Positions 1 through 64,000 of a DNA stretch of 64,000 nt are shown in pieces (the first letter of the stretch is position 1; the number at the start of each line of letters is the position of its first letter). The stretch lies in the IMG/VR virus record IMGVR_UViG_3300035698_010479, positions 62,001 through 126,000 of that record, one strand, 5' to 3'. The notes below the pieces were generated by a model. It did not search any database. It was not told where the DNA came from and saw nothing but the letters and a program-made list of their open reading frames with translations. A program made the position numbers and the translations under genes.

Positions 1-2
1 AT

Positions 3-158
3 AATAATAATATCAAGTACTGGTCTCTAGAAGTTGTTGAGTTTAAAGTTAAACCACATAATAAAAGACCAAATTCAATATATAAGGACTCTAAAACATC
101 AGGTCATATTACTAAATCAGGTGTTGGTATGGTAGGTAAACTAATTAAAAAAGGCTAA
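3..158 (+). CDS. 3' end of a hypothetical protein (truncated by window start)
   Basis: Open frame from the window edge (NNNIKYWSLEVV...GKLIKKG) to TAA at 156-158, just before the NAD kinase start. Confidence 0.6.
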   Translation, partial: NNNIKYWSLEVVEFKVKPHNKRPNSIYKDSKTSGHITKSGVGMVGKLIKKG

Positions 159-162
159 TATT

Positions 163-912
163 ATGCACTCACCGTTAAAATACTGTACTAAGGGTGTACC
201 ACTACCAAATTATTTAATTGACGGACCAGAGCGTGTTTTAAACGTTTCTGAAGCTAATGTGGAAGTAGTTTACGGAGGTGATGGTTCAGTACTTCGTGGA
301 GTACAAGGTATAGTAAAGAACAATGTACCAGACGTTCTAATACTTGGTATTAATACTGGACACGTTGGCTTCTTATCAAACGATATTAGTAAAGAACAAG
401 CATTAGCTTTCCTTACCAATCCTAATGAGGCCCTTATTGAGAAGCGTAATATGTTACGTATAAGCAATAATGATACTGTATGGTATGCACTTAATGAAAT
501 AGTAATTCAACCACTAAAAAGAGGACCATTATTTGAAACGCTGCTTAAAGTTGACAATGATGATTTAGTATATAAGGGAGATGGCTTGATAATTTCTACT
601 CCTTCTGGTAGTACTGCTTATAATCTATCTGCTGGAGGACCTATTATACATCCAAGTACCAACGTGCTTGGTATTACACCTATATGCCCATTTTCTCTCG
701 CTGCACGGCCTATTGTAGTACCGAATTCTGTAAAACTTCTTGTTAATACTTCTGCCGATGCTGAAATAACTATAGATGGTGTATCAGTGTTCGTTGGAGT
801 ACTAAAGAATATGTCGATAGATCTTGCAGCATTTACTATAAATTTAGTTAAGTTTGACTCGTTTTTTGAGGCAATACATAATAAACTTGGGTGGAACTAC
901 TCTATACGGTGA
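163..912 (+). CDS. nadK: NAD kinase
   Basis: GGDG, GINTGHVGFL, NE and GDGLIISTPSGSTAYNLSAGGP motifs of the NAD kinase family. Confidence 0.93.
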   Translation: MHSPLKYCTKGVPLPNYLIDGPERVLNVSEANVEVVYGGDGSVLRGVQGIVKNNVPDVLILGINTGHVGFLSNDISKEQALAFLTNPNEALIEKRNMLRISNNDTVWYALNEIVIQPLKRGPLFETLLKVDNDDLVYKGDGLIISTPSGSTAYNLSAGGPIIHPSTNVLGITPICPFSLAARPIVVPNSVKLLVNTSADAEITIDGVSVFVGVLKNMSIDLAAFTINLVKFDSFFEAIHNKLGWNYSIR

Positions 913-917
913 CTAGT

Positions 918-1373
918 ATGATACAACTTATAAACGAAGATATTCTTGGTAACTTAGATACAAATAAACAAAAAACAATTATTCTTCATGGGTGTAATTG
1001 TTTCCACACAATGGGTTCTGGTATTGCTAAATACTTAAGAGCCAAATTTCCAAAGGTTTACACAGTAGATATTACTACTACTAAACGTGGTGATAAATCA
1101 AAGCTTGGTACTTTTAGTACAGCAATCATTGAGGATAGATTTGTAATACTTAATTGTTATACACAATTCAGATATGGTAGAGATAACATCCTGTATGCTA
1201 ACTATGCAGCTATAGAAAAATGTTTTAGACAGGTGGCTTTGCAGTATGATAATTCATGGGAAGTACGGCTTCCAAAAATAGGGTGCGGATTGGCAGGTGG
1301 TGATTGGAATATTGTAGGGCCATTGTTGATGATGCATTTAAACAATCATAGTACTAAAGTTTATTATAAGTAA
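918..1373 (+). CDS. Macrodomain (ADP-ribose processing) protein, phage Tk.4-like
   Basis: HGCNCFHTMGSGIAKYL and PKIGCGLAGGDW motifs; likely start ATG 918 rather than 891. Confidence 0.88.
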   Translation: MIQLINEDILGNLDTNKQKTIILHGCNCFHTMGSGIAKYLRAKFPKVYTVDITTTKRGDKSKLGTFSTAIIEDRFVILNCYTQFRYGRDNILYANYAAIEKCFRQVALQYDNSWEVRLPKIGCGLAGGDWNIVGPLLMMHLNNHSTKVYYK

Positions 1374-1384
1374 GAGGTGTATAA

Positions 1385-1783
1385 ATGGGTTTATATTTGG
1401 AGCTTTACCATGGCAGAAAAGTACTTGACGTAGATATGAATGGTTGGGGTTTTCATGGTCCAATTATAGGGCCACTAGAGCATATAAGTATGACTTATAT
1501 GGATATACTACGTGTGTTCTGTACATCCAATGACGTGGCAAAAGAATGCGGATTTGAAGACAAAGAAGATGTGTGGTTGACACATAAAGAAGGCTGTGTT
1601 GAATTTCAAGGTAATTATTACGGTGATTGGTCTTTACAAATAATGACCGATGATAAAGTTAAACTATTAAGAGAAGAAGTAACAAGGGTAAATGCTATAC
1701 CTTATAATGTTGATAGTACTTTCATAGACAAAAATAAGAATCCACCTGAAACAATTAATGTCGCTAATATCAGAAGATTTTAA
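1385..1783 (+). CDS. hypothetical protein
   Basis: 132-aa ORF with GAGG SD, in operon context. Confidence 0.75.
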   Translation: MGLYLELYHGRKVLDVDMNGWGFHGPIIGPLEHISMTYMDILRVFCTSNDVAKECGFEDKEDVWLTHKEGCVEFQGNYYGDWSLQIMTDDKVKLLREEVTRVNAIPYNVDSTFIDKNKNPPETINVANIRRF

Positions 1784-1949
1784 AATTGACAAGCCTTGGG
1801 ACGTATTAAAAGTATACCCAGAAACAGCATGGCAAGTAATCAAAACTTTACATGATGAGAATATATCACTGAAAGAAGAAAAAGCCAAAACAGATAAGAT
1901 TATTCATAATTTAATTGCATCGCTAGAAGCAGAAGTTAAACTTTACTAA
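1758..1949 (+). CDS. hypothetical protein (short coiled coil)
   Basis: 63-aa ORF overlapping the previous gene. Confidence 0.6.
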   Translation: MSLISEDFKIDKPWDVLKVYPETAWQVIKTLHDENISLKEEKAKTDKIIHNLIASLEAEVKLY

Positions 1950-1959
1950 GGTTACTGTA

Positions 1960-2748
1960 ATGCTAAAAGAAATAAAAAAGAAGTCTTTTGCTAATGGTTG
2001 TGTATATTTAATGCACACAAAGGACGGCTACCCTATAGAAGTTACTGATACATTCCTACCTTTTTATACTAAAAATGCTATAGGTGTACATCAAAATTAT
2101 CTAAAAAATGATGATTTAGGAAGTAGAAAAGAGCGTTGGATGGTAGGTGTGTCTACAATGAGTGGTTGTCCAGTCGGTTGTAAGTTCTGTGCCACTGGTA
2201 CTATGAAAAAATGCAGGAACCTTACAGCGGAAGAAATTGTCGAGCAAGTTCAGTTTATTTGGGATAAGAACTTAGGCACATGGGTAGATGGCGCTCAAGA
2301 ATTTAAGATCAATTATACCCGCATGGGTGAACCTTTTTTAAACCTGGTCGAAGTAAAAAAGGCTATCAGTGTACTTTCCGAATACAACCCTAAAATACAT
2401 CATTATGTGTCAACTATTGGTGTTAAAGGGTCAGATTTTTCATGGATTAAGGGCAACATAACACTACAATTTTCTATTCATTCGTTTAAAGAAGAATACA
2501 GAGATTGGCTTATACCTTATAAACATAAAATGTCTTTGGAAGAGATTGGAAAAGTTAGGACTGGTAGTAATCTTAAAACTACACTCAATCTTACTTTGGC
2601 CCGCCCAGAAGATTTCGATATTGGCGTTCTTAAAAAGTATTTTGATCCTGATTATTTTTTTATAAAAATTTCCCCTATTAATACTAATGAAGTATCAGAA
2701 AGTAATGGTATGGGTAGTGGTATTATAAGTCAACATAATTTAATATAA
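1960..2748 (+). CDS. RlmN/Cfr-like radical SAM protein, core part lacking the C-terminal Cys segment
   Basis: STMSGCPVGCKFCAT (CxxxCxxC), RNLTAEEIVEQV, MGEP, STIG, SIH and KISPIN align with the RlmN core; ends before the xACGQL motif. Confidence 0.88.
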   Translation: MLKEIKKKSFANGCVYLMHTKDGYPIEVTDTFLPFYTKNAIGVHQNYLKNDDLGSRKERWMVGVSTMSGCPVGCKFCATGTMKKCRNLTAEEIVEQVQFIWDKNLGTWVDGAQEFKINYTRMGEPFLNLVEVKKAISVLSEYNPKIHHYVSTIGVKGSDFSWIKGNITLQFSIHSFKEEYRDWLIPYKHKMSLEEIGKVRTGSNLKTTLNLTLARPEDFDIGVLKKYFDPDYFFIKISPINTNEVSESNGMGSGIISQHNLI

Positions 2749-2762
2749 TAGGAGTTTACAAT

Positions 2763-3050
2763 ATGGCTATAAATATCGCAGCTGAGGTAGCTTTGCTTAA
2801 GAAGTTAAAACAAAGATTTGTTAATACTGACGCGTATCTAGAGTCAATTCAGGATATGTACGAGGAAGGTCTAATAACAGCTAAAGCATTCAGAGAAATA
2901 ATAAACGAATTAGCTAAACCAAAAATAACAAAGGGTAAATCAAATAGATTGGTACCTCAAAAAGTACTTAAATCTATAATCACAAAACAAACTGGTGTAC
3001 AGGAAATAGATCCATGTTCTCATGGTAACTTCACAAGAACATCATGTTAA
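2763..3050 (+). CDS. small protein ending in a Cx9C tail (possible radical SAM substrate or partner)
   Basis: 95 aa, SD AGGAG, C-terminus DPCSHGNFTRTSC; overlaps the next radical SAM gene. Confidence 0.7.
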   Translation: MAINIAAEVALLKKLKQRFVNTDAYLESIQDMYEEGLITAKAFREIINELAKPKITKGKSNRLVPQKVLKSIITKQTGVQEIDPCSHGNFTRTSC

Positions 3051-3928
3051 ACATTTCATTTATAAATAAACTTAATTTTAGGGAAAACAGCTGTGTTTTA
3101 AACAACACTAATGCTGAAAAAATACCACATAAATATGTGAATATCTATGTAAAAATTACAAGTAAGTGTAATGCTGATTGTAGATTTTGTGTGTATTGTA
3201 CTGACTTTAATAACAAAAAAGAAGTATTCAACTTCGTAAAGTTTGAAAAAATTCTTTTATATCTTGAAGCCAATAATATACACATACATAAGATATCTTT
3301 TACCGGAGGTGAACCATCACTATATTGTAAGAGTATTGAAAAATGTATGGTAAGTGTATTAAAATTGAAATATAAACCATTCATTGTTGTAAATTCTAAC
3401 GGTTTCAAGTTGGGCTTGTTACAAAAAATAAAGGGTATAGACAATATATCTTTATCTAGACACACTATAACAGATGAAGACAACTTCAAGTTATACGACA
3501 CACGCTCAGTTGCTTCATCAAATGACATAAGTAACGCTCAGCCAAATAAAATACACTTGACATGTAACCTTATTAAAGGATTTATAGACTCAGAGGAACG
3601 TATCATTGACTATCTTGAAAAAGCAGCATCTCTAAATGTATATGATGTAGGATTTGTAAGCTTGATGAAGGTAAATACATTCTGTAAAACAAATCATGTG
3701 GATTTTAACGATATAATTTTTAAAAGAAAAGATATAGTGTGTAATAAAGAATGGTCTAATTCCGATGTATGCAGATGTAAAAACTTTCTATACTTACCCA
3801 GTAAGGGTAATAAAGTTGTAAAATTTTATTCACGTTATAGATGTAAGAATGATGTTGACTCTAAAAGTAATTATGTATTTGATGGTAGTCATTTTAGAAG
3901 TAATTTTGGTGGTACAATAATCTATTAG
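3044..3928 (+). CDS. radical SAM protein of unknown function
   Basis: KITSKCNADCRFC (CxxxCxxC), SFTGGEP, VNSNG; extra C-terminal Cys (CRC). Confidence 0.88.
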   Translation: MLNISFINKLNFRENSCVLNNTNAEKIPHKYVNIYVKITSKCNADCRFCVYCTDFNNKKEVFNFVKFEKILLYLEANNIHIHKISFTGGEPSLYCKSIEKCMVSVLKLKYKPFIVVNSNGFKLGLLQKIKGIDNISLSRHTITDEDNFKLYDTRSVASSNDISNAQPNKIHLTCNLIKGFIDSEERIIDYLEKAASLNVYDVGFVSLMKVNTFCKTNHVDFNDIIFKRKDIVCNKEWSNSDVCRCKNFLYLPSKGNKVVKFYSRYRCKNDVDSKSNYVFDGSHFRSNFGGTIIY

Positions 3929-3937
3929 GAGAATATT

Positions 3938-4132
3938 ATGTCAGAAGAAGTTAAAAAACAAACCAGTAATGGTAAATTAGTAACAAAAGAAGAGTATATC
4001 AAGGAAGTAAAAGAAGAACTGATAAAACTTCAACTACAAGAAGCTGGATATGATTATGCTGTAGCTATAGCCACTGATGCTGAGATAAAAGCAGGTGCTG
4101 CTTGTGGTCAATTAGCTATCATAAACGAGTAG
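3938..4132 (+). CDS. stand-alone C-terminal segment of an RlmN-like enzyme (AACGQL peptide)
   Basis: LQEAGYDYAVAIATDAEIKAGAACGQLA matches the RlmN C-terminal helix/strand/Cys loop (E. coli ...[12 protein letters not shown]); has its own SD (AGGAG) and ATG. Confidence 0.8.
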   Translation: MSEEVKKQTSNGKLVTKEEYIKEVKEELIKLQLQEAGYDYAVAIATDAEIKAGAACGQLAIINE

Positions 4133-4136
4133 TAAT

Positions 4137-4460
4137 ATGAAAAAGGTGTATATATCATCAAAATATAGTGAAGGAGATAAAGAGGCAAACGTTCAAGCAC
4201 AGATAGATATAGGTAACATATTAATTGATAATGGTTTCAATCCGTTCGTACCGTTGCTATCACACTATCTGAATGCAGTTAAACCTAGATCTTACAATTA
4301 CTGGCTCGGTGCCCTCATAGAGTGGCTTAAAATATGTGATTGTTTACTACGTCTAGAAGGAAAAAGTCCAGGGGCAGATATGGAGGAGATACTCGCTAAA
4401 CGTCTAGGTATACCAATATTCTATTCAATGGAAGATTTACTTAAATATTATAAAAAATAG
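4137..4460 (+). CDS. DUF1937/DUF4406-like (nucleoside 2-deoxyribosyltransferase-like fold) protein
   Basis: KVYISSKYS, FNPFVP, CDCLLRLEGKSPGADME...GIPIFY pattern. Confidence 0.7.
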   Translation: MKKVYISSKYSEGDKEANVQAQIDIGNILIDNGFNPFVPLLSHYLNAVKPRSYNYWLGALIEWLKICDCLLRLEGKSPGADMEEILAKRLGIPIFYSMEDLLKYYKK

Positions 4461-4480
4461 GTATAAAGCAAGGAGGGACC

Positions 4481-5107
4481 ATGTTTAAATACCCAAAAAC
4501 GTATCACTTGACATGGTCGCCAGGAGTAACACATGACGATAAAATTATAAGTTCCTTAGATAACTTCATAGGTAAGCGTGTAATAGTGACCGAGAAATTA
4601 GATGGTGAATGTACTACTATCACAAAAGGAAATATACATGCCAGATCTATGGATTCAAAAGACCACGTGTCCAGACATTGGGTTAAAAGTCAATACGGAT
4701 ATTTGACTTACGCATTGAGAGAGCCTATTAAAATATGTGGTGAGAACGTGTTTGCTAAACATTCAATTGCATATGATAATCTAATTGGCTTCTTTTACGC
4801 TTTCTCTTTATGGGATGGTACTAAGTGCTTATCGTGGGATGACACGCTTGCAGAACTTGCTTTTCTTAATATACCACATGTACCAGTAATATATGATGGG
4901 CTGTGGGATGAATCGTATATAAGACATATTCCTCTTTTAAATACTGAGAAAGGTATTATGGAAGGGTATGTTGTTAGGTTGGCGGATGAATTTGAACTTA
5001 TTGAATTTAGTAACAGTGTGGCAAAATATGTAAGACCTAACCACGTGCAGACAGACGAACACTGGTTATACCAACCTATTATTAAAAATAAATTAATAGG
5101 AGATTAG
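4481..5107 (+). CDS. RNA ligase family nucleotidyltransferase
   Basis: KYPKTYHLTWSPG, motif I TEKLDGE, ICGEN, EGYVVR, VAKYVR. Confidence 0.85.
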   Translation: MFKYPKTYHLTWSPGVTHDDKIISSLDNFIGKRVIVTEKLDGECTTITKGNIHARSMDSKDHVSRHWVKSQYGYLTYALREPIKICGENVFAKHSIAYDNLIGFFYAFSLWDGTKCLSWDDTLAELAFLNIPHVPVIYDGLWDESYIRHIPLLNTEKGIMEGYVVRLADEFELIEFSNSVAKYVRPNHVQTDEHWLYQPIIKNKLIGD

Positions 5108-5331
5108 TGAAAAATACTGGGTACGTATATGAAGATTTTCATGACGTTGTTATAGAGGTACTTCTTTCTAGAAATACTATAAACAAAGAATATTTAACAG
5201 ACGATTTTGTCAGAGAAGTATATAATAAACTACCAAAAGATATAAAAGCTACTGCTATAACATGGGGTTGTTCTGACACAGTGTTTAGAGATAATGCTTT
5301 CACCTGGTTAAAAGAAAATTGGAGAAATTAA
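5107..5331 (+). CDS. hypothetical protein
   Basis: 74-aa ORF, GTG start coupled to the upstream stop, SD AGGAG. Confidence 0.65.
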   Translation: MKNTGYVYEDFHDVVIEVLLSRNTINKEYLTDDFVREVYNKLPKDIKATAITWGCSDTVFRDNAFTWLKENWRN

Positions 5332-6474
5332 ATGGAAAGACAGTTAGCATCTATACAAAAAATAGTAGATATACAACCAATAGTTGGTGCTGATAAAATT
5401 GAAGTTGTGTTTATTCTAGGCTGGCAGTGTGTTGCAAAGAAGAACGAGTTTAAAATTGGTGATCTCTGTGTATATTTTGAAATAGACTCCCAGTTACCAA
5501 AGCATATTATATTTGATTTTATGGCACATAGAAAATTCAGAGTCAAAACAATCAAGCTTAGAAAACAAATATCACAAGGATTAGCATTACCACTGTCGAT
5601 TCTATCTAATTTTACAAATAAAAATATAAATTCTTTCCGTGAAGGGGATGATGTATCAGAATTAATAGGTGTTACTAAATATGACCCTAGGCCACAGGAT
5701 GCTGACCCAGTTAGTACTAAAAAGCATAATCCTATTGTTAATTATTTAATGGATTACTTCTGGTTTAGGAAAGTATATAACCTTGTTATGCCTAAAAAAA
5801 CTAAAGGCAACTTTCCAGAATTCATTAAAAAAACTGATGAGACTCGTTTACAAAGTTATCCATTAGTGCTCGTAAAAAATATAGGAAGAAAGTTCTATCT
5901 TACCGAGAAATTGGATGGTAGTTCTGCGTCTTATTTTTTTAATAAAGCACTTGTTGGTAAAAGGTTTGGATTGTTTCCTATCGACAAGGGTAATGGCTTT
6001 GGCGTATGTTCTAGAAATATAAGACTTGTCACACAAGATAAAAGATATTGGTGGAAGTACGCTCTAGATAATAATATGGAAGAAAAAACTAGAACCATTT
6101 CTAAATGTTTAGACTGTAGTATCGCTATACAGGGTGAACTCGTTGGTCCTGGTATTCAGAAAAATAAATATTGTTTAACCGAACTGGACTTTTATTGTTT
6201 TAATTTATTCAATATAGACACAAATACATATTTATCTAAAGAGGATAAAGAAATTATCTGTGATCAGTTTAATATAAAACTTGTTCCTTGTGATGATACT
6301 ATCATCGAATTATCTACTGAGCATGATGTTGCATTTTTTGTTAACCTTTCAAAAAGGAAAAGTAAGCTAAATAAAAAGACCACTGCTGAAGGTATAGTAG
6401 CAAGGAGATTAACAGACGAAACGATAAGCTTTAAAGTAATAAATCCAGAATGGTTACTAAAAAATGATGAATAA
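5332..6474 (+). CDS. RNA ligase, DRB0094-like family
   Basis: N-terminal RQLASIQKIVDIQPIVGADKIEV domain, TEKLDGSS, IQGELVGPGIQKN, EGIV, SFKVIN. Confidence 0.9.
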   Translation: MERQLASIQKIVDIQPIVGADKIEVVFILGWQCVAKKNEFKIGDLCVYFEIDSQLPKHIIFDFMAHRKFRVKTIKLRKQISQGLALPLSILSNFTNKNINSFREGDDVSELIGVTKYDPRPQDADPVSTKKHNPIVNYLMDYFWFRKVYNLVMPKKTKGNFPEFIKKTDETRLQSYPLVLVKNIGRKFYLTEKLDGSSASYFFNKALVGKRFGLFPIDKGNGFGVCSRNIRLVTQDKRYWWKYALDNNMEEKTRTISKCLDCSIAIQGELVGPGIQKNKYCLTELDFYCFNLFNIDTNTYLSKEDKEIICDQFNIKLVPCDDTIIELSTEHDVAFFVNLSKRKSKLNKKTTAEGIVARRLTDETISFKVINPEWLLKNDE

Positions 6475-6754
6475 AAAAAGACAACCTATAATAGTTTGTG
6501 CCGCATTAAAAAAAGATGATATTATTATAGTTGGTCCAAGACATTTCGATGCATTTATGCATAAACAGATAATTGCTATAGTTGGTGAGGATAACCGTCG
6601 AAAACTAATTGACGCTGAACAAGGTTTTATAGATCAATACGGTACTTTTTGGAATCGCACAGATGCCATGATACTTGTTAGAGCTTCTGGACAACAATTA
6701 GATATGACTAGAAACGGATCAACCACGAAACTATTTAGTGAGGGTTTATATTAA
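6464..6754 (+). CDS. conserved phage hypothetical protein
   Basis: IVCAA...GPRH...EQGFIDQYG...LFSEGLY pattern common in phage small proteins. Confidence 0.75.
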   Translation: MMNKKRQPIIVCAALKKDDIIIVGPRHFDAFMHKQIIAIVGEDNRRKLIDAEQGFIDQYGTFWNRTDAMILVRASGQQLDMTRNGSTTKLFSEGLY

Positions 6755-7068
6755 TGCATATAAAAGCTAGAGAAATAAAACCTGGAATGGTTGTAAGAAA
6801 ACTGAATGCTACTATAAAAGACGATGTCGCACTTATAACTGCAAAGAAAGGTTTGGTTGAAGTAAAATTAACATACTTTAGTAACTTGGATAGTTACTAT
6901 GGTAGGGTTATTAGTACTGTTAAAGGTACTGAAAAATTTAAAGTAGTAAAAGGTAAGAAACGTAAAAAAATATTAAATAATATTATAGAGAGTAATTTTA
7001 AAAGGCTTCATGATATTAATAATGATATCGAACTTTTGCAACTTATTAAGACTATGTTAAATCCATAG
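6754..7068 (+). CDS. hypothetical protein
   Basis: 104-aa ORF, translationally coupled. Confidence 0.7.
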   Translation: MHIKAREIKPGMVVRKLNATIKDDVALITAKKGLVEVKLTYFSNLDSYYGRVISTVKGTEKFKVVKGKKRKKILNNIIESNFKRLHDINNDIELLQLIKTMLNP

Positions 7069-7087
7069 CCTAGACAAAGGAGACTTT

Positions 7088-7345
7088 ATGTTTACAGCTT
7101 TAATGAAATTAACTAGTTTAAATATGTACTATGCTCAGATGAATTTAGAACCTATAACTAGACCGGTATGGCTTACGCCTAATAAATGTCTTTGGTCGGA
7201 TGGCAAAGTTTTAAAATCAGAAGATGTAATTGTACCTAAATTTACTGCTATAGGTACAAATGACGGTGATGAAGCTACTATTTACTCAGTTGTAAGTTCA
7301 ATAGTGTGTCTAATACTTATAGTTGTATTACTTGTAAATATGTAA
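7088..7345 (+). CDS. hypothetical protein with C-terminal transmembrane helix
   Basis: SD AGGAG; hydrophobic tail SIVCLILIVVLLVNM. Confidence 0.65.
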   Translation: MFTALMKLTSLNMYYAQMNLEPITRPVWLTPNKCLWSDGKVLKSEDVIVPKFTAIGTNDGDEATIYSVVSSIVCLILIVVLLVNM

Positions 7346-7346
7346 T

Positions 7347-7484
7347 ATGAAATATATAAAAGTAGATTATCATCAAACAAAAGATTGTCCTAAGTGTGGA
7401 AAAGACACCTATCTAACTTATTGGGAAAAAGGGAAATGTCCGCATTGTGGTAGTAAAATTGGTGTAGGAAATAAGGGTATATGA
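7347..7484 (+). CDS. small zinc-ribbon protein (45 aa, not in ORF track)
   Basis: MKYIKVDYHQTKDCPKCGKDTYLTYWEKGKCPHCGSKIGVGNKGI; two CxxC pairs. Confidence 0.7.
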   Translation: MKYIKVDYHQTKDCPKCGKDTYLTYWEKGKCPHCGSKIGVGNKGI

Positions 7485-7485
7485 T

Positions 7486-7617
7486 ATGTTTAATAACTTC
7501 CAATCACCTGAAGAGGTAGAGAAAGAAGTAGCTAAAGCAATGCTACCACATATAAAATCATTTTTAATTAAGGTTGGCTTACTGGTAGTAGTAATTATAT
7601 TATTACAAACTCTATAA
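7486..7617 (+). CDS. small membrane protein (43 aa, not in ORF track)
   Basis: MFNNFQSPEEVEKEVAKAMLPHIKSFLIKVGLLVVVIILLQTL. Confidence 0.55.
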   Translation: MFNNFQSPEEVEKEVAKAMLPHIKSFLIKVGLLVVVIILLQTL

Positions 7618-7620
7618 ACA

Positions 7621-7661
7621 TTAAGCACAATAGATATTTAGTAGACGTCTATTGTGCTTAA
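7621..7661. terminator. bidirectional terminator hairpin between convergent gene blocks
   Basis: 14-bp perfect inverted repeat TTAAGCACAATAGA / TCTATTGTGCTTAA at the +/- strand switch. Confidence 0.75.
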
Positions 7662-7667
7662 TGATAA

Positions 7668-7928
7668 TTAATTAGTGGGTGATAGCACAACACATGCAGG
7701 ACTTATCACTTTTTCTATTGTCCACATTTTTTCTTCCATACCGGCTTCATCAGCAGTCCATTGTGTAGACTTAACTTCACCATACCAATCGGTTTCTTTA
7801 ACGTATATAGCATCGGAGTCTACATCGTATAAAGGGCTATACCCATTACCTTCTGAGTCTTTCTGTAATATAACTATAGAATCCTGCGGCATACTTTGTA
7901 ATATCTCTATCAGTTCCTTTACTAGCAT
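7668..7928 (-). CDS. hypothetical protein
   Basis: 86-aa ORF, MLVKELIEILQ...DSEGNGYSP pattern typical of phage small proteins. Confidence 0.75.
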   Translation of the reverse strand: MLVKELIEILQSMPQDSIVILQKDSEGNGYSPLYDVDSDAIYVKETDWYGEVKSTQWTADEAGMEEKMWTIEKVISPACVVLSPTN

Positions 7929-8013
7929 ATATTATACTCCTTTAAAAATAACAACCATGAATTATATATCTGTACTCTATTCTATCTTCATATTTAGCTG
8001 GTTTAGGTCCATA

Positions 8014-8214
8014 CTATCTATATGTATAAGTACGTTCCTCACCACAAATTGGGCAATGTTCTTTTACAGTTTTATACCAATACTTAATTGATTCTGTATT
8101 ATCTCGTATTTTTCCGGTACCATCACAAGTAACACATTCAGTTTTTTTATTATTAACTCCAGTACCTTCGCAATCTATACAATGATATATTGGATTAAAC
8201 ATTAAATCACTCAT
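8014..8214 (-). CDS. DnaJ-type zinc-finger small protein
   Basis: CIDCEGTG, CVTCDGTG, CPICG. Confidence 0.65.
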   Translation of the reverse strand: MSDLMFNPIYHCIDCEGTGVNNKKTECVTCDGTGKIRDNTESIKYWYKTVKEHCPICGEERTYTYR

Positions 8215-8223
8215 TATAAACTC

Positions 8224-8967
8224 CTAAATAGTTATAATCTCTGCGCAATCTTTGTGTATTATTACTTGGTGTTCCACATGACAACTTATTTTACCAGAAT
8301 TTGTTACAACTGTCCAGCCATCATTTAATCTATGATTATCAGAAGGACCGTCTACAAGCATTGGTTCTATACAAATACACATACCTGCTTTTAATTTGAT
8401 ACCTTCTATATCCCTACCAAAGTTAAATATTGGTGGGTCCATATGTAAATCTCTTCCTATACCATGCCCAATGTAGTTTTTAACAACAGAGAAGCCGTAT
8501 TCTAATGCGTAGGCTTCAATTACTCTTCCAATAGTACCTACAGTAACTCCTTCTTTTATTTCCAATATAGCCCCATTTAAAGCCATTCTAGACACATCCA
8601 GTAATTCTTGTTTTTCAACACTAATAGTACCAACACCTGTAGAAAAAGCAGCGTCACCGTAGAAACCATTTTTATAGACACCAACATCAATACTTAGTAA
8701 ATCCCCTTCCACTAGTTCCTTACTTGTTGGGAAACCGTGTACTATGACTTCATTAGTACTGCAACAAGTACAAAAAGGAAAGCCTCTATACCCCTTGAAT
8801 GCGGGTAGTCCTCCTTCAGATAGTATTATTTTTTCAGCTATGCTATCTAATTCTAAAGTAGATATCCCAGGAACTACTAATTCAGCTAGTTCTCTATGGA
8901 CTAAAGCTACTATTCTACCACTTTCTCTCAACTTGTCTAAGTCACTACTAGTATGTGTAACAACCAA
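8224..8967 (-). CDS. map: methionine aminopeptidase type I
   Basis: STNEVIVHGFP, SIDVGVYKNGFYGDAA, GHGIG, IEPM, HVEHQV; likely TTG start at 8967 after AAGGAG (247 aa), not 9105. Confidence 0.95.
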   Translation of the reverse strand: MVVTHTSSDLDKLRESGRIVALVHRELAELVVPGISTLELDSIAEKIILSEGGLPAFKGYRGFPFCTCCSTNEVIVHGFPTSKELVEGDLLSIDVGVYKNGFYGDAAFSTGVGTISVEKQELLDVSRMALNGAILEIKEGVTVGTIGRVIEAYALEYGFSVVKNYIGHGIGRDLHMDPPIFNFGRDIEGIKLKAGMCICIEPMLVDGPSDNHRLNDGWTVVTNSGKISCHVEHQVIIHKDCAEIITI

Positions 8968-9082
8968 AGTACTCTCCTTATGTCTGTGTTTGCGCCCCCA
9001 AGTACTACTCACAATGTAGATAGTACTACTGATAGTGTATGGTTTGTTTGTTGTTTGTTGGGGTTTATCCCATCTATATTTT

Positions 9083-9149
9083 AAAAAATTTTGTGAAGTG
9101 AGCAAGCCCTTGAACCGAAACTTATTTCATACCTACAAGATTTTTACAA
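9083..9149. repeat. degenerate ~67-bp intergenic repeat, copy 1
   Basis: AAAAAATTTTGTGAAGTGAGCAAGCCCTTGAACCG...TTTCATACCTACAAGATTTTTACAA aligns with 9364-9430. Confidence 0.6.
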
Positions 9150-9158
9150 AAAGTATTA

Positions 9159-9356
9159 TTATTTAGTATATCTTATCAACTGATCATGAAACTGCATACT
9201 TTCTGTGGTACCTAAATTTGTTTTTGAGTGTGCTATAATCGCCTTTTTAGCTGATAAGGATTTAATGGTCCCCCTCATCAATCCTCTGTATCTAATTTGC
9301 ATAAATACTACTGAATCACCAATATTTAATTCATTACCTAAAAAATCTTTATACAT
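9159..9356 (-). CDS. hypothetical protein (SH3/KOW-like)
   Basis: MYKDFLGNELNIGDSVVF pattern; SD GGAGG. Confidence 0.7.
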   Translation of the reverse strand: MYKDFLGNELNIGDSVVFMQIRYRGLMRGTIKSLSAKKAIIAHSKTNLGTTESMQFHDQLIRYTK

Positions 9357-9363
9357 AACCCTC

Positions 9364-9430
9364 CAAAAATTTAGCGAAGCGAGCCAGCCTATTGACCGGT
9401 TCTTTGTTTCATATCTGCAAAAATTTACAA
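9364..9430. repeat. degenerate ~67-bp intergenic repeat, copy 2
   Basis: CAAAAATTTAGCGAAGCGAGCCAGCCTATTGACCGG...TTTCATATCTGCAAAAATTTACAA. Confidence 0.6.
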
Positions 9431-9431
9431 G

Positions 9432-9599
9432 TTACACAGAAATTTCTTTCCAGTTGTGTGGTCGTTTATTATTAATGCTACTTAACTTATCACATCTACT
9501 ACATTTATTAATTATAATCAAAGTGTTATTACCAGTCCATATAGGCTCTTGTAAAACATACCCGTGGCCAAACAACCAACAAATTAACTTTCTAATCAT
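9432..9599 (-). CDS. small phage protein, DUF1660-like (55 aa, not in ORF track)
   Basis: MIRKLICWLFGHGY...KCSRCDK; SD GGAG. Confidence 0.65.
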   Translation of the reverse strand: MIRKLICWLFGHGYVLQEPIWTGNNTLIIINKCSRCDKLSSINNKRPHNWKEISV

Positions 9600-9636
9600 A
9601 TGAAAAACTCCTTTAAAGTACTACAGTAACTGTATA

Positions 9637-10578
9637 TTAAGAATCAAATAGGTAACTTAAACTTTGTTCATCATGTATACCTATTATTGCCTCTGCAAAT
9701 AAAGTAGCGGAGGATAATACTTCAATCTTTGTTGATAATTTTATAGATGTATTGTATATAGTATCTGTAACGTACAGTTTATCTATACTTGATCTCTCAA
9801 TATTACTTATAGCCTTGCCACTAAGTACAGGGTGGGTACAGTAACATTCAACAGATGCAGCACCATTATTTAGTAACACATTAGTAGCCTTTACTAATGT
9901 TCCACCAGAATCTACCATATCATCTGCGATTATACAGTGTTTATCTTTAACTTCACCTATCAAAAACATTTCTCCGATTTCAGATGGGCCTGTTCTCTGT
10001 TTGTATATCATTGCTACACTGCATCCTAATTTACCTGCATAACTTTTAGCAACTTTGATAGAACCAGCGTCTGGAGCGACTACGCATATACTATTCCCTG
10101 GATGATTGCTTTTTATATGAGGTACAAACACATTAAACATATGTAGGTTATCTACAGGTATATCAAAGAACCCAGATATTTGTGGACTATGTAATTCAGA
10201 CGTAAGTACTCTATCTGTGCCAGCAGTTTGTATGAGGTTGGCTACCACTTTTGCAGAAATAGGTACACGAGACATTACTTTTCTATCCTGCCTACTATAT
10301 GGATAGCAAGGTAACACTGTGGTAACTCTATAACAACTTGAACGTTTAAGGGCATCTAGTAGTAAAAATAACTCCATTAAATGTGTATCAGTTGTATTGC
10401 TTGCACCTTGAATTACAAACACATCCTTGTTACGTACATTTTCCTTTATTTCTACACGACATTCCCCATTACCGAATGTAGATGTTAACACACCTGTTAA
10501 TGGTACCCCTACTAAATTACTGATACTGTTTGCCAATGCTATATTGGCACTTCCAGAAATAATAGCTAATTCTTTCAT
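9637..10578 (-). CDS. prs: ribose-phosphate pyrophosphokinase
   Basis: FGNGE, YSRQDRK, LHSPQISGFFDIPVD, VAPDAG, DDMVDSGGT, THPVLS. Confidence 0.95.
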   Translation of the reverse strand: MKELAIISGSANIALANSISNLVGVPLTGVLTSTFGNGECRVEIKENVRNKDVFVIQGASNTTDTHLMELFLLLDALKRSSCYRVTTVLPCYPYSRQDRKVMSRVPISAKVVANLIQTAGTDRVLTSELHSPQISGFFDIPVDNLHMFNVFVPHIKSNHPGNSICVVAPDAGSIKVAKSYAGKLGCSVAMIYKQRTGPSEIGEMFLIGEVKDKHCIIADDMVDSGGTLVKATNVLLNNGAASVECYCTHPVLSGKAISNIERSSIDKLYVTDTIYNTSIKLSTKIEVLSSATLFAEAIIGIHDEQSLSYLFDS

Positions 10579-10594
10579 ATTAATTCCTTGATTG

Positions 10595-10864
10595 TTAAGA
10601 TTGGGTACCAGCCATATATTGCTCTAGGTTATGTTTAGCTTCGTCTGCATAATGACTTAGCACAGCATTCTTATTAACCCTTAATGCCTCAAGCTGATGT
10701 GAAGTAAAAACACGCTGAAAGAAAAGGTCTTTCCCAGTATTTTCGTCCATAAGTTTAGTACGTAAAGCAAACCCACCTAATTCAGATATGATGCCTACAA
10801 TACAATCATATCCTATTAGATATTCAACTTTTAAAAGATCTCTTGAAGTTATTAGCATATTCAT
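10595..10864 (-). CDS. hypothetical protein
   Basis: 89-aa ORF with SD GGGGG. Confidence 0.65.
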   Translation of the reverse strand: MNMLITSRDLLKVEYLIGYDCIVGIISELGGFALRTKLMDENTGKDLFFQRVFTSHQLEALRVNKNAVLSHYADEAKHNLEQYMAGTQS

Positions 10865-10896
10865 TCCCCCTTATTAAATTATTTTAAGAATGAGTA

Positions 10897-10925
10897 AGTA
10901 TAACGTACTTTAAAAAATAAAGCAA
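10897..10925 (-). promoter_or_regulatory. sigma70-type promoter
   Basis: TTGCTT-17-TATACT on the - strand upstream of 10864. Confidence 0.55.
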
Positions 10926-10947
10926 TAAGTATTTACGTAAATACTAT

Positions 10948-11520
10948 TTAAGCTATTACATCTACATCAGGCATACTACTTTCCAATTTAAGATGTGAGC
11001 CCGTTTCGTTCACTCTAAAGGTTTCAAACCGTACACTACCACTAGCAACTAAGTCTTTTATATGTTTCTGACTTTTACTTAATTTAGCACCACCTGTTTT
11101 AAATTCTATGAATATTACAGCATCATCCGTTACTTGAATACCGTCTACGGGATTAGCTAAAAATCTAAACTGCTTATGATTGTATGGATAGTCCCTAATA
11201 AATGGCATGAAATTTTCTGCCATTTGGCCTAAACGAACCTCAGAAGATTTTTTCTGAGATTCAATTTTTGTTGTGTTGTCCTGTAACCTGGTGATACCTA
11301 TATTCTGAGTATTGATTTCTGAACGTTGACTTAATATAACATTTTTCTGAACATCAATCAACTCAGTTAGCTCGGTTAATTTAGTATTAGTGTCATTATT
11401 CTTTTTATTAGCCTCCTGTAAATCAAGTTTAATTCTAAAAATAAATTTATTAATACTATAAACAAAAAATAATAACAGAGCACCTAATACCACTACAATA
11501 AATATAATATTTAGATTCAT
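10948..11520 (-). CDS. membrane-anchored Holliday-junction-resolvase-like endonuclease (Endonuc_Holl family)
   Basis: N-terminal TM helix, coiled coil, SSEVRLGQMAENFMPF, FRFLANPVDG, FIEFKTG. Confidence 0.82.
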   Translation of the reverse strand: MNLNIIFIVVVLGALLLFFVYSINKFIFRIKLDLQEANKKNNDTNTKLTELTELIDVQKNVILSQRSEINTQNIGITRLQDNTTKIESQKKSSEVRLGQMAENFMPFIRDYPYNHKQFRFLANPVDGIQVTDDAVIFIEFKTGGAKLSKSQKHIKDLVASGSVRFETFRVNETGSHLKLESSMPDVDVIA

Positions 11521-12113
11521 TACTTCCCGCTAGTTCTTGATGTAGTTACATAAGAAGTCATGGACGCGTAACCTTCTTGTACCCCTTTAACTGTAGCATT
11601 AAAAGAGAAAGTAGCTTCTGGGTTAAAAGAATATGTACGTGCAGTGAGGGCTACATCCTGATTAGCACCAATAAATACAAACTCCCAACCAAATTGTTCT
11701 TTTCGCTGTTCAATTAGAGATTTAACTTGTTCTGCTGTAAATTCTTTAGAAGAGTTCTCTTCCCCATCCGTTATAACGCAAACAATAACTTTGGCTGGTC
11801 TATCCTTAGCTTTCATTGAAACCACTTGCTGCCCTACCTTATTAATAACATTTGCTAAAGTATCATTTAAAGCGGTGGAGCCATTAGGTTTATATGTACA
11901 TGCATCAAGCAGTTTGATATCTTCGATAGGTTGATTATCTGCAATGTATTCAAAAGTATTATCAAACAGACATACGGTAACTAGTGCTTTACCTTTTACT
12001 TCCTTCTGAGCCTTAATAAAGTTATTAAAGCCATCAATAGCCCCCTGTTTAATAGCTGACATTGAACCACTCTTATCTACTACTGTTGCGATAAACGTTA
12101 AATTCTTTTTCAT
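11520..12113 (-). CDS. von Willebrand factor A domain protein
   Basis: MIDAS motif VDKSGSM, GSTALND, ITDGEENSS, FIGANQD. Confidence 0.88.
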   Translation of the reverse strand: MKKNLTFIATVVDKSGSMSAIKQGAIDGFNNFIKAQKEVKGKALVTVCLFDNTFEYIADNQPIEDIKLLDACTYKPNGSTALNDTLANVINKVGQQVVSMKAKDRPAKVIVCVITDGEENSSKEFTAEQVKSLIEQRKEQFGWEFVFIGANQDVALTARTYSFNPEATFSFNATVKGVQEGYASMTSYVTTSRTSGK

Positions 12114-12827
12114 TTAATTCTCCTTAATTTGTTTTTCTTCTTCTTCGTCATAGTCTAAGCGCTTATGATAAATATTTGAAATTTCAGAAGTTAATATTTT
12201 CTTTATTATTCTTAATTGACCTAAAGATAATATATCTAGTTGCTCATCTTCTATTAGACATCCAATAAGTTTGTCAATAGTAACTTTATATTCTTTCAAT
12301 TTACCGTTATTAGCAAGAGCCCTACAAGCACTCTCTACAACATCACAGCACATTAAAACACACGATTCTACAGAAGTGGGTTTAACAGACCTATATTTAT
12401 AATGATCTTCTATGTCTGCACCTTTGTATACCTCCTTGGCCTTTATCCAAATTGATTTAATAGTACTATTACCATGGTGTTCACTTACAATTTTTATTAC
12501 ACTTGGTGCAACATCCAACTGTACTAATTTTAACACACTGTCTGATAAATGTCTAGATATTAATTGAAAAGATACAACTGGATCTAACTTATCGTGTGCA
12601 TTAACACCAGCTATCTGATTTTCTATAAAATTATCTGGACCTATACATTTACCTATATCATGTAGGGTAGCAGCTAAGACAAGATCATCTGATTTCAAGC
12701 CTAATTCTTTTGCTAGTGGATCACAGAGCTGCGCAACATTTTGGCAGTGTCTAAATGTACCTGGTGCTATCTCTTTAAATCTATCTAATACATGTTCATT
12801 AATAGTCAAAAACTCTTTTGTATCCAT
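12114..12827 (-). CDS. stand-alone HD (HDIG) domain, PgpH/7TM-HD type phosphodiesterase-like
   Basis: TFRHCQNVA, LHDIGK, FIENQ, NAHDKL, EHHG, KPTSVES, CDVVESACRAL. Confidence 0.8.
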   Translation of the reverse strand: MDTKEFLTINEHVLDRFKEIAPGTFRHCQNVAQLCDPLAKELGLKSDDLVLAATLHDIGKCIGPDNFIENQIAGVNAHDKLDPVVSFQLISRHLSDSVLKLVQLDVAPSVIKIVSEHHGNSTIKSIWIKAKEVYKGADIEDHYKYRSVKPTSVESCVLMCCDVVESACRALANNGKLKEYKVTIDKLIGCLIEDEQLDILSLGQLRIIKKILTSEISNIYHKRLDYDEEEEKQIKEN

Positions 12828-12895
12828 TTAATTACCTTAGTATAAATTATTTTAGTAAGTACTGACACTACATCGTGTCAGCTACCAGAGGCGTC

Positions 12896-12924
12896 ATTAT
12901 AACAAATATATAATGTAGTGTCAA
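12896..12924 (-). promoter_or_regulatory. perfect-consensus sigma70 promoter
   Basis: TTGACA-17-TATAAT on the - strand upstream of the HD gene. Confidence 0.85.
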
Positions 12925-12986
12925 TACTAAATATACTCAATGTAAGTAAATAGATTATAATACGTATTGTCTATTTTTTAGTATCA

Positions 12987-13484
12987 CTATAAAAGAATTT
13001 CATATTTTTTAATAGGTAATTCGCAAAATACTGATAATTCACAAGCTACCTCGACAGCCTTTTCTACTCCGTGCCCTAAGTATAATGCAGCTAATGCAAA
13101 ATCATCTCCTGCACCTATGGCAGAATGGTCATATATTTCTTGTATGAAAAATCCTTCTGCTTGGAAAACATGGTTGTCTATTATGAAAATATGTGTGTTG
13201 TCTATAGACGATGAATCCGTTTTGGTTTTTTTCCAATCGGAAAATTCAGCTAGGAAATTTATTAGAGATGACTCTGTAGCCCGCTCTGGTCTTCTAGTAG
13301 AGCAAAAAACAAATAGTAGTGCACTTTCTTCGGCAGTACCAGTGCTTCCTATAGTCATACCATTTACTTGTATCAATTTAGAATAACTATTTTTGGATTT
13401 ATTTTGGGTCCATCCACGTACAGTTATGCTATCCGATGCTATGGAAATTTTTTCTTTACAAATATTAACCGCTACTACACTCAT
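12987..13484 (-). CDS. Ntn-hydrolase (HslV/proteasome beta-like) protein
   Basis: N-terminal (M)SVVAV, IASDS, AIGAGDDFALAAL, AVEVACELSVFC. Confidence 0.72.
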   Translation of the reverse strand: MSVVAVNICKEKISIASDSITVRGWTQNKSKNSYSKLIQVNGMTIGSTGTAEESALLFVFCSTRRPERATESSLINFLAEFSDWKKTKTDSSSIDNTHIFIIDNHVFQAEGFFIQEIYDHSAIGAGDDFALAALYLGHGVEKAVEVACELSVFCELPIKKYEILL

Positions 13485-13507
13485 ATAAAACTCCTTTAAA
13501 TCATAGG

Positions 13508-14041
13508 TTACAGGTTAACTAAGTCAGAGTAAATCTCTTCAGAAGATCTTACCAATGTATATGACAATTTATTTTCCTTAAATAAATGAATCATAGTTTC
13601 ATGAACATTGTTCCTAAAAGTCTCATCATTATCTCTAATACCATCAACGACATTCCAATTAAAAAATAAAGGATCTAGTATATAAACTTTCTTATAGTAC
13701 ATTCTAATATGTGCTGCTACGTAATCCATAAGTAGTAGACTAATACTATTAGTGTTACCAAGTACAGTACTATAACATATAGGGTCCATTAAGCTTCTGT
13801 CTACGATTAGATAATCATAGCGATTCATTTTTTCTAGCTCTTTGGTAATTTGTTTAGTGGCTATCCAAGCCTGTGATCTATCATCAGCGTCTTGATTAAT
13901 AGGGAAAGGACATTCTCTAGCAAGTTCATTAATTACAGCTACATTCTTACCTAATTTTTTCAAAAATGAAGCTATACTAAAAGCCAAAGAACTTTTTCCA
14001 GTTCCATGGGTACCACTAACAGCTATAATTTTACTTGTCAT
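13508..14041 (-). CDS. P-loop NTPase, AAA_28/NadR-kinase-like
   Basis: SGTHGTGKS, INELARE, VDRSLMD, DGIRD. Confidence 0.8.
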   Translation of the reverse strand: MTSKIIAVSGTHGTGKSSLAFSIASFLKKLGKNVAVINELARECPFPINQDADDRSQAWIATKQITKELEKMNRYDYLIVDRSLMDPICYSTVLGNTNSISLLLMDYVAAHIRMYYKKVYILDPLFFNWNVVDGIRDNDETFRNNVHETMIHLFKENKLSYTLVRSSEEIYSDLVNL

Positions 14042-14064
14042 TAATCCCTCAACAGTGATAATAT

Positions 14065-14241
14065 TTAAATAAACTTAACATTCTCGGATGCGCATTGTTT
14101 ACAAGTATCTAGCTCACCAAAAACTTTAGATTTGTTTTCCTCTATAAAGCCACATTCCTGACAAATAAGTTTATACGTAGTAGGTTTAACAACATTTGCA
14201 GTTTCTTTCTTTTCGTTTACTCTACCATTTGTACTGTACAT
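14065..14241 (-). CDS. small zinc-ribbon protein (58 aa, not in ORF track)
   Basis: MYSTNGRV...LICQECGF...DTCKQCASENVKFI. Confidence 0.7.
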   Translation of the reverse strand: MYSTNGRVNEKKETANVVKPTTYKLICQECGFIEENKSKVFGELDTCKQCASENVKFI

Positions 14242-14243
14242 AA

Positions 14244-14759
14244 TTAACCCCCATTAGTGAATAATTGTGGATCTTCTGGCATAAAATCAAAAAAAGCTGG
14301 GTCTTGTGCTACCAAATAAGGTGCTGACACAGTCAGGCATCTATGATTCTCGTTAACTAAGTATTTATATTTAGGTTCTTTTCCCCAGATTCTTAATCTC
14401 TCTGTTATTATTTTTCTGCCTAGACCTTGCTGTATCATATTATTGAACTGGCGCTGAAATTTATATCTTATATATCTTATATAACCACTTCGCATGAATT
14501 CCCATATAACCTCATCTTTCTTTTCTATCATGTTGTCTGCAGTTGTAATTACTATGTAGCGATATCCTGTTAACTGTTCATATAATTTCTGCATAGTATA
14601 ACTGTAGTCAAGTGGCTCAATACCTATAATTATTACACCTAATTCAGTAACCTCAAAACAATCCGATAGGTTGGAGCCCAATGGTACCCGTTTATAGGGT
14701 ACCATAAAAGCTGAGAGCATCACAGATATTTCTGTTTGTAACTCCTCTAAACTATACAT
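14244..14759 (-). CDS. hypothetical protein
   Basis: 171-aa ORF coupled to the Clp ATPase gene. Confidence 0.75.
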   Translation of the reverse strand: MYSLEELQTEISVMLSAFMVPYKRVPLGSNLSDCFEVTELGVIIIGIEPLDYSYTMQKLYEQLTGYRYIVITTADNMIEKKDEVIWEFMRSGYIRYIRYKFQRQFNNMIQQGLGRKIITERLRIWGKEPKYKYLVNENHRCLTVSAPYLVAQDPAFFDFMPEDPQLFTNGG

Positions 14760-16695
14760 TAGCTACTTCCTTTAAAGCACCTTTCTGGTCGCTTTCTAGA
14801 TATGTAGGTGCCTTACTTGGTTTTTTGGAGAACTTGAATGTAACACCATTTTTTGCTGTACTTACTGTAACTATGGTATTAATATCTGTAGTACCCTTTA
14901 GTAGTTGTACTGCTAAAGGGGTAGATATATATCGTTCAATAGCTCTCTTTAAAGGTCTAGCACCATACTCTTTAGTAATACCTTTTTCGTATATAAAGTT
15001 ACATACTTTTTTATCAAAAAATATCTCTATATCTTTATATTTAGTTTTATTACTTTGTAAGTTAGTATTTAGTTTAAACAATTCGATATCAATGATTCTG
15101 AAATAGTCTTCTTTTGATAAGTCATTAAAGTAAATTATTTCATCTAATCTATTTAAAAATTCAGGTTTAAATTTCTTTTTTAGTGCTTGTTCCAAAGCTT
15201 GCTCTTTTTTAGCTTCTGTTACTACATTGACATCTCCAAAGCCAATAGTTTTTGATATACTAGCAATATTTTCTACACCTACATTAGATGTCATAATAAT
15301 TACTGTATCCTTAAAAGAAACTTTTGTACCTTTGTTATCTGTTAGTCTACCTTCTTCAAGCACCTGTAAAAGTAGTTGATATATTTTACTTGATGCTTTT
15401 TCTATTTCATCAAAAACTACCACACTAAATGGATTTTCAATTATAGCATTTGTTAAAAGGCCACCATTTTCGTATCCCTGATAACCATTTGGAGATCCTA
15501 TAAGTTTAGAATATTCATGATCTGCTGAATATTCAGAACAATCTATAGTTATCAAGTTATCACGGTCTTTTATCAATTCATTTGCAAGTATTTTTCCTGT
15601 TAAACTCTTCCCACAACCAGTAGATCCGGCAAACAAGAAAGAGCCGATAGGTTTAACTGGATCTTTAAGCCCTACACTAGCACGTTGTATAGCGTCAGTT
15701 AAACTAGCTACAACTTTATCTTGCCCTATAAGGGAGACTTTCATATTTGTAGCTAAATTTAAAAGGTCCTCTTCTGGAACGTCTGCAAAGACTTTCTTTT
15801 TCTTGTCCACTTTATTAGCAAACTGGTCCATAGCAGTAGCACCAGAAGACATAGTTTTCTTACCACTACCGCAATCAGTACAATCAGAAGGTTTTTTATC
15901 TTTGTTAGCTAGCTCCTGAGCATTCTCATAAGTCAGAAAAGGATTACAAGCTTGGCATATATCATATAGTTCTTTCATCAATAGTGGTGGTGATACTCTA
16001 GCTGGTACACCCATATTTTCTAGAACCTGAAACAAAGCTTCAAAGTCTTCGATACATAAAGTAACAACAAAAGTATTAAAGCTAACGCTACTATGAAAAA
16101 ATCTACCATTTATTAATTTACTTAAATCTTGCTCATTAAATACCTTCACAGATACATACCTGCCTATACGTTTCCACCATTTGTCTTTTGTGTTATATAT
16201 AGAATTGGTTGAAGTTTTATCCACAGGATTTCCTTGTTCATCAACAAAGCCATCCGCCAACTCCTTATTATCTGGTATAGTCACATCCGGTATATAGTCC
16301 CAAAGAGGGTTCTCTTCTAACGCTACCACTTCCTCCATATTAGTATCAGTAGTTTTTACTTTCAAAATATGATTTTTATTTATAACAATACTGGAATAAG
16401 CTAAATTTTTATTTTTAGAAAAAATTGCATCCAAGAAATTTGAACGTAATTTAAAAAAATCTAAATTTTTAGATAGTGTTTCGTCGCTTATTTTATGAAG
16501 AATTTGATTAATATTTGCTACACAAGTAGCAATTAAGTAATCATCATATAAGATCTTAGCAACAAGACCATCATCCTTAGCAAAAAAAGTTAGTTTATCT
16601 TCTATATCCTCTGATTTAATTTCTAAAATCAACAGGTTAAAATCTATTAATTCACAATAAACTTCGTGTACTTCGTAGTTAACGTTTTCAGTCAT
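14752..16695 (-). CDS. ClpA/B-type AAA+ ATPase with a single (D2) AAA module and an unfamiliar N-terminal region
   Basis: LIGQD, PIGSFLFAGSTGCGKS, DCSEY, LIGSPNGYQGY, FDEIEK, FKPEFLNRLD, YGARPLKR; no D1 Walker A seen. Confidence 0.88.
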   Translation of the reverse strand: MTENVNYEVHEVYCELIDFNLLILEIKSEDIEDKLTFFAKDDGLVAKILYDDYLIATCVANINQILHKISDETLSKNLDFFKLRSNFLDAIFSKNKNLAYSSIVINKNHILKVKTTDTNMEEVVALEENPLWDYIPDVTIPDNKELADGFVDEQGNPVDKTSTNSIYNTKDKWWKRIGRYVSVKVFNEQDLSKLINGRFFHSSVSFNTFVVTLCIEDFEALFQVLENMGVPARVSPPLLMKELYDICQACNPFLTYENAQELANKDKKPSDCTDCGSGKKTMSSGATAMDQFANKVDKKKKVFADVPEEDLLNLATNMKVSLIGQDKVVASLTDAIQRASVGLKDPVKPIGSFLFAGSTGCGKSLTGKILANELIKDRDNLITIDCSEYSADHEYSKLIGSPNGYQGYENGGLLTNAIIENPFSVVVFDEIEKASSKIYQLLLQVLEEGRLTDNKGTKVSFKDTVIIMTSNVGVENIASISKTIGFGDVNVVTEAKKEQALEQALKKKFKPEFLNRLDEIIYFNDLSKEDYFRIIDIELFKLNTNLQSNKTKYKDIEIFFDKKVCNFIYEKGITKEYGARPLKRAIERYISTPLAVQLLKGTTDINTIVTVSTAKNGVTFKFSKKPSKAPTYLESDQKGALKEVANV

Positions 16696-16709
16696 TAATA
16701 ATTCCTCAT

Positions 16710-17591
16710 TTATTTAGAATTTAAGAATGTTACCATATCAAGCGCATCAGAATACAGCATTGTATCTAAAGATGATGGCACATTACTAGCTCTTGTAGCA
16801 TAGAATTCTTCAGCAACCTCTTCAAAAGTAACGCCTTTGGCAGATAACCTTGTATTAATAGCTACTTTTTGTACCATAGTTAATGCATGTTCTTCACCTT
16901 TTTCTGAGATAGGTGTAGCCATATTAGAAGAAGTAGTTGTACCTGGAATATTACTCATCTTTGGTAAAACACTCGGCCCTTTAGTAGTATTAGTATTACT
17001 CATAGAGGGTAGTGCCTTCGCAACCTCCTCTATAACTTCTTTTGTGGCTGCCGTACTTTGTTTAGGTGGCATTGAAGAAGGTATGGAAGACGGTGGTGCT
17101 GATGAAAAAGTAGGTGGTACATCAGCGGAAGTACTATGTTCTACTGGAAAAGGTGTACCTGTTGTAAAATTAGGTGTGCTAAGTTTAGGCATTGCTGGTG
17201 TGAAAGACTGTCCTGCACTACCTTCAGATTCTTCGTCCTCTTCTTCTAAAAATAAGCCTACACCCCAGTTACGTGCTGCACTCTTAATAGCTCTAGACGT
17301 AGCTGATTTATACACATTCCCTAAATCAACGTTTCTAAATTTTTTAGCTGAGCCAAAACCATCTTGCTTGGCAAGGGTGTTACCCAAGTTATCATAAACT
17401 CTAAGTGAAACAAGTACTAATACCTCTTCATCAATAACTTTATGATCTAGAATTTCTAAACCCCAATTACAATTAAATGCTTTGTTTAATCGGTCAAGCA
17501 CGTATTTAGTCTTAACATATTTAAAGCCTTGTCCTGGTTTTTGGTCAACTTTTAAATCTTCGTATAATTTATCAATAATTTGCTGTTCCAT
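16710..17591 (-). CDS. Rad52/Rad22-like ssDNA annealing protein (Sak-type)
   Basis: FKYVKTKYVLDRLNKAFNCNW, QDGFG, KSATSRAIKSAARNWGVG; Pro/Ser-rich linker. Confidence 0.8.
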   Translation of the reverse strand: MEQQIIDKLYEDLKVDQKPGQGFKYVKTKYVLDRLNKAFNCNWGLEILDHKVIDEEVLVLVSLRVYDNLGNTLAKQDGFGSAKKFRNVDLGNVYKSATSRAIKSAARNWGVGLFLEEEDEESEGSAGQSFTPAMPKLSTPNFTTGTPFPVEHSTSADVPPTFSSAPPSSIPSSMPPKQSTAATKEVIEEVAKALPSMSNTNTTKGPSVLPKMSNIPGTTTSSNMATPISEKGEEHALTMVQKVAINTRLSAKGVTFEEVAEEFYATRASNVPSSLDTMLYSDALDMVTFLNSK

Positions 17592-17626
17592 AATAACTCC
17601 TTTAGTTTAAATTTCAATTATGGTTA

Positions 17627-17655
17627 ATTATAACTCATTGTTCGTGATTTGTCAA
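17627..17655 (-). promoter_or_regulatory. perfect-consensus sigma70 promoter
   Basis: TTGACA-17-TATAAT on the - strand upstream of the Rad52-like gene. Confidence 0.85.
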
Positions 17656-17813
17656 TTATTAACCAAGTCTCTTGGATATTTATCTTTTCTACAATAGATA
17701 GTCTTGTCTTTCACTATCTTTGTTTGTGTATTATAATCTATAAATTGCTCTCTTGCAAGTCTTTTTATTAATTTTTTTCTTCGTCTGTCTCTAGACTTAT
17801 CTGATTCATACAC
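17652..17813 (-). CDS. small basic protein (53 aa, not in ORF track)
   Basis: GTG start after GGAGG; MYESDKSRDRRRKKLIKRLAREQF...KYPRDLVNN. Confidence 0.6.
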   Translation of the reverse strand: MYESDKSRDRRRKKLIKRLAREQFIDYNTQTKIVKDKTIYCRKDKYPRDLVNN

Positions 17814-17854
17814 AACGTGTCCTCCATTATACCATAAATTAAAAAACTATACTA

Positions 17855-18055
17855 CTAAAAACTAGCAGTATAGTTCTCTTCAGAGGAGTGTTGTATAAAA
17901 TCATCCTCGTCAATTAACTTGTAACTCACTACTTTATCACCGTTTTCATCAAAAAAGTCTAAGAATAAGAAAGCGGATTCGAAGGCATCTTCTGCCGAAA
18001 AATATATTGCTTCTGGTGCATCTTCTGACGATGCAACAAAATAAACAGCGTCCAT
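17855..18055 (-). CDS. small acidic hypothetical protein
   Basis: 66 aa, SD AGGAG. Confidence 0.65.
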   Translation of the reverse strand: MDAVYFVASSEDAPEAIYFSAEDAFESAFLFLDFFDENGDKVVSYKLIDEDDFIQHSSEENYTASF

Positions 18056-18128
18056 AATATCTCCTGTATAAGAATGTTTAAACTATACTACTCCATACTT
18101 TATACAAGTAACATAATTACAAAAGATA

Positions 18129-18692
18129 TTATTTATCTTCCCTCAACCAATAAGTCAAACCATTTGCTAAACTAAAAAAATCTGGAAAGAAGTTAACCCC
18201 ATCTACGTGCTCATTATAGTCATATCTTATAGAGAAAACAGTTACTTCTTTCTCCAAGGCCCTTTTCTGACTAGCGGGAGAGTCATCAATAAAAACACTA
18301 GCGTCATCCAATAAAAAATGTTTATCAAATCCTATATATAGATTGTTATAGGGTATATTTCTAATATCTAACCAGCGCTCAGTAGGCCCAAATGTTTCTG
18401 GGTCTCTATGTGAAGCGATAGTGACATGGTAACCACTCCTCATTAATGTCTTAGTCAATGCACCTGCATTTTGAAAACTACTGAATTCATGTTGACGCAT
18501 ATGTACTTCTTTTACAGTAGCTGCCATTTGATCTTCACTCATAAAGCCCTCATAAAAATGCCACTTAGCTTTATACTTATCTGTACTATTCCCAGGTAAT
18601 GGGCAATTAGGGTAATCCCTTTTTATAACTTCGCCCCAAATGTTGGCCATATTCCATAATATACCATCAATATCTACTACTGCTTTTTTCAT
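18129..18692 (-). CDS. 5'(3')-deoxyribonucleotidase-like HAD phosphatase
   Basis: VDIDGIL, IASHR, FIDDSP, YDYNE. Confidence 0.8.
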   Translation of the reverse strand: MKKAVVDIDGILWNMANIWGEVIKRDYPNCPLPGNSTDKYKAKWHFYEGFMSEDQMAATVKEVHMRQHEFSSFQNAGALTKTLMRSGYHVTIASHRDPETFGPTERWLDIRNIPYNNLYIGFDKHFLLDDASVFIDDSPASQKRALEKEVTVFSIRYDYNEHVDGVNFFPDFFSLANGLTYWLREDK

Positions 18693-18711
18693 TTAATTCT
18701 CCTTTATAATG

Positions 18712-18798
18712 CGGATAGGGAGGGATTTGAACCCTCGGTAGCTTTTAAACTACACCTGTTTAGCAGACAAGCACCATAGGCCACTCGGTCACCTATCC
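18712..18798 (-). tRNA. tRNA-Ser(GCT)
   Basis: GGATAGG acceptor, D loop with GG, CT-GCT-AA loop, long variable arm, GGTTCAAATCC; no encoded CCA. Confidence 0.92.
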
Positions 18799-18809
18799 AT
18801 TAACTAAAG

Positions 18810-19100
18810 TTAATATTTAATTTTATGTAATTTTTTATGACAAGCACTACATACAGTGATCAAATTTTTAATAGGCTCGTTCCATGGGTACTTCTTTGTA
18901 TACTTTAAATGGTGGAGATGCAATGTAGTTTCTGTATCACCACATTTCATGCACTTCCAACCGTCTCTTTCAAACATTTTCAAACGCTTCTTTTGCCATT
19001 TTGGATGTTGGAGGGCTGCAGCATACTGCTCTTTTGAAAGCTTTTTATATGGCTTATTTATCTTTTTAGTTATTTTTTTACTAATAATTTTATTCTTCAT
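18810..19100 (-). CDS. HNH endonuclease
   Basis: WQKKRLKMFERDGWKCMKCG, LHLHH, NLITVCSACH. Confidence 0.88.
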   Translation of the reverse strand: MKNKIISKKITKKINKPYKKLSKEQYAAALQHPKWQKKRLKMFERDGWKCMKCGDTETTLHLHHLKYTKKYPWNEPIKNLITVCSACHKKLHKIKY

Positions 19101-19411
19101 ACGACTTCTAGCTCATTAGTATAAATTTCAAAAAAGCATCTATTACTATTAGTCAAATGTAGCATAGTAAAATCTCTACCTTTGAAAATCCAAGGCTCCT
19201 TTAGAGTACTTTGAAAAGCATTAGTCTTATTTGGATATGTATTATTAATAATATCTTCTAAACAAGTAGAAGTGTAAACTGTGGTTCCTTTTATACACCA
19301 AAAATATGTTTCAGCAATATAAATACAACCTACCGTATTAAACATAGTGTCACAGTTGAAATATTTAAATAGTTTATCTCTGGCTCCAATATAATCATCA
19401 AATAGATCCAT
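19097..19411 (-). CDS. hypothetical protein
   Basis: 104-aa ORF. Confidence 0.65.
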   Translation of the reverse strand: MDLFDDYIGARDKLFKYFNCDTMFNTVGCIYIAETYFWCIKGTTVYTSTCLEDIINNTYPNKTNAFQSTLKEPWIFKGRDFTMLHLTNSNRCFFEIYTNELEVV

Positions 19412-19422
19412 AAATTACCTCA

Positions 19423-19812
19423 TTATAATAATTTTAAATGTCCAGTAATGGTGTCTATAACCTCAGATTCTGCTGGACCGATAGCTAAACATGTGCGTGT
19501 AGGAATACCGTTAAACTCTGTTTTTCCAGAGTCTGTTATAAGCGAACAAATAAGATTAGCACTCTTTGCCTTATAATGTATAGTTAATAATTCTTCTTCA
19601 GAGTCCACACTTACACATACCTTAGTAAAGGAATTTTCTAACCAACTCAAGGTTTCGTCAGAAAACCAAGGAGGTACATCAGCTGTAACACATGTGGTAT
19701 AATCTAATTCTTTTAAAATATTAGCTAGGCTGGCATGGCAGCCTTGTGCCACCATTTTTCCTTTACGCATGTTTAAATCTTTACGCATGACTATAACTTG
19801 CTTGGTATTCAT
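19423..19812 (-). CDS. pth2: peptidyl-tRNA hydrolase type 2
   Basis: KQVIVMRKDLNMRKGKMVAQGCHAS, KVCVSV, DSGKTEF, TCLAIGP, ITGHLKLL. Confidence 0.92.
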   Translation of the reverse strand: MNTKQVIVMRKDLNMRKGKMVAQGCHASLANILKELDYTTCVTADVPPWFSDETLSWLENSFTKVCVSVDSEEELLTIHYKAKSANLICSLITDSGKTEFNGIPTRTCLAIGPAESEVIDTITGHLKLL

Positions 19813-20033
19813 TCAAATATCTCCATGGATATACTTACTCCTGAAATAATACTTTCTGCATACCTGTGCCCTAAAGTACCTACAGACTGCATCTCTATGT
19901 TTATACTTTGATCAGCATGGGTAATACCAGTATCTAGCTTAAACTGTTCAAATATATTAGATACTACTATAAGTATATCATGCTCCGCCTGTTTTTTAAG
20001 ATTATTAAGCTGTTTAATATTTAATTCACACAT
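19809..20033 (-). CDS. hypothetical protein
   Basis: 74-aa ORF. Confidence 0.6.
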   Translation of the reverse strand: MCELNIKQLNNLKKQAEHDILIVVSNIFEQFKLDTGITHADQSINIEMQSVGTLGHRYAESIISGVSISMEIFE

Positions 20034-20043
20034 AACATAAACC

Positions 20044-20220
20044 TCATCTATGGTAAGTAACGTCCGTAAGCTTATCTTTTATCTTCTTGATGGTTGCTTT
20101 CTTAATAACAAACCCATGTCCTGAGCACCTATCACAGCTAAAAAGTCTATCATCCATATTGATTTCACCTGTACCGTTACACATATAACATATTGTAAAA
20201 CTTTCTTTTATTTTTAACAT
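20044..20220 (-). CDS. DnaJ-type zinc-finger small protein
   Basis: CYMCNGTG, CDRCSGHG; true start ATG 20220 after AGGAG (the upstream part of the listed ORF is the tRNA). Confidence 0.7.
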   Translation of the reverse strand: MLKIKESFTICYMCNGTGEINMDDRLFSCDRCSGHGFVIKKATIKKIKDKLTDVTYHR

Positions 20221-20246
20221 TATTATACTCCTTATATTAATATGTT

Positions 20247-20321
20247 TGTTCCTAGTGAGAATCGAACTCACAACGAAACGCAGGTTTAGAATCTGCCGCT
20301 CTACCACTGAGCTATAGGAAC
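20247..20321 (-). tRNA. amber suppressor tRNA (anticodon CUA)
   Basis: GTTCCTA-TA-GCTC AGTGGTA GAGC-G-GCAGA TTCTAAA CCTGC-GTTTCGTT-GTGAG TTCGATT CTCAC-TAGGAAC-A. Confidence 0.85.
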
Positions 20322-20323
20322 AT

Positions 20324-20355
20324 ATGAGGCTTATATTGTTAGGTATAAGCCTCAT
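20324..20355 (-). terminator. 12-bp hairpin immediately 5' of the suppressor tRNA
   Basis: ATGAGGCTTATA / TATAAGCCTCAT inverted repeat. Confidence 0.55.
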
Positions 20356-20359
20356 GTTT

Positions 20360-20605
20360 TTAAACCTCCAATTCCTCACCCATAATAAGTGTAACAACAT
20401 AACGCTGTTTCTTCATAAAATCAACATAACTTAGTGCTTCATTTAATAATGTGAACTCCTTAAAATCTTTACCAGAACTATCATTACAGTATGAGTCAAC
20501 GCTATATACATAATAACAATGGTGTACTTCGTCACCCCAGCCCTGAACTATCTTGTTAAGTTCTCTAATCTTATCCTTTTTATTTTCATCCATAATTATA
20601 ATCAA
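20360..20605 (-). CDS. hypothetical protein
   Basis: 81-aa ORF. Confidence 0.6.
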   Translation of the reverse strand: MIIIMDENKKDKIRELNKIVQGWGDEVHHCYYVYSVDSYCNDSSGKDFKEFTLLNEALSYVDFMKKQRYVVTLIMGEELEV

Positions 20606-20607
20606 CC

Positions 20608-20904
20608 TTAAAGTAGACGCATACTCTCGAAGAATTCATTACCACCCAAACTTGCTATAGCAGTAAGTTGATTTCCTATATCAGGTTCTTTAAAACTTAC
20701 ATGTGGTATATTACTCCAGTTTAGATCATTTGTCAAGCGCTTTAATTCACCCTCATTATTTACTTTGAGATAGACCAACGTACCGTTATCCCAGTTTGTA
20801 AGTCTGTTATTTAATAAGTATTCAGCCAAAGCATGACCAGCTTGAACGGCTTGCTGAGACTTAGATAGATCTTTACGTGTTATTACATATAGTTTATGCT
20901 GCAT
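20608..20904 (-). CDS. Pth2-fold phage protein (peptidyl-tRNA hydrolase-like)
   Basis: KLYVITRKDL, QAVQAGHA, FKEPDIGNQLTAIA. Confidence 0.72.
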   Translation of the reverse strand: MQHKLYVITRKDLSKSQQAVQAGHALAEYLLNNRLTNWDNGTLVYLKVNNEGELKRLTNDLNWSNIPHVSFKEPDIGNQLTAIASLGGNEFFESMRLL

Positions 20905-21217
20905 TTGTCACAAGCCCCTTCCCCTTCTTAAGGTTTTCCCAATAACGCTCAATTGGTCTCATTATTGTGTCAACATAATATGAATTAGGTCTATTGTCTA
21001 TAGCGCAGTTCCGTTCTATCTCCTCCATAGACCTGCCACGTATAAGACAGTAAGCTATATGATGATGTCTATATTCATAACGTAAATCATCAAGTCCAGC
21101 GACAACACCGTAAGGAGAGCCCTTACGTTTAGATTTCTTATGTCTAATATCAACTGCTGCTTCTTTTAGTGCTACTTTCAAATCCTTTAAAGTTTCAATC
21201 TTAGTATTTATTTTCAT
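20894..21217 (-). CDS. conserved phage hypothetical protein
   Basis: YRHHHIAYCLIRGR...EEIE pattern. Confidence 0.7.
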   Translation of the reverse strand: MKINTKIETLKDLKVALKEAAVDIRHKKSKRKGSPYGVVAGLDDLRYEYRHHHIAYCLIRGRSMEEIERNCAIDNRPNSYYVDTIMRPIERYWENLKKGKGLVTNAA

Positions 21218-21363
21218 AATCTTAATCTCCGTATTTAATTTATTAGTATAATAATAATAATAATAGTAGTAGTAATTATATAGTACTAATAAATTTACGG
21301 TGACCTTGCTACCTAGACAAATCCTGATTTATACATAGGCTACCCTCCACTAGTTAATTGTTA

Positions 21364-21666
21364 TTACTTATTATGCCACTTATTCCACATAAATAACCAT
21401 TTATCACATTTATTTTGAGCTATGGCTCTTATATCGTCTTCGGTAGCTTCTGGATAATTTACCCTAATCATGTCTAAAGCACAAATTATAACGTCCACAG
21501 CTTCTCCTATAATACCATCCTTTCCTGGTAACTTACCACAATGTCCTGTCTGTATATTTACTTCTTCTGCTAATTCTCCTACCTCTGACATTAATGAAGC
21601 CATTATATTATGTGACGTTCTTCCTGGTGTAACTGTGTCCGAAACTTTAAAAACTGTTTTAAGCAT
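21364..21666 (-). CDS. MazG-like NTP pyrophosphohydrolase
   Basis: LMSEVGELAEE...GEAVDVII ExxE/ExxD pattern. Confidence 0.78.
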   Translation of the reverse strand: MLKTVFKVSDTVTPGRTSHNIMASLMSEVGELAEEVNIQTGHCGKLPGKDGIIGEAVDVIICALDMIRVNYPEATEDDIRAIAQNKCDKWLFMWNKWHNK

Positions 21667-21863
21667 AATCTTCCGCCGTATTTAAAATCATAACTAGTAA
21701 TATCTTCTTCTGTGAGATACCTTTTAATACGTTCCCCACAAACTATACAATGCAAATCAAAACCGGAGGTATCATTTAAAGGTACCTCCCTATATAGCCC
21801 ACCACAATTATTTAGACAAACTGCATCTGTCATATCTTTTATATTATTAAACGGCTTAATCAT
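21603..21863 (-). CDS. hypothetical protein with Cys pairs
   Basis: CLNNCGG...CIVCG. Confidence 0.55.
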   Translation of the reverse strand: MIKPFNNIKDMTDAVCLNNCGGLYREVPLNDTSGFDLHCIVCGERIKRYLTEEDITSYDFKYGGRLCLKQFLKFRTQLHQEERHII

Positions 21864-21923
21864 TTAACACTTTCCCCCGCCTTTTCCTTTACCACCCTTC
21901 TTATCTTTATCTGTTTTAGCCAA
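21864..21923 (-). CDS. 19-aa Lys/Gly-rich micropeptide
   Basis: AAGGAG, 6-nt spacer, TTG; MAKTDKDKKGGKGKGGGKC; stop directly abuts the next ATG. Confidence 0.55.
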   Translation of the reverse strand: MAKTDKDKKGGKGKGGGKC

Positions 21924-21941
21924 AACGTTCTCCTTTAATTA

Positions 21942-22559
21942 TTAATATTTTATAAGTACTACCGCCAGTACACCAGAGGAATCATATATATGATCCTTAT
22001 TTAAAACTGTTTGTAAAGTATAACCATATTTTTCAAATAAGTCAAGCCACCATTGCTTAGAATGTATTTGAATATGTGTTTTATCATTTTTACTTACGTC
22101 CAGTACAAAGTCTTCACCTTCTACGGCTGCTACCGGTATACGTACTATAAGCTGTGTTGCGTTTACTATATCACCAATAATAGTGTGTAGTGAAAAGGTA
22201 GGTATATGTTCGAGTACATCTAAAAATAGTAGTATATCAAATGGCCCAGAAACTAAATCTGGGTTATAATGATGTAATATACCTCCTAGATTATACTGGT
22301 CAATACCAAATTCTACAGCCCAATAACTTATATCAGTACCTTCACATAGTACATTACGGTTATTTAGTTCATATATTAAACCACCTGTAGCTGCCCCATA
22401 GTCCAGTACGCTTTTGTTCTTTAAGTAAGGAAGTAAATCATCTGCCAATCCTGAAAATTTCTTCTCTCTATAATCTTCATAATTACTTATGGTACTTCTC
22501 ACATAATAATTTTTGTCAAATAGCATACTATGACCTTTAAATAAATTTGGAGTGGCCAC
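21942..22559 (-). CDS. class I SAM-dependent methyltransferase
   Basis: VLDYGAATG, GTDIS, DVLEHI. Confidence 0.88.
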   Translation of the reverse strand: MATPNLFKGHSMLFDKNYYVRSTISNYEDYREKKFSGLADDLLPYLKNKSVLDYGAATGGLIYELNNRNVLCEGTDISYWAVEFGIDQYNLGGILHHYNPDLVSGPFDILLFLDVLEHIPTFSLHTIIGDIVNATQLIVRIPVAAVEGEDFVLDVSKNDKTHIQIHSKQWWLDLFEKYGYTLQTVLNKDHIYDSSGVLAVVLIKY

Positions 22560-23475
22560 ATGGCATAATTACTTGCTCAATAAGGTCATTGTGTTCATTG
22601 AAGAAACATTTACCTTCTTTACAGTTACAAGTATCAAAAGCGGTATCTTTTTTATATGTGTTCTCCCAAGTTTTAATTATATCATCAATATGACATAATG
22701 TAAAGTCAGAATTAAATTTTCTGTCAATTAGAGGGTTAGCACTACAATGATAGACATAGCCATCGGCATTAACAAATGGTTTTATTCTGCCCATCCAACA
22801 TTTATTTGGTACTGTATATTTCTTTTGTTGAAAAAAGAATTTTGGGTACTTATCTAAATAAGGTTGGATCATGTCTGTTGATTTATTTATGTCTTCAATA
22901 GATAGGCAATTAGGTACTATACGAACATAAGTAGCTTTATATTTATCTGCATATGCTGAAATTTTATCTAGCTGTTTTTCTGTTGATAAATCAGTAATTA
23001 CGTAAGAAAAACCTAAAACAACATTTGAAGGTATATTAATATCTATATCTTCAACGTAGTCTAAACTATTAAGACTTATTCTTAACCAAGTTAGTCTACT
23101 AAGATTTTTATAACTAACGTTATCTAGTTTTACACCATTAGTAATCATACCGATACCAGAGTAATTATAAGCAGCAAATTCTATAATATCATTAATGTGC
23201 TTATACATTGTTGGATCGCCTCCTCCGGTAAACTCAACAGTCTTTGCACCAAGAGTTTTAAAATCTGTAAGTACCTTGATAGACTGTTCTAAAGAAAGTT
23301 CATCAGCTTTATTTCGATTTGCTACAGAACACATTACGCAATTTAAATTACATTTATTAGTGGGGGCTAATTGAATACTGATAGGTCTAAAATAACCTTG
23401 CTGCATCTCCTTTAATCTATCCAGATTATGAAGTAATTTATTTTGTGTGCTTGTGTACAGCTGTTCTTTATTCAT
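22537..23475 (-). CDS. radical SAM protein with SPASM/twitch-like C-terminus
   Basis: CNLNCVMC, FTGGGDP, ITNG, CW...NADGYVYHC...CNCKEGKC. Confidence 0.9.
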   Translation of the reverse strand: MNKEQLYTSTQNKLLHNLDRLKEMQQGYFRPISIQLAPTNKCNLNCVMCSVANRNKADELSLEQSIKVLTDFKTLGAKTVEFTGGGDPTMYKHINDIIEFAAYNYSGIGMITNGVKLDNVSYKNLSRLTWLRISLNSLDYVEDIDINIPSNVVLGFSYVITDLSTEKQLDKISAYADKYKATYVRIVPNCLSIEDINKSTDMIQPYLDKYPKFFFQQKKYTVPNKCWMGRIKPFVNADGYVYHCSANPLIDRKFNSDFTLCHIDDIIKTWENTYKKDTAFDTCNCKEGKCFFNEHNDLIEQVIMPCGHSKFI

Positions 23476-24190
23476 ATATGTAATCCTCTATTAGTAAGTT
23501 TTTATTCCATTGTAAATTAGCGAAAGCCTTATCATGCCACTCATAACTGCAACAGGTACCCATGTCTCTTCCTCGATGGTTAGTTCTAGATAATGTAGGG
23601 AAAATTTCATAAAGATTTTCTTTCTTGCAATGAGCTGCAACAGCCCAATCCCACCCGTAAGAATTAAAGTACTCCTTAGCCAAATCATCATAGAACCAAT
23701 TAGGCTTAAATACCCTCTCGAAATTTTCACTAAATGTACACCAGCCTAATCCCGTAAAACTACCACATCTGGACACAAGTTTATTAGGTGTTACTAAGGT
23801 ACTATCATAATTAAATAAACCATAGCTATTGAATTTAAGTGGATCATTTTTAAAAGTCTTTCTGTAAAATTCGGCAAGTAATAGTGCATCTGGGCCAACA
23901 TGTAAATCATCATCCATATGACAATTAAAAGTACTACCTGAATTAAAAGCCAGTTCTACCGCTGAAAACTGATTTAATCTATGGTTTTTTCTTGTTTTAT
24001 TTACTTCAACTGTTATAGAAGCAAAACCGTAGTTACTGTTTTTTAAAACATTTTTTATTTCGTTTGTTTTTTCAGAAGGGTCTATACATATAAAAAAATG
24101 CCAATCACTAGTGTCACATTTAGCAATATCAATCAAGGTCTCTTGTAAATAATCTGGTCTGTTATAAGCAGTCATACTTAGTGTTTTCAT
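23468..24190 (-). CDS. GT-A fold glycosyltransferase (family 2-like)
   Basis: TAYNRPDYL, HMDDD (DxD), GLGW, GWDW. Confidence 0.78.
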   Translation of the reverse strand: MKTLSMTAYNRPDYLQETLIDIAKCDTSDWHFFICIDPSEKTNEIKNVLKNSNYGFASITVEVNKTRKNHRLNQFSAVELAFNSGSTFNCHMDDDLHVGPDALLLAEFYRKTFKNDPLKFNSYGLFNYDSTLVTPNKLVSRCGSFTGLGWCTFSENFERVFKPNWFYDDLAKEYFNSYGWDWAVAAHCKKENLYEIFPTLSRTNHRGRDMGTCCSYEWHDKAFANLQWNKNLLIEDYIYE

Positions 24191-24199
24191 ATAAACTCC

Positions 24200-24583
24200 T
24201 TAATATCTAGTGCCATTTAAATCTTTTAATTCAATAGTCATTGTATGAAAAATATATTTAGAAATGTTATGAGACACTTCATCTATTACTATCTTAGCAA
24301 TATCTTCCCTAGAGTTATTATGGTATTCTAATGGTATATCCCCATGTATACATTTATATAAGATGCTCTTACCAATATGAGTTATACTAAAAGATGTAGC
24401 TACAAATATTTCTATAGCTGTACTTTTTATTGTAAAAGCATCAAGTATTGCGTTTTGAGCTTTAGTTAATAACTCACTGTAGATACGTATACTGTCATCT
24501 GTTGGGGCCTTATGTTCATTAATAGTTTTAGCATAAGGTACATGAACTTCACGAGTAGCGCCTAGTTGATAAGTATCAAACAT
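24200..24583 (-). CDS. hypothetical protein
   Basis: Start ATG 24583 after AAGGAG (the listed upstream extension overlaps the tRNA). Confidence 0.65.
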   Translation of the reverse strand: MFDTYQLGATREVHVPYAKTINEHKAPTDDSIRIYSELLTKAQNAILDAFTIKSTAIEIFVATSFSITHIGKSILYKCIHGDIPLEYHNNSREDIAKIVIDEVSHNISKYIFHTMTIELKDLNGTRY

Positions 24584-24607
24584 ATAATTCTCCTTAATTC
24601 TTATGAA

Positions 24608-24693
24608 TGGGTAGTGATGGAATCGAACCATATGCCCTGTGGGAATAGATTTACAGTCTATCGTAGGACCATCCTACCTTATATACACCACCC
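24608..24693 (-). tRNA. tRNA-Tyr(GTA), atypical (extra ~7 nt between acceptor and D stems)
   Basis: GGGTGGT acceptor / ACTACCC, GTAG-GATGGTC-CTAC D arm, ATAGA CTGTAAA TCTAT, variable arm, GGTTCGATTCC. Confidence 0.75.
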
Positions 24694-24698
24694 AGAGT

Positions 24699-25142
24699 TT
24701 ATTCACACCAGTTTTTTTCTTTTGTCCCACCATTATACTTAACGGCTAGGCCTTTGTCAAGTAAAATAGTAGCTAAGTCACCTTCGGCTGTTAAAACTTC
24801 TGCGACAATTCTAAAATATTTTCCTCGTCTAGTATTAAGAAGTGATACCTTGGTATGATCTCGCAGTATAACATATACAGCCTCTTTAGCCGCTAATGCA
24901 AGTTGATGCTCCTTTTCACATTTACTACGCATCTCAGGTGTATCAATACCAAATACACGTACTGATATTTTATAGCCAAATAACTCTGGTATGTCATTTA
25001 TATTTACAGTTAAAGTATCTCCATCATAATTACTAATAACTTCTACATCATAAAAATTTTCATATGTTTTTTCTGACGCATTACTATTATCATAACTACA
25101 AAAAGTACATAACAATAAAAATGATACTAATAGGCTTTTCAT
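24699..25142 (-). CDS. thermonuclease (SNase-like) with signal peptide
   Basis: YDGDT, VRVFGIDTPE, GKYFRIVA, GLAVKYNGG. Confidence 0.88.
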   Translation of the reverse strand: MKSLLVSFLLLCTFCSYDNSNASEKTYENFYDVEVISNYDGDTLTVNINDIPELFGYKISVRVFGIDTPEMRSKCEKEHQLALAAKEAVYVILRDHTKVSLLNTRRGKYFRIVAEVLTAEGDLATILLDKGLAVKYNGGTKEKNWCE

Positions 25143-25194
25143 ATAAACTCCTTACTTATTCTAAAGTCGTTGATTACTACACTGGTAATATATT

Positions 25195-25277
25195 CGGAGA
25201 GCGTAGGATTCGAACCCACGGGGCTTTCACCCTTTAGTTTTCAAGACTAACGTCATAAACCACTCGACCAGCTCTCC
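25195..25277 (-). tRNA. tRNA-Ser(TGA)
   Basis: GGAGAGC acceptor, TTAGT CTTGAAA ACTAA, variable arm, GGTTCGAATCC. Confidence 0.92.
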
Positions 25278-25284
25278 AGTTATT

Positions 25285-25356
25285 CGGTCCTACGGGTAGT
25301 CGAAACCCGATACTGAGCTTGAAAAGCTCATGTCCTAACCATTAGACGATAGGACC
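25285..25356 (-). tRNA. tRNA-Glu(TTC)
   Basis: GGTCCTA acceptor, GTCTAATGGTTAGGAC D arm, TGAGC TTTTCAA GCTCA. Confidence 0.9.
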
Positions 25357-25403
25357 TAGTTAAACTATTATAACATATTTAAAAATAATGTAAACTTAAT
25401 ATT

Positions 25404-25475
25404 TGCATCCAGGAGGAATTGAACCTCCGGCGCGAGACTCTTCAGGACTCCGCTCTACCACTGAGCTACAGATGC
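25404..25475 (-). tRNA. tRNA-Phe(GAA)
   Basis: GCATCTG acceptor, GCTCAGTGGTAGAGC, GAGTC CTGAAGA GTCTC (one T-T mismatch), GGTTCAATTCC. Confidence 0.85.
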
Positions 25476-25482
25476 TTTAGTT

Positions 25483-25555
25483 TGGTCTCAGATGGATTTG
25501 AACCACCGACTTATGAGTTATCAGCTCATTGCTCTACCAACTGAGCTATAAGACC
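25483..25555 (-). tRNA. tRNA-Ile(GAT)
   Basis: GGTCTTA acceptor, GCTCAGTTGGTAGAGC, ATGAG CTGATAA CTCAT, GGTTCAAATCC. Confidence 0.92.
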
Positions 25556-25562
25556 TTTAAAT

Positions 25563-25600
25563 AAAAAAGGCTACTAGGAAATCGTTTCCCTAGCAGCCTT
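25563..25600 (-). terminator. rho-independent terminator
   Basis: GGCTGCTAGG...CCTAGTAGCC stem followed by a T6 run on the - strand. Confidence 0.65.
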
Positions 25601-25793
25601 TAGTAAGTATATATTTACTATAGTTTATCTAGACAAACGAGTCCCTTTGCTTACTCTCAATAGAGTAGCTCTCGTACATTTTAAAACTTTCTGATTTTTC
25701 GTTTGTCATTTTGTTTGTTCCTAATTAAATTTTAAATACAGTATTTATAAACTATGTATAATATCAAAATTAACCCAAGGCCTTTTAGAAGTC

Positions 25794-26090
25794 TTAAACT
25801 ATAACTACTGAAATTGGGCCAGGAGCCGCTGGTGCCAAAAAATCTACTGTTACATCCTCTATGATTGAAGGTTCTGAACGATTCCCAGCGTCATCAATTG
25901 CCACAATATTAAAAGTAAATGTACCATCCAAATCAGGTGCTGCGTCATTTAGAATTATTTCTAGATTACCATCTGCATTTGGTACAATGTCAGCAACAGG
26001 GTATAACTTTGTAGCTAGGCCCCAAGAAAGTTCATAAGACACAACATCAGTAGATGTTGATGGTGCAAAAACTAGTTTAACTATATTCAT
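25794..26090 (-). CDS. fibronectin type III/Ig-like single-domain protein
   Basis: VVSYELSW, FNIVAIDDAGNRSEPS, APAAPG. Confidence 0.62.
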   Translation of the reverse strand: MNIVKLVFAPSTSTDVVSYELSWGLATKLYPVADIVPNADGNLEIILNDAAPDLDGTFTFNIVAIDDAGNRSEPSIIEDVTVDFLAPAAPGPISVVIV

Positions 26091-26130
26091 ATTTCTTCTC
26101 CTTAATGTTTATTATAAGTAGGTTAGTTAA

Positions 26131-26742
26131 TTATCTAATAGGTCTTTTCCTTTTCTTATCACTACTTCCGACCTTAATATGACAATCTAAACAACCCTCG
26201 TGTATCATTTTATCTTCTTTAGCGAACAACACTTGTCCTTTTGAGTGGGGGTAGTGACAGATATTACAAGTTACCTTATCATCTTTATACCATACCAGAA
26301 GATTATTAGAGCCAACCAATAGCTCTTTGGTCATAGGATCTACTGCATTTCCACCAGTTACTGGATCAATTACCTTTCTCCCTATAAACCTACCTGGGGG
26401 GTTGTATTGTGTACAAATAACGTTATCATGTTTAACTATAGCGGTTGTATTAAAAGGGTCATGGCAAGTCATACAAGACGAGTAGCCACTCTTTCTGGCC
26501 CTATCCGGGTGTCCTGCTGCGTGAAGGTTACCTACACCTTGTATATAAGTAACAATAGGCACTACTTCTGGGCAATCTTTACATATAATCGGATCTGGAC
26601 ATACCATTTCAATACACTTACTAGGTTGGGTTAACACTAAAGGCCCACCCTCCTCAGCGCTGAACCACACCTTATCCGCAGCAGCTGCGGCCGTAATGGT
26701 AAAACATAAACACATTATAAGTATTACTAATATCTTCTTCAT
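26131..26742 (-). CDS. secreted three-heme cytochrome c
   Basis: Sec signal peptide (MKKILVILIM...AAAAA); CMTCH, CNICH(YPH), CLDCH heme-binding motifs plus spare His residues. Confidence 0.85.
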   Translation of the reverse strand: MKKILVILIMCLCFTITAAAAADKVWFSAEEGGPLVLTQPSKCIEMVCPDPIICKDCPEVVPIVTYIQGVGNLHAAGHPDRARKSGYSSCMTCHDPFNTTAIVKHDNVICTQYNPPGRFIGRKVIDPVTGGNAVDPMTKELLVGSNNLLVWYKDDKVTCNICHYPHSKGQVLFAKEDKMIHEGCLDCHIKVGSSDKKRKRPIR

Positions 26743-26876
26743 TTAGCCTCCTACAAGTAAAATTAATTATCAAAACCTTTGTTAAACTACTAAATTTTAG
26801 TAAGGTAGCTTTACTAAGTACAAACTAAAATGTTCTAGTGACCATGCTTCTTTACCTAAAATAAAAGATACTGGTA

Positions 26877-27380
26877 TTAAATATCTTTACTTGTAAAATT
26901 AAAGTCTTTATACACATCCGTTGTTTTCTTTCTATAACCTGACCACACTATCCAACCAAATAGACGTAAAATAAACCAAGCAGTGTCGTTAAGAAAGAAC
27001 TTACCATTAACATATGTATTTATAGATCTGATTTGTCTGTCAAAGAAACTTCTTGGTTGTTTATCAAATATTTTTTTATGTTCAACATCTAATAAGTGAC
27101 CATAAATATATCCAAAGTCATGAAAAATACTACCAATAAGTAAAATACCAACAGGGTCTAATATAGGCCAAAAGACTCTTGGTACAGATGCCCCATCAAA
27201 GGTAAACCCTTTTGGTATTAAAATTGTGTTATTAAGCCAGGGTAAATATAACGTATAGTCTTTGTCTATTACCCATATACGTCTACTAAACGCATGTTTT
27301 AATTTCTTAACCCAAGTTAGACCACGTGTAGGTATACGTAGTGGGCTAAATGAAGGCATTTTAATAGTGGTATCTATCAT
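26877..27380 (-). CDS. DUF1353 domain protein
   Basis: IPKGFTFDGASVPR, SIFHDFGY, SFFDR. Confidence 0.82.
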   Translation of the reverse strand: MIDTTIKMPSFSPLRIPTRGLTWVKKLKHAFSRRIWVIDKDYTLYLPWLNNTILIPKGFTFDGASVPRVFWPILDPVGILLIGSIFHDFGYIYGHLLDVEHKKIFDKQPRSFFDRQIRSINTYVNGKFFLNDTAWFILRLFGWIVWSGYRKKTTDVYKDFNFTSKDI

Positions 27381-27564
27381 TTTTTTCCTCCAGCTCGAAT
27401 GTAATATCTGAACTACCCTTTACTACCGTAAACTTTTGGTAGTTGCTCTTTATTACATTTTCAGGTGCACTACCATGAAGTTTGTAAAGAAATAAAAATG
27501 TAATAGAAGATAATGCAAGTACATGCAACCCTTTACATAAAAATACCAAAATATCTGTTTCCAT
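27361..27564 (-). CDS. hypothetical membrane protein
   Basis: 67 aa with hydrophobic N-terminal half. Confidence 0.5.
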   Translation of the reverse strand: METDILVFLCKGLHVLALSSITFLFLYKLHGSAPENVIKSNYQKFTVVKGSSDITFELEEKNDRYHY

Positions 27565-27649
27565 AGTAATTTCCCTGATTGTTTAATATGTAATGATTAG
27601 GGACAAAAACTAGTCCCCTGCCTTATACCGAATAGTACTAGTTAACTAA

Positions 27650-28003
27650 TCAGTCATCTTTTTCAGAAGCTAGCCTCATTGCTTCTTTTTTTAAATCAGT
27701 TCTAGCATCTAAAAATCTTGTGTATAATTTATACATGAAAAATACTATTATGCCAGTTTTACCAGTACTTGTCAAAGCGGCTAAATCTGTTATATTATTT
27801 GTGGAATGTAAAGAAGTTACCACGTCTTGTACAGTGTCTGCATACTTATTTAATGTCTCAGGTGATGGTAGCTTTGAGGAAATATCATTACCTAAGATTT
27901 CCTTAATTAAGTATAAACTGCCAAGTAAAACACCAGCCAGAGACTGCCCTTCCAAAGACTGATATGCAGGTTTTATTTTGTTATCTTTTATTTTAGTAGC
28001 CAT
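27650..28003 (-). CDS. hypothetical membrane protein (holin-like, tentative)
   Basis: Two hydrophobic segments, charged C-terminus. Confidence 0.5.
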   Translation of the reverse strand: MATKIKDNKIKPAYQSLEGQSLAGVLLGSLYLIKEILGNDISSKLPSPETLNKYADTVQDVVTSLHSTNNITDLAALTSTGKTGIIVFFMYKLYTRFLDARTDLKKEAMRLASEKDD

Positions 28004-28018
28004 TTATAAAGACCCCTC

Positions 28019-28579
28019 TTAAATTACAGTTATACTTAAAATTTTTACAGCTAAAGTAAGGACAGTAACTACAAGTGTAGCTACTTGACTCATATTATTA
28101 CTTGTTGGGTTATCAAGTAACTTATCAATTTCTGAATAAGCTAGTATAGCTTGGTCATCAAAACTTTTAAACATGTTTTGGTCTTCGCCGTTAAAAGAAT
28201 CTAAATGTACTATAACAATTTTTCTGGCTTTTGCATAGCTAGTCTTAGTTATATCCCACATAAGACTTATATCGTATGTGTCAAAAGTAACAGTACCCAT
28301 GTTAATAATAGTGTTGTACTTCAATAATAAAAGCTTTATAGCCGCCTCTACTTCTAGTAGATCGTTCCATTCACTAGCTGTAAAAATATTATCTTGCTCT
28401 TGTTTATATGCCAATAAGTATTTAACTTTTGTATATGTAGTATCTAAAGTATTTATATACATAGACAATGTGTTAGTATTCACAACATACTTCTGCGGTT
28501 GAGTAGTAGTACAACCACCCAGCAATAACATAATGGATAACATAAAACCAATAATTATTCTATTTGTATTGTACTGCAT
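28019..28579 (-). CDS. lipoprotein
   Basis: Signal peptide with lipobox LLGG-C; hydrophobic C-terminal helix. Confidence 0.72.
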   Translation of the reverse strand: MQYNTNRIIIGFMLSIMLLLGGCTTTQPQKYVVNTNTLSMYINTLDTTYTKVKYLLAYKQEQDNIFTASEWNDLLEVEAAIKLLLLKYNTIINMGTVTFDTYDISLMWDITKTSYAKARKIVIVHLDSFNGEDQNMFKSFDDQAILAYSEIDKLLDNPTSNNMSQVATLVVTVLTLAVKILSITVI

Positions 28580-29169
28580 TACTCGATTACACCTGGGTCC
28601 GTTGCTGGTATAGTTTCTGTAATACTATTTGTTGTTTGTGAACCATCACCAGAAGTTATATGACTATCAGTGGCAGTGTTATGTGTACCTGCACCGTTAA
28701 TACCTGCTACAGCAATATCTTTGGCGTTATTGGATTGAGTAATTCCTAAAGCTACACCAGCTAAACCAAGTAAAGTTCCTCCCATCTTTTGTACAGATTC
28801 TCCTACAGTCTCAGGCGCTTCGATCTTACCAAGAGTTACTTTAGGTGTGGTAGCATCAGCCAAAGCTCTTGTAGTCAACCACTTGTCTTCCAACACCATA
28901 AGCATAAGCGGTGTAATAACATCATCCGTTTTGTCTGGTGTTGCTGCTACTGCTTGTAGTGCATTACTAGTGAGTAGTAGCATCTTTTCCTCGTGTTTTA
29001 GTTGTGCAGCTTCTCTTTTGGCTGATTCTTTATCGGCCATAAGTTGAAGTGTTACATTTTGTTCTTTTACAGCATTGGCGTAGCTAGTATATTCTTTACC
29101 AGCACAACCAACTAAAGACGTACATAAAGACAGTACGATTAATATTGCAAACACCTTTCTAATTTTCAT
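28579..29169 (-). CDS. lipoprotein
   Basis: Signal peptide with lipobox LVG-C; coiled coil. Confidence 0.72.
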   Translation of the reverse strand: MKIRKVFAILIVLSLCTSLVGCAGKEYTSYANAVKEQNVTLQLMADKESAKREAAQLKHEEKMLLLTSNALQAVAATPDKTDDVITPLMLMVLEDKWLTTRALADATTPKVTLGKIEAPETVGESVQKMGGTLLGLAGVALGITQSNNAKDIAVAGINGAGTHNTATDSHITSGDGSQTTNSITETIPATDPGVIE

Positions 29170-29250
29170 AATTCTCTCCCAAAAATAAAAACATTTATGT
29201 TTAAATTAAGTCCCTAACATATTGTAGTCAGTTTATTAACTATAACGTAC

Positions 29251-29283
29251 AAAACCCCAAACTAATAAATTAGTTGGGGTTTT
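29251..29283. terminator. terminator hairpin
   Basis: AAAACCCCAA...TTGGGGTTTT inverted repeat. Confidence 0.65.
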
Positions 29284-29292
29284 ACAGTAAAA

Positions 29293-29889
29293 CTAGGACT
29301 TAGGTGCAAATAGAGCAATAAATTTATTAAAAAATTCAGTAGGTGTGTGTGGGTCCAACCAACCAGAGATGATTCCTTCCTTGCTTAAACAAACTTTAGC
29401 GGCCATGACCATATCTTCAATTTCTGGAAAAGTATCCTCGTCAATATGTTTATAGAAATCCATAAATATAAAATCATATTTATTCTTTGTACGCACCATA
29501 AATTTTAAACCGTCTTGGTTTAATATAGTATGTCTACTTGCATCATATAAGGACCATTTTTCTAGTTTACCATCTAGCAGTTTAATAGTATCATTGTGTG
29601 AATTTATAACATCTTTACGTAGCTCTACAGTAGTTAAAGACTTTACTTGTGGGTATGTGAGTATACATCTAGAAGCTACACCTAAACCTAAGCCTATCTC
29701 TAAACAATGTCCTTTAGGCTTATCGCCCAACTGCTCCATATATACAGTATACTCACTCTCTAGGGCCCACAGGTTATGCCCAGGACCCACCTCTAGGAAT
29801 AATTCCCCCTGCATCTCATAAACAGTCACATTGCCATGCTTGCTTACGACATTACCATCTTTAAAATAAATACCCGATGCTGTCTGCAT
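29293..29889 (-). CDS. spermidine-synthase-like SAM-dependent methyltransferase
   Basis: CLEIGLGLG, TTVE, DGLKF, YDFIFMD. Confidence 0.75.
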   Translation of the reverse strand: MQTASGIYFKDGNVVSKHGNVTVYEMQGELFLEVGPGHNLWALESEYTVYMEQLGDKPKGHCLEIGLGLGVASRCILTYPQVKSLTTVELRKDVINSHNDTIKLLDGKLEKWSLYDASRHTILNQDGLKFMVRTKNKYDFIFMDFYKHIDEDTFPEIEDMVMAAKVCLSKEGIISGWLDPHTPTEFFNKFIALFAPKS

Positions 29890-29926
29890 TGTGCCCTCCG
29901 ATATGAGTTATATCTTAGTTAAACAA

Positions 29927-30400
29927 TTAAATCACGATGTCACCCTGTTGCTGGTCTTCTTGTTGTTCATATATAGATAAAGCTAGATCGGTTAATTTAG
30001 CAGCCCAATTTGGATCATCTTCATTTTTCTTAAGTTCGGTAGCGAAATCTTCTACGTCGTGCCCTACAATTTTTAACTTACCCTTATCATTAAGTACAAT
30101 ATGATTTAATTCATGAGAAATCATTCTCTTTTTGTCTTGCTCGGATGCATATTGCCATGCAAGTGCGTCAACAATAAATATACAATCGTAACCTTCTGGT
30201 ACACCTTCATCAGTTGTAAGAAATCGTACTTTCTCGTTAGCTAACTCAATAGATGTTAGGGTTATATTTCCCTTGGAAATACGCTTCTTTGTATCAAAAA
30301 GCAATTTAAATGAGATACCTTCCAACCAGTTAAATTCATTTGACAGTGTAACGTTAAAAATTGTTTCTAAAAGATCGTCGGATTCTAGATATCTGTTCAT
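29927..30400 (-). CDS. putative phage metallopeptidase
   Basis: ISHELNH (HExxH) followed by VGHDVEDF. Confidence 0.75.
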   Translation of the reverse strand: MNRYLESDDLLETIFNVTLSNEFNWLEGISFKLLFDTKKRISKGNITLTSIELANEKVRFLTTDEGVPEGYDCIFIVDALAWQYASEQDKKRMISHELNHIVLNDKGKLKIVGHDVEDFATELKKNEDDPNWAAKLTDLALSIYEQQEDQQQGDIVI

Positions 30401-30464
30401 TGTAATTCTCCTTAATGTAAATTAATAATAGCTAGTTATATACTAGCCTTCTTAAACTGCATAC

Positions 30465-30493
30465 ATTATACGCTAGTATAAAAATTAATGCAA
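30465..30493 (-). promoter_or_regulatory. sigma70-type promoter
   Basis: TTGCAT-17-TATAAT on the - strand. Confidence 0.65.
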
Positions 30494-30497
30494 GTGT

Positions 30498-30749
30498 TTA
30501 TATTATCTGTAGAGGTTTAACTGTACCATAAGGTGGTCCATTATCCCAATGATACTCGGTGTCTTCAAAATGCATACCAAACTTACATCTAGTATATTCA
30601 AAAGCCTTACCATTCCATTTACCTAAACTAAAGTTTCTGGCTTTGCATATATAGTATGCCCCTATAACTAATTCATTAACCGGTAGCCACTTATCGAAAG
30701 GTAAATGTCTTAGAAGTAACTCTCTAATTTCCTGTTCTGTAAATTCCAT
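30498..30749 (-). CDS. hypothetical protein
   Basis: 83-aa ORF. Confidence 0.7.
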   Translation of the reverse strand: MEFTEQEIRELLLRHLPFDKWLPVNELVIGAYYICKARNFSLGKWNGKAFEYTRCKFGMHFEDTEYHWDNGPPYGTVKPLQII

Positions 30750-30751
30750 AT

Positions 30752-31048
30752 CTACTCCACAACCATTTTAAAATCCCCAGTATTTTCATCAACGATATAA
30801 AGTACTTTTGTAGCTCCTTCGTAATAACCTATACATCGTTTCTCTATCCTAAAAGATTCCTGACAACCAGGAACTACTGATGCTGTATTCCGTATAAAAT
30901 AGGCTTGTTTACCATTTAAATCCCATCTACGTGTATCAAACAACAAGGATAACTGTCTAATATGTATCTTAGGTACTTCACGCCACTGATGGGTGTCCTC
31001 ATTCATTACCCGCCCATCAAATAATACCACTTCCCAACCCCTATTCAT
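30752..31048 (-). CDS. hypothetical protein
   Basis: 98-aa ORF. Confidence 0.7.
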   Translation of the reverse strand: MNRGWEVVLFDGRVMNEDTHQWREVPKIHIRQLSLLFDTRRWDLNGKQAYFIRNTASVVPGCQESFRIEKRCIGYYEGATKVLYIVDENTGDFKMVVE

Positions 31049-31081
31049 AAGCTAAATCCCCCTTTTATGTTCAATATTATA

Positions 31082-31300
31082 CTAAATATTATCAGAGTTG
31101 TCAAGAAAAATTTCTGGTTCTTTTAAATTTTTCCCGCAAAACGGACAAAATAAAATAGGTATACCATAAGTATGTGTCTTATGGAAGGTACCCTCGTCAG
31201 ATATTTCAATCCAAGCCATTATTGTACCATAGTTAGAATATTTTTGAAACAAAAAAGGATGATCTATTAAAACATTTTTAAAATCTTCGCAACAATCCAT
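31082..31300 (-). CDS. small zinc-binding protein
   Basis: MDCC...FCPFCGKNL. Confidence 0.7.
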   Translation of the reverse strand: MDCCEDFKNVLIDHPFLFQKYSNYGTIMAWIEISDEGTFHKTHTYGIPILFCPFCGKNLKEPEIFLDNSDNI

Positions 31301-31306
31301 AAAATT

Positions 31307-31333
31307 AAGGGCCTACATTTTAAGTAGACCCTT
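31307..31333 (-). terminator. terminator hairpin downstream of dnaK
   Basis: AAGGG-CCTAC...GTAG-A-CCCTT inverted repeat. Confidence 0.5.
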
Positions 31334-31352
31334 CTCCATTATATTATTAAAC

Positions 31353-33209
31353 TCAAACAGAAGCTTGTGACTCTTCAGGGCCTTGTTGTGGTTGTTCGGC
31401 TGGTTGTGCTTGTGCGTATAGTTTTTCTGATATAGGGTGAAATGCTAAGTTAAGTTCCTCAATCTTTTTAGTAAGTTCTTCTACAGAGACATCTTTAGAA
31501 ATAAGTTCACGAATCTCTGATATTTTAATGGCTAGGTCGTCTTTTTCCTCTTCAGAAACCTTATCAGAGTTATCCTTAATAGTTTTCTCCATTTGATAAG
31601 CGGTATTTTCGGCTTGGTTTTTTGCTTCAATTAAACTACGTTTAGCTTTATCGGCCTCTGCATGTTCCTCTGCTTCTGCTACCATACGGGCAATATCATC
31701 TTTAGAAAGCCCTGAAGAAGATTCAATTTTTATTGACTGCTCTTTACCTGTACCTAAATCTTTTGCTGACACGGTTAAAATACCATTAGCGTCAATATTA
31801 AAACTAACTTCAACCTGTGGTACACCTCTTGGCGCTGGTGGGATACCTACCAAATCAAATCTGCCCAATGTTTTATTATCCTGCGCCATTTCACGCTCGC
31901 CCTGAATAACGTGTATGGAGACAGCGTTTTGATTGTCAACAGCTGTGCTAAAAACCTGGGTTCTCAATACAGGTATTGACGTATTTTTATCTATAATTCT
32001 GGTAGCTACACCACCTAGAGTTTCAATGCTAAAAGAAAGCGCCGTAACATCAAGTAGTAATACATCAGTAGTAACGCCTGCAATAATACTTGCCTGAATA
32101 GCAGCACCCTGTGCTACTACTTCATCAGGATTTACTGATTTATTTAACTTTTTATTAAAAAAATCTTCAACCACTTTTTGTACAGCAGGTATACGTGTAG
32201 ATCCACCCACTAAAATAATCTCATCAATACTATCTTTGGTTAGATGAGCATCATTTAACACGGTCTTACAAAGAACTAAGATTTTATCTACTAAATCAGA
32301 TGTCATACTATCAAACCTAGACCTAGTTAACTTAGTATTTAGATGTTTTGGACCAGAAGCATCCGCTGTGATGAATGGTATATTAATAGTTACCTCCATA
32401 GCAGAAGATAGCTCTTTCTTGGCTTTCTCAGCTTCATCTTTCAGGCGCTGAAGGGCCATATTATCATTACGCAGGTTAATACCTTCATTCTTTTTGAAGT
32501 CGTCTACCAACCAATTAACGATAACTTGGTCAAAATCAGTACCTCCAAGATAACTATTGCCGAATGTACCTATAACTTCAACAACATTATCACCTAAATC
32601 TAATATAGATGTATCACTGGTACCTGCACCAATGTCTACGATCATGACCTTTTCTTCTTTATCGCCTTCAAAGCCGTAAGCAAGTGCAGCAGCTGTAGGT
32701 TCATTAATTATACGTTTTATATCTAGCCCAGCTATCTTACCTGCATCTTTTGTAGCCTGTCTTTGGGCATCTGTAAAATACGCAGGTACAGTAACAACTG
32801 CTTCTGTTACTGTTTCACCTAAGTAATCCTCAGCGTATTTCTTCATCTCTGCTAATACAGCTGCAGATATTTCTACAGGTGACATTAATTTACCATCAAT
32901 ATTAATTAATACTTCACCGGAGGGACCCTCACTTAATTTAAAAGGTGCTATCTTTATAAAATCTTGAACTTCCTTATCCTTATATAAGCGGCCTATAAGT
33001 CTTTTTGCTTCATAGACTGTTCTTTCTGAGTTGGTGACAGCCTGTCGTTTAGCTGCACCACCTACTAATTTAGTGTCATTAGTAAATGCAACTACACTTG
33101 GGGTAGTTGAAGTACCATCACTAGAAAAAATAATTTTTGGTGTACCACTTTCCATAACTGAAACACATGAAAAGCCTGTTCCAAGGTCTATTCCAACAAT
33201 CTTTCCCAT
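31353..33209 (-). CDS. dnaK: Hsp70 chaperone DnaK
   Basis: [50 protein letters not shown]. Confidence 0.97.
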
Positions 33210-33238
33210 TTTAAAATCTCCTTAAAAATTTAATTATT

Positions 33239-33805
33239 TTATACTACTTTGTATTTATTCCATATCTCCAAGTCGTAACATGCTGGAGACTTACCTGATT
33301 GCTCTGCTAAATATAATACTTCTTTTTCTAATGTCAAGTATTTTTTACGTGTGGGTGTGCTTTTTGGTACATCATAATCCAGCGATTTCAGATGCTTCAA
33401 CATATGAGTATCCAATGCTGCATATTGCGCATTTGCTCTACTATGTATTAAAAAACATCTTGCTGTTTTCATACCTATACCATATATACTTTCTAGGTCT
33501 TCTGCTGAACAATTACGTAAATCAATTTTAGCATTAGCCAACTGATACAACGTTCGTGCCTTTAAATTATGGCAACCAGTTTTATTAAAGTGTAAAAAAT
33601 CAGCTAGTTGTTTAATATTATAATGCATTATAGCATCAAAGGGTGTTACTTCCATACCAAAATTTTGCCAGAAATTTACCATATTATTGGTAGCTTCTGC
33701 TGCACGTGTACCATTCTTTCCGGCAGCCAACACCCAAAATATCATACGAGCTTCTAGTTCAAAATCAGATAAGTTATAATTAGTTATATTAGCAGCATCA
33801 ATCAT
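33239..33805 (-). CDS. HhH-GPD DNA glycosylase-like protein (Ogg/endonuclease III superfamily)
   Basis: DLESIYGIGMKTARCF HhH motif, ALDTHMLK. Confidence 0.72.
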   Translation of the reverse strand: MIDAANITNYNLSDFELEARMIFWVLAAGKNGTRAAEATNNMVNFWQNFGMEVTPFDAIMHYNIKQLADFLHFNKTGCHNLKARTLYQLANAKIDLRNCSAEDLESIYGIGMKTARCFLIHSRANAQYAALDTHMLKHLKSLDYDVPKSTPTRKKYLTLEKEVLYLAEQSGKSPACYDLEIWNKYKVV

Positions 33806-33848
33806 AAATCCTCCTTGTTTATTTAACCATCATTATTATATGGTAGTA

Positions 33849-33876
33849 AGTATAACATACATCTAAATATAGTCAA
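33849..33876 (-). promoter_or_regulatory. sigma70-type promoter (divergent region)
   Basis: TTGACT-16-TATACT on the - strand. Confidence 0.5.
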
Positions 33877-33902
33877 GATAAAAGTAAAGGAGTATATATA
33901 TT

Positions 33903-36074
33903 ATGGCAGATTTTTACGTAGACTTCAGTAGAGGTACTAATGGTACGGGCACTGCAGCAGCTCCATGGAACGTATTTACCGCAACACAAAATGCTGGTGT
34001 AAGTTCTGGTGATAGTGTATGGTTTAGACGGTACTTAATGACTTATGATACAAAATTAATGACATGGAAGGCTGGCACTGATAATAATAACAGGATAAAT
34101 TATATAGGTTGGCCTAAACCAGGAGACGTTTTTTATGACACACGAGAAGAAACATTAAAAGCAACTTGGGATGCTGACGCAGATAACTATGCTTATCAGA
34201 TAAAACGTGCATACACAGCAAACACACCAACTGCTTTATTACCAAGTAATATAAACGTATATAGATTTTATATATGGGAAGATTACACTGCACAAGCGTA
34301 TATAAGAGCAGCAATAAGTACTAAGAACAGTTCTAATATATTGTTAAGAAATTGTTATGCTTATTGTTCTTTCAGTCCAACTACTACAGTTGCTGATTGG
34401 TGGGGTGGTCCTTTGTATTGTGAAAATTCTGTCAACATAGAAATCATAAATAGCACTATTGATGGTGGGGGAATTGGTGCATACCGTTACCCTACAACGT
34501 TTAATTCTAAAAATACAACCTTAACATTCACTAATAGCAAACTTTATTATGGTTTGCCTTCTGGAGGCACCCCTGTTGTTGGAAATATAAACGATGTATT
34601 ATCATCTTATTGTATGACAAGTACGCTTATATTTAATGACTGTACATTTTATATTAGTTGCACATCCTCTAATGTAGCTTCCAACTATTCGGAAACGATT
34701 TTTTACGCAGAACAACATTTTGTAGACTGCAATACAACTATGTCTGGTTGTAATGTGGTTATAGGAAGTGCCCTCTATACTCCAACACTAGTTAACCTAA
34801 TGCCAGCAAATATGCCTATAGCTCTATTTAGAGTTTCTGGTGGTAGCCTCTCTTTATTAAATTCGGAAGCTACATTATCATTCAGTAAATTTACTTTTTT
34901 AGAACTAATGAGTGGTGTGAATGTAACAATAGACGGTTTTGATTGGGTTATAGATAACAATTCAGTATCAAACATATTCATATTAATACGTAATACTATA
35001 GGTTATTTACATTTAAGTAATATCACTGGAAGTATACCTGCTACAACTATGGGTGATTATTCCACAGATAATTTCTTTGTTGGTTTTATTGGTTGGCAAA
35101 ATGTGTCTGATGAAAAAGATATAACGCTAGATAATGTGGTTGATGGGCTTGGTGGTATATTAGATGTAGTTAGAACATTAGGGTTAGTACGTGAAAAACT
35201 TTACTTGTCTAATAATTCTAACGTTTTATTAAGGTATGGTACAATTTATGAATGTGGTTTAGAGTTATTTGATGCAAGAAACTGTAATACCGGGGGTATT
35301 AATTTCTTACAAGTTCCTTATTTAGCAGGTAACTTCATACAAGGAACTAACCATACAGCTGTTAGTGTCGTGATGAGAAACTGTTCACTTAGTACTACAC
35401 CAATACAGACAACATCTACAAACACACAAGCTATATATGCTAGGATTTATAACTGCACAGGTGCTGGTACCGATATAGTAAATACAAATGGTAATACTTA
35501 TAACTGCTTAGATTTAGTAGCTTCTAGAAATAATGGATTTTCTGGTATCGGTAGCATACAGGATTCTCCATGGTCAAAAGTAAGTGCTATACTTAATGAC
35601 TTTAATAACGGTACCGCCCAGTATATTGGGTATGAAATAACTTATGAAACATCAACAGCAAGCAGAGCAGGTGGTGCTGGATATTCGGTTAAAATAATCA
35701 AAAAAATAGATGATAACTTAGCAGTTATTTATCCAAATATAGGGGAAGATGCTACATGGGTTTATTTCCCAGTTGCCGGGACATATTCTGTGTCTGGTTA
35801 TGTGGCCTATACCGCTTCTAGTGGCGTGCTAACAACAGAGGAAGTAAAATTAGGTATAGATATAATGGGTGCATACTCATATGAAGACTTATCTTCCACT
35901 TTAAGCGTTGATAATAGTGAATGGTCAGGTTTATCTACACATACTAAAATAAAGCTCACTAGTACAATAGTGGTGCCTAAAGAACAATACGCACCTGTTA
36001 AGTTACAACTAAGTAAACGACTTACGGGTCTTATAGTATATTTTGACCCTAAACTAGATGTAGTAGAACAATAA
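33903..36074 (+). CDS. large virion/tail-associated protein (beta-helix-like)
   Basis: FYVD...GTGTAAAPW N-terminus; Asn/Thr/Ser-rich beta-strand pattern; YFDPKL C-terminus. Confidence 0.6.
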   Translation: MADFYVDFSRGTNGTGTAAAPWNVFTATQNAGVSSGDSVWFRRYLMTYDTKLMTWKAGTDNNNRINYIGWPKPGDVFYDTREETLKATWDADADNYAYQIKRAYTANTPTALLPSNINVYRFYIWEDYTAQAYIRAAISTKNSSNILLRNCYAYCSFSPTTTVADWWGGPLYCENSVNIEIINSTIDGGGIGAYRYPTTFNSKNTTLTFTNSKLYYGLPSGGTPVVGNINDVLSSYCMTSTLIFNDCTFYISCTSSNVASNYSETIFYAEQHFVDCNTTMSGCNVVIGSALYTPTLVNLMPANMPIALFRVSGGSLSLLNSEATLSFSKFTFLELMSGVNVTIDGFDWVIDNNSVSNIFILIRNTIGYLHLSNITGSIPATTMGDYSTDNFFVGFIGWQNVSDEKDITLDNVVDGLGGILDVVRTLGLVREKLYLSNNSNVLLRYGTIYECGLELFDARNCNTGGINFLQVPYLAGNFIQGTNHTAVSVVMRNCSLSTTPIQTTSTNTQAIYARIYNCTGAGTDIVNTNGNTYNCLDLVASRNNGFSGIGSIQDSPWSKVSAILNDFNNGTAQYIGYEITYETSTASRAGGAGYSVKIIKKIDDNLAVIYPNIGEDATWVYFPVAGTYSVSGYVAYTASSGVLTTEEVKLGIDIMGAYSYEDLSSTLSVDNSEWSGLSTHTKIKLTSTIVVPKEQYAPVKLQLSKRLTGLIVYFDPKLDVVEQ

Positions 36075-36075
36075 T

Positions 36076-37248
36076 ATGGGGTTGTACGCAGCAATACCAT
36101 TATTTTTTACACCTAATAATACAAATAGTGGTATTGTAAATAAACAAGGATTATTAGTACACGGTAATTCTACTACATCATCTGGAGGTCCAGCTGATGA
36201 GGCTAGGTTATCTCAAATATTTGGGGCGCGCATTGTTAAACAACCTGATATGTATAATGCATATTTAGGCCACGGTACAGGTTCTGATGTTAATACTATA
36301 GTCGCTGTCAACGTTATACCGGCCAAGACTTATCTAAGCTCTAATATTAGTATGTCTTCTATTAACTCTTTACTTAATTTTACTTATGGTAATTTATTAA
36401 GTTTAGACGTAAAATCAGCAATAATAGAGTTGTCAGCTTTTTTAAATGTTATATCTATAGCAGATATTATAGGGTACATTGTACCCACTCAACAAACTTC
36501 TGAAGATTTATGCGCTCTTGTTAGAAGTACCGTACAAAAGAATGAAGTATTAGAAGCTAACTTAGGTGTAGTTGTACCGTACTTGTTATCTCAACTATTT
36601 ACTAAAGGTGACTATGTATATGCAGCTGTACAAAAAGGGATTGAGGTATTTGATATCTATACTGGTAACTCATTATATGTAACAGAGGTACCATACACAA
36701 GAATAAAAACTATTTGGGGAAATGAGGATACTTTATTTTTGGGTGGTATTGGTGGAATATTCTCTATTGCCTATGCAGAACTTCATAGTAGTCGAGAAGA
36801 TGCTGTAGTGACACCTAGCTATACAACACACTCTAATGAAATTACTTATATACATGGTGATGGTGACGCATTACTTGTAGCCACATCCTCAGGTATAGAA
36901 TATTTTAATTGGCGTGGGAATCCTACAATAAAGAGTAAAACATATACAGAAAATGTAAGTAAATGTTTTTTAGTGAATGGTACTGCTTATTATATAACTA
37001 ATACTACCGTATCTGGGCAAGTGGTATCTACACTTAATAGAAAAAATAATTTAATAACTGATTGGTTTTCTCCAGATTTTACCTATGGTAATGGTGATAC
37101 TTTCACGTTAAACACCTCATTAACTGATATATACGTAACTAAACAAACTACAACAAATGGTAATAATACTATATTTTGTGCTACAACTAGTGGTATATAT
37201 GTAATTGATGAAGATTTTAATAAAAAAGCTATATATTATACGAGGTAA
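36076..37248 (+). CDS. putative virion structural protein with beta-propeller-like repeats
   Basis: Repeats such as YAAVQKGIEVFD, LVATSSGIEYF, FCATTSGIYVID. Confidence 0.6.
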   Translation: MGLYAAIPLFFTPNNTNSGIVNKQGLLVHGNSTTSSGGPADEARLSQIFGARIVKQPDMYNAYLGHGTGSDVNTIVAVNVIPAKTYLSSNISMSSINSLLNFTYGNLLSLDVKSAIIELSAFLNVISIADIIGYIVPTQQTSEDLCALVRSTVQKNEVLEANLGVVVPYLLSQLFTKGDYVYAAVQKGIEVFDIYTGNSLYVTEVPYTRIKTIWGNEDTLFLGGIGGIFSIAYAELHSSREDAVVTPSYTTHSNEITYIHGDGDALLVATSSGIEYFNWRGNPTIKSKTYTENVSKCFLVNGTAYYITNTTVSGQVVSTLNRKNNLITDWFSPDFTYGNGDTFTLNTSLTDIYVTKQTTTNGNNTIFCATTSGIYVIDEDFNKKAIYYTR

Positions 37249-37250
37249 AC

Positions 37251-39215
37251 ATGGTAAATTTAGAAAACTGGAATAAAAATAATATAATGAAATTTAGTAT
37301 TAATAACTCACTAATAGACGAAGAGTTACTAGATTTTCCAGTGCTTTTGAACATAAGTCAAGGGTCGGGTACTAATCTATATGACTGTTCTAATATAATG
37401 GATGAACTTTTAACAACTAGTTCTGTCAATAATTTTAATAAATATAGGCTTCTTATAAATTTTGAAGGTGATTTTAAAGATAAATCTTTAGAAGGTATAA
37501 ATGATATTACTTTGATAGGTAATAGTAGTATAAGCTCTACAATAAAAAAATTTGGTAGTTACTCTCTTATGTTTACTAATGGTAGTTATTTACTAATCCC
37601 AGCATCCTCAGTATTTTATTTTGGTACTGGAGATCTCACAGTACATAGTTGGATCTATGCAACAACAACAGGTTCACAGTCTTTCTTCTGTATAGGGTCT
37701 TATATTAATGGAATATTACTTTCGTATTTATCAGGAAAAATAAAGTGTGCAATAAATAATACTATGGCTGTAGATACTTTGTTTGATATGCCACTAAACA
37801 CATGGTTTCACATTGCGATAACTAGAAAAGAAGGTTTAGTACGCCTATATTACAACGGTACACAAATTGGTGAAACTGCAATACACGCACAAAATATAAA
37901 CCCATCAACATATTCTTTTATAGGGCGGGATGAAAACTACTATAATGCTTTTTTTGAAGGTTACATTGATGAATTCACTATAATAAGCGAAGCTTTATGG
38001 TATTCAAATTTTACTGTACCATCTAGTCCTGTAGCACCCAGTATTTTTTATAGTAAAAAAATATCAGTTGTGTATCCAAGTGTACAAGAGCACTGGGTAG
38101 CTGGTGAGTTTGAATCATACGATCACGGAGAAAAAGAACAATTATTTTGTGAGATAGAATCAATCAATCATGTTAATAAGTCCATGCAATTATGGGTAAA
38201 AGTACCTAAAATATTAGGTAACCAACCTACAGATCTATTACTGTATTACGATATAACACAGCCAGATAATAACGAGTATATAGGAACCGCTGGTGAAAAT
38301 TCTGCAAAACAAGTCTGGAGTAATCAATATGTAGCGGTATATAATATGGCTCAAATACCTGTAGTAAATACTATATCTATATTAGATTCAACTAGCTACG
38401 CAAACCACGGTACGCCAGTATCACTCCTTACTTCAGATTTAGTGCATGGTTTAATAGGCAAAGCTATAAATTTCGATGGATCAAATGATTACATAACAGT
38501 ACCTACAAGTAGTAGTATAACAATATCAGGTAGTATAACTTTGGAAGCGTTTGTTAAAAATAATAACCTAGGTGCCATTAAGGGTATATTAGAAAAAGGA
38601 GCTATTAGTACAGTAGGTGATTATGCTTTAGTAAAAGAATCAGATAATATAGTGGCATTTAGGCTTTCAAGTACAACTAATGGTTCTGGTGCTGTTTCTG
38701 GTGCGTATATATCAGTAGATGAATGGGCCTCTATCGCTGCAACTTACAGCATGACACAGCAGAAGATTTTCAAAAATGGTGTTATAGAAGCTACACAAAA
38801 CTACACAGCTCCTATAGCTACTACGACAAATATACTTTATATAGGTAGATATACATCATTTTATTGGAGCGGTCTTATACAAAAAATTGCCATATCTAAC
38901 ACCGCCAGAAGTAGTAGTTGGTTAAAAGCATCTAACCACACTCAAAGAGACACACTAATGTACGTATCAAAAGCTAGGTTATACAAAATATCGGGGTATG
39001 TGGATGCTCTTGGATCGCCTGCGAGTAGGCAGCTATTTTTATATGATAGATCTTCAGGAGCATTGGTTGATAAGATTACTTCTGATGAAACTGGTTATTT
39101 TAGTTTATATATGGAAACAGACAGTAGATATAATATAGTATGCTTAGACGACGATTTAGGGTATGACCTTAGTGATAAAATCATAAGTAAAATAGTACCA
39201 GTGGAGGTTGTTTAA
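37251..39215 (+). CDS. tail-fiber-like protein with LamG/concanavalin and DUF2341-like domains
   Basis: DFPVLLNI, WFHIAITRK...LYYNG, YIDEF, LWVKVP, FDGSNDYI; C-terminal ISGYV...LYDRSSG module. Confidence 0.75.
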   Translation: MVNLENWNKNNIMKFSINNSLIDEELLDFPVLLNISQGSGTNLYDCSNIMDELLTTSSVNNFNKYRLLINFEGDFKDKSLEGINDITLIGNSSISSTIKKFGSYSLMFTNGSYLLIPASSVFYFGTGDLTVHSWIYATTTGSQSFFCIGSYINGILLSYLSGKIKCAINNTMAVDTLFDMPLNTWFHIAITRKEGLVRLYYNGTQIGETAIHAQNINPSTYSFIGRDENYYNAFFEGYIDEFTIISEALWYSNFTVPSSPVAPSIFYSKKISVVYPSVQEHWVAGEFESYDHGEKEQLFCEIESINHVNKSMQLWVKVPKILGNQPTDLLLYYDITQPDNNEYIGTAGENSAKQVWSNQYVAVYNMAQIPVVNTISILDSTSYANHGTPVSLLTSDLVHGLIGKAINFDGSNDYITVPTSSSITISGSITLEAFVKNNNLGAIKGILEKGAISTVGDYALVKESDNIVAFRLSSTTNGSGAVSGAYISVDEWASIAATYSMTQQKIFKNGVIEATQNYTAPIATTTNILYIGRYTSFYWSGLIQKIAISNTARSSSWLKASNHTQRDTLMYVSKARLYKISGYVDALGSPASRQLFLYDRSSGALVDKITSDETGYFSLYMETDSRYNIVCLDDDLGYDLSDKIISKIVPVEVV

Positions 39216-39558
39216 TATGGAATGGCCTCCAGGTACTATAGGTAGTAACCTTGTAATATCATTCTCGGAAGAAGATTTAAGAGATACAAATAAAGAATAT
39301 AGCTTCTATTTTTTGCAGAGCCCTGAAAGTATATATATACTAAATGGCTTTTCTAATGTATTTTCATCTATATATGCAGACCAAGATGCTTCCATTACTA
39401 ACGGTAATTTTTATATAGGTACACCTGGAAGCTTGACCACCATTAAAGTTAACAATGGCCAAGCTTCCGTTAAAGATTACTATACAAAAACAAGAGTAGG
39501 TTCTACAGGTGTTGCGCTAGATGATGAGACATTAGTGGATATTGTAGTTAGTTTTTAA
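39208..39558 (+). CDS. hypothetical protein (structural module)
   Basis: 116 aa, coupled to the upstream tail gene. Confidence 0.6.
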   Translation: MFNMEWPPGTIGSNLVISFSEEDLRDTNKEYSFYFLQSPESIYILNGFSNVFSSIYADQDASITNGNFYIGTPGSLTTIKVNNGQASVKDYYTKTRVGSTGVALDDETLVDIVVSF

Positions 39559-39782
39559 CCAAACAACCAATTAAAAAAATTACCTGACTCTTTTGGCATA
39601 TCCTCTGGATTTCTACTAGCTCTACCCATTGCGTCATTAAGTTGGTCAATTGTAAACAGTGCCGGTACTTCTTTACCATCTACCATAACAACATATGCTG
39701 GGTAGTACGCTAAACAACTACCAAACTTTCTTTCCTTATTATCAAGTTCTTCAACCATTTTAATCTTTGAATCTAATTTCAT
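39555..39782 (-). CDS. hypothetical protein
   Basis: 75-aa ORF with SD GAGG. Confidence 0.65.
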   Translation of the reverse strand: MKLDSKIKMVEELDNKERKFGSCLAYYPAYVVMVDGKEVPALFTIDQLNDAMGRASRNPEDMPKESGNFFNWLFG

Positions 39783-39839
39783 GTCAATTACCTCTCTATC
39801 TAAATATTTTTATTTATTAATAACAATAACACAAACATA

Positions 39840-40439
39840 TTATACTTTTAAAAAATCATTTACCCTAAACTGTTTATCAACTGTTGGTATGCCAATATGA
39901 CTATGCGTATGATGATTATAAGTAGTACCTTCATCATGAATTAAAAAAAGGGACTTACCTATTTTCAAACCAAAAGTTCGTACTGCTTCACCAATTATTC
40001 TATTAACATATATATTAGCAGTTGGGGCTATTTGTTTAGTTCGGTAAAAAAAATAAAAGCATCTTGCAACATCTAATACACCTGTACGTAAAATTAAACC
40101 CTTTTTATCATCAGCCCATATGTCCTGCACGTCAACTTCCTGAGTATATCTTTGTGTAGCATTTGGCCCTCTAAGTAGGTAATAACTTACATCACAACTA
40201 ATCAGCTGATTGTGTGACGATCCTGGGTGACCTGCTGTGGGCATACCAACTACACTTGTACAACCATCGTATACGTGCAATTGTCTATCATAACTATTAG
40301 GAAAATCATGGTATATGGACTGTGCAACTAATCTTAAAGCTTCATGTTGTATAGGATACATATTATTTAGTTTGGGGTTGCCTCTAAAAACATAGTAAGG
40401 ATTGTTTTTAATAATCATGATATTATCTGCATCATCCAA
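39840..40439 (-). CDS. putative LAS/MepA-like zinc peptidase
   Basis: GH..SSHNQLISCD (H-x6-D) and terminal HHTHSH (HxH). Confidence 0.5.
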   Translation of the reverse strand: MDDADNIMIIKNNPYYVFRGNPKLNNMYPIQHEALRLVAQSIYHDFPNSYDRQLHVYDGCTSVVGMPTAGHPGSSHNQLISCDVSYYLLRGPNATQRYTQEVDVQDIWADDKKGLILRTGVLDVARCFYFFYRTKQIAPTANIYVNRIIGEAVRTFGLKIGKSLFLIHDEGTTYNHHTHSHIGIPTVDKQFRVNDFLKV

Positions 40440-40720
40440 GGTGCTTGTTCAATTTTATAAACATTTGTTATTTTAAGATTATCTGGCCCTAAAATCCTGA
40501 CAATATGTCTACCACTAGCCGCTTTAGGGTATAAGTCTGTAGGAAGAATATACGAGGCATATGTACTTATAGATTGTTGAATCTCTTTAGTAAGTTTACC
40601 ATCAGGATGACTATAAAACCTTATAGTTATGATATTATCTGTAGGATTGTCATTATGGAAATCTAAAGATGACCAATACGGAGGTAAACAATATAAGTAT
40701 GGTATTAAATACTCTTTCAT
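40415..40720 (-). CDS. hypothetical protein
   Basis: 101-aa ORF with SD AGGAG. Confidence 0.6.
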   Translation of the reverse strand: MKEYLIPYLYCLPPYWSSLDFHNDNPTDNIITIRFYSHPDGKLTKEIQQSISTYASYILPTDLYPKAASGRHIVRILGPDNLKITNVYKIEQAPWMMQIIS

Positions 40721-40778
40721 TAATAATAACTCCTTTAGTATAGTTTAGTAATAATAAATTTATTTAAAATATTAACAA

Positions 40779-41671
40779 CTAGTTATATTTTGTTAAAATT
40801 TTAGCTATTGCTTTTAAGTCCTTCTCTAAATCCGGTACGATATACACAGCCTTTCCAAGAGAACCATAATGTATTTCTAAACAATTTAGAAGAAGTTGTT
40901 TAATTTTAACCTCATCTGGTTTGGTTTGTAGAGTACTCTTAACATAAAGGTCTTCAAGTTGTTTTTCTTTTCTAAAAAAGAAATCTTCAATTTGGTCCAT
41001 AGTTAAATCGCCAGCCCTAACACTCTTCAACTGTTCTTTATTTTTTGAAGATCTAAATCATGTTCTACCAAGATCTGTTCTGCTTGCAAAATTAGTCTAA
41101 ATAAATGCATTGCGAATTTACTGTCGTAGGATAACTTTACATAAGAAGCGTATCTCTTACTTTCTGGTAGAGGTACCTTTGTACGTAACTTCTTTAACTG
41201 GCTGTACGAGTAAGCTATACATGTTTTATAAGCCTCTTTAGATAAAAATAGTTTACGCTGTTCCCTAATAATATCTGATATAGGTGTAGAATAAACTATA
41301 CACGTATCTGGACAAAAGAGTATGTCTAATAAATTAGGATTATTAGCAAAACATAAACTAAAGAACTTAACTATACCGTATGCAGTTAAGTCATATTCCT
41401 TATGCGAGTCTTTGTCTAAAATATGGTGCCTCTGCCAAGTAGTAAATTGTTTAGTTTGTGTGCCAAAACCCAATATCTCTGTTTTTAGGTGGGGAAATAC
41501 ATCTTCTTTATGGGGTATACAAATTGCTGCAACGTCTATATCAGAAGTACCTTCTTTCGCCACACCGTAACTTTCAGAACCAATAATAACTTCATATACC
41601 AAACCGTAATGTACCTCGCTGGGTAAAACCACTAAATTTTTTTTACTTAACATATTAAATCTGCTGGACAT
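40779..41671 (-). pseudogene. Pol-beta-type nucleotidyltransferase (T4 NrdC.11-like), interrupted by a -1 frameshift
   Basis: GSESYG...SDID, NNPNLLD, YDSKFAMHLFRL in 41027-41671; the continuation KSVRAG...KPDEVKIKQLL lies in another frame (40779-41030); one extra A in the A6 run (41041-41046) restores QKNKEQLKSVR. Confidence 0.75.
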
Positions 41672-41706
41672 AAAAAACCTAGATTAATATAATTAACCTT
41701 ACAAAT

Positions 41707-41744
41707 AAGTAATCCTACTGATAAATTACCATGTAGGATTACTT
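41707..41744. terminator. terminator hairpin
   Basis: 12-bp inverted repeat AAGTAATCCTAC / GTAGGATTACTT. Confidence 0.7.
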
Positions 41745-41765
41745 AAACTTGGGCAAACATAAGTA

Positions 41766-42143
41766 TTATTTTTTGTTCTTACTAAAATTAAAACCAGTTT
41801 TATTTGATTTTACTTCTTTAGTTTCTTTGGTTTCTACTTCATCGACGTTAGGTACTATAGCAACCTTTACTTCATCAACACTAACAATAGCTTCTTCTAC
41901 TTTAGGTACTTCCGCAACTACTACCTGTGCTTCAGCAACTGCAGCTTTTACTACAATAGTTTCAGCTTCCATGATTGTAGTTTCAATAAACGGTTTCATA
42001 GCGGACATTACTCTTTTGCCATAGCTTCTAGCTTTTGCTACAGCTGAGATATCACCATCATCACACCATTTTTGGCCGTATGTTTCAAATTCCTTAACAT
42101 AATCCATAATTTCTTTAAACATCGCTTTAGATACTCTTTCCAT
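41766..42143 (-). CDS. hypothetical protein (Val/Glu/Ala-rich tail)
   Basis: 125-aa ORF with SD AGGAG. Confidence 0.7.
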   Translation of the reverse strand: MERVSKAMFKEIMDYVKEFETYGQKWCDDGDISAVAKARSYGKRVMSAMKPFIETTIMEAETIVVKAAVAEAQVVVAEVPKVEEAIVSVDEVKVAIVPNVDEVETKETKEVKSNKTGFNFSKNKK

Positions 42144-42168
42144 AATAGCTCCTTATATTTTGTTTTAT

Positions 42169-42510
42169 TTAATCTGTAACATTTGCCCTAAAATTAGCCA
42201 AACAGTCTGGTTTAATATTTTGACTAACTGCTTTAACATAATTATTTTTAGCTTCTTCTTTTAAGGTTTTTTTATGTTCTTTTCTTGTCCTTATACTATA
42301 GGGTACATAATTAGCTTCCATTTTAGTAGGTGTTTTAAACTTTTCTGGTGCATATTCAAATTTAGCACATAGCCTAGATTTATTCTGCGATACACCATTA
42401 CCTTTAAGTAAACAAATAACACCGTTAGTATTTTTACAAAGCTTACATCTTACTTTCATTTTAAAATCTCCTTTATTTCCAAGAAATATTAATGCTGCGT
42501 ATTTCCTCAA
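42169..42510 (-). CDS. hypothetical protein
   Basis: ORF; probable start MKVRCKLC after AGGAG. Confidence 0.6.
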   Translation of the reverse strand: MRKYAALIFLGNKGDFKMKVRCKLCKNTNGVICLLKGNGVSQNKSRLCAKFEYAPEKFKTPTKMEANYVPYSIRTRKEHKKTLKEEAKNNYVKAVSQNIKPDCLANFRANVTD

Positions 42511-42859
42511 TACAACCCCAGTAGTCTATATCCTGCTTACCCCTATCAATATTCTTGGATACACATGAAATATTGAATCCCTTTTTACGTAGGGAGTTAA
42601 TAAAAGGGTCAAGTTCACCACTAGAAAATATGTTTTTATTCGCCCATGGGAAATTATATTCGACCTGGTTATGCCCTTTGGAGGCTTCTTTTTTAATATC
42701 TGCACTAATATTTTTATTTATTGTTTTAATTATGCTCTCAGCATCATGCTTTATCATAGTATCTTCTTTATCTTGTCTCTTTTTACGTGCAGCCCATTGT
42801 TTATTTTGTAAAACATTTTCAGCAGCCTTCGTAAGCTTTTTAGCACTACTAGCATCCAT
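42473..42859 (-). CDS. hypothetical protein
   Basis: 128-aa ORF with SD AGGAG. Confidence 0.65.
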   Translation of the reverse strand: MDASSAKKLTKAAENVLQNKQWAARKKRQDKEDTMIKHDAESIIKTINKNISADIKKEASKGHNQVEYNFPWANKNIFSSGELDPFINSLRKKGFNISCVSKNIDRGKQDIDYWGCIEEIRSINISWK

Positions 42860-42862
42860 AAT

Positions 42863-43096
42863 TTAATCTCCTATATAAGAAAATTCACAACAAGGAAATT
42901 TTCTTCCTTGTTCATCTAAAGGTTCTTTCCAATTATCTAAATCTAGATTATCAGGATTACCGTCGGTTGGCTCCATATTACAACTACATCCTCTTGGTAC
43001 ACATATATCGCAATAGAAATCATTTATCTGCTCACCAGAGTAACTTGGTAAATATAACCATACAGCTACTTTACCACAATCACATTTACCTGTCAT
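42863..43096 (-). CDS. Cys-rich small protein
   Basis: CDCG, CDIC, GCSC, PCC. Confidence 0.7.
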   Translation of the reverse strand: MTGKCDCGKVAVWLYLPSYSGEQINDFYCDICVPRGCSCNMEPTDGNPDNLDLDNWKEPLDEQGRKFPCCEFSYIGD

Positions 43097-44046
43097 TATT
43101 TATTTAATACCCTAGATAAAATAAATTGACCACAAGCTGACATAATTTCCTCTCCTGGTGAAAATTGTACTTTTATGTTTTTGTGCTTATCATATAAAAG
43201 TTCCACCAACTTAGCAAAATTCTTAGCTTCTTCAAAACTTGTACCTTCGCATTTATTAAATCTAAGTAAACGTAACTCAATATTATTAAATACTGTTAGT
43301 AAACTTAATAAGTAATTTATATCATTTATGGAGTCGTTAACACCATCAAAAAACATATGATGTAGTATAACATCAATACCATCTTGTTCTAAATACTTAA
43401 GGTAGTCTATGGCAGTAAATGTATCAACAGAACTAGGAATCAATGTGTTCCTTATAGAATCTTCTGCACTGTGCAGGGAGTAAAATACCCTAAATGGTTG
43501 TCTTTTACTCCCCTTTGTATACTTTCTAGCTGGGTTTAAATGTGTTGTCCATACACACTCAGAAAGTAACTTAATATAATCTATATCAGTATTTGGAATT
43601 TTAGGTAATGTCGTAGCAATGTCTACCCCATCTATACCAGCAGACATATCAAAACTCTGTATACACTGTATAATATCTTCCGTAACTTCATACACAAGTT
43701 CAAGGTCTAAAAAGCCATCTCCCATACCCATCCAAGATAATTTAGTGTACATGCTTCGTAATTCAGGCCTAATCTTTAACTCAGCATCAAGTGCATCTAG
43801 CACGTTTCTAGTAATAGCCATAGCAGACAGTTTATGGTAATGGCATTTTTTAACTGTTAGATAACAGAACTTGCAACCTATAGGACAACCTACGGATGTA
43901 CTTATAAAAATATTATATTTATTACCTACACTTCCGTAACCTCCACAGCCAACTTCTCCTGGTGGTATGGTCTTTATAGCCGTTTCAGAACCATCATCGT
44001 GTACATATTTTGATACGTGTCCATTTTTAGCTCTATACACCTCCAT
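43096..44046 (-). CDS. RlmN/Cfr-like radical SAM protein (full length)
   Basis: ISTSVGCPIGCKFC, WMGMGD, YSLHS, GVND, FNK, GEEIMSACGQF. Confidence 0.88.
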   Translation of the reverse strand: MEVYRAKNGHVSKYVHDDGSETAIKTIPPGEVGCGGYGSVGNKYNIFISTSVGCPIGCKFCYLTVKKCHYHKLSAMAITRNVLDALDAELKIRPELRSMYTKLSWMGMGDGFLDLELVYEVTEDIIQCIQSFDMSAGIDGVDIATTLPKIPNTDIDYIKLLSECVWTTHLNPARKYTKGSKRQPFRVFYSLHSAEDSIRNTLIPSSVDTFTAIDYLKYLEQDGIDVILHHMFFDGVNDSINDINYLLSLLTVFNNIELRLLRFNKCEGTSFEEAKNFAKLVELLYDKHKNIKVQFSPGEEIMSACGQFILSRVLNK

Positions 44047-44057
44047 ATTCTGATCTC

Positions 44058-44474
44058 CTATAAATTACTTATAATATCACTAACAACTTTACCATCTACT
44101 TTTGCCCCAAAATGTGTTTTAATAATTTTTACTGCTTGCATCTTATTAGCTAATTTAGAAAAATCTATAGTAGTAATAAAACTTAATAATTCTTCCCTTG
44201 ACACTTGTTTAGGTAAATAAGATATTATAAGAGGTTTTAAGGTACTTGTAGAGGTTGGCACTAACTCTAACAACTTATCCTCACCTGCAATAATCAATTT
44301 TAATACGCGTATAGCTTGGTCATCAGTTAAAATAGTACCAACGTAAAACTTACCATCTTTGGTACCTTTTAATCTAGAAAACTCTCCTAAAATATATTTA
44401 AGATCATTAGTTATATCACTATGTGCTTTCATAGCTAATAATAAATCCCTTTTTAAAATATCATGTAAAAGCAT
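44058..44474 (-). CDS. GatB/YqeY domain protein
   Basis: DLLLAMKA, SYLPKQVS, GAKVDGKVV. Confidence 0.8.
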   Translation of the reverse strand: MLLHDILKRDLLLAMKAHSDITNDLKYILGEFSRLKGTKDGKFYVGTILTDDQAIRVLKLIIAGEDKLLELVPTSTSTLKPLIISYLPKQVSREELLSFITTIDFSKLANKMQAVKIIKTHFGAKVDGKVVSDIISNL

Positions 44475-44496
44475 TTTAATACCCCCTAAGTAAATC

Positions 44497-45246
44497 TTAT
44501 TTTAATATGTACCGCTTACTCTGCTCAATATCAAAGTAGTATCTATTACTGCCTTCTAAAAATTTATAAAAATTAAATATGCCTGAGTTACGGTCATAAA
44601 CCATTAGCCAAGCATAAACTGGCTTATCACCTCTAACAACCTCAGTTATCATTTTTTTAGCGTAAAGTAATTGACGAATAGTTGCATCTTTCTCATCTGA
44701 ACTTTTTGCTTCAACAACATGAATACCTCGTGCACCTTCGTAGCAACCATCTACCTCTATTTGAACTTTATCTACATCAAAGTCAGTTCTGCCTAATTTA
44801 AATTTAAAGGAGGCTCTTCTCTTATTACGTAACGTCAAAGATACCTTTTCACCAAAACAGTCATCTAATATGCTATTATAATGTGCTAAGTCCAAGGCCA
44901 TTGACTCAGTCTTAGATCCTTTAGAAAATCTATCTAATGTAAGTAAGCCCTCCATCTTTTTAATTGGGTACACCCGCATATCTGAAATATCTGGGATGGT
45001 TACAAACGGATTTTCCTTTGTAAATCTATATTTACCATTTTTAATTGCTAATAAAGATATATTACTTTCTCTCATAATTGGAGGTTGTTTTTTTCTGTTG
45101 TCCATTTTAGCAAGTAAACGTGACTCTTCTCCAGTTATAGCTTTTAGTGTATCGGCTGTTACATCCAAATAACCGAAATTATTAACATGATTAACAACAT
45201 CTAATTGTTCAAAAACACCATTCCATGCTTTTCTAAATTTGCTCAT
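44497..45246 (-). CDS. PD-(D/E)xK nuclease, type II restriction-enzyme-like
   Basis: QIEVDGCYEG...VVEAK...IRQLLY; probable start ATG 45246. Confidence 0.68.
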   Translation of the reverse strand: MSKFRKAWNGVFEQLDVVNHVNNFGYLDVTADTLKAITGEESRLLAKMDNRKKQPPIMRESNISLLAIKNGKYRFTKENPFVTIPDISDMRVYPIKKMEGLLTLDRFSKGSKTESMALDLAHYNSILDDCFGEKVSLTLRNKRRASFKFKLGRTDFDVDKVQIEVDGCYEGARGIHVVEAKSSDEKDATIRQLLYAKKMITEVVRGDKPVYAWLMVYDRNSGIFNFYKFLEGSNRYYFDIEQSKRYILK

Positions 45247-45260
45247 TTGTAATTCCCCTT

Positions 45261-46100
45261 TTATAAAAATAAACCTGCACAACTTCCGTAGTAGTTTCTT
45301 ATAAGAACCTCACCTTTATCTTTCCTAGACTTAGCAGATGCACCTACACTGTGATAAACAGATAAAGAATTAATTTCAAAGTCTTTAAATAAGTCTCTCG
45401 TCAATGGAGTGTCAGAATTTGATAATAAAAACTTGCCACCTTTAGCATCTACTAAATTACAGTAATCTACCAAGCGTTCCTGATCCTTCACATCGAAACC
45501 TTTGGATGAATAATTAGTGAAATTAGCTGTATCCGAATAAGGTATATATGGTGGATCTAGATAAACAAAAGTTCTATCGTTAACATAAGTTAAAGTATCG
45601 TAAAAATCATCATTTAATATAGTAATACGTCTTAAAATTTTAGATACATTAAGTAAATGTTCATGAGATGGCCACATAACCTTATCATATTTACCATAAG
45701 GTGTATTCATACTACCTTTAGAATTTACTCGCCAAATACCGTTAAAAGCTGTCTTGTTTAAGAATAAGAATCTAGATGCTCTCTCCAAGCAAGATCTATC
45801 ATCACGCCAGTCTATTTCTCTATCATCGCTTCGTATAAGGTAGTAAGATTCCTCAGTTAACTCTAGTTGACTAGTTAGCTGTAATAACTCTAAAGGATTA
45901 TCCCTCACTTGTTTATAAAAATTAATCAGTTCCCTGTTTGCATCATTTATTATACCGTTTGGCGGGTTTAAATAAAATAACAAAGCCCCGCCACCAATAA
46001 ACGGCTCTATGTATTGCTTGTAGTCTGTTGGGACATATAAAGATAAATTCTTTAATACTTTATGTTTACCTCCAATCCATTTTAACAAAGGCTTTGGCAT
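45261..46100 (-). CDS. dam: Dam-family (D12) DNA adenine methyltransferase
   Basis: LKWIGGK, EPFIGGG, FLNKTAFNG, DPPY, LSNS. Confidence 0.93.
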   Translation of the reverse strand: MPKPLLKWIGGKHKVLKNLSLYVPTDYKQYIEPFIGGGALLFYLNPPNGIINDANRELINFYKQVRDNPLELLQLTSQLELTEESYYLIRSDDREIDWRDDRSCLERASRFLFLNKTAFNGIWRVNSKGSMNTPYGKYDKVMWPSHEHLLNVSKILRRITILNDDFYDTLTYVNDRTFVYLDPPYIPYSDTANFTNYSSKGFDVKDQERLVDYCNLVDAKGGKFLLSNSDTPLTRDLFKDFEINSLSVYHSVGASAKSRKDKGEVLIRNYYGSCAGLFL

Positions 46101-46126
46101 TATAACTCCTAATTATACTAAAGTAG

Positions 46127-46157
46127 CTACCAGTACAGTTTATAGCTGTACTGGTAG
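46127..46157. terminator. terminator hairpin
   Basis: 12-bp inverted repeat CTACCAGTACAG / CTGTACTGGTAG. Confidence 0.7.
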
Positions 46158-46172
46158 TAGTTAATCAAATAA

Positions 46173-46352
46173 TTATTCTTTTACAGAAAGCTTTCTAAAT
46201 TCTTTTCCTAGTCTTTCAAGTGCTAATGTAGACTTCCTAAGTCGGGCAGCTGCGGAACTGTTACCCTTTTCAACCCACTTAATACTGTCATCAGTCATAG
46301 TGTCAATGATTTCTTGCATTTCAGATAATACTGTAATAGATGTTCTTTCCAT
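46173..46352 (-). CDS. histone H1-like Hc1 family protein (59 aa, not in ORF track)
   Basis: EKGNSSAAARLRKSTLALERLGKEFRKLSV; SD GAGG. Confidence 0.72.
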   Translation of the reverse strand: MERTSITVLSEMQEIIDTMTDDSIKWVEKGNSSAAARLRKSTLALERLGKEFRKLSVKE

Positions 46353-46420
46353 TTTTTTACCTCTTAATTTATTGTTTTATTTTTAAAGATTTATAAACTC
46401 TGTCTACTATAAAAAATGCT

Positions 46421-48148
46421 TTAACTACATCTCGAATAGCCACAGCCCTCGTTAACACACTTAATGCACCCCTCGGCATTTACCAGAGAAGGTTCTCCAC
46501 AAGTTGGGCACTTGTTATCATCCCCAACTAAAGCAAAAGCATCTACGTATTTACTTAAAACTCTAGAAATAGCTGTACTAAAATCAGAAATACTGCCATT
46601 TGTTTTTTTAAGTTGCTCTACTATATACTTTGGTAAAGCCCCATGTCTTAAAGCCAAGCTAAGTAATCTAGTCATACCCTTCTGCCCATCAGTCATTAAA
46701 ATAGCAGCAAGGTCTTTGTAAATAACTGGAGACCTTCGTATAACTACATCTAATTCGTATTTACCTTTACCTTGTTTTCTTATTATACCACTATTACAAG
46801 TTTTAGGCAAGTACAAATCTTCAGATGTGCCACAAAAAACCTCATAAGCTTTACCATCAAGTAGCCCAACAAGAACCGTCCACATTTCACCTTTTATAGA
46901 TGTATAAAAAATATCACAAGGTAACTCTTTAGGTCGCTTTGGTGCACAATTTGGAACTATACAAAAAGGTCTTGCCTCATCCTTACAGCCTGTTGCTGAC
47001 TTCTTCTCAAAGTTAGCCTCACTTGTTTTAGGATCTTCGAAAAGTAAAATACCCTCACGCGAACCATCGACATATACAGACACTGCTCTAACCCCGTGAT
47101 TATAAGCCTCCATATAGATAGTTTCTACATCCTTAACCGTAGCTGTAGCAGGCAAATTGTATGTACAACTAATAGCTGCATCTACCCACTTGTATACATT
47201 TCCCATTAATTTAATTTTCTGTAACGGGTCAATGTGATGAGCGGGTTTAAAAAAACCTTTTGGCAAATTTTTATTTATAATAGCTACCAAACCCAAACCT
47301 ATAGTTCCATCCTCATCCAAAACAGACCCAGGAAAAGCATCCAAGATCATATAATCACTACTACTTGGGTCGAGTTTACCAAGAACATATTGTTTTATTT
47401 TATCTGGTATAATAAAATAATGAGTATATTTTCCTTTGTCTATTGCTCTTGTCCTTCTCCAATAATACGGGCCTGGAAAAGGTTCTACACCAGATGAAAA
47501 ACAAGGTGTAGGAAAAGTACTAGACAATGACCCAGTAGGTGCTATAGACATATGGGCCATATTACGCATATGAGTTACTTTAGTATAGTCACCGCCGAAT
47601 AGCTCATCCACCACGTTCTTAAAATACGAAGAACTCATAAGCGCTTTAGGGCTACTTATCATCTCAAATGCTGGTGCATTACCTTTCTCTTTACCTAACT
47701 CTATTGACGCCTTAAATACCTCACATGAGTACCGCTTAAAAAATTCTCCTACATTCTTAATAGCATCATCAGAGTCATAGGGTAGGTCTTGCTTAAGTAA
47801 CCAACCATGTATGTTAGTAATACCAAGCCCCAGTTCTCTGGTCTGTTCCAAGATCCACGCTTGTTCTTTTAAGGGTGATAATTTATGGTATGCTTCATAA
47901 CTAACAACATTGTCCGATAGTCTTACAATATACGGAACAAGGAACGCTAGCTCCTGCGTATACTCTTCTATATCAATTGAAAACATTGCTTGGTTCGGTG
48001 AAAGTAAATTACATACACCATACGGTGGTAAACTTTTTTCCGAATTTTTTACTAACACACCTTCTACATAATAATTATGGTTATCTTGTACCTCAATATT
48101 ATATGTAGGCTTCTTTTCACTATTGTTTACTATACTAATTATTTTCAT
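46421..48148 (-). CDS. nrdJ: class II ribonucleotide reductase, C-terminal half, with N-terminal split-intein IntC
   Basis: IntC ...YNIEVQDNHNYYVEGVLVKN then SEKSLPPYGVCNL, LGITN, SIAPTGSLS, TSCPD-like region and terminal Zn ribbon (CPTCG...GCIKC). Confidence 0.9.
   Translation of the reverse strand: MKIISIVNNSEKKPTYNIEVQDNHNYYVEGVLVKNSEKSLPPYGVCNLLSPNQAMFSIDIEEYTQELAFLVPYIVRLSDNVVSYEAYHKLSPLKEQAWILEQTRELGLGITNIHGWLLKQDLPYDSDDAIKNVGEFFKRYSCEVFKASIELGKEKGNAPAFEMISSPKALMSSSYFKNVVDELFGGDYTKVTHMRNMAHMSIAPTGSLSSTFPTPCFSSGVEPFPGPYYWRRTRAIDKGKYTHYFIIPDKIKQYVLGKLDPSSSDYMILDAFPGSVLDEDGTIGLGLVAIINKNLPKGFFKPAHHIDPLQKIKLMGNVYKWVDAAISCTYNLPATATVKDVETIYMEAYNHGVRAVSVYVDGSREGILLFEDPKTSEANFEKKSATGCKDEARPFCIVPNCAPKRPKELPCDIFYTSIKGEMWTVLVGLLDGKAYEVFCGTSEDLYLPKTCNSGIIRKQGKGKYELDVVIRRSPVIYKDLAAILMTDGQKGMTRLLSLALRHGALPKYIVEQLKKTNGSISDFSTAISRVLSKYVDAFALVGDDNKCPTCGEPSLVNAEGCIKCVNEGCGYSRCS
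48044..48148 (-). mobile_element. split intein C-terminal fragment (35 aa)
   Basis: Intein block F/G ending in Asn, followed by Ser+1. Confidence 0.85.
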
Positions 48149-49163
48149 TATATAATCCTTCTATTTTTTGTATATACAACTCTATACTACCATAATATTT
48201 AATAATTGATTTATAACTAAATCTAGAATTAGGTCTACAATGCATTTCTTTATATAAAATTATAGTAGTCTCATCAAGTTTACCATATAATGCGTAAAGC
48301 TTTAAACCGTGTTTAATAAGTAAACTATACATTATTTTTTTCTTATCTTCTTCAGTATGCAGATGTCCGCTAGTACCATTTAATTTAGCTTTATAGTTAC
48401 ACCACGAACCCTTACAACTTGCTTTTTTGCAGTATTGCTTGTCTAATAAATCATATGTGTCTACAACATCTCCACAAAATATACATATATTTTGTTTCTT
48501 AACACCATATTTTTGTACACGTAAAATTTCCTGGTGTTTAATCTGTGCAGTACTTATACTAATTCTAAGTTCTGGCCTAGTTTTATGTGTAATTTGCATA
48601 GCAATACTACGCTTTTTACGAACCTCTGGTCTGCTTTGACACTCTAACATAAGCTTGGTGTGTGCTTCTAAACGCTCCTCGGAAAATTTAATACCGTATG
48701 ATGGGTTATTACTTCCAGACATATCATATGAATCAGACCGATCTATATACTCCAGCAAACAGCTTTTAAAGTCTTTGTGCTGTTTATAATAAGCTCTATT
48801 GTACGTTAAAGCGTTGTAGTTAATACCTAATTCCAAAAAATATTTTTTATACAGCGATAAATACGTAGTACATTCTTTAATAGAGTCTTTTATTTCAATA
48901 ATACTATTTAATATTGTATAAGTATTATCAATATAAATGAAAAAATCAGGTTTATAGGTACGATTATCAATAACATATACATGTTGTTCCATCAAGTAAT
49001 AAACATGTTGCTTATCTAAAAGTAAGCACTGTATTTTTTCTAACATTGACCTACAAAAAACACGTTTATTATCCCATGTGGTATGGTAACCGCAATAACC
49101 TCTTCCATTTTTAAAAGAACTTTTTTTTTGACTTCCTCCAACCGACATATTTACATCCTCCAT
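48135..49163 (-). CDS. free-standing homing-endonuclease-like protein (PD-(D/E)xK/TnsA-like domain plus NUMOD3-like motif)
   Basis: RSMLEK...YKPDF...IEIK; GSNNPSYGIKFSEE; located between the two nrdJ halves. Confidence 0.7.
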   Translation of the reverse strand: MEDVNMSVGGSQKKSSFKNGRGYCGYHTTWDNKRVFCRSMLEKIQCLLLDKQHVYYLMEQHVYVIDNRTYKPDFFIYIDNTYTILNSIIEIKDSIKECTTYLSLYKKYFLELGINYNALTYNRAYYKQHKDFKSCLLEYIDRSDSYDMSGSNNPSYGIKFSEERLEAHTKLMLECQSRPEVRKKRSIAMQITHKTRPELRISISTAQIKHQEILRVQKYGVKKQNICIFCGDVVDTYDLLDKQYCKKASCKGSWCNYKAKLNGTSGHLHTEEDKKKIMYSLLIKHGLKLYALYGKLDETTIILYKEMHCRPNSRFSYKSIIKYYGSIELYIQKIEGLYNENN

Positions 49164-49225
49164 AATTAATAAGTGTTATAGCATAGTAGAGTTAGTTAAA
49201 TATAGGGATGTAATTAATAGTATTA

Positions 49226-49534
49226 TTAAAGTTCCATCAAGTCATCTTCAAGAGTTAAATCTTTAGCCTGTACAATTCCTCTATTAGATGTGTAAAACTT
49301 ATGATCTGGTGTACATTCTATAGAGAGCCCACTACCTAGGTTTAAGGTTAGTGTTTTTACAGGTATACCCGCTTCACGAGCAAACACATCCACTATTGGC
49401 TTTAATTCATCAAGATTAGTACTTGTATTTCTGGATAAAGCCATGAAATCTTCCCCATCTAAAATGCGCTTTATAATATCCTTAATCAGTATATTGCCTT
49501 TATCTGTAAGTATATGATTTTCATCAGTAAAACA
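49226..49534 (-). mobile_element. split intein N-terminal fragment (102 aa)
   Basis: Block A CFTDENHILT, block B IECTPDHKFYT, ending AKDLTLEDDLMEL-stop. Confidence 0.88.
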
Positions 49535-50482
49535 GCAGGCGTTTGTAGAAATTATTTTAAATCTTGCATCACCAGTATCCAAATATATCTGATGAACCAT
49601 GGAACCTTCCCTTAGAAGGTCTATATATTGTACACCAGGTTCTGCGTGTTTAAACGCTTGTTCCGCTATTAAGTCGAATAACTCCGTAGCTTTTATTGTT
49701 TTAGATATACGCTTATATTTACTTCCTTCCTCAAACTCAAAAAATAATTCCCAACTAGCATCGGCCTTCACAGCTTCGATAAATTTATTAGAAACCTGCA
49801 CAGAAATATTGGCATTTTCCAAAACACCTTTTTCTGCTTTTGCTCGTACAAACTCATATATATCTGGGTGATGATCTTTTAAACTAACCAATATAGCAGG
49901 CTTTCTACCTTTCTGCCCCACCCATTCACCATTATCTACAAGTTTACATATCCATGGTACAGCACCTGTGGATTCTTCTGCAGCATTATTTACTGGAGCA
50001 CCTCTAGGGCGGAGTACTGAAGCATCAAAACCTAAACCCTGTCTAAAAGCTGCACACTTCATTATATCATAGTCACATTTAGAAATACTTTCCAAGCTAT
50101 CACCAGATAGAGGTAATGTGGTACAATTTAATAAGGATTTCAAGCTTGTAGCACCTACACCAGCAAGAACGCTTCCCCCTGGTCTAAACCAACCAAGCCA
50201 CATGAGTGCAAACCACCTATTACTGTATAGATCTTGCAGTTCTTTGGTTTTCTCCATAGTGGCTAACCCTGAAGATACACGCCAAAACACATCAGCAGGA
50301 GTTTCTATTTTGATATAAGGAGTGTCGGTGTCTGTTATTACTTTACCGTATTCATCCCATTTTGTACAATATTTAGTATCAAACATTTTATGAGCGTACT
50401 CATCTTCTGTAAAGTACTCTCTGCTGGAAATGTTCTTTACATTTTCGTACTTAATTAAATCTAACATCTCAATTGATAACAT
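49226..50482 (-). CDS. nrdJ: class II ribonucleotide reductase, N-terminal half, with C-terminal split-intein IntN
   Basis: FRPGGSVL, LLNC, RQGLGFDASVLRP, NANISV, AEPG, TNAC then intein CFT... Confidence 0.9.
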   Translation of the reverse strand: MLSIEMLDLIKYENVKNISSREYFTEDEYAHKMFDTKYCTKWDEYGKVITDTDTPYIKIETPADVFWRVSSGLATMEKTKELQDLYSNRWFALMWLGWFRPGGSVLAGVGATSLKSLLNCTTLPLSGDSLESISKCDYDIMKCAAFRQGLGFDASVLRPRGAPVNNAAEESTGAVPWICKLVDNGEWVGQKGRKPAILVSLKDHHPDIYEFVRAKAEKGVLENANISVQVSNKFIEAVKADASWELFFEFEEGSKYKRISKTIKATELFDLIAEQAFKHAEPGVQYIDLLREGSMVHQIYLDTGDARFKIISTNACCFTDENHILTDKGNILIKDIIKRILDGEDFMALSRNTSTNLDELKPIVDVFAREAGIPVKTLTLNLGSGLSIECTPDHKFYTSNRGIVQAKDLTLEDDLMEL

Positions 50483-50493
50483 AAGCTCCCCTA

Positions 50494-50958
50494 TTAATTT
50501 TTACCAGTAGAGCCAAATCCGCCCCTATTTTGATCACCTAAAGTCTCAACTATATTAAAACGCAGTTCTTTTTGATTAGCTATCAAACGGAATTGACAAA
50601 TTCTATCGTTAATCTCAATGACGGTGTCTCTCAAAGCTAACGCAGGTAGTTTGTAAATATCATCATCACCGCAGTAAGAATTATCTACAACTCCAGGACT
50701 ATTTGTTTGAATAATACCAAACTGTTTAAATGTGCTACCTCTTGGAGCAATTAAGACCTCATATCCTTCTGGTAAACGCATTGAAATACCTAAAGATATA
50801 AATTTAAAATCAAACATCTTCATCTCAACACGCTCGGCTGCTCTAAGGTCTATCCAATCTCCTATAGCAATTTTACCAATTTTATCAATTGACTCACTAT
50901 GGTATTTAATAGCAATGTCCAAACATTCATTACCAACACACCCACATAATTTACTCAT
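50494..50958 (-). CDS. dut: trimeric dUTPase
   Basis: IDLRAA, PRGST, GVVDNSYCG, RICQF, RGGFGSTG. Confidence 0.93.
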   Translation of the reverse strand: MSKLCGCVGNECLDIAIKYHSESIDKIGKIAIGDWIDLRAAERVEMKMFDFKFISLGISMRLPEGYEVLIAPRGSTFKQFGIIQTNSPGVVDNSYCGDDDIYKLPALALRDTVIEINDRICQFRLIANQKELRFNIVETLGDQNRGGFGSTGKN

Positions 50959-51199
50959 TATAATCTCCTTCTATACTTTCCACAAATAAAAGTTTCTCTC
51001 CAGCCTTACAACCAAGAATAACGCAAGCAGATTGATTTTCACTGCCTCTATCAAGATAAAATAAAGCGCACCAATTACCACATAATAAATTTTCGTTATT
51101 ATACGGGCATTTACTATTAAGAAAATAAGTAGCTTTTTTCTCCATAGATGTTAAAGCAGCAAGCTCCGTAGTAAATACTTTCATAAATACCTCCAACAT
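50951..51199 (-). CDS. hypothetical protein
   Basis: CPY...CGNWCALF...C pattern. Confidence 0.65.
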   Translation of the reverse strand: MLEVFMKVFTTELAALTSMEKKATYFLNSKCPYNNENLLCGNWCALFYLDRGSENQSACVILGCKAGEKLLFVESIEGDYNE

Positions 51200-51579
51200 T
51201 AAATTATTTTCTCTATAAAATTAGCATAAAATTGGCCACTTACCAGTTTTGAATTCTTAGGTACAAAACTAATAACACATAAAGGGTCATCTAGGTCTGT
51301 TGTTACAGATCTCTCAACAAATATAAAGCCTAAATGGATAACGAATTCTAAAGGTTCATCATAAAAATTTTTAATACTAATGTCAATGATTCTATCAAGA
51401 TATTCTAAGTGTACCCCGGTAAAAGCATAACCCTTTAATAAATTGATAGTCGTGATATCAGTAAAACCACATAGATGTGATTGATTATATAGTATTAACT
51501 CACCACCAATGTCGTCTATTATAACATCCTCATGATATTTAGTCAACATAATTTTTATATTATTTCCTACAGTAACCAT
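51199..51579 (-). CDS. hypothetical protein
   Basis: 126-aa ORF with SD AGGAG. Confidence 0.65.
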   Translation of the reverse strand: MVTVGNNIKIMLTKYHEDVIIDDIGGELILYNQSHLCGFTDITTINLLKGYAFTGVHLEYLDRIIDISIKNFYDEPLEFVIHLGFIFVERSVTTDLDDPLCVISFVPKNSKLVSGQFYANFIEKII

Positions 51580-51588
51580 ATAAATCTC

Positions 51589-53523
51589 CTAATCTTGTTT
51601 AGCACCACATTTGGCACATACCAATTTAGTACCATAATGTTCATCATGTACAAATTCCATAATATTATGTCCACATTTTTTACCTTCTACCTCTTCATGT
51701 TCGCACTCATGCTTGATCCAACAAGGTCCAATAACTGGCGCTGTGTGCATAGGCATAACTGGAAAATAATGATTAAACGCGTCATCTACAGAGCTTACAA
51801 CAATTTTAGCTACCTCATCAGCGTACTTAATAGGGGCTTCAACTACAATTTCATCGTGTACAGATAGTAGTAATCTTGCACCAACATTAAGTTGCTCTAA
51901 CCTATCCACACATAAAATCATAGCTAATTTTATAGTGTCACTATCAGATCCCTGAATCTTATGATTCTTTGCAGCTCTTTCGACACCACCTACTATCTTC
52001 TTTCTAGCTGGGTCACTCATAGCTGGTATATTATAGAAACGATGCCTACCAGTTACTGTAGTACTACTATGATTACGCACAGCCTCTTTAGCGGCTTTAG
52101 TAAGCCATGTATTTAACACACTATTAATTCTAAAGTAGGCATCAATCAGTGCTTGAGCTTTTCCTTTTTCTATTTTTAACCTTTTACCTAAACCTACTGC
52201 TGATATACCGTAAGCTAATCCAAACGAAATTGCTTTTGATGCTTTTCTCTGGTCTGGTGTGACTTTATCATAAGGTACTTTAAATATACGTGCAGCATTT
52301 ACTGTATGTAGATCCAAACCTTTTTCATAGGTATCTAAGAAGTTAGGCTCCCCTGACATAGCACCCATAATAACTAATTCAGCAGAGTTCTGGTCAACGG
52401 TTATTAAACACATACCTGCGTCTGCTATAAAGCAAGACCTAAACTTCTGCTTACCTGGTATATTTTGTAAATTAGGGTTATTAGAGGATAGTCTACCTGT
52501 AGAAACCATTTGCTTAAATTGGGTATGTAATCTACCAGTTTTTGGATGAATACGGTCTATTAAAGCTTCACCGTAGGTATTTACAAGCTTAGCATTCTTC
52601 CTATAAGCTAACAAATCATCTATAATTGCATTTCCAGAATATCTTTTTAAAGCCTCACTTGCAGTGGACTCTACTTTAATGCCAAGTTTGTTAAGTGCTG
52701 ATTTAAGTTGAGCGGGGCTAGCAATATTGACAGTAGGCACATCAAATAAGGATAACTGGTCTTGTGTAACTTGAAGACTATCTTCAATATTTCGTTTGAA
52801 TCCAGCCAACTCTGTCGCGAATTCATCCATCATAGTACGCCATTTAGTTACATCTAATTTTACACCATTTAATTCCATTTCTACCAGAGGTTTTATAAAA
52901 GCCATCTCAAGCGACAATGCTTCCTGTAAATTATATTTAGTTATTCTAGGTAACTGCATACTTCTTATTATGTCTAAAATACAAACATCTATCGCAGCAT
53001 AGGCTATCTGTTTATCAGTATAATCCTGGTCGTATATTTCAAAAGTACCTCTAGGCTCTTTATTCATCAACATCCCAAGATACTTTTCAACTAATTTAGC
53101 TAAACTAAAACCAGATTCTTGTACACCTAGGTACATGAGGATCTCTGCCAACATGGTATCATACACATTTTCTATATAAAAACCATACTGTACTTTTAGC
53201 ACCTTCATGTCATAATTAGCATTTTGTAGTATCTTAAGATGTCGTTTACTTGTTAAAATATCTTTAAATAAGCTACCATGAATATCTATTCCTGGCAAAT
53301 CACTACGCACATCAAAGACGTATGCCATATTAGGAATACCAATTTGAATAAGTGTAGTTCTACATTTATACGGGTCTAAGCTAGTGCCTTCTGTATCTAC
53401 TTCTAAAACCGGTTGAGTATCTAAAAAAGCAAGTACTTCTTTAGCCCTATCAGCTCTTTTTATATATTCATAATTTGGAACAGGTAACTCAGGTAAGTCT
53501 ACAAATGCTGCTAAATTCGACAT
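51589..53523 (-). CDS. polA: family A DNA polymerase (3'-5' exonuclease plus polymerase; no 5'-3' exonuclease)
   Basis: VDTEG, NANYD, YAAID; TGRLSSNNPNLQNIP, motif A DQNSAEL, motif B RKASKAISFGLAYG, motif C VHDE. Confidence 0.95.
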   Translation of the reverse strand: MSNLAAFVDLPELPVPNYEYIKRADRAKEVLAFLDTQPVLEVDTEGTSLDPYKCRTTLIQIGIPNMAYVFDVRSDLPGIDIHGSLFKDILTSKRHLKILQNANYDMKVLKVQYGFYIENVYDTMLAEILMYLGVQESGFSLAKLVEKYLGMLMNKEPRGTFEIYDQDYTDKQIAYAAIDVCILDIIRSMQLPRITKYNLQEALSLEMAFIKPLVEMELNGVKLDVTKWRTMMDEFATELAGFKRNIEDSLQVTQDQLSLFDVPTVNIASPAQLKSALNKLGIKVESTASEALKRYSGNAIIDDLLAYRKNAKLVNTYGEALIDRIHPKTGRLHTQFKQMVSTGRLSSNNPNLQNIPGKQKFRSCFIADAGMCLITVDQNSAELVIMGAMSGEPNFLDTYEKGLDLHTVNAARIFKVPYDKVTPDQRKASKAISFGLAYGISAVGLGKRLKIEKGKAQALIDAYFRINSVLNTWLTKAAKEAVRNHSSTTVTGRHRFYNIPAMSDPARKKIVGGVERAAKNHKIQGSDSDTIKLAMILCVDRLEQLNVGARLLLSVHDEIVVEAPIKYADEVAKIVVSSVDDAFNHYFPVMPMHTAPVIGPCWIKHECEHEEVEGKKCGHNIMEFVHDEHYGTKLVCAKCGAKQD

Positions 53524-53524
53524 A

Positions 53525-54589
53525 TTAACTCCCTAATAAGGTTACAACTTTAAACATTATATTGTAAAATATATGTTCAGCAGGTTTGCCTGTTAAATAT
53601 ATTGGAGTAGTTAATTGAGTCAAGGCATTTGAAATACCTTTTCCGCTACTAAGAGTACTCCTTTTCAAGCAGCCTACAAAAAACCCACAAACAGCTACCC
53701 TAATACTTTCTACAGGGTACTTCTTAACAAGTTGCGCAAATAATAAACAAGCATTACTAAAATCACGTTTAATAAGTAACTTACTTAGATCCATTACTTC
53801 AGCATCATCCTCATCTAAAATAATACCAGTAAGTAGGCTTTTTATTTTAGATAGCTCCCAAGAGCCTTCTGTTATTACTGAATCTAAACAGTTTAAAGCC
53901 TTTCTAGGTACACCTAGAGATAAATCACAAATGTATTTTAGTATATCAACATTATAAGCAACACCTTCAAACTGAGCAACATTTTCCAACATCGACATAA
54001 TTTCTTCAGGTGATAATGCGGTTAGATTTAGTAATTTACATCTGTCTAGAAATGGGTCGTCATCTGACGATTTACTTGTAAGTTTTTCTGGTTCATTAGT
54101 ACAAAATATTACATAAACATGTGAATAGCAATCTTCCATTCTTTTTAGTAGCAACGCTTGAGCGGCTGGAGATAATCTATGTGCTTCATCAAAAATCAAT
54201 ACCTTATTTTTTGAACTAAATGGGGAGGAGGATAAGTCACTAACTATACCATCTACTGCGTCCTTACCACTACTGCTCCCAACATTTATTTCATGAACAT
54301 CAATACTATTTGAGTTAAGTATGGCAACGCACGAATCACATGTTAAACAAGGAATAGAATCTTTAGAGTGCTCACAATTTAAACTTAGCGCTAAAATTCT
54401 AGCTAAAGTAGTTTTACCTAAACCTGCATTGCCTGTTATTAGTAAAATATGTGGTAATGTACCTTTAGTTAGATAATTACTAATTAATGTTTTGACCGAG
54501 GGGCTGCCCAAAAATTCATCTATAGTACAAGGACGATATACTGTCAAAAAACTATTAGCTCCAGCTCTTGTTTCTCTTCTTATAAGCAT
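53525..54589 (-). CDS. dnaX: DNA polymerase III gamma/tau-like clamp-loader subunit
   Basis: YRP, GNAGLGKTT, CxxC Zn module, FDEAH, FCTNEP, RC, PRKA. Confidence 0.88.
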   Translation of the reverse strand: MLIRRETRAGANSFLTVYRPCTIDEFLGSPSVKTLISNYLTKGTLPHILLITGNAGLGKTTLARILALSLNCEHSKDSIPCLTCDSCVAILNSNSIDVHEINVGSSSGKDAVDGIVSDLSSSPFSSKNKVLIFDEAHRLSPAAQALLLKRMEDCYSHVYVIFCTNEPEKLTSKSSDDDPFLDRCKLLNLTALSPEEIMSMLENVAQFEGVAYNVDILKYICDLSLGVPRKALNCLDSVITEGSWELSKIKSLLTGIILDEDDAEVMDLSKLLIKRDFSNACLLFAQLVKKYPVESIRVAVCGFFVGCLKRSTLSSGKGISNALTQLTTPIYLTGKPAEHIFYNIMFKVVTLLGS

Positions 54590-55023
54590 AAATACTCCTT
54601 CCTATTTAAGTATAATTCAGTCAGTATACCATTTCCAGATGTAGTTTTAAACTTTTTAAATCCTAGATCCTTATTTGTACAAAAAGAGTTAGGTATCATT
54701 TGCATACAAGGGATATCGGAAATGGTGCTACCAATATAAGTAACATCCTCAGCAGTATAATTGTATTTTCGCAAAACGTCAAGCAAAATCTCTCTCTTAT
54801 TTTTTGATGCCCAATAAAAAGGAATACATCTTCTGGCGCATATGTTATAATTAACATTATTATCTGATGATAGAAACACGAAAGTATATTCAGATTTAAG
54901 TTTATTAATTGCTTCAAAATCACCAATATAAAAGTCTTTAAATAATGTTATGCCAATATTATCAATACAGCTTCTTCCAGGTGTTATTACTCCATCTATT
55001 TCTGAAACTATTATTTTAGTCAT
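54580..55023 (-). CDS. KdsC-like HAD phosphatase (first Asp replaced by Glu)
   Basis: IVSEIDGVIT, LSS, YIG...DIPCM. Confidence 0.72.
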   Translation of the reverse strand: MTKIIVSEIDGVITPGRSCIDNIGITLFKDFYIGDFEAINKLKSEYTFVFLSSDNNVNYNICARRCIPFYWASKNKREILLDVLRKYNYTAEDVTYIGSTISDIPCMQMIPNSFCTNKDLGFKKFKTTSGNGILTELYLNRKEYLCL

Positions 55024-55580
55024 TTTTTACCTACTATTAGTATATCGTGTGGGGTATTCATAAAACAACCTACAGGTGTTTTAATAAAATGTTTCACACT
55101 ACAATTTGAATTATTTATTATTGCTCGCCATAAACCTTCTGATCTATTTCTGGAATTATTATCAGTATAAGATGTATGAAGGTCACCAGAGATGATCATA
55201 AAGCCACCAGATTTAAGGTAAAGACATAAGTTCTCCAAAGATTTTTGCCATACATAATCATCAAGCTCGTAAGATAAACTATCTAATACATGTACTACAT
55301 CATATTGATTTATAAAAACTCCCATAGTGTCCTTTAAACTATTTTGTATGAGATCATAATTCATAGTACTAGTGAATTTACTATGCTGGTCACAAGTACT
55401 ATTTATACTAGTTACAAGAGGTGCTTGAATTATATCTAAGTAAAAATCTAACCAATGTGTATATGCAGTAGTGTCCAATACACATAAATCCTCTAAACTT
55501 GCATTGCAGTACTTATGTATCATTTTAAATATACAATTTTCTATAGTATTATTATGATAAGTATTAAACCATTTATTCAT
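55020..55580 (-). CDS. SAM-dependent methyltransferase-like protein
   Basis: YDVVHVLDSL, LKSGGFMIISG. Confidence 0.6.
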   Translation of the reverse strand: MNKWFNTYHNNTIENCIFKMIHKYCNASLEDLCVLDTTAYTHWLDFYLDIIQAPLVTSINSTCDQHSKFTSTMNYDLIQNSLKDTMGVFINQYDVVHVLDSLSYELDDYVWQKSLENLCLYLKSGGFMIISGDLHTSYTDNNSRNRSEGLWRAIINNSNCSVKHFIKTPVGCFMNTPHDILIVGKK

Positions 55581-55593
55581 TTAGACTCCGTGT

Positions 55594-55622
55594 ATAGTAA
55601 CATATAATTTTTTATAAAGCAA
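55594..55622 (-). promoter_or_regulatory. sigma70-type promoter
   Basis: TTGCTT-17-TACTAT on the - strand. Confidence 0.55.
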
Positions 55623-55746
55623 ATAAATAATTACTATATACTATATTTAATGTAGTATTAATAAGCTGTACAAGCGGCATAGTAGTAAATTAATTTAATA
55701 TATAGTAGTATGTATGTAGTGGTATAAAAATGCAGTACAGCTCAAT

Positions 55747-56247
55747 TTAAGATGTTTTAGAACCTAGTTGCTTAACTACCTTTAATACAAAATTTGAATG
55801 TACACTTTCAGTAGTAACTAAACTTAAGCCAACGTCCCCACATAGTATCTGTAACCAGGCAGTGTCAAACATTACATAATGGAAGTTTCCTGGGTAGTCC
55901 TGACCACCAAACATATGATAAGAAACAAACTTAGCATCTTTATTATCTTTGTAATGTGTAAGAGCCCAATGCATATCTGGTGTACGTATCTCCAAAATAC
56001 CATCAACTTTAAGCACCCTACACCATTCTTTAAGTATACCTATGGTTTTTGATATAGGAAAGTGTTCAATAATATCACTAGCTAGTATATAATCAAAATG
56101 ATTATCTTCAAATGGTATTTTTTCAGCAGGGCCAACTAAATCAACTATGGTTAAATCAGCCCTCTCATCATAATTTATACATTCATACCCTTTTGGATAC
56201 TCAAGGTACGTTCTATCACCACAACCAATATTCAATGTTAATTTCAA
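55747..56247 (-). CDS. class I methyltransferase (type 11)
   Basis: LNIGCG, IPFEDNHFD, DIIEHF, RVLKVDG, TPD. Confidence 0.85.
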   Translation of the reverse strand: MKLTLNIGCGDRTYLEYPKGYECINYDERADLTIVDLVGPAEKIPFEDNHFDYILASDIIEHFPISKTIGILKEWCRVLKVDGILEIRTPDMHWALTHYKDNKDAKFVSYHMFGGQDYPGNFHYVMFDTAWLQILCGDVGLSLVTTESVHSNFVLKVVKQLGSKTS

Positions 56248-56269
56248 TGTTTCCCCTTAATTAATTATT

Positions 56270-57385
56270 TTAAAGTAACTCTAAAAATAACTTACCAATA
56301 ACTTCCGATGAAAAATTATCCATCAGATTACTACGTAGTAAATCTCCTCTTGACTGGGCATCTTCGTAATTATTATACACATACCTAGCTAATAGCGCAC
56401 CGTGCGTAGGAGAAGCTTCAGCCCAATTCATGCTACCAAGATACCAAGGCGAGAAAGGCATACCAGACACAGGTGTCTCTACATAATCAACAAGGTAGCT
56501 ATTATCCTCTGTCAAATATTGACTAACACCTCCAAAACCAGTAGCTATTACAGGATTACCAGAGGCGCCAGCATTAGCTGTACTCATGCCCCAACCCTCT
56601 CCTCTGTCCAGGGTAATATAACAGTCGCACCTTTTATGTAATGCTGTAATTTCTTCCTCGCTTAACATGTCCAATATCAAGTAAATTGGGGGGTACTTTG
56701 GTAAAACAATCATCTGTTTTAGTCTTTTTATTGTCGATCTAATAGCATCCCTTTCAGGGTTACTGTAGTTACTACCGTATGTTTTTAAAACTAAGGCTAC
56801 ATTTTCGTCCTCTTGAAAAGCTGTCCAGAAAGCTTTTATAGTGGACAATGGGTTTTTTCGTTCTGTCCATTGATTTATATTATAAAATAAAAACTTATTA
56901 GGGTCTTCGATACTTAATACTGTACTACAATCTTCATTTTTATCAGGATTGAATAAATCAACTACGTGTGGCACAACATAAATAGGTATAGTAACACCAC
57001 TAGACTCAAATACATCTTTATTCCATTTACATGGTACAAATACTTTGTCTACTGTTGTATTTATGTACTCTGGCCAAGATGGGTGTAAACTATCAGTCTC
57101 CCAAACTGTGTAACCAACGTTAAACTTACTCTCCTCACGATAAGACTTCCAGAATTCAGGTGTGGTATGTATAACAACCGTATTATATTGAATATCTTTA
57201 TTAATTAGTGATAATATAATTTCAGAATCTTCACCTAAATCAGGCTTAGCTTCTTCAAATGATATAGGGCTTACTGTGAGTGGTATACCTTGTTTATGTA
57301 ATGCTATTATATAACCACGTGCAGCTTTTGCATACCCAGAATTATCCAAGCATGGTGCTATATATTTAATACCTGTGATTTTCAT
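56270..57385 (-). CDS. GT-B glycosyltransferase (family 4-like)
   Basis: SGYAKAA, YTVWET, ERKN, EGWGMSTANAGASG, ATGFGG. Confidence 0.88.
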   Translation of the reverse strand: MKITGIKYIAPCLDNSGYAKAARGYIIALHKQGIPLTVSPISFEEAKPDLGEDSEIILSLINKDIQYNTVVIHTTPEFWKSYREESKFNVGYTVWETDSLHPSWPEYINTTVDKVFVPCKWNKDVFESSGVTIPIYVVPHVVDLFNPDKNEDCSTVLSIEDPNKFLFYNINQWTERKNPLSTIKAFWTAFQEDENVALVLKTYGSNYSNPERDAIRSTIKRLKQMIVLPKYPPIYLILDMLSEEEITALHKRCDCYITLDRGEGWGMSTANAGASGNPVIATGFGGVSQYLTEDNSYLVDYVETPVSGMPFSPWYLGSMNWAEASPTHGALLARYVYNNYEDAQSRGDLLRSNLMDNFSSEVIGKLFLELL

Positions 57386-57390
57386 AATAA

Positions 57391-57777
57391 TTAAATCCCC
57401 CTCTTATAAAATTTACGTAATACGTAATCTGTAGGTGACACAACACAGCTATAATTAAGTGTATTGATATTAAAAACCCCAACCTGTTCATCTGTTCTAG
57501 ATACTGCTCTATGAATACCGCTTGTTTTTATAGTAAAAAAATCTACACTAAAGTGGTTATTATCAGAGTAGTTGTCAAACAGTTGCCAATTATACAGTAC
57601 TAAACCACACTCCTCTTCACATTCGCGTACCATAGCCTCATAAGAAGTTTCATTTTCTTCTATTTTTCCACCCACACCGTTAAGCTTACCTAACTGCCAA
57701 ATAGGTCTCTGTTTCCTAATAAGTAATGTGTTTTCATGAGTGTCATCAAAAATAATACCTACTACATATTTAATCAT
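57391..57777 (-). CDS. NUDIX hydrolase
   Basis: GGKIEENETSYEAMVRECEEECG Nudix box. Confidence 0.92.
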   Translation of the reverse strand: MIKYVVGIIFDDTHENTLLIRKQRPIWQLGKLNGVGGKIEENETSYEAMVRECEEECGLVLYNWQLFDNYSDNNHFSVDFFTIKTSGIHRAVSRTDEQVGVFNINTLNYSCVVSPTDYVLRKFYKRGI

Positions 57778-57780
57778 GCG

Positions 57781-58257
57781 CTACCCCTTCCTATGATAAA
57801 TTCTAAAGTCTAATACCCCACTAACAGTGCTACTATTTAATTCCCATATATTCGCATCTACCCCGTGCCAGTATATGTCACCGGTATATTCAGCGTCAAT
57901 TCTAGTAATATCTAAAATATTAGCATAGTCTATATAGGCATTAAATATCTCAGCACCACCTATAACATATATATTAGTATAGTCTTTGAATTTTGTCAAC
58001 ACATATTTTAGATGATCAAATACAAAGGCCTTACCTTCTGTGTAAAAAGTTAGGTCGCGTGTAAGAACCACATTAGGTCTATTAGGTAAAGGTTTTATAG
58101 ATATGGACTCCCAGGTTCTTCTGCCCATTACTACGGGATATCCAGTAGTAATTTTTTTAAATCTTTTAACATCCTCTGGGTGGTGCCACGGTATAGCGTT
58201 TGCACAACCCATTAAATTATTTTTATCTAGTGCTACTAAAAATATAACTTTTGGCAT
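57781..58257 (-). CDS. folA: dihydrofolate reductase
   Basis: IPWH, VMGRRTWESI, LPNRPNVVLT, IGGAEI. Confidence 0.95.
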   Translation of the reverse strand: MPKVIFLVALDKNNLMGCANAIPWHHPEDVKRFKKITTGYPVVMGRRTWESISIKPLPNRPNVVLTRDLTFYTEGKAFVFDHLKYVLTKFKDYTNIYVIGGAEIFNAYIDYANILDITRIDAEYTGDIYWHGVDANIWELNSSTVSGVLDFRIYHRKG

Positions 58258-58265
58258 AAATTACC

Positions 58266-59132
58266 TTAAACAGCTATGGGCGCTTTAATACCTGGGTGGT
58301 ATTTATAACCCTGTAGAGAAGAGTCTGTGTAAACCCAGTCAAAAATAGACGTAAAATTATTAGTAGTTATATCAGGTAGAGGGTATGGTTCCCTAGTTAA
58401 CTGGGTAGCTACTTGAGATAAATGTGTTGTATATAAATGTACATCTCCTAAAAAACCGCATAAATAACCTTCAGCTAATTTACATTCTTTTGCCAATAGG
58501 TGCAGTAATAATGCATAACTAGTGATATTAAATGGTAGACCAAGGAAAGAATCTACACTTCGTTGATTCCACATTAAGTTTAATTTACCATCTATAACAG
58601 TGCATTGAAAAGACCAATGACATGGTGGTAAAGCCATACGGTAATTATCTATTGGGTTCCATGCTACAACCAACATCCTTCTACTATCTGGGTCAGACTT
58701 CAATGTATCTACTAAATTTTTAAACTGATCGATACCGACGTTAGTGTAGTCTGAATACTCATTAGTATATGCCCCGCCAAAATGCCTCCACTGCCAGCCA
58801 TATAATGGTCCTAAACAGTTTTCATCACGCATCTTTTGTTGTTCAGTGATGTCATGACTATAAGGAATTTTATCTGAAGAGCACCACTCATCCCAAATAT
58901 GATTATTACGTTCATGAAGCCAGTGCTTATCTGTAATACCTTTTATAAAAAATTCTAATTCGGAGGCTACTAAGTTGAAAGGTACTCTTTTAGTAGTTAC
59001 AACTGGAAATCCTTCAGACATATTGTGCTTAAAAAGAACACCAGAGGTTGCCAAGGTACCAGTGCCTGTTCTATCTTGTTTATTAAAACCATTATCTAAT
59101 ATATCTTGTAGTATATTTAAATATTTATACAT
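58266..59132 (-). CDS. thyA: thymidylate synthase
   Basis: DRTGTG, GPLYGWQWR, ALPPCH, QRSVDSFLGLPFN, DVHLY. Confidence 0.96.
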   Translation of the reverse strand: MYKYLNILQDILDNGFNKQDRTGTGTLATSGVLFKHNMSEGFPVVTTKRVPFNLVASELEFFIKGITDKHWLHERNNHIWDEWCSSDKIPYSHDITEQQKMRDENCLGPLYGWQWRHFGGAYTNEYSDYTNVGIDQFKNLVDTLKSDPDSRRMLVVAWNPIDNYRMALPPCHWSFQCTVIDGKLNLMWNQRSVDSFLGLPFNITSYALLLHLLAKECKLAEGYLCGFLGDVHLYTTHLSQVATQLTREPYPLPDITTNNFTSIFDWVYTDSSLQGYKYHPGIKAPIAV

Positions 59133-59153
59133 AAGTACCCCTTAATATGGTTA

Positions 59154-59193
59154 GGCTACTTAGGCTATTGTAAATATAATTGCCTAAGTAGCC
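59154..59193. terminator. terminator hairpin
   Basis: 12-bp inverted repeat GGCTACTTAGGC / GCCTAAGTAGCC. Confidence 0.7.
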
Positions 59194-59203
59194 AGTAATA
59201 AAT

Positions 59204-60472
59204 TTATAGTTGTTCTACTTTAATAGAATTAGCTTTCTGTTTGTACACACTAGATGCACTTAATTTTTCAACTTCCTTGTCAAACACTGCTAACCATTGA
59301 TTAGCAATCTTTCCAGACCACTGCATATCAGATTTAACCCAGTTATATGCATTATCGGCTTTAACTTTTGCCTCTTGATAGTTGTCATAAACATAACACA
59401 TCTTACTAACAAGATCGTCAACATCTACCAATGGTCTAGGTATATCATTATCATTTGGTAGAGCAGTCCATAAACTAGAGTTGTTACCACTTTCTGCAAG
59501 AAAGCCGCAATCTTTAGATATAAGTTCAGCCATTGCGGTATTGTTTGGCATTATTGTAGGTGTTTTACAAGCCATAGCTTCCAACCAACTTATACCAAAG
59601 CCCTCACCTAAAGTAGTACTAATAACACAATCACAACTATTGTACAGGTAATTGATTACATCTAGTGGAAACCCTTGGTTAGGTTCCATCTTATCGGGCA
59701 GAACAACATCTCTACCTAATTGAACACCCATCTCAGTCAAAAGCTTTGGTATATTCCACCCTTGGTCTATCGCGCACATATGTAGATATAGCATTGATTC
59801 TGGAACCATCTTTTTAAATTCCTTGAAAGCCTGAATAGTCCTTGGTATGTCTTTTCTTTGTTGATTCCTATTAATATTCATAAAAATAAATCTATCCTTA
59901 CCAATAGAAAAATAAGATTCTCTAAATTTTTTAATTTCCATAGCGTCCAATGGTTTAAACAATGACATATCAACACCATGATGTATAACAGCTACATCAG
60001 ATTTCAAATCTTTAGTGTATTTAAGTAGCGCGGTTTTCCCGAATTCAGTATAGGCAACTAATTTATCTACCTGGGCTATGTTAGCACACCACTCTTCACG
60101 CAATATACTATCTACTGGAAAGTACATTACTGTTCTAAAAGATTTAACTCTATTATTTTTTAGATGTTTAATTAGTTCAGGTACAAAATCTACTATAAAA
60201 GTATCTTGTAATATCCATAATATATCAAAGTCATGTTCAAGTGCAAAGTAACAGAATTTTCTTCGACCATAGGGATCTCCAGTTTGGTGGTCTGCGGCTG
60301 GCCAAATCCTATAAGGTAGTGTATGGGGCTCTCCATGATAGTTTATACCAAAGATATCTACTTCATACTTACCACTTGCATGAAGTTGTGCCAATACATT
60401 TCTTGACACAGTGCCAAAACCTGTAGCTACTGTTGGACTATCACAGTAAGCCAAAATCTTTATTTTTTTCAT
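59204..60472 (-). CDS. GT-B glycosyltransferase (family 4-like)
   Basis: TGFGTVS, HGVD, NRNQQRK, GEGFGISWLEAMAC. Confidence 0.9.
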   Translation of the reverse strand: MKKIKILAYCDSPTVATGFGTVSRNVLAQLHASGKYEVDIFGINYHGEPHTLPYRIWPAADHQTGDPYGRRKFCYFALEHDFDILWILQDTFIVDFVPELIKHLKNNRVKSFRTVMYFPVDSILREEWCANIAQVDKLVAYTEFGKTALLKYTKDLKSDVAVIHHGVDMSLFKPLDAMEIKKFRESYFSIGKDRFIFMNINRNQQRKDIPRTIQAFKEFKKMVPESMLYLHMCAIDQGWNIPKLLTEMGVQLGRDVVLPDKMEPNQGFPLDVINYLYNSCDCVISTTLGEGFGISWLEAMACKTPTIMPNNTAMAELISKDCGFLAESGNNSSLWTALPNDNDIPRPLVDVDDLVSKMCYVYDNYQEAKVKADNAYNWVKSDMQWSGKIANQWLAVFDKEVEKLSASSVYKQKANSIKVEQL

Positions 60473-60477
60473 AAATC

Positions 60478-61662
60478 TTATTCCTCTTTAGTTTTTGTTT
60501 TAGCAACCTTAAGCTTACGTGTAGCTAAAAATGCGCTATTGAAATTTGTCTCACTTATATCATCCATTATAGGTAATATACTTGGGTTCTTATCTAAATA
60601 TTTTTTTAGCTTTGTAGGTGAAACCGTGACTAAAGTAGCAAAATCTTCCTTTGTTATAAAAGTACTTAACTTCTCAGCATTATAAGAAGTCCTAGAATTC
60701 TGCCTTAACACCATCTCTTGTTCACCAGATATCACAGATTTCTCCTGTATTTTTATTTTTTCAATAAGTACAGTAGCTATCTCACGTTCTCTCATATCTA
60801 ATATCTTCTGACTTGTTCTCACCATATCCCATTCATTTATTAAAGCTTCATCTGATAATGTTTGTACGTTTAAAAAAGCAAATTCTTTTTTTACACATAA
60901 TTCCTGATACTTTTCGCATACATTTGTATAGTCACACCAAGCGCAAAGAAAATTTATAGAGGGTTTTGCAGCCTCTTTTGTCAAAGCCGATATTTCCTTA
61001 TGTATAGCTGCTAGATAATCTTCAAACTCGTCCAGTTCTTCATCTGTCCTATATGTGTATACAAGGTCCCCAGATCGTAACATATCTAAACATAATATTA
61101 CTCTACTGTATTGAGGGTATAATTTTCTGGCAACTAAGTTATACATAGATAACTGTATATCAGAACTTAATTTATTAGCATCAGGGACTGTTTTAGACGT
61201 TTTATAGTCTACAATTAATAACGTGTCTGGATTTACCTCAACGGATTTATCTATGGCACCTATTAGTTCTATACCATCCTTGGTTGTTATTGTTTGTGTA
61301 CCTTCAAAACCAAATCTGTCCTCTATACCAATGATTGACTCTCCAATCTTGAAACGTTTCAGTCTAGCCTTAACAATATCTTTACCTACTAAATGTTCTG
61401 AGTAGTCCTCTATACCGTGCTTTACTGAAGCTTCATCATAATAAGATAATAAATCTTTGATTTGTTGATTACTAAATTTTAATAAAGCCTGCTCTTTCCA
61501 TAATCTTCCTGCCTTTTCCAAAGTGTCATGACAAGCTAAACCTAGTTTAAACACTGGATTAGCTAGTTTTTCAAGATGCTCTTCGTAAGAAAACCAGTAC
61601 CTAAGTTTACATTGCAAAAATGTGTTTATTCTAGTAGCACTTAATTTAATCGTTTTTTTCAC
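60478..61662 (-). CDS. Cas4/RecB-like PD-(D/E)xK exonuclease
   Basis: LSATRINTFLQC, GAID, VDYKT, QLSMY, CAWCDYTNVC (four-Cys Fe-S pattern); probable GTG start 61662. Confidence 0.88.
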   Translation of the reverse strand: MKKTIKLSATRINTFLQCKLRYWFSYEEHLEKLANPVFKLGLACHDTLEKAGRLWKEQALLKFSNQQIKDLLSYYDEASVKHGIEDYSEHLVGKDIVKARLKRFKIGESIIGIEDRFGFEGTQTITTKDGIELIGAIDKSVEVNPDTLLIVDYKTSKTVPDANKLSSDIQLSMYNLVARKLYPQYSRVILCLDMLRSGDLVYTYRTDEELDEFEDYLAAIHKEISALTKEAAKPSINFLCAWCDYTNVCEKYQELCVKKEFAFLNVQTLSDEALINEWDMVRTSQKILDMREREIATVLIEKIKIQEKSVISGEQEMVLRQNSRTSYNAEKLSTFITKEDFATLVTVSPTKLKKYLDKNPSILPIMDDISETNFNSAFLATRKLKVAKTKTKEE

Positions 61663-62179
61663 TTGTTTCTCCCATATAAAGATAGCCATAATCCTTAGGA
61701 TATCTATATTTATATTTTTCCAACACCTCATCCGCGTAATATAATAACTGTGACTGTGCATCTATTATATCATTATCCTTTTTAAATGTCAAGTTATCTA
61801 TATCTAATAAATAACATACAAAATAAAAAAGATCCTCTTTTGTACGGGCAGCGAAATATGATTTAACTTTAGTGTTAGTGACTATAAATGGATCTATTTC
61901 TAAAATTTTCATACAGGTATACTTTGCTACACCTGCAAATTCACTTAATATTTTTAATGTACTAATATTAGCTCCTGAAAAAGTATCTTCTTGAACAATA
62001 AATTCTGGTTTGAATTTAAGTAGTACTATCTCTAAATCTCTACTAAATAACAGTAGTCTAGCGGATCTTTGTAGTTTAGGACTTGTAACAATAACCCCCT
62101 TAATAAAAGTTTTGCCATCACTTGTAAAACACCAACCAGTACAAGACGCTGACACGTCTAGACTTAATATGCTACACAT
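61646..62179 (-). CDS. ruvC: RuvC-like Holliday junction resolvase
   Basis: LSLDVS..TGW, VQED, DIIDA. Confidence 0.75.
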
Positions 62180-62936
62180 TACACACGTCTTTAATCACGT
62201 TAAGCTGCTCAGGTGTTATCTTACTTGCTGTAGGCATTACTAAATTAAGCTGTATAAACACATTACCGTTAGGTCCACCGTTTCTACCTTTACCACCTTT
62301 ACCTATAAACCTTAGTACAGTACCGTGGGTGGCTCCATCGGGTATGGCTATATCAATTTCCTTTTCCACAACTATATGGCCAGAATCACAGGCGGAACAC
62401 TTTGTTTTAATCAAAAAACCTCTACCAGAACATGCTGTGCATGGTACTTGTGACATCATTCTAACGTTAAATTGACTAATAACTTGATCCTTACTACCTC
62501 TTCCTTGACATTCCGAGCATGTAGTTCTGTCAGATGCACCAGTTCCTTCACAAATATCACAAGGTTCTACGATATTAAATTTAATATTTTTAGTTACACT
62601 TGTTAATATGTCGTACAAATTAACTGCAAATTGTATGTTGACATCCTGCCCAGGCATAGCAAATGGTTGTCTATTGTTTCCACCACCCATACCAAAATGG
62701 TTTTTAAAGAAATCATGTATATCAAAATTGTTGAAGCCAGACCTAGGGTGGTCATGTTGTTGTCTCTTGCCTGGATCTGATAGTATCTGGTAGGCATCGT
62801 TTATTTCTTTAAACTTGGTGTCATCACCGTTATTTTTATCAGGGTGATACTGCAGTGCTAACTTTCTAAACGCTTTTTTAATGTCATCGTCGGAAGCACT
62901 AGTAGGTACACCTAATATCTTATAATAATCTTTCAT
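62172..62936 (-). CDS. dnaJ: DnaJ co-chaperone (J domain, Zn finger, shortened C-terminus)
   Basis: [11 protein letters not shown], four CxxCxGxG-type repeats. Confidence 0.93.
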
Positions 62937-62938
62937 AA

Positions 62939-63289
62939 TTAATCCTCTAACATTGTCACAACTTTACCGTCTATTACTACATTATCGCCCTTTATCGAAA
63001 AGCTCACAGGACAAAATAGCTGATTATCAGTTAGTTGTGGGTACTGCTTCATGCCAAAAAGAACTTTAGTAATTGTAGAAACATGAAAAACGTTATTATC
63101 AAAAATTGTAAAATCACCATCCTCTGCTGAAAAGAAGTCTGGGTCCAAGTTTAGATAAGTGCCTTTACGTGGTAAGGTAAACGAATACATATTTTCACTA
63201 ATACTTATTTTAAAATTATTAGCAGGTAGCATTGCCAGTGTAGGCATTGCGAACATAACTTCACCTTCCTTAAATTCAGTATCATTCAT
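62939..63289 (-). CDS. hypothetical protein
   Basis: 116-aa ORF. Confidence 0.7.
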
Positions 63290-63312
63290 AAAATCTCTCC
63301 TTTAATTAATAA

Positions 63313-63621
63313 TTATAGTACAATAAACGTATCAACCATCACATTTGTCCAATACACTTTAGATGGTCCTTGACAATACTTACATTTAGCGTCATAAGAG
63401 GTTTCCTCTATATGACCGAATAGTTTTATATAGGTGCCATTAGGCAGTTCTGCTAAGTCGTCAGCAATCTTACCCCAAGCGCCTATCTTTATATATTGGA
63501 ATTTCTCATCTACAGGCACGGCTAACTTACATTTAAAATTGGTAACATTACTGTAAGTATTTGTCTCTTTGTAAGATATTTTTCCAACCAGTTTAACAAT
63601 ATTTTCACCTGATATATTCAT
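63313..63621 (-). CDS. ssb: single-stranded DNA-binding protein (OB-fold)
   Basis: NIVKLVG, AWGKIAD, GHIEE. Confidence 0.7.
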   Translation of the reverse strand: MNISGENIVKLVGKISYKETNTYSNVTNFKCKLAVPVDEKFQYIKIGAWGKIADDLAELPNGTYIKLFGHIEETSYDAKCKYCQGPSKVYWTNVMVDTFIVL

Positions 63622-64000
63622 TTAGGTACCCATATATTACTTCCATAGTTAACTCAGCAGGGCTATCTGTTTCGCGTTTAACAGACGGGGTTATATCAAT
63701 ATCTACAACAGGAATTCCTTCCTTAGTTAGAGATTTCACACCCATAGTTGCCGCCGCCCTCCCAGATTTATCTGCGTCATACATCATTATTACACCATTT
63801 AAGGCATATATCTTTAGTAGTTGTACTTGCCCAGGACTTAGAAAAGATCCCATTGTACAAACTACATTATATATCCCGTAATCATATAAGCGCCATACTG
63901 ATTTAAAACCCTCTACTACAACTATTGGTGCTATATTACCATATACTTTAGCATTATGCAAGTTATAAAGCACTGAATCTTTTATAAAGCCTGTAGTAAT
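63605..64000 (-). CDS. DNA primase TOPRIM C-terminal part (truncated by window end)
   Basis: VVVEGFKS, VCTMG, YDADKSG, DSPAE; frame is open to the window edge. Confidence 0.82.
   Translation of the reverse strand: MTTGFIKDSVLYNLHNAKVYGNIAPIVVVEGFKSVWRLYDYGIYNVVCTMGSFLSPGQVQLLKIYALNGVIMMYDADKSGRAAATMGVKSLTKEGIPVVDIDITPSVKRETDSPAELTMEVIYGYLNEYIR

Follow-up and report, generated by a model that had tools for sequence, protein, structure and literature searches.

The nrdJ gene in the 64,000-nucleotide stretch of phage DNA analysed here (the window) is a fractured class II RNR gene that carries a naturally split intein after its thiyl-radical cysteine (NAC/SE), an assignment supported by comparison with uninterrupted homologues. 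We put the probability at roughly 0.85 that the interruption is a selfish mini-intein cassette, broken by an endonuclease gene, whose products are trans-spliced to give whole NrdJ. The locus is termed a fractured gene because the endonuclease gene lies between the intein halves. It belongs to a phage record of ~228 kb from salt-lake metagenomes, with a completeness of 86%. In the open reading frame list, three ORFs on the minus strand correspond to the nrdJ N-half with IntN, a nuclease gene, and IntC with the nrdJ C-half. The features are as follows.

49226-50482, minus strand: nrdJ N-half plus 102-aa IntN, 418 aa, C-terminal end KIISTNAC/CFTDENH...LEDDLMEL followed by a stop
49535-50482, minus strand: nrdJ N-extein, residues 1-316, whose last residue is the thiyl-radical Cys (STNAC)
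49229-49534, minus strand: IntN, 102 aa, with Cys1, Thr75-Pro-Asp-His78 and Leu102; matches TIGR01445 and 8ubs_A
49151-49213, minus strand: predicted RNA hairpin within a 62-nt spacer, in which UUACAUCCCUAUA pairs with UAUGGAGGAUGUAA
49156-49161, minus strand: nuclease Shine-Dalgarno sequence GGAGGA, inside the hairpin
48135-49148, minus strand: free-standing putative homing endonuclease, 337 aa when counted from the ATG that follows GGAGGA
48789-49106, minus strand: nuclease core of PD-(D/E)xK type, approximately residues 20-125 of the 342-aa ORF, with E59, P72-D73 and E90-x-K92
48675-48719, minus strand: NUMOD3-like DNA-binding motif, residues 149-163, SG.NNP.YG (PF07460)
48414-48485, minus strand: four-Cys cluster, with C227, C230, C245 and C250 invariant in the family alignment
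48156-48161, minus strand: Shine-Dalgarno-like GAAGGA, 7 nt ahead of the C-half ATG and within the 3' end of the endonuclease ORF
46421-48148, minus strand: IntC plus nrdJ C-half, 575 aa, start MKIISIV...EGVLVKN/SEKSLPPYGVC
48044-48148, minus strand: IntC, 35 aa, with Met1, Asn17 (F:4), His24 (F:13), penultimate Lys34 and terminal Asn35; matches TIGR01443
46421-48043, minus strand: nrdJ C-extein, 540 aa plus stop, first residues Ser+1-Glu (SEKSLPPYG)

The limits of the insert (48044-49534, exactly 1491 nt) follow from close relatives in which uninterrupted nrdJ reads STNAC/SEKSLPPYG, so that the intein boundaries are based on colinear intein-less homologues and not on motif guesses. These intact homologues (L002 and L005) are 855-856 aa long, and their genomic context is syntenic, with dUTPase, pol A and clamp-loader genes upstream of nrdJ. 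They also agree with the sequence-only reading of this DNA, which had trans-splicing rebuild the NxCxE active-site motif (NACSE). The same reading had the N-half end as STNAC/CFTDENH...EDDLMEL with a 102-aa IntN, as confirmed by the ORF list and the alignment to intein-less homologues, and had the C-half begin with MKIISIV and a 35-aa IntC followed by SEKSLPPYGVC, as confirmed by the ORF list and TIGR01443.

Positions 3-213 of the Ribonuc_red_lgC profile are matched by the N-half and positions 224-523 by the C-half, and the C-extein includes a TSCPD-like region and a C-terminal Cys cluster. We assign the gene to class II on profile evidence: TIGR02504 (NrdJ_Z) is the top family for the exteins, yet scores under its cut-off, and no RNR small subunit (PF00268) was found in the 228-kb record.

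Both intein halves match established profiles. TIGR01445 (intein_Nterm) covers residues 317-398 of the N-half with 34.1 bits against a cut-off of 24.5, and TIGR01443 (intein_Cterm) covers residues 15-36 of the C-half with 22.4 against 15.6; the Pfam Intein_splicing model (PF14890) scored 25.3, which is under its gathering cut-off of 35.8. IntN begins at N-half residue 317 (Cys1, invariant in 18 aligned sequences), and a double stop, TAATAA, lies right behind it at 49223-49228. Cys74, Asp77, His78, Asn35 and Ser+1 are likewise invariant in the intein alignments. Block B:7 holds Thr in 16 of 18 sequences and Ser in the others, and block F:13 is His24 (NHNYY), with Arg in three relatives. In a predicted complex of IntN and IntC the docking score is 0.75, a level that 58 of 80 solved complexes and 2 of 110 mismatched pairs attain, and the best of three controls scored 0.00; the two halves are therefore predicted to dock.

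Two assisting positions deviate from the usual residues. Block F:4 is an assisting position and not a nucleophile. Its commonest residue is Asp (PMC4031507), which is absent here; Asn17 takes its place, aligns with Asp23 of NrdJ-1 and is invariant in 10 clade members. The sequence-only reading had also reported Lys for His at the penultimate position (G:6). This Lys is present (Lys34), but it is no oddity, being invariant in the same number of clade members and shared by L030 and L031, which are more distant. Judged from these alignments, it is a conserved state of the whole clade and not a defect of the window copy. Since Asn17 and Lys34 are fixed in the intein clade, we presume that they are functional substitutes and not lesions. 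According to preprint 10.64898/2026.03.03.709324, the NrdJ-1 mutations His39Ala (the penultimate position) and Tyr89Ala each make splicing slower and leave the branched intermediate trapped. At these two positions the window has Lys and Ile; together with Asn at F:4, these residues suggest that splicing of the window intein may be slow or may depend on its native exteins.

The sequence-only reading passed over the 337/342-aa ORF between the halves, arguably the more unusual part of the locus. The mechanical ORF starts at 49163 and would encode 342 aa; the starts of homologues favour the second ATG (337 aa). The gene is read in a frame other than that of nrdJ and runs 14 nt into the start of the C-half, an overlap common to the window and three relatives (L023, L024 and L025). 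No curated family in Pfam, PHROG or NCBIfam names this ORF, and searches of these collections gave no match for a nuclease of GIY-YIG or Vsr-like type. The core residues E59, P72-D73 and E90 do not vary among 11 sequences, K92 is almost invariant, and the top Foldseek matches in the PDB are TnsA structures (1f1z_A and 1t0f_B, E 2e-3 and 3e-3, prob 1.0). All of the top matches are PD-(D/E)xK nucleases, but their scores are weak (TM-scores 0.24-0.33 for TnsA), and the nuclease model has a pTM of only 0.46. Atlas neighbours carry Tn7_TnsA-like_N together with NUMOD3. Against the window nuclease PF07460 scores weakly (E 0.059), but of the 11 family members 7 match this profile, the best at 7e-6, and G150, N153, P154 and G157 of the motif are invariant. 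The four-Cys cluster, which in profile searches weakly resembles FCS/eL24-type zinc motifs, is probably a zinc ribbon. We therefore regard the product as a putative TnsA-like PD-(D/E)xK nuclease.

The predicted pairing of UUACAUCCCUAUA with UAUGGAGGAUGUAA covers the GGAGGA of the nuclease gene. In the window it is too weak to be significant (z -1.4), but it reaches significance in four relatives, with z-scores of -3.2, -4.5, -6.3 and -2.7, and at two base pairs both partners have changed among three sequences.

Relatives with the same order of N-half, endonuclease and C-half (L023, L024 and L025) come from independent assemblies of other samples. Farther examples of this layout are L030, L031 and L038, along with the fragments L027-L029. 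Contiguous mini-inteins of the same clade occupy the same nrdJ site (L006:6088-6513, P0114 and P0012) and carry the same Asn (F:4) and Lys (G:6). In the tree of C-exteins the window is sister to the intein-less L002 (100/99), and the split-intein label requires at least 5 changes. The cassette is thus patchily distributed on the host-gene tree as reconstructed, which we count in favour of mobility; the junction is not flanked by any clear co-conversion tract. The empty-site allele, the conserved layout, purifying selection, the conserved catalytic residues and the predicted docking bear out the proposal of a naturally split intein at the RNR active site.

These observations are consistent with the following mechanism, of which splicing, DNA cleavage and its target, and regulation are steps that we infer. 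A selfish cassette of 1491 nt occupies nrdJ directly 3' of the thiyl-radical Cys codon. This cassette is a mini-intein that is itself broken between blocks B and F, the usual position, by an endonuclease gene that supplies its own stop and start signals. The expected products are N-extein with IntN (418 aa), the endonuclease (~337 aa) and IntC with C-extein (575 aa). IntN and IntC would come together as a single HINT domain, and trans-splicing would follow the canonical class 1 route, in which Cys1 forms a thioester, Ser+1 attacks it to give a branched ester, Asn35 cyclises, and an O-to-N shift yields an 856-aa NrdJ with its N-A-C-S-E active-site loop restored. In co-infecting phages the endonuclease would cut nrdJ alleles that lack the cassette or hold a mini-intein without an endonuclease gene, whereupon the cassette would be copied in. 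The hairpin over the ribosome-binding site probably holds down endonuclease translation, and the C-half would be translated from the ribosome-binding site in the 3' end of the endonuclease ORF.

The two halves might instead form an active reductase without splicing, the intein halves being docking domains only. This arrangement would resemble NrdA of phage Aeh1, a non-spliced fragmented RNR (PMC3045599) that a mobile endonuclease gene has split and that is reassembled non-covalently, and it would agree with the non-canonical residues Asn17 and Lys34 at positions that assist splicing. We consider it very unlikely, given that the residues of the splicing chemistry (Cys1, His78, Asn35 and Ser+1) are invariant across diverged relatives, that B:7 is always Thr or Ser, and that the contiguous versions, which need splicing to free the enzyme, have the same Asn and Lys. 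Moreover, a retained domain of 137 aa would occupy the catalytic centre, because the break is inside the N-x-C-x-E active-site loop. It is hardly credible that nrdJ is decaying, with a dead endonuclease and an intein remnant in a phage that uses host reductases, even though selfish cassettes often decay and the genome record is incomplete. Values of dN/dS are well below 1 for all five segments (IntN 0.19-0.20, IntC ~0.035, endonuclease 0.10-0.11, exteins 0.04-0.11), at dS of at least 0.5 in all comparisons and above 1 in most, and are rough because synonymous sites are near saturation. All cassette and extein parts are under purifying selection, and frameshifts and internal stops are absent from four independent copies.

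An artefact of assembly or sequencing, hiding a contiguous intein with an internal endonuclease domain, would fit the fact that the N-half and C-half share one frame, the insert being a multiple of three in length. The chance of this is close to nil. The endonuclease is in another frame, and the extein frame has 25 stops across it; the double stop, the 62-nt spacer and two ribosome-binding sites are all in place; and the layout is identical in other samples. In addition, contigs from four salt-lake metagenome runs, which may include the source sample of the window itself, are 100% identical to it over the covered parts, among them the stretch from the stop of IntN through the spacer to the start of the nuclease gene, as well as the two extein/intein junctions. 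The middle ORF could also be a nuclease domesticated for some other phage function and hitch-hiking here, and not a homing endonuclease. It has no curated family name, and TnsA-like cores are found in many phage proteins of unknown role. However, family members with 29-38% identity are found in the same place, between the intein halves of fractured nrdJ genes at two insertion sites, the order of core then NUMOD3 mirrors that of phage GIY-YIG and HNH homing enzymes (PMC3239194), and the cassette is patchy on the host-gene tree; domestication is therefore unlikely. A trans-spliced nrdJ broken by a homing endonuclease is thus the reading that we retain.

A broader proposal is more tentative. The inteins with Asn (F:4) and Lys (G:6) could constitute a distinct, widespread RNR-intein clade in which Lys, in place of the penultimate His, resolves the branched intermediate, and the middle gene, with its order of TnsA-like PD-(D/E)xK core, NUMOD3, four-Cys cluster, could represent an undescribed modular homing-endonuclease lineage specialised on the RNR thiyl-radical site. 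If the Lys-for-His clade is real, its inteins could be orthogonal to NrdJ-1.

The NrdJ-1 split intein is widely used, and the sequence-only reading rightly named it as a known case of a fractured phage gene. The fractured layout was described in 2009 by Dassa et al. (PMC2677866), including NrdJ-1, NrdJ-2 and their insertion point. Hence the claim that the window intein is new holds in that it is uncharacterised, but not as to kind, and unannotated relatives at 76-90% identity are present in public assemblies. NrdJ-1, NrdJ-2 and the window intein are all inserted in class II RNRs after the thiyl-radical Cys, at NPC/SEI (the native NrdJ-1 junction; preprint 10.64898/2026.03.03.709324) or NAC/SEK. 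The halves of NrdJ-1 are 105 and 40 aa, compared with 102 and 35 aa, and are split at a similar position; both systems use Ser as the +1 nucleophile and have a free-standing nuclease gene between their halves. The window IntN matches the NrdJ-1 structure (8ubs_A, PDB 8UBS) with E 4.7e-9, although only 29 of 92 aligned positions are identical (~30%), in agreement with the divergence from known split inteins that had been proposed, and short of the close similarity expected among allelic split inteins. IntC alone as the query did not retrieve NrdJ-1; a contiguous relative aligns over the entire NrdJ-1. Where NrdJ-1 has Asp at F:4 and a penultimate His, the window has Asn and Lys, and the "accelerator" Tyr89 of NrdJ-1 is replaced by Ile, whereas its Tyr83 is kept as Tyr81. 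The cyanobacterial DnaE inteins (Ssp, Npu) also occur in nature as two halves, divided at the same structural position, and are active without a penultimate His, having Ala or Ser there (PMC5874633; reference 87 in PMC4031507). Unlike the window intein, they reside in another host gene, their halves are encoded far apart with no endonuclease gene between them, and they have Cys at +1 and a small penultimate residue in place of Ser and Lys.

Phage enzymes of the EDxHD (I-Bth0305I) and GIY-YIG types are, like the window nuclease, free-standing and bipartite, with a nuclease core and NUMOD-type motifs; they too occur between the halves of split inteins and have hairpins in the 5' leader (PMC2677866, PMC3239194). 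The fractured genes of PMC2677866 have GIY-YIG or Vsr-like nucleases; by its motifs, the window nuclease is neither, having a classical E...PD...ExK signature and no visible EDxHD or GIY-YIG motif. We considered and rejected an EDxHD (Vsr-like) identity, because the motif is absent, I-Bth0305I ranked only 17 in the fold search (E 0.12), and the domain order is reversed: that family has an N-terminal NUMOD region and a C-terminal Vsr-like core with the EDxHD motif (PMC3239194), whereas the window has the nuclease first and NUMOD3 after. The best structural match of the core is TnsA, the endonuclease subunit of the Tn7 transposase (PDB 1F1Z), which shares the Y-x-PDF...E-x-K pattern, though the similarity is weak (17% identity, TM ~0.3). 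The window nuclease lacks the C-terminal domain and transposon context of TnsA, and has NUMOD3 and the four-Cys cluster fused instead. As a whole, judged by alignment, the window intein is a diverged, uncharacterised relative of NrdJ-1.

Three consecutive minus-strand ORFs fill positions 46421-50482 in the ORF list of the window, where the sequence-only reading proposed an nrdJ gene fractured by a split intein. In fractured genes, found mainly in phages, a conserved enzyme gene is broken by a split intein and a free-standing endonuclease gene lies between the halves (Dassa et al. 2009, PMC2677866). The proposal is supported: the strings it quoted are correct, intein profiles match both halves, and relatives carry empty-site alleles. 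Its lengths for the intein halves, 102 amino acids (IntN) and 35 amino acids (IntC), are also right. The reading did not mention ORF 2. The three ORFs are as follows.

49226-50482, minus strand: ORF 1, nrdJ N-half with the intein N-terminal splicing region (418 aa; first 213 positions of the ribonucleotide-reductase barrel profile)
48135-49163, minus strand: ORF 2, middle gene, between the nrdJ halves and in a different reading frame
46421-48148, minus strand: ORF 3, intein C-terminal splicing region with the nrdJ C-half (575 aa; barrel profile positions 224-523)

After the barrel, ORF 3 continues into a TSCPD-like region and then a C-terminal cysteine cluster. In the related contigs L002-L005, nrdJ is a single ORF of 855-856 amino acids in the same gene neighborhood. 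Relatives without the intein align uninterrupted across the junction (...RFKIISTNAC/SEKSLPPYGVCNLL...), and the insertion in the window is therefore exactly 1491 nucleotides (48044-49534). The insertion point lies between the codon for the thiyl-radical Cys and the Ser-Glu next to this Cys in the N-x-C-x-E loop.

An artefactual split is excluded, because the nrdJ halves share one frame, the endonuclease gene occupies a different one, and 25 extein-frame stops occur across that gene. The window sequence recurs in low-depth contigs from several salt-lake metagenome runs, which are 100% identical over the IntN stop, the spacer, the nuclease start and both extein/intein junctions. In our scan of viral contigs, close relatives turned up whose match ends at residue 316. 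A group I intron or other RNA element was rejected for positions 45500-51500, where Rfam has no match at E <= 0.1. The exteins are best described as a class II reductase, with NrdJ_Z as the best family, although on an intact relative this model scores 328.6 bits, below its cut-off of 399.95. A class I reductase was rejected, because NrdE_NrdA scores only 176.7 bits on that relative and a search of the 228-kb virus record (estimated completeness 86%) found no small-subunit gene.

Flanking genes form a phage replication and nucleotide module, with a dUTPase, a family A DNA polymerase, a clamp-loader-like ATPase, an Hc1-like protein and a Dam-type methyltransferase. The Hc1-like protein (59 aa, 46173-46352) matches the chlamydial histone H1-like Hc1 family (E 4e-13), adjoins nrdJ downstream and is kept in L023-L025, contigs from other samples. 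At 44497-46100, the gene for a DUF6996/DUF6997 protein (261 aa) overlaps a D12-class adenine methyltransferase gene (279 aa) at the end of the latter. A syntenic relative encodes, in this place, an N4/N6 methyltransferase together with an ICEA-like protein; the place is possibly a variable restriction-modification-like spot. The 4-kb region gave 0 matches in a megablast search of INPHARED phages, hence no close cultured relative.

The intein halves carry conserved residues, some of them unusual. Among 18 IntN sequences, Cys1, Cys74, Asp77 and His78 are invariant, and position 75 is Thr or Ser; Asn35 and Ser+1 are invariant among 10 IntC sequences. The same 10 sequences also share Asn17 (block F:4) and the penultimate Lys34, a residue that the sequence-only reading had correctly pointed out. 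Both depart from the textbook pattern, Asp being the commonest residue at F:4 (PMC4031507). Lys is the penultimate residue in L030 and L031 too, which are more distant fractured loci. Contiguous inteins must splice to give a working reductase, and the contiguous members share the Asn and the Lys, which argues that these residues are compatible with splicing. In NrdJ-1, a characterised split intein, the mutations His39Ala and Tyr89Ala make splicing slower, and the branched intermediate becomes trapped (preprint 10.64898/2026.03.03.709324). The window intein has Lys and Ile at these two positions and may splice more slowly than NrdJ-1, or Lys may take over the task of the penultimate His. In docking, the predicted IntN-IntC complex of the window scored 0.75, compared with 0.00 for the best of three controls; the docking mark is passed by 58 of 80 solved complexes and 2 of 110 mismatched pairs, and a pass can mirror likeness to solved intein complexes.

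The middle gene encodes a putative endonuclease. Its mechanical ORF start is 49163, but the protein is probably 337 amino acids long, because GGAGGA lies 7 nucleotides ahead of the second ATG (49148) and homologues start there. No curated family matched this gene, and Pfam gave only scattered sub-threshold matches across the family (RE_endonuc, DUF1064, TnsA-like, VRR_NUC). An exhaustive search recovered 95 cluster representatives at E <= 0.001, of which 53 reach E <= 1e-10; most are ~330 amino acids long. In the family alignment, E59, P72-D73 and E90 of an N-terminal core are invariant and K92 is nearly so. The family also has four conserved cysteines and an SG.NNP.YG motif; in 7 of 11 members this motif gives a match to NUMOD3. 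The family profile found nothing significant among PDB sequences. The predicted model (pLDDT 75; core 85-95) retrieved TnsA as its top fold match (E 2e-3, probability 1.0, TM ~0.3); further matches were other PD-(D/E)xK nucleases, with I-Bth0305I only at rank 17. Atlas neighbours have Tn7_TnsA-like_N together with NUMOD3.

Homologues of this endonuclease (P0143, P0144, P0148, P0150 and an ORF of contig L038; 30-38% identity) lie between intein halves of nrdJ genes fractured at the same site. In contigs L036 and L037, the break in nrdJ is at NP^CGE, the neighbouring site, and the ORFs between the halves have the nuclease core too (E 2e-7 and 1e-12). At these loci (L036:5321-6061 and L037:5302-6594; STNP^CGE) the intein ends in His-Asn or Ser-Asn, and the TnsA-like core stands behind differing N-terminal regions. 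The L038 locus (L038:4001-7962; GCA_905333785.1) has in-frame TGA codons where database proteins show Trp (MAKVK*IKK versus MAKVKWIKK), and its translation does not give the query protein; the sequence suggests that this relative decodes TGA as Trp.

The 62-nucleotide spacer can be folded such that UUACAUCCCUAUA pairs with UAUGGAGGAUGUAA, which is predicted to mask the endonuclease Shine-Dalgarno sequence. In the window this hairpin does not stand out from shuffled sequences (z -1.4); its equivalents in related loci are significant (L023, z -3.2; L024, z -4.5; L027, z -6.3; L028, z -2.7), and a comparison of three sequences shows two pairs with changes in both partners. The 2009 study of fractured genes (PMC2677866) also noted 5'-leader hairpins for endonuclease genes. 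The C-half ATG has its own GAAGGA 7 nucleotides upstream, within the end of the endonuclease ORF.

L023, L024 and L025 carry the same three genes (419, 336 and 574 aa), and in them, too, the end of the endonuclease gene and the start of the C-half overlap by 14 nucleotides. In pairwise comparisons, dN/dS comes to 0.19-0.20 (IntN), ~0.035 (IntC), 0.10-0.11 (endonuclease) and 0.04-0.11 (exteins), rough values given that synonymous divergence is near saturation (at least 0.5 in all comparisons and above 1 in most). Every part of the fractured locus is clearly under constraint.

Contiguous mini-inteins of the same clade occupy the same site in L006 (6088-6513, 142 aa) and in the relatives P0114 and P0012; in P0117 and P0130 an intein is located at NA^C, next to that site. 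In a C-extein tree, the window gene and the intein-less L002 are sisters (support 100/99). The window gene falls among intein-less alleles, and the remaining fractured copies are placed elsewhere. For the split-intein state, the well-supported branches require five or more gains or losses. This patchy distribution is what a mobile cassette would produce. Sliding-window nucleotide identity between intein-plus and intein-less relatives (70-85% identity) gave no clear signal of a co-conversion tract around the junction, and no other inteins or extra endonuclease copies were found in the 228-kb record.

Some relatives carry further inteins. The nrdJ ORF of L006 (4285-8130, 1281 aa) has two: one in the N-terminal region, containing LAGLIDADG and placed at SLAN^CTT, and, at NAC^SE, the contiguous mini-intein that ends in Lys-Asn. 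The family A DNA polymerase of L023 (673-3921, 1082 aa) includes a LAGLIDADG-domain intein, and its window orthologue (51589-53523, 644 aa) has none. In the short contig L027 (2059 nucleotides; 1-831 and 1953-2057), the N-part ends ...HVFWNAGLSVCN/C/CFTEDTEV..., that is, an NA^C-site intein, the thiyl-radical Cys alone, and IntN of an NAC^SE-site split intein. This single Cys would have a double role, as +1 nucleophile for one of the inteins and as -1 residue for the second.

The locus and its relatives show all stages from empty site through contiguous mini-intein to endonuclease-broken mini-intein, together with a neighbouring-site intein. These stages correspond to the order of events proposed for split-intein origin.

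The split inteins gp41-1, NrdJ-1 and IMPDH-1, from fractured phage genes, are among the fastest protein-ligation tools, and orthogonal sets are in demand (PMC7090010). IntN of the window retrieves NrdJ-1 (8ubs_A, E 4.7e-9), with 29 of 92 aligned columns identical; the contiguous intein of L006 can be aligned with NrdJ-1 over its full length, and IntC alone found weak PDB matches to other inteins only, NrdJ-1 being absent. Both systems pair an acidic IntN (in the window 18 Asp/Glu versus 11 Lys/Arg) with a basic IntC (residues 1-16, 3 versus 1), the polarity reported for NrdJ-1 (PMC2677866). Tyr83 of NrdJ-1 corresponds to Tyr81, whereas Asp23, His39 and Tyr89 are replaced by Asn17, Lys34 and Ile. 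The native NrdJ-1 junction is NPC/SEI (10.64898/2026.03.03.709324) and that of the window NAC/SEK; with Cys/Ser common to both, the window locus is an NrdJ-1-type allele in the intein sense, but a distant one. Natural DnaE split inteins also lack a penultimate His, having Ala or Ser there (PMC5874633), in contrast to the Lys of the window. As a natural NrdJ-1 relative differing at three positions that tune the rate-limiting step, the window pair is a ready-made comparison for catalysis without a penultimate His.

GIY-YIG and Vsr-like/EDxHD are the two endonuclease types reported in fractured genes, and the middle gene is neither; EDxHD enzymes have the opposite domain order (PMC3239194). Our literature search, whose coverage is incomplete, found no account, for inteins or for fractured genes, of a homing endonuclease that is TnsA-like. 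If active, this family would extend the known range of gene-fracturing enzymes by a modular PD-(D/E)xK type. The sequence-only reading had called the intein new and divergent, and it is indeed uncharacterised and far from identical to NrdJ-1, but its kind was already known (Dassa et al. 2009). The evidence supports an uncharacterised, diverged member of that kind, which does not overturn current understanding; what goes beyond the ordinary is the conserved Asn/Lys pair replacing Asp/His, together with the TnsA-like modular endonuclease.

What the first reader, a model, noticed from the sequence alone, without database searches (positions are those of the whole stretch)
54580..60472. Two GT-B glycosyltransferases, two methyltransferases, a KdsC-like phosphatase and a NUDIX embedded in the replication operon
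Seen: these genes are interleaved with folA, thyA, dnaX and polA. ThyA keeps the canonical PFN asparagine, so it appears dUMP-specific and not a hydroxymethylase. Inference: a DNA or nucleotide glycosylation and methylation pathway whose acceptor base is not evident from this window, suggesting an uncharacterised hypermodification.
Basis: inference. Interest (0 to 1): 0.6.

Follow-up and report, generated by a model that had tools for sequence, protein, structure and literature searches.

The report
Conserved phage glycan cassette, target unknown
An uncultured salt-lake jumbo phage carries a conserved set of soluble sugar-transferring and methylating enzymes inside its early replication-gene block; the genes are real, but nothing in the genome shows DNA is their target, and decoration of phage proteins is at least as likely.

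Summary
On the minus strand of window 54580-60472 lie two GT4 (GT-B) glycosyltransferases, a Methyltransf_11 methyltransferase, a second methyltransferase-fold protein, a KdsC-like HAD protein and a NUDIX. They are interleaved with thyA and folA and flanked by a PD-(D/E)XK exonuclease, the clamp loader and PolA.

The window is part of a 228-kb IMG/VR phage record. At least 12 related contigs keep the order exonuclease / GT422 / GT371 / methyltransferase. The slot between the two GTs varies: ThyA, a second ThyA type, ThyX, a short ThyA-like protein, or nothing. So thyA-folA-nudix is an insert, not part of the pathway.

The DNA-hypermodification reading is not supported by any test I could run:
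- ThyA is a canonical dTMP synthase (L143/C146/D169/N177).
- The genome has no second ThyA homologue, TET/JBP, other 2OG oxygenase, C5-methyltransferase, TGT or Mom.
- The GTs show no profile similarity to T4 alpha- or beta-GT.

Both GTs are closest to chlorovirus GT B736L. All cassette proteins are soluble. Relatives expand the cassette to 5-7 GTs plus sulfotransferase, epimerases and FkbM methyltransferases.

Best reading (0.4): cytoplasmic assembly of a methylated oligosaccharide on a phage protein, probably a virion protein. DNA glycosylation at an unknown acceptor remains the main rival (0.25).

The parts
61764..61792 (-). Perfect sigma-70-type promoter (TTGACA-17-TATAAT with TG) heading the transcription unit that holds the cassette
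   Evidence: 5 perfect matches in the window against 0.17 expected, all on the gene strand; 6 in the whole genome, all at 74.9-132 kb and none in the structural block. Its -10 box ends 3 nt before the listed ATG of the exonuclease ORF, so the true start is probably further downstream (inference).
60478..61761 (-). PD-(D/E)XK exonuclease; conserved upstream boundary of the cassette
   Evidence: PF12705 94.6 bits, phrog_69. Immediately upstream of GT422 in every relative examined.
59204..60472 (-). GT422: soluble GT4 (GT-B, retaining-type EX7E) glycosyltransferase; conserved first enzyme of the cassette
   Evidence: Pfam and PHROG. AF2 pLDDT 90.5. Foldseek top hit 3oy2 (chlorovirus B736L) E 1e-23. 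Profile against PDB: 3oy2 E 6.7e-17 over full length. E290 and E298 invariant in 48 homologues. 992 homologues found, the best 120 all at least 51 % identical. No TM segment.
58266..59132 (-). ThyA, canonical thymidylate synthase; an insert between the two GTs, not part of the glycan pathway
   Evidence: TIGR03284 296.8 bits. 259 bits to bacterial TS 7ta9. L143/C146/D169/N177 and a full C-terminal tail. The slot holds ThyX, another ThyA type, a short ThyA-like protein or nothing in relatives.
57781..58257 (-). Dihydrofolate reductase (insert; partner of ThyA)
   Evidence: PF00186 146 bits. Present only in relatives that carry a ThyA-type TS in the slot, that is the window phage and L004/L005.
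57391..57777 (-). MutT-like NUDIX hydrolase (variable insert; role open)
   Evidence: PF00293 42.5 bits. Best NCBIfam hit is MutT at 34 bits, below its cut-off. Present in L004-L006, absent from L010, L011, L012 and L014-L018.
56270..57385 (-). GT371: second soluble GT4 glycosyltransferase, conserved partner of GT422
   Evidence: Pfam and PHROG. 26 % identical to GT422 over 194 aa. Best PDB sequence hit is again B736L, E 4.3e-8. 46-78 % identical orthologues in relatives. pI 4.9, no TM segment.
55747..56247 (-). MT166: small class-I SAM methyltransferase (Methyltransf_11), conserved third member of the cassette core
   Evidence: PF08241 40.1 bits. No DNA-methyltransferase family matched. Orthologues follow GT371 in all relatives.
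55020..55580 (-). unk186: methyltransferase-fold protein with a degenerate SAM motif I; lineage-specific
   Evidence: No family hit. Only 6 homologues in 5.8 billion proteins. AF2 pLDDT 73.6; Foldseek hits to class-I N- and O-methyltransferases at E about 1e-6. Alignment.
54580..55023 (-). HAD147: KdsC-fold HAD protein with Glu in place of the nucleophilic Asp
   Evidence: TIGR01670 34.4 bits (cut-off 107). Profile against KdsC 1j8d E 2.4e-8. Motif I reads ExDGV and is invariant in 5 orthologues.
53525..54589 (-). Clamp-loader (DnaX-like) ATPase; downstream boundary of the cassette in the relatives whose fetched contig reaches that far
   Evidence: PF13177 92.3 bits, phrog_5846. Synteny: follows the HAD protein in L004-L006, L010 and L011; the more distant loci L012 and L014-L018 end before this point.
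51589..53523 (-). Family-A DNA polymerase with 3'-5' exonuclease (context)
   Evidence: PF00476 285.9 bits, PF01612 86.8 bits.
24732..24760 (-). Second perfect sigma-70-type promoter, heading the second glyco-related island
23468..24190 (-). GT-A-fold (GNT-I/MGAT2/GT2-like) glycosyltransferase, probable third GT of the pathway
   Evidence: Atlas: feature score 0.98, TM 0.84-0.93 to viral GT2/GNT-I clusters. Weak PF00535 hit. 35.5 % identical over full length to a gene inside the cassette of relative L012.
22537..23475 (-). Radical-SAM enzyme next to the GT-A gene (role unknown)
   Evidence: PF04055 49 bits. N-terminal similarity to MoaA and viperin-type families, far below their cut-offs.
21942..22559 (-). 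Methyltransf_23 methyltransferase next to the radical-SAM gene
   Evidence: PF13489 35.3 bits, phrog_27380.

Best explanation
The locus is a clade-conserved, early-transcribed, entirely soluble glycan-assembly module. Its core is GT422, then GT371, then a small SAM methyltransferase. In this phage it also has a methyltransferase-fold protein and a KdsC-fold protein with an altered nucleophile. A GT-A transferase, a radical-SAM enzyme and a further methyltransferase encoded 30 kb away probably belong to it too.

A thyA-folA-nudix nucleotide-metabolism insert sits between the two GTs and is not functionally linked to them.

Proposed mechanism (inferred):
1. GT422, the slowly evolving enzyme, puts the first sugar on a conserved cytoplasmic acceptor, possibly from a GDP-sugar as in its chlorovirus homologue.
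2. GT371, and the GT-A enzyme, extend the chain.
3. The methyltransferases O-methylate it.

I take the acceptor most likely to be a phage protein, probably a virion protein. Chloroviruses and some actinophages do this with their own soluble GT and methyltransferase sets.

Shown: gene identities, solubility, synteny, the variable slot, canonical ThyA, and absence of known base-hydroxylating enzymes. Inferred: donor, order of action and the acceptor.
For: (1) Both GTs are closest to chlorovirus B736L.
- GT422: Foldseek E 1e-23 against 5e-17 for the next hit. Profile E 6.7e-17 over full length, while all other PDB hits cover only the C-domain at E 4e-8 or worse.
- GT371: best PDB sequence hit is again B736L, E 4.3e-8.
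- Chlorovirus GTs are soluble and early-expressed, and the viruses glycosylate their capsid protein in the cytoplasm with methylated sugars. B736L's own acceptor is unknown.
- The BFVD neighbours are giant-virus, archaeal-virus and uncultured-phage GT4s, FkbM-fused GTs and the Arthrobacter phage Kitkat GT. No T-even DNA GT is in the top 50.

(2) No cassette protein in the window, L010, L012 or L014 has a convincing TM segment. No flippase, polymerase or lipid-carrier enzyme is present.

(3) Relatives expand the same locus to 5-7 GTs (GT2, GT9, GT17, GT32-like, GT-D). They add Epimerase_2, GDP-mannose dehydratase and epimerase, sulfotransferases, hexapeptide acetyltransferases, a PIG-L deacetylase and FkbM-type methyltransferases. 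That means a large, variable, tailored oligosaccharide.

(4) The nearest cultured-phage homologues of GT422 lie with another GT and/or a SAM methyltransferase. In Synechococcus S-CBS4 they sit between portal and head protease. In Tetrasphaera TJE1 they sit before the terminase, with NDP-sugar genes.

(5) Protein acceptors need no extra enzyme. A DNA acceptor would need one, and none is found.

(6) The surrounding early block is not purely about DNA. DnaJ lies two genes upstream, and DnaK and ClpB are in the same block.

(7) Virion glycosylation by phage GTs is established in mycobacteriophages Che8, Corndog and Myrna (summarised in PMC12363180).
Against: - The cassette is fixed between replisome genes in every relative and is driven by the same consensus sigma-70 promoters as the replication genes. 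It is 13 kb or more from the structural block and about 85 kb from the terminase.
- T4 places its DNA glucosyltransferases in exactly this kind of neighbourhood.
- GT4-like GT-B enzymes resembling BshA and MshA are proven DNA glycosyltransferases in other phages.
- B736L's acceptor is unknown, and the NY-2A capsid glycan lacks mannose.
- No glycosylated protein has been identified, and no acceptor can be named from sequence.
Confidence: 0.4

Rival explanations
1. DNA hypermodification. GT422 and GT371, with the GT-A enzyme, glycosylate a base in phage DNA and the methyltransferases methylate the sugar. The acceptor hydroxyl would be made by an enzyme of a kind not yet recognised, because the known routes are absent.
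For: - Fixed position between the exonuclease and the clamp loader/PolA, co-transcribed from a consensus early-type promoter.
- T4 b-gt lies next to gene 42 and the polymerase and clamp-loader genes; a-gt lies next to 46/47.
- Proven phage DNA GTs include GT-B enzymes resembling BshA and MshA, with HAD, epimerase and cytidylyltransferase helpers and Kdo or heptose donors.
- GT422 is as conserved as the replisome proteins. In one relative it carries an intein inside its EX7E motif.
- Two relatives (L014, L018) have, in the slot next to GT422, a short ThyA-like protein with Asp at position 143 and Asn at 177. L010 and L012 carry a zinc-finger/Vsr-like protein in the cassette; in L012 it has a Mom-family domain.
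Against: - ThyA is a canonical TS with adjacent DHFR; ThyX replaces it in relatives.
- There is only one ThyA-family gene. No Tet_JBP, three other 2OG-oxygenase families, C5- or N4/N6-methyltransferase, TGT or Mom was found in the 86 %-complete genome; the oxygenase and ThyA searches on six related records found nothing further.
- hhalign probability is about 1 % against T4 a-gt and b-gt. No DNA GT is among the top 50 structural neighbours.
- GT371 is acidic, pI 4.9.
- Cassettes with 5-7 GTs and sulfotransferases exceed any DNA glycan described; tri-saccharides are the largest.
- The Asp-143 lead is not diagnostic. These short proteins score best to methanogen-type TS, and a virus-encoded member of that type also has an acidic residue there.
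Confidence: 0.25
2. Host-directed glycosylation. The early-made GTs modify a host molecule at the cytoplasmic face: a lipid-linked envelope precursor, a glycolipid or a host protein. The purpose would be takeover or superinfection exclusion.
For: - Early-type promoters.
- GT4 relatives include WaaG, PimA, lipid glucosyltransferases and BshA.
- Large cyanomyoviruses with many GTs are usually read as cell-surface modifiers.
- The cassette varies between relatives, as expected for host-glycan matching.
Against: - No membrane-spanning or lipid-carrier enzymes, flippase or ligase.
- GT422 is conserved at 50 % or more across about a thousand phage proteins with a fixed genomic position. That is untypical of host-range morons.
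- The closest homologues are viral, not cellular.
Confidence: 0.12
3. Small-molecule product. A GT4 enzyme acts on a phosphorylated acceptor and a HAD phosphatase then removes the phosphate, as in sucrose-phosphate, glucosylglycerate or mycothiol-type pathways. Alternatively, the product is a free methylated oligosaccharide.
For: - Structural neighbours include sucrose-phosphate synthase, GlgM, MshA, BshA and the methylmannose-polysaccharide mannosyltransferase.
- A GT4 gene with a HAD-fold gene and methyltransferases in one operon.
- Salt-lake origin, where compatible solutes matter.
Against: - The HAD protein has Glu at the nucleophile position in all orthologues and is missing from several relatives.
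- Multi-GT expansions do not fit a simple solute.
- There is no acceptor-synthesis gene.
Confidence: 0.08

Closest known systems
Chlorovirus GT4 glycosyltransferase B736L (NY-2A; PDB 3OY2/3OY7) / PBCV-1 A546L, and the chlorovirus cytoplasmic capsid-glycosylation machinery
   Same: - Best solved homologue of both GTs, full length for GT422.
- Soluble, virus-encoded, accompanied by methyltransferases, expressed early.
- GDP-mannose dehydratase occurs in a relative's cassette, and B736L binds GDP-mannose.
   Different: - Only about 20 % identity.
- B736L's acceptor and activity are unknown.
- The host is eukaryotic.
- The chlorovirus genes are not placed in a replisome operon.
T4 alpha- and beta-glucosyltransferases (CAZy GT72/GT63, family numbers from memory) acting on 5-hydroxymethylcytosine DNA
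   Same: GT-B fold. The genes are interleaved with polymerase, clamp-loader and nuclease genes and lie next to a ThyA-family gene.
   Different: - No profile similarity and not among the structural top hits.
- T4's neighbouring ThyA homologue is a dCMP hydroxymethylase (D143/D177). Here it is a canonical TS.
Metavirome GT-B DNA glycosyltransferases of C5-MT/5mYOX or ThyS clusters (Pyle et al., bioRxiv 10.1101/2023.12.21.572611)
   Same: BshA/MshA-like GT-B fold. Helper genes such as HAD, epimerase and a second GT. Frequent adjacency to a ThyS gene and to polymerase and clamp genes.
   Different: - Those pathways depend on 5hmC made by a methyltransferase plus dioxygenase, or on a hydroxymethylase. 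None is present here.
- Their products are mono- to tri-saccharides.
5-hydroxycytosine arabinosylation of RB69/DLP3 and hexosylation in RL38J1 (Lee et al., NAR 2026, PMC13326640)
   Same: A ThyA homologue next to GTs within the replication region, with NDP-sugar helper genes.
   Different: The 5hodCMP synthases carry N177D, L143E and the diagnostic D169N. The window ThyA has N177, L143 and D169.
Mycobacteriophage virion glycosylation cassettes (Che8, Corndog, Myrna; Freeman et al. 2023, seen only through PMC12363180)
   Same: Phage-encoded soluble GTs that decorate capsid and tail proteins. The weak GT4 hits in Arthrobacter, Rhodococcus and Streptomyces phages lie in the early part of those records (5-20 kb), where actinophage structural genes usually lie (placement from memory).
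   Different: Only 21-29 % identity to those actinophage GTs. Those cassettes are sporadic accessory genes, whereas GT422 looks like a core gene of its clade at a fixed replisome site. I could not read the paper itself.
KdsC (Kdo-8-phosphate phosphatase, HAD subfamily IIIA)
   Same: HAD147 aligns over about 135 residues. Motifs II-IV are recognisable.
   Different: Scores are far below family cut-offs. The nucleophilic Asp is replaced by Glu in all orthologues. No KdsA, KdsB or KdsD gene is visible in the cassette.

Membership tests
CAZy GT4-type retaining GT-B glycosyltransferases (Pfam Glycos_transf_1) | Pfam Glycos_transf_1 above the gathering score | tested here: met
   GT422 47.7 bits and GT371 33.4 bits, against a cut-off of 26.4.
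CAZy GT4-type retaining GT-B glycosyltransferases (Pfam Glycos_transf_1) | Two-Rossmann-domain GT-B fold | tested here: met
   GT422 AF2 model pLDDT 90.5. TM 0.66-0.80 to B736L, BshA, MshA and PimA. GT371 was not modelled.
CAZy GT4-type retaining GT-B glycosyltransferases (Pfam Glycos_transf_1) | EX7E motif in the C-terminal domain | tested here: met
   E290 and E298 invariant in 48 GT422 homologues.
T-even phage DNA glucosyltransferases (alpha-GT, beta-GT) | Sequence or profile homology to T4 a-gt or b-gt | tested here: not met
   hhalign of the 48-sequence GT422 profile: probability 1.3 % and 1.1 %.
T-even phage DNA glucosyltransferases (alpha-GT, beta-GT) | Partner dCMP hydroxymethylase (ThyA homologue with Asp at 177 and an acidic 143) | tested here: not met
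   Window ThyA has N177 and L143; the T4 gp42 control gives D177 and D143. There is only one ThyA-family gene in the genome.
Phage base-hypermodification gene clusters with glycosylation (5hmC, 5hmU or 5hoC routes) | An enzyme that makes the acceptor hydroxyl: hydroxymethylase, 5hodCMP synthase (D169N), or C5-MT plus TET/JBP dioxygenase | tested here: not met
   Caveats: the genome is 86 % complete, and only known families can be found this way.
Phage base-hypermodification gene clusters with glycosylation (5hmC, 5hmU or 5hoC routes) | GT genes clustered with DNA-replication and nucleotide-metabolism genes | tested here: met
Phage base-hypermodification gene clusters with glycosylation (5hmC, 5hmU or 5hoC routes) | Sugar-modified nucleoside in virion DNA | not testable with these tools
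   The public runs that hold the sequence are kept as contigs only.
Virus-encoded cytoplasmic glycosylation of virion proteins (chlorovirus or actinophage type) | Soluble virus-encoded GTs without lipid-carrier or flippase machinery, accompanied by sugar methyltransferases | tested here: met
   Comparison.
Virus-encoded cytoplasmic glycosylation of virion proteins (chlorovirus or actinophage type) | Homology to a GT of such a virus | tested here: met
   B736L at E 6.7e-17 over full length. However, B736L's own acceptor is unproven.
Virus-encoded cytoplasmic glycosylation of virion proteins (chlorovirus or actinophage type) | Glycan found on a capsid or tail protein | not testable with these tools
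   Needs virions. No sequence signature of acceptor sites is known.
Thymidylate synthase ThyA (EC 2.1.1.45) | Equivalog score plus active-site residues L143, C146, D169 and N177 and the C-terminal closing segment | tested here: met
   TIGR03284 296.8 bits against a cut-off of 108. Residues and the 86-residue tail after N177. Adjacent DHFR.
KdsC / HAD-IIIA phosphatases | Family score above cut-off | tested here: not met
   TIGR01670 34.4 bits against 106.95; PF00702 18.8 bits against 26.4.
KdsC / HAD-IIIA phosphatases | DxD motif with a nucleophilic Asp | tested here: not met
   ExDGV in all five orthologues, aligned to DVDGV of KdsC 1j8d.
Class-I SAM methyltransferases | Family score and glycine-rich motif I | tested here: met
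   MT166: PF08241 40.1 bits; its N-terminus reads IGCGD.
Class-I SAM methyltransferases | The same features, for the 186-aa protein | tested here: inconclusive
   Fold match only. No family score. Motif I has no glycines.
DNA methyltransferases (for the two 'methyltransferases' of the finding) | Match to N6/N4, D12 or C5 DNA-methyltransferase families | tested here: not met
   The genome's only match is a Dam-type enzyme elsewhere, at window 45261-46100. MT166 matches small-molecule-type families only.
Wzx/Wzy- or ABC-type surface-polysaccharide pathways | Initiating phosphoglycosyl transferase, flippase or polymerase, TM proteins | tested here: not met
   No TM segments in cassette proteins, and no such Pfam families in eight cassettes.

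The most novel reading that the evidence does not exclude
The cassette glycosylates phage DNA at an acceptor created by chemistry not yet known for DNA. Examples would be a radical-SAM or other unrecognised enzyme functionalising thymine or a purine, or a Mom-like adduct in relatives. The result would be a methylated (in relatives also sulfated) oligosaccharide on DNA in a large, environmentally widespread jumbo-phage clade.
Probability: 0.2. Interest if true: 0.85.

Novelty: new variant of a known kind. Interest (0 to 1): 0.45.

Why it matters
1. About a thousand metagenomic proteins at 50 % identity or more belong to the GT422 family, and the larger contigs carrying it reach 60-275 kb. Whatever the acceptor is, this is a core trait of a big uncultured phage clade.

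2. Metavirome mining has used GT-plus-ThyS adjacency as an indicator of pre-replicative DNA hypermodification. This locus shows the adjacency can be to a canonical TS that is interchangeable with ThyX. Residue-level typing of the ThyA homologue is therefore needed before calling a hypermodification.

3. If the acceptor is a virion protein, it extends virus-encoded, cytoplasmic, chlorovirus-like glycosylation to tailed jumbo phages of saline waters.

4. If the acceptor is DNA, the acceptor chemistry would be new.

Tried and rejected
- Restriction-site (palindrome) avoidance as a proxy for unmodified DNA. The genome avoids GATC (0.65), CATG and several 6-mers. The first 50 kb of T4, whose DNA is glucosylated, shows equal or stronger avoidance. 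The test does not discriminate and I dropped it.
- Public sequencing runs. Eight salt-lake metagenome runs hold parts of the stretch, but all are kept as contigs, which cannot show base modification. I therefore did not use read laying.
- Asp at ThyA position 143 in the short ThyA-like proteins of relatives L014 and L018, as a mark of a dUMP hydroxymethylase. This is weakened: the proteins score best to methanogen-type TS, and the Methanobacterium virus PhiF1 member of that type has Glu there. I keep it as a lead only.
- PF20706 'GT4-conflict' on GT422. The score is 26.0 bits at a cut-off of 26 and lies under stronger general GT1 hits. It is not informative about the acceptor.
- Charge heuristics. 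GT422's N-domain has pI 7.7 and GT371 has pI 4.9, against T4 b-gt at 9.0 and a-gt at 6.1. This is too ambiguous to use beyond a minor point.
- A Ser-rich protein as candidate acceptor (G000:C1:4625-6325). It has a lipoprotein-type signal peptide and so is probably exported. It is not a natural substrate for cytoplasmic GTs.
- Expression timing. Consensus sigma-70 promoters mark the block as early or middle. However, chlorovirus capsid-glycan GTs are also early genes, so timing does not decide.
- Methyltransferases next to GT422 homologues in TJE1 and S-CBS4 are not detectably homologous to MT166 or unk186 by tblastn.
- The Freeman et al. 2023 paper could not be fetched.
- The large representative-protein search, complex prediction and any alternative genetic code were not used.

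Full report
**What the window is.** The window is bases 62001-126000 of a 228,458-bp IMG/VR viral record, classed as linear and 86 % complete. It has no near relative among 50,697 deposited phage genomes by megablast. Its PolA is at most about 31 % identical to any of them. Public runs that hold the stretch are salt-lake metagenomes. Packaging and tail genes lie elsewhere on the record: a 7,473-aa ORF with a tape-measure domain at 171.8-194.2 kb and a large terminase at 207.9-210.9 kb.

| Gene | Window coordinates | Evidence |
|---|---|---|
| PD-(D/E)XK exonuclease | 60478-61761 | |
| GT422 | 59204-60472 | |
| ThyA | 58266-59132 | |
| DHFR | 57781-58257 | |
| NUDIX | 57391-57777 | |
| GT371 | 56270-57385 | |
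| MT166 | 55747-56247 | |
| 186-aa protein (unk186) | 55020-55580 | see below |
| 147-aa HAD protein (HAD147) | 54580-55023 | see below |
| Clamp loader | 53525-54589 | |
| PolA | 51589-53523 | |

- The two GTs are distant paralogues, 26 % identical over 194 residues.
- The 186-aa protein has no family match and only six homologues in the 5.8-billion-protein collection.
- Its AlphaFold model (pLDDT 73.6) matches class-I SAM methyltransferases at Foldseek E about 1e-6.
- The HAD protein aligns to KdsC structures (E 2.4e-8 with a five-sequence profile). It scores far below the KdsC cut-off.
- It carries Glu instead of the nucleophilic Asp of the DxD motif in all five orthologues aligned. It is KdsC-like in fold, but its phosphatase activity is doubtful.

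**ThyA.** The window ThyA scores 296.8 bits to the ThyA equivalog (cut-off 108) and 259 bits to a bacterial TS structure.
- I used the active-site positions that Lee et al. (PMC13326640) give as diagnostic: 143 separates methyl from hydroxymethyl products, 169 marks 5-hydroxy-dCMP synthases, and 177 separates dUMP from dCMP.
- The window enzyme reads L143/C146/D169/N177 and keeps the long C-terminal closing segment. The T4 gp42 control reads D143/D169/D177, as expected for a dCMP hydroxymethylase.
- With DHFR adjacent, this is an ordinary dTMP cycle. The added residues also exclude the hydroxymethylase and hydroxylase types.

**Comparative context.** GT422 has 992 detected homologues. The best 120 are all at least 51 % identical, many on contigs of 60-275 kb. 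I examined related contigs.
- In all of them the order exonuclease / GT422 / [slot] / GT371 / Methyltransf_11 is kept (two short contigs end before GT371). Where the contig reaches far enough (L004-L006, L010, L011), the clamp loader follows.
- DnaJ, RuvC, primase, DnaB, RecA and the beta clamp lie upstream.
- The slot between the two GTs holds one of the following:
  - ThyA-DHFR-NUDIX (window phage).
  - A 28 %-identical second ThyA type with DHFR and NUDIX (L004/5).
  - ThyX (L006, L011, L012; TIGR02170 186.7 bits).
  - A diverged ThyX-like protein (L009, L010, L016).
  - A short ThyA-like protein (L014, L018).
  - Nothing at all (L017).
- Thymidylate synthesis is thus a replaceable insert between two GT genes that belong together. 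The 'interleaving' is not evidence of a shared pathway.

**How the cassette varies downstream.** Downstream of the methyltransferase the cassette is highly variable.
- The window phage has only unk186 and HAD147.
- Relatives add GT2, GT9, GT17, GT32-like and GT-D transferases.
- They also add UDP-GlcNAc-2-epimerase-type and GDP-mannose-dehydratase-type enzymes, sulfotransferases, hexapeptide acetyltransferases, a PIG-L deacetylase and FkbM methyltransferases.
- One gene inside the L012 cassette is 35.5 % identical over its full length to window ORF 23468-24190. The ESM Atlas places that ORF among viral GT-A (GNT-I/MGAT2/GT2-like) transferases.
- In the window that ORF sits next to a radical-SAM enzyme and a Methyltransf_23 protein, behind its own promoter. 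The pathway in this phage is therefore probably split over two islands.

**Tests of the DNA reading.**
1. Acceptor supply. In the own genome I found no second ThyA-family gene, Tet_JBP, 2OG-FeII_Oxy_2/3/5, C5 or N4/N6 DNA methyltransferase, TGT or Mom family member. The Tet_JBP, three 2OG-oxygenase and ThyA-family searches were also run on six related records; they found nothing beyond the start of a thyA-type gene at the cut end of one short contig. A Dam-type methyltransferase exists at window 45261-46100.
2. Similarity to DNA GTs. A 48-sequence GT422 profile shows no relation to T4 a-gt or b-gt (hhalign probability about 1 %). No DNA GT appears among the top 50 structural neighbours in the PDB or in BFVD.
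3. Neighbourhood. The T4 map shows b-gt next to gene 42, the polymerase and clamp loader, and a-gt next to 46/47. The style of placement is therefore compatible with a DNA function.
4. Published DNA GTs. Those of the GT-B type resemble BshA and MshA and work with HAD, epimerase and cytidylyltransferase helpers. They depend on 5hmC, and their products are at most trisaccharides.
5. Restriction-site avoidance turned out to be uninformative once T4 was used as a control.

**Tests of the alternative.**
- The GT422 model (pLDDT 90.5) is closest to the chlorovirus NY-2A glycosyltransferase B736L. Foldseek gives E 1e-23 against 5e-17 for BshA.
- By profile against all PDB sequences, B736L is the only full-length hit (6.7e-17; others cover the C-domain only, at 4e-8 or worse).
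- GT371's best PDB sequence hit is the same protein.
- According to the reviews read, B736L is 81 % identical to PBCV-1 A546L and binds GDP-mannose. Its acceptor is unknown.
- Chloroviruses glycosylate their capsid protein in the cytoplasm with their own soluble, early-expressed GTs and methyltransferases.
- No cassette protein in four phages has a convincing TM segment, and no lipid-carrier machinery is present.
- The nearest cultured-phage homologues of GT422 lie among head and packaging genes, next to another GT and/or a methyltransferase.
- Virion glycosylation by phage GTs is established in mycobacteriophages.

**Regulation.** Six perfect TTGACA-17-TATAAT promoters occur in the genome (0.17 expected per window).
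- All lie on the gene strand, 3-101 nt upstream of ORFs.
- All fall within 74.9-132 kb, the block that holds the replication, nucleotide, chaperone and GT genes. None lies in the structural block.
- One lies directly upstream of the exonuclease-GT422 unit and one upstream of the GT-A island.
- The cassette is thus probably made early by host RNA polymerase. Chlorovirus capsid-glycan GTs are also early, so this does not decide between the readings.

**Verdict.** The gene content is confirmed. 'A glycosylation and methylation pathway' is supported. 'Acting on DNA' is an inference from neighbourhood that fails every direct test available here, yet cannot be excluded.
- I commit to cytoplasmic assembly of a methylated oligosaccharide on a phage protein, probably a virion protein, at 0.4.
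- DNA glycosylation at an unknown acceptor is at 0.25.
- Host-directed glycosylation is at 0.12.
- A small-molecule product is at 0.08.
- The remainder is unassigned.

**Leads that favour DNA and deserve follow-up.**
- The short ThyA-like proteins with D143/N177 next to GT422 in L014 and L018 are ambiguous. Methanogen-type TS, their best family, also has an acidic residue at 143.
- The zinc-finger/Vsr-like protein inside the L010 and L012 cassettes, which in L012 carries a Mom-family domain.
- An RlmN/Cfr-like radical-SAM protein next to GT422 in L014.

Noticed in passing
outside the window: G000:C1:171769-194190 (-), loci L020/L021: A single 7,473-aa ORF with a PhageMin_Tail (tape-measure) domain at residues 3505-3698. 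If it is a tape measure, the usual length rule (about 0.15 nm per residue, from memory) implies a tail about 1 micrometre long, which would be extraordinary for a phage. Neighbouring ORFs of 2,272 aa (with a galactose-binding-like domain) and 1,844 aa.
   Followed up: partly
L011:9524-11944 (relative), and protein P0024: The GT422 orthologue carries a 383-residue intein with a LAGLIDADG endonuclease. It is inserted between residues 294 and 295, inside the catalytic EX7E motif, with Ser at +1. An intein in a glycosyltransferase is unusual (from memory). It is consistent with the strong conservation of this site across the family.
   Followed up: yes
window 12896-12924, 17627-17655, 24732-24760, 31076-31104, 61764-61792 (all -); plus G000:C1:131940-131968: Six perfect sigma-70 consensus promoters (TTGACA-17-TATAAT), confined to the 74.9-132 kb block of the genome and absent from the structural block. 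This points to a host with canonical sigma-70 promoters and marks an early or middle transcription block.
   Followed up: yes
window 46421-50482 (-): The ribonucleotide reductase large subunit is split. The N-part ORF 49226-50482 ends in an intein-splicing domain. A 342-aa ORF without family match (48135-49163) follows. The C-part ORF 46421-48148 has a TSCPD domain. It looks like an intein-containing or intein-disrupted nrd gene.
   Followed up: no
window 31353-33209, 62172-62936, 14752-16695 (all -): The phage encodes a full-length DnaK/Hsp70 (780 bits), a DnaJ with zinc-finger domain and a ClpB-like AAA+ protein. That is a complete chaperone set in the same early block as the replisome.
   Followed up: no
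window 44497-46100 (-): A Dam-type (D12) N6-adenine DNA methyltransferase (45261-46100, 188.9 bits), directly followed by a DUF6996/DUF6997 protein (44497-45282) and a radical-SAM-like Fe-S protein (43096-44046). GATC is under-represented (0.65).
   Followed up: partly
L014:12986-13690 and L018:10307-10990 (relatives): Short ThyA-like proteins (234 and 227 aa) lie in the slot next to GT422. They have Asp at position 143 and Asn at 177 and lack the TS C-terminal tail. Their best family is methanogen-type TS, below its cut-off. They could be an archaeal-type TS or a dUMP hydroxymethylase.
   Followed up: partly
L012:14056-15654 and L010:13096-14502 (relatives): A 468-532-aa protein sits inside the cassette, between GT371 and the methyltransferase; the two copies are 55 % identical. 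In L012 it has a treble-clef zinc finger, a Vsr-like endonuclease region and a Mom-family domain (38 bits, cut-off 27). In L010 Pfam finds the zinc finger and a CapR domain. It may be a mobile endonuclease or a DNA-modifying enzyme.
   Followed up: no
L014:11401-12375 (relative); window 1960-2748 (+): An RlmN/Cfr-like radical-SAM methyltransferase (69.7 bits to the RlmN model, N-terminal part) lies immediately after GT422 in L014. A 26 %-identical homologue exists in the window on the plus strand.
   Followed up: no
outside the window: G000:C1:207928-210942 (-): The large terminase subunit is 1,004 aa. The terminase matches cover only residues about 500-950, and an endonuclease-like region and an unknown PHROG lie in the N-terminal half.
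   Followed up: no
outside the window: G000:C1:4625-6325 (+): A 566-aa protein with a lipoprotein-type signal peptide, a 50-residue Ser/Lys-rich linker and a C-terminal domain that by eye resembles a periplasmic solute-binding protein (my impression, not tested).
   Followed up: partly
window 61646-62179 and 60478-61761 (-): The listed exonuclease ORF overlaps the RuvC ORF by 116 nt. Its ATG lies 3 nt after the -10 box of a perfect promoter. Orthologues are 385-407 aa against 427 aa here. The real start is probably about 20 codons downstream.
   Followed up: partly
window 21364-21666 (-): A MazG-like NTP pyrophosphatase lies directly downstream of the GT-A / radical-SAM / methyltransferase island. 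Together with the NUDIX and the dUTPase (50494-50958), the phage has three NTP pyrophosphatases.
   Followed up: no
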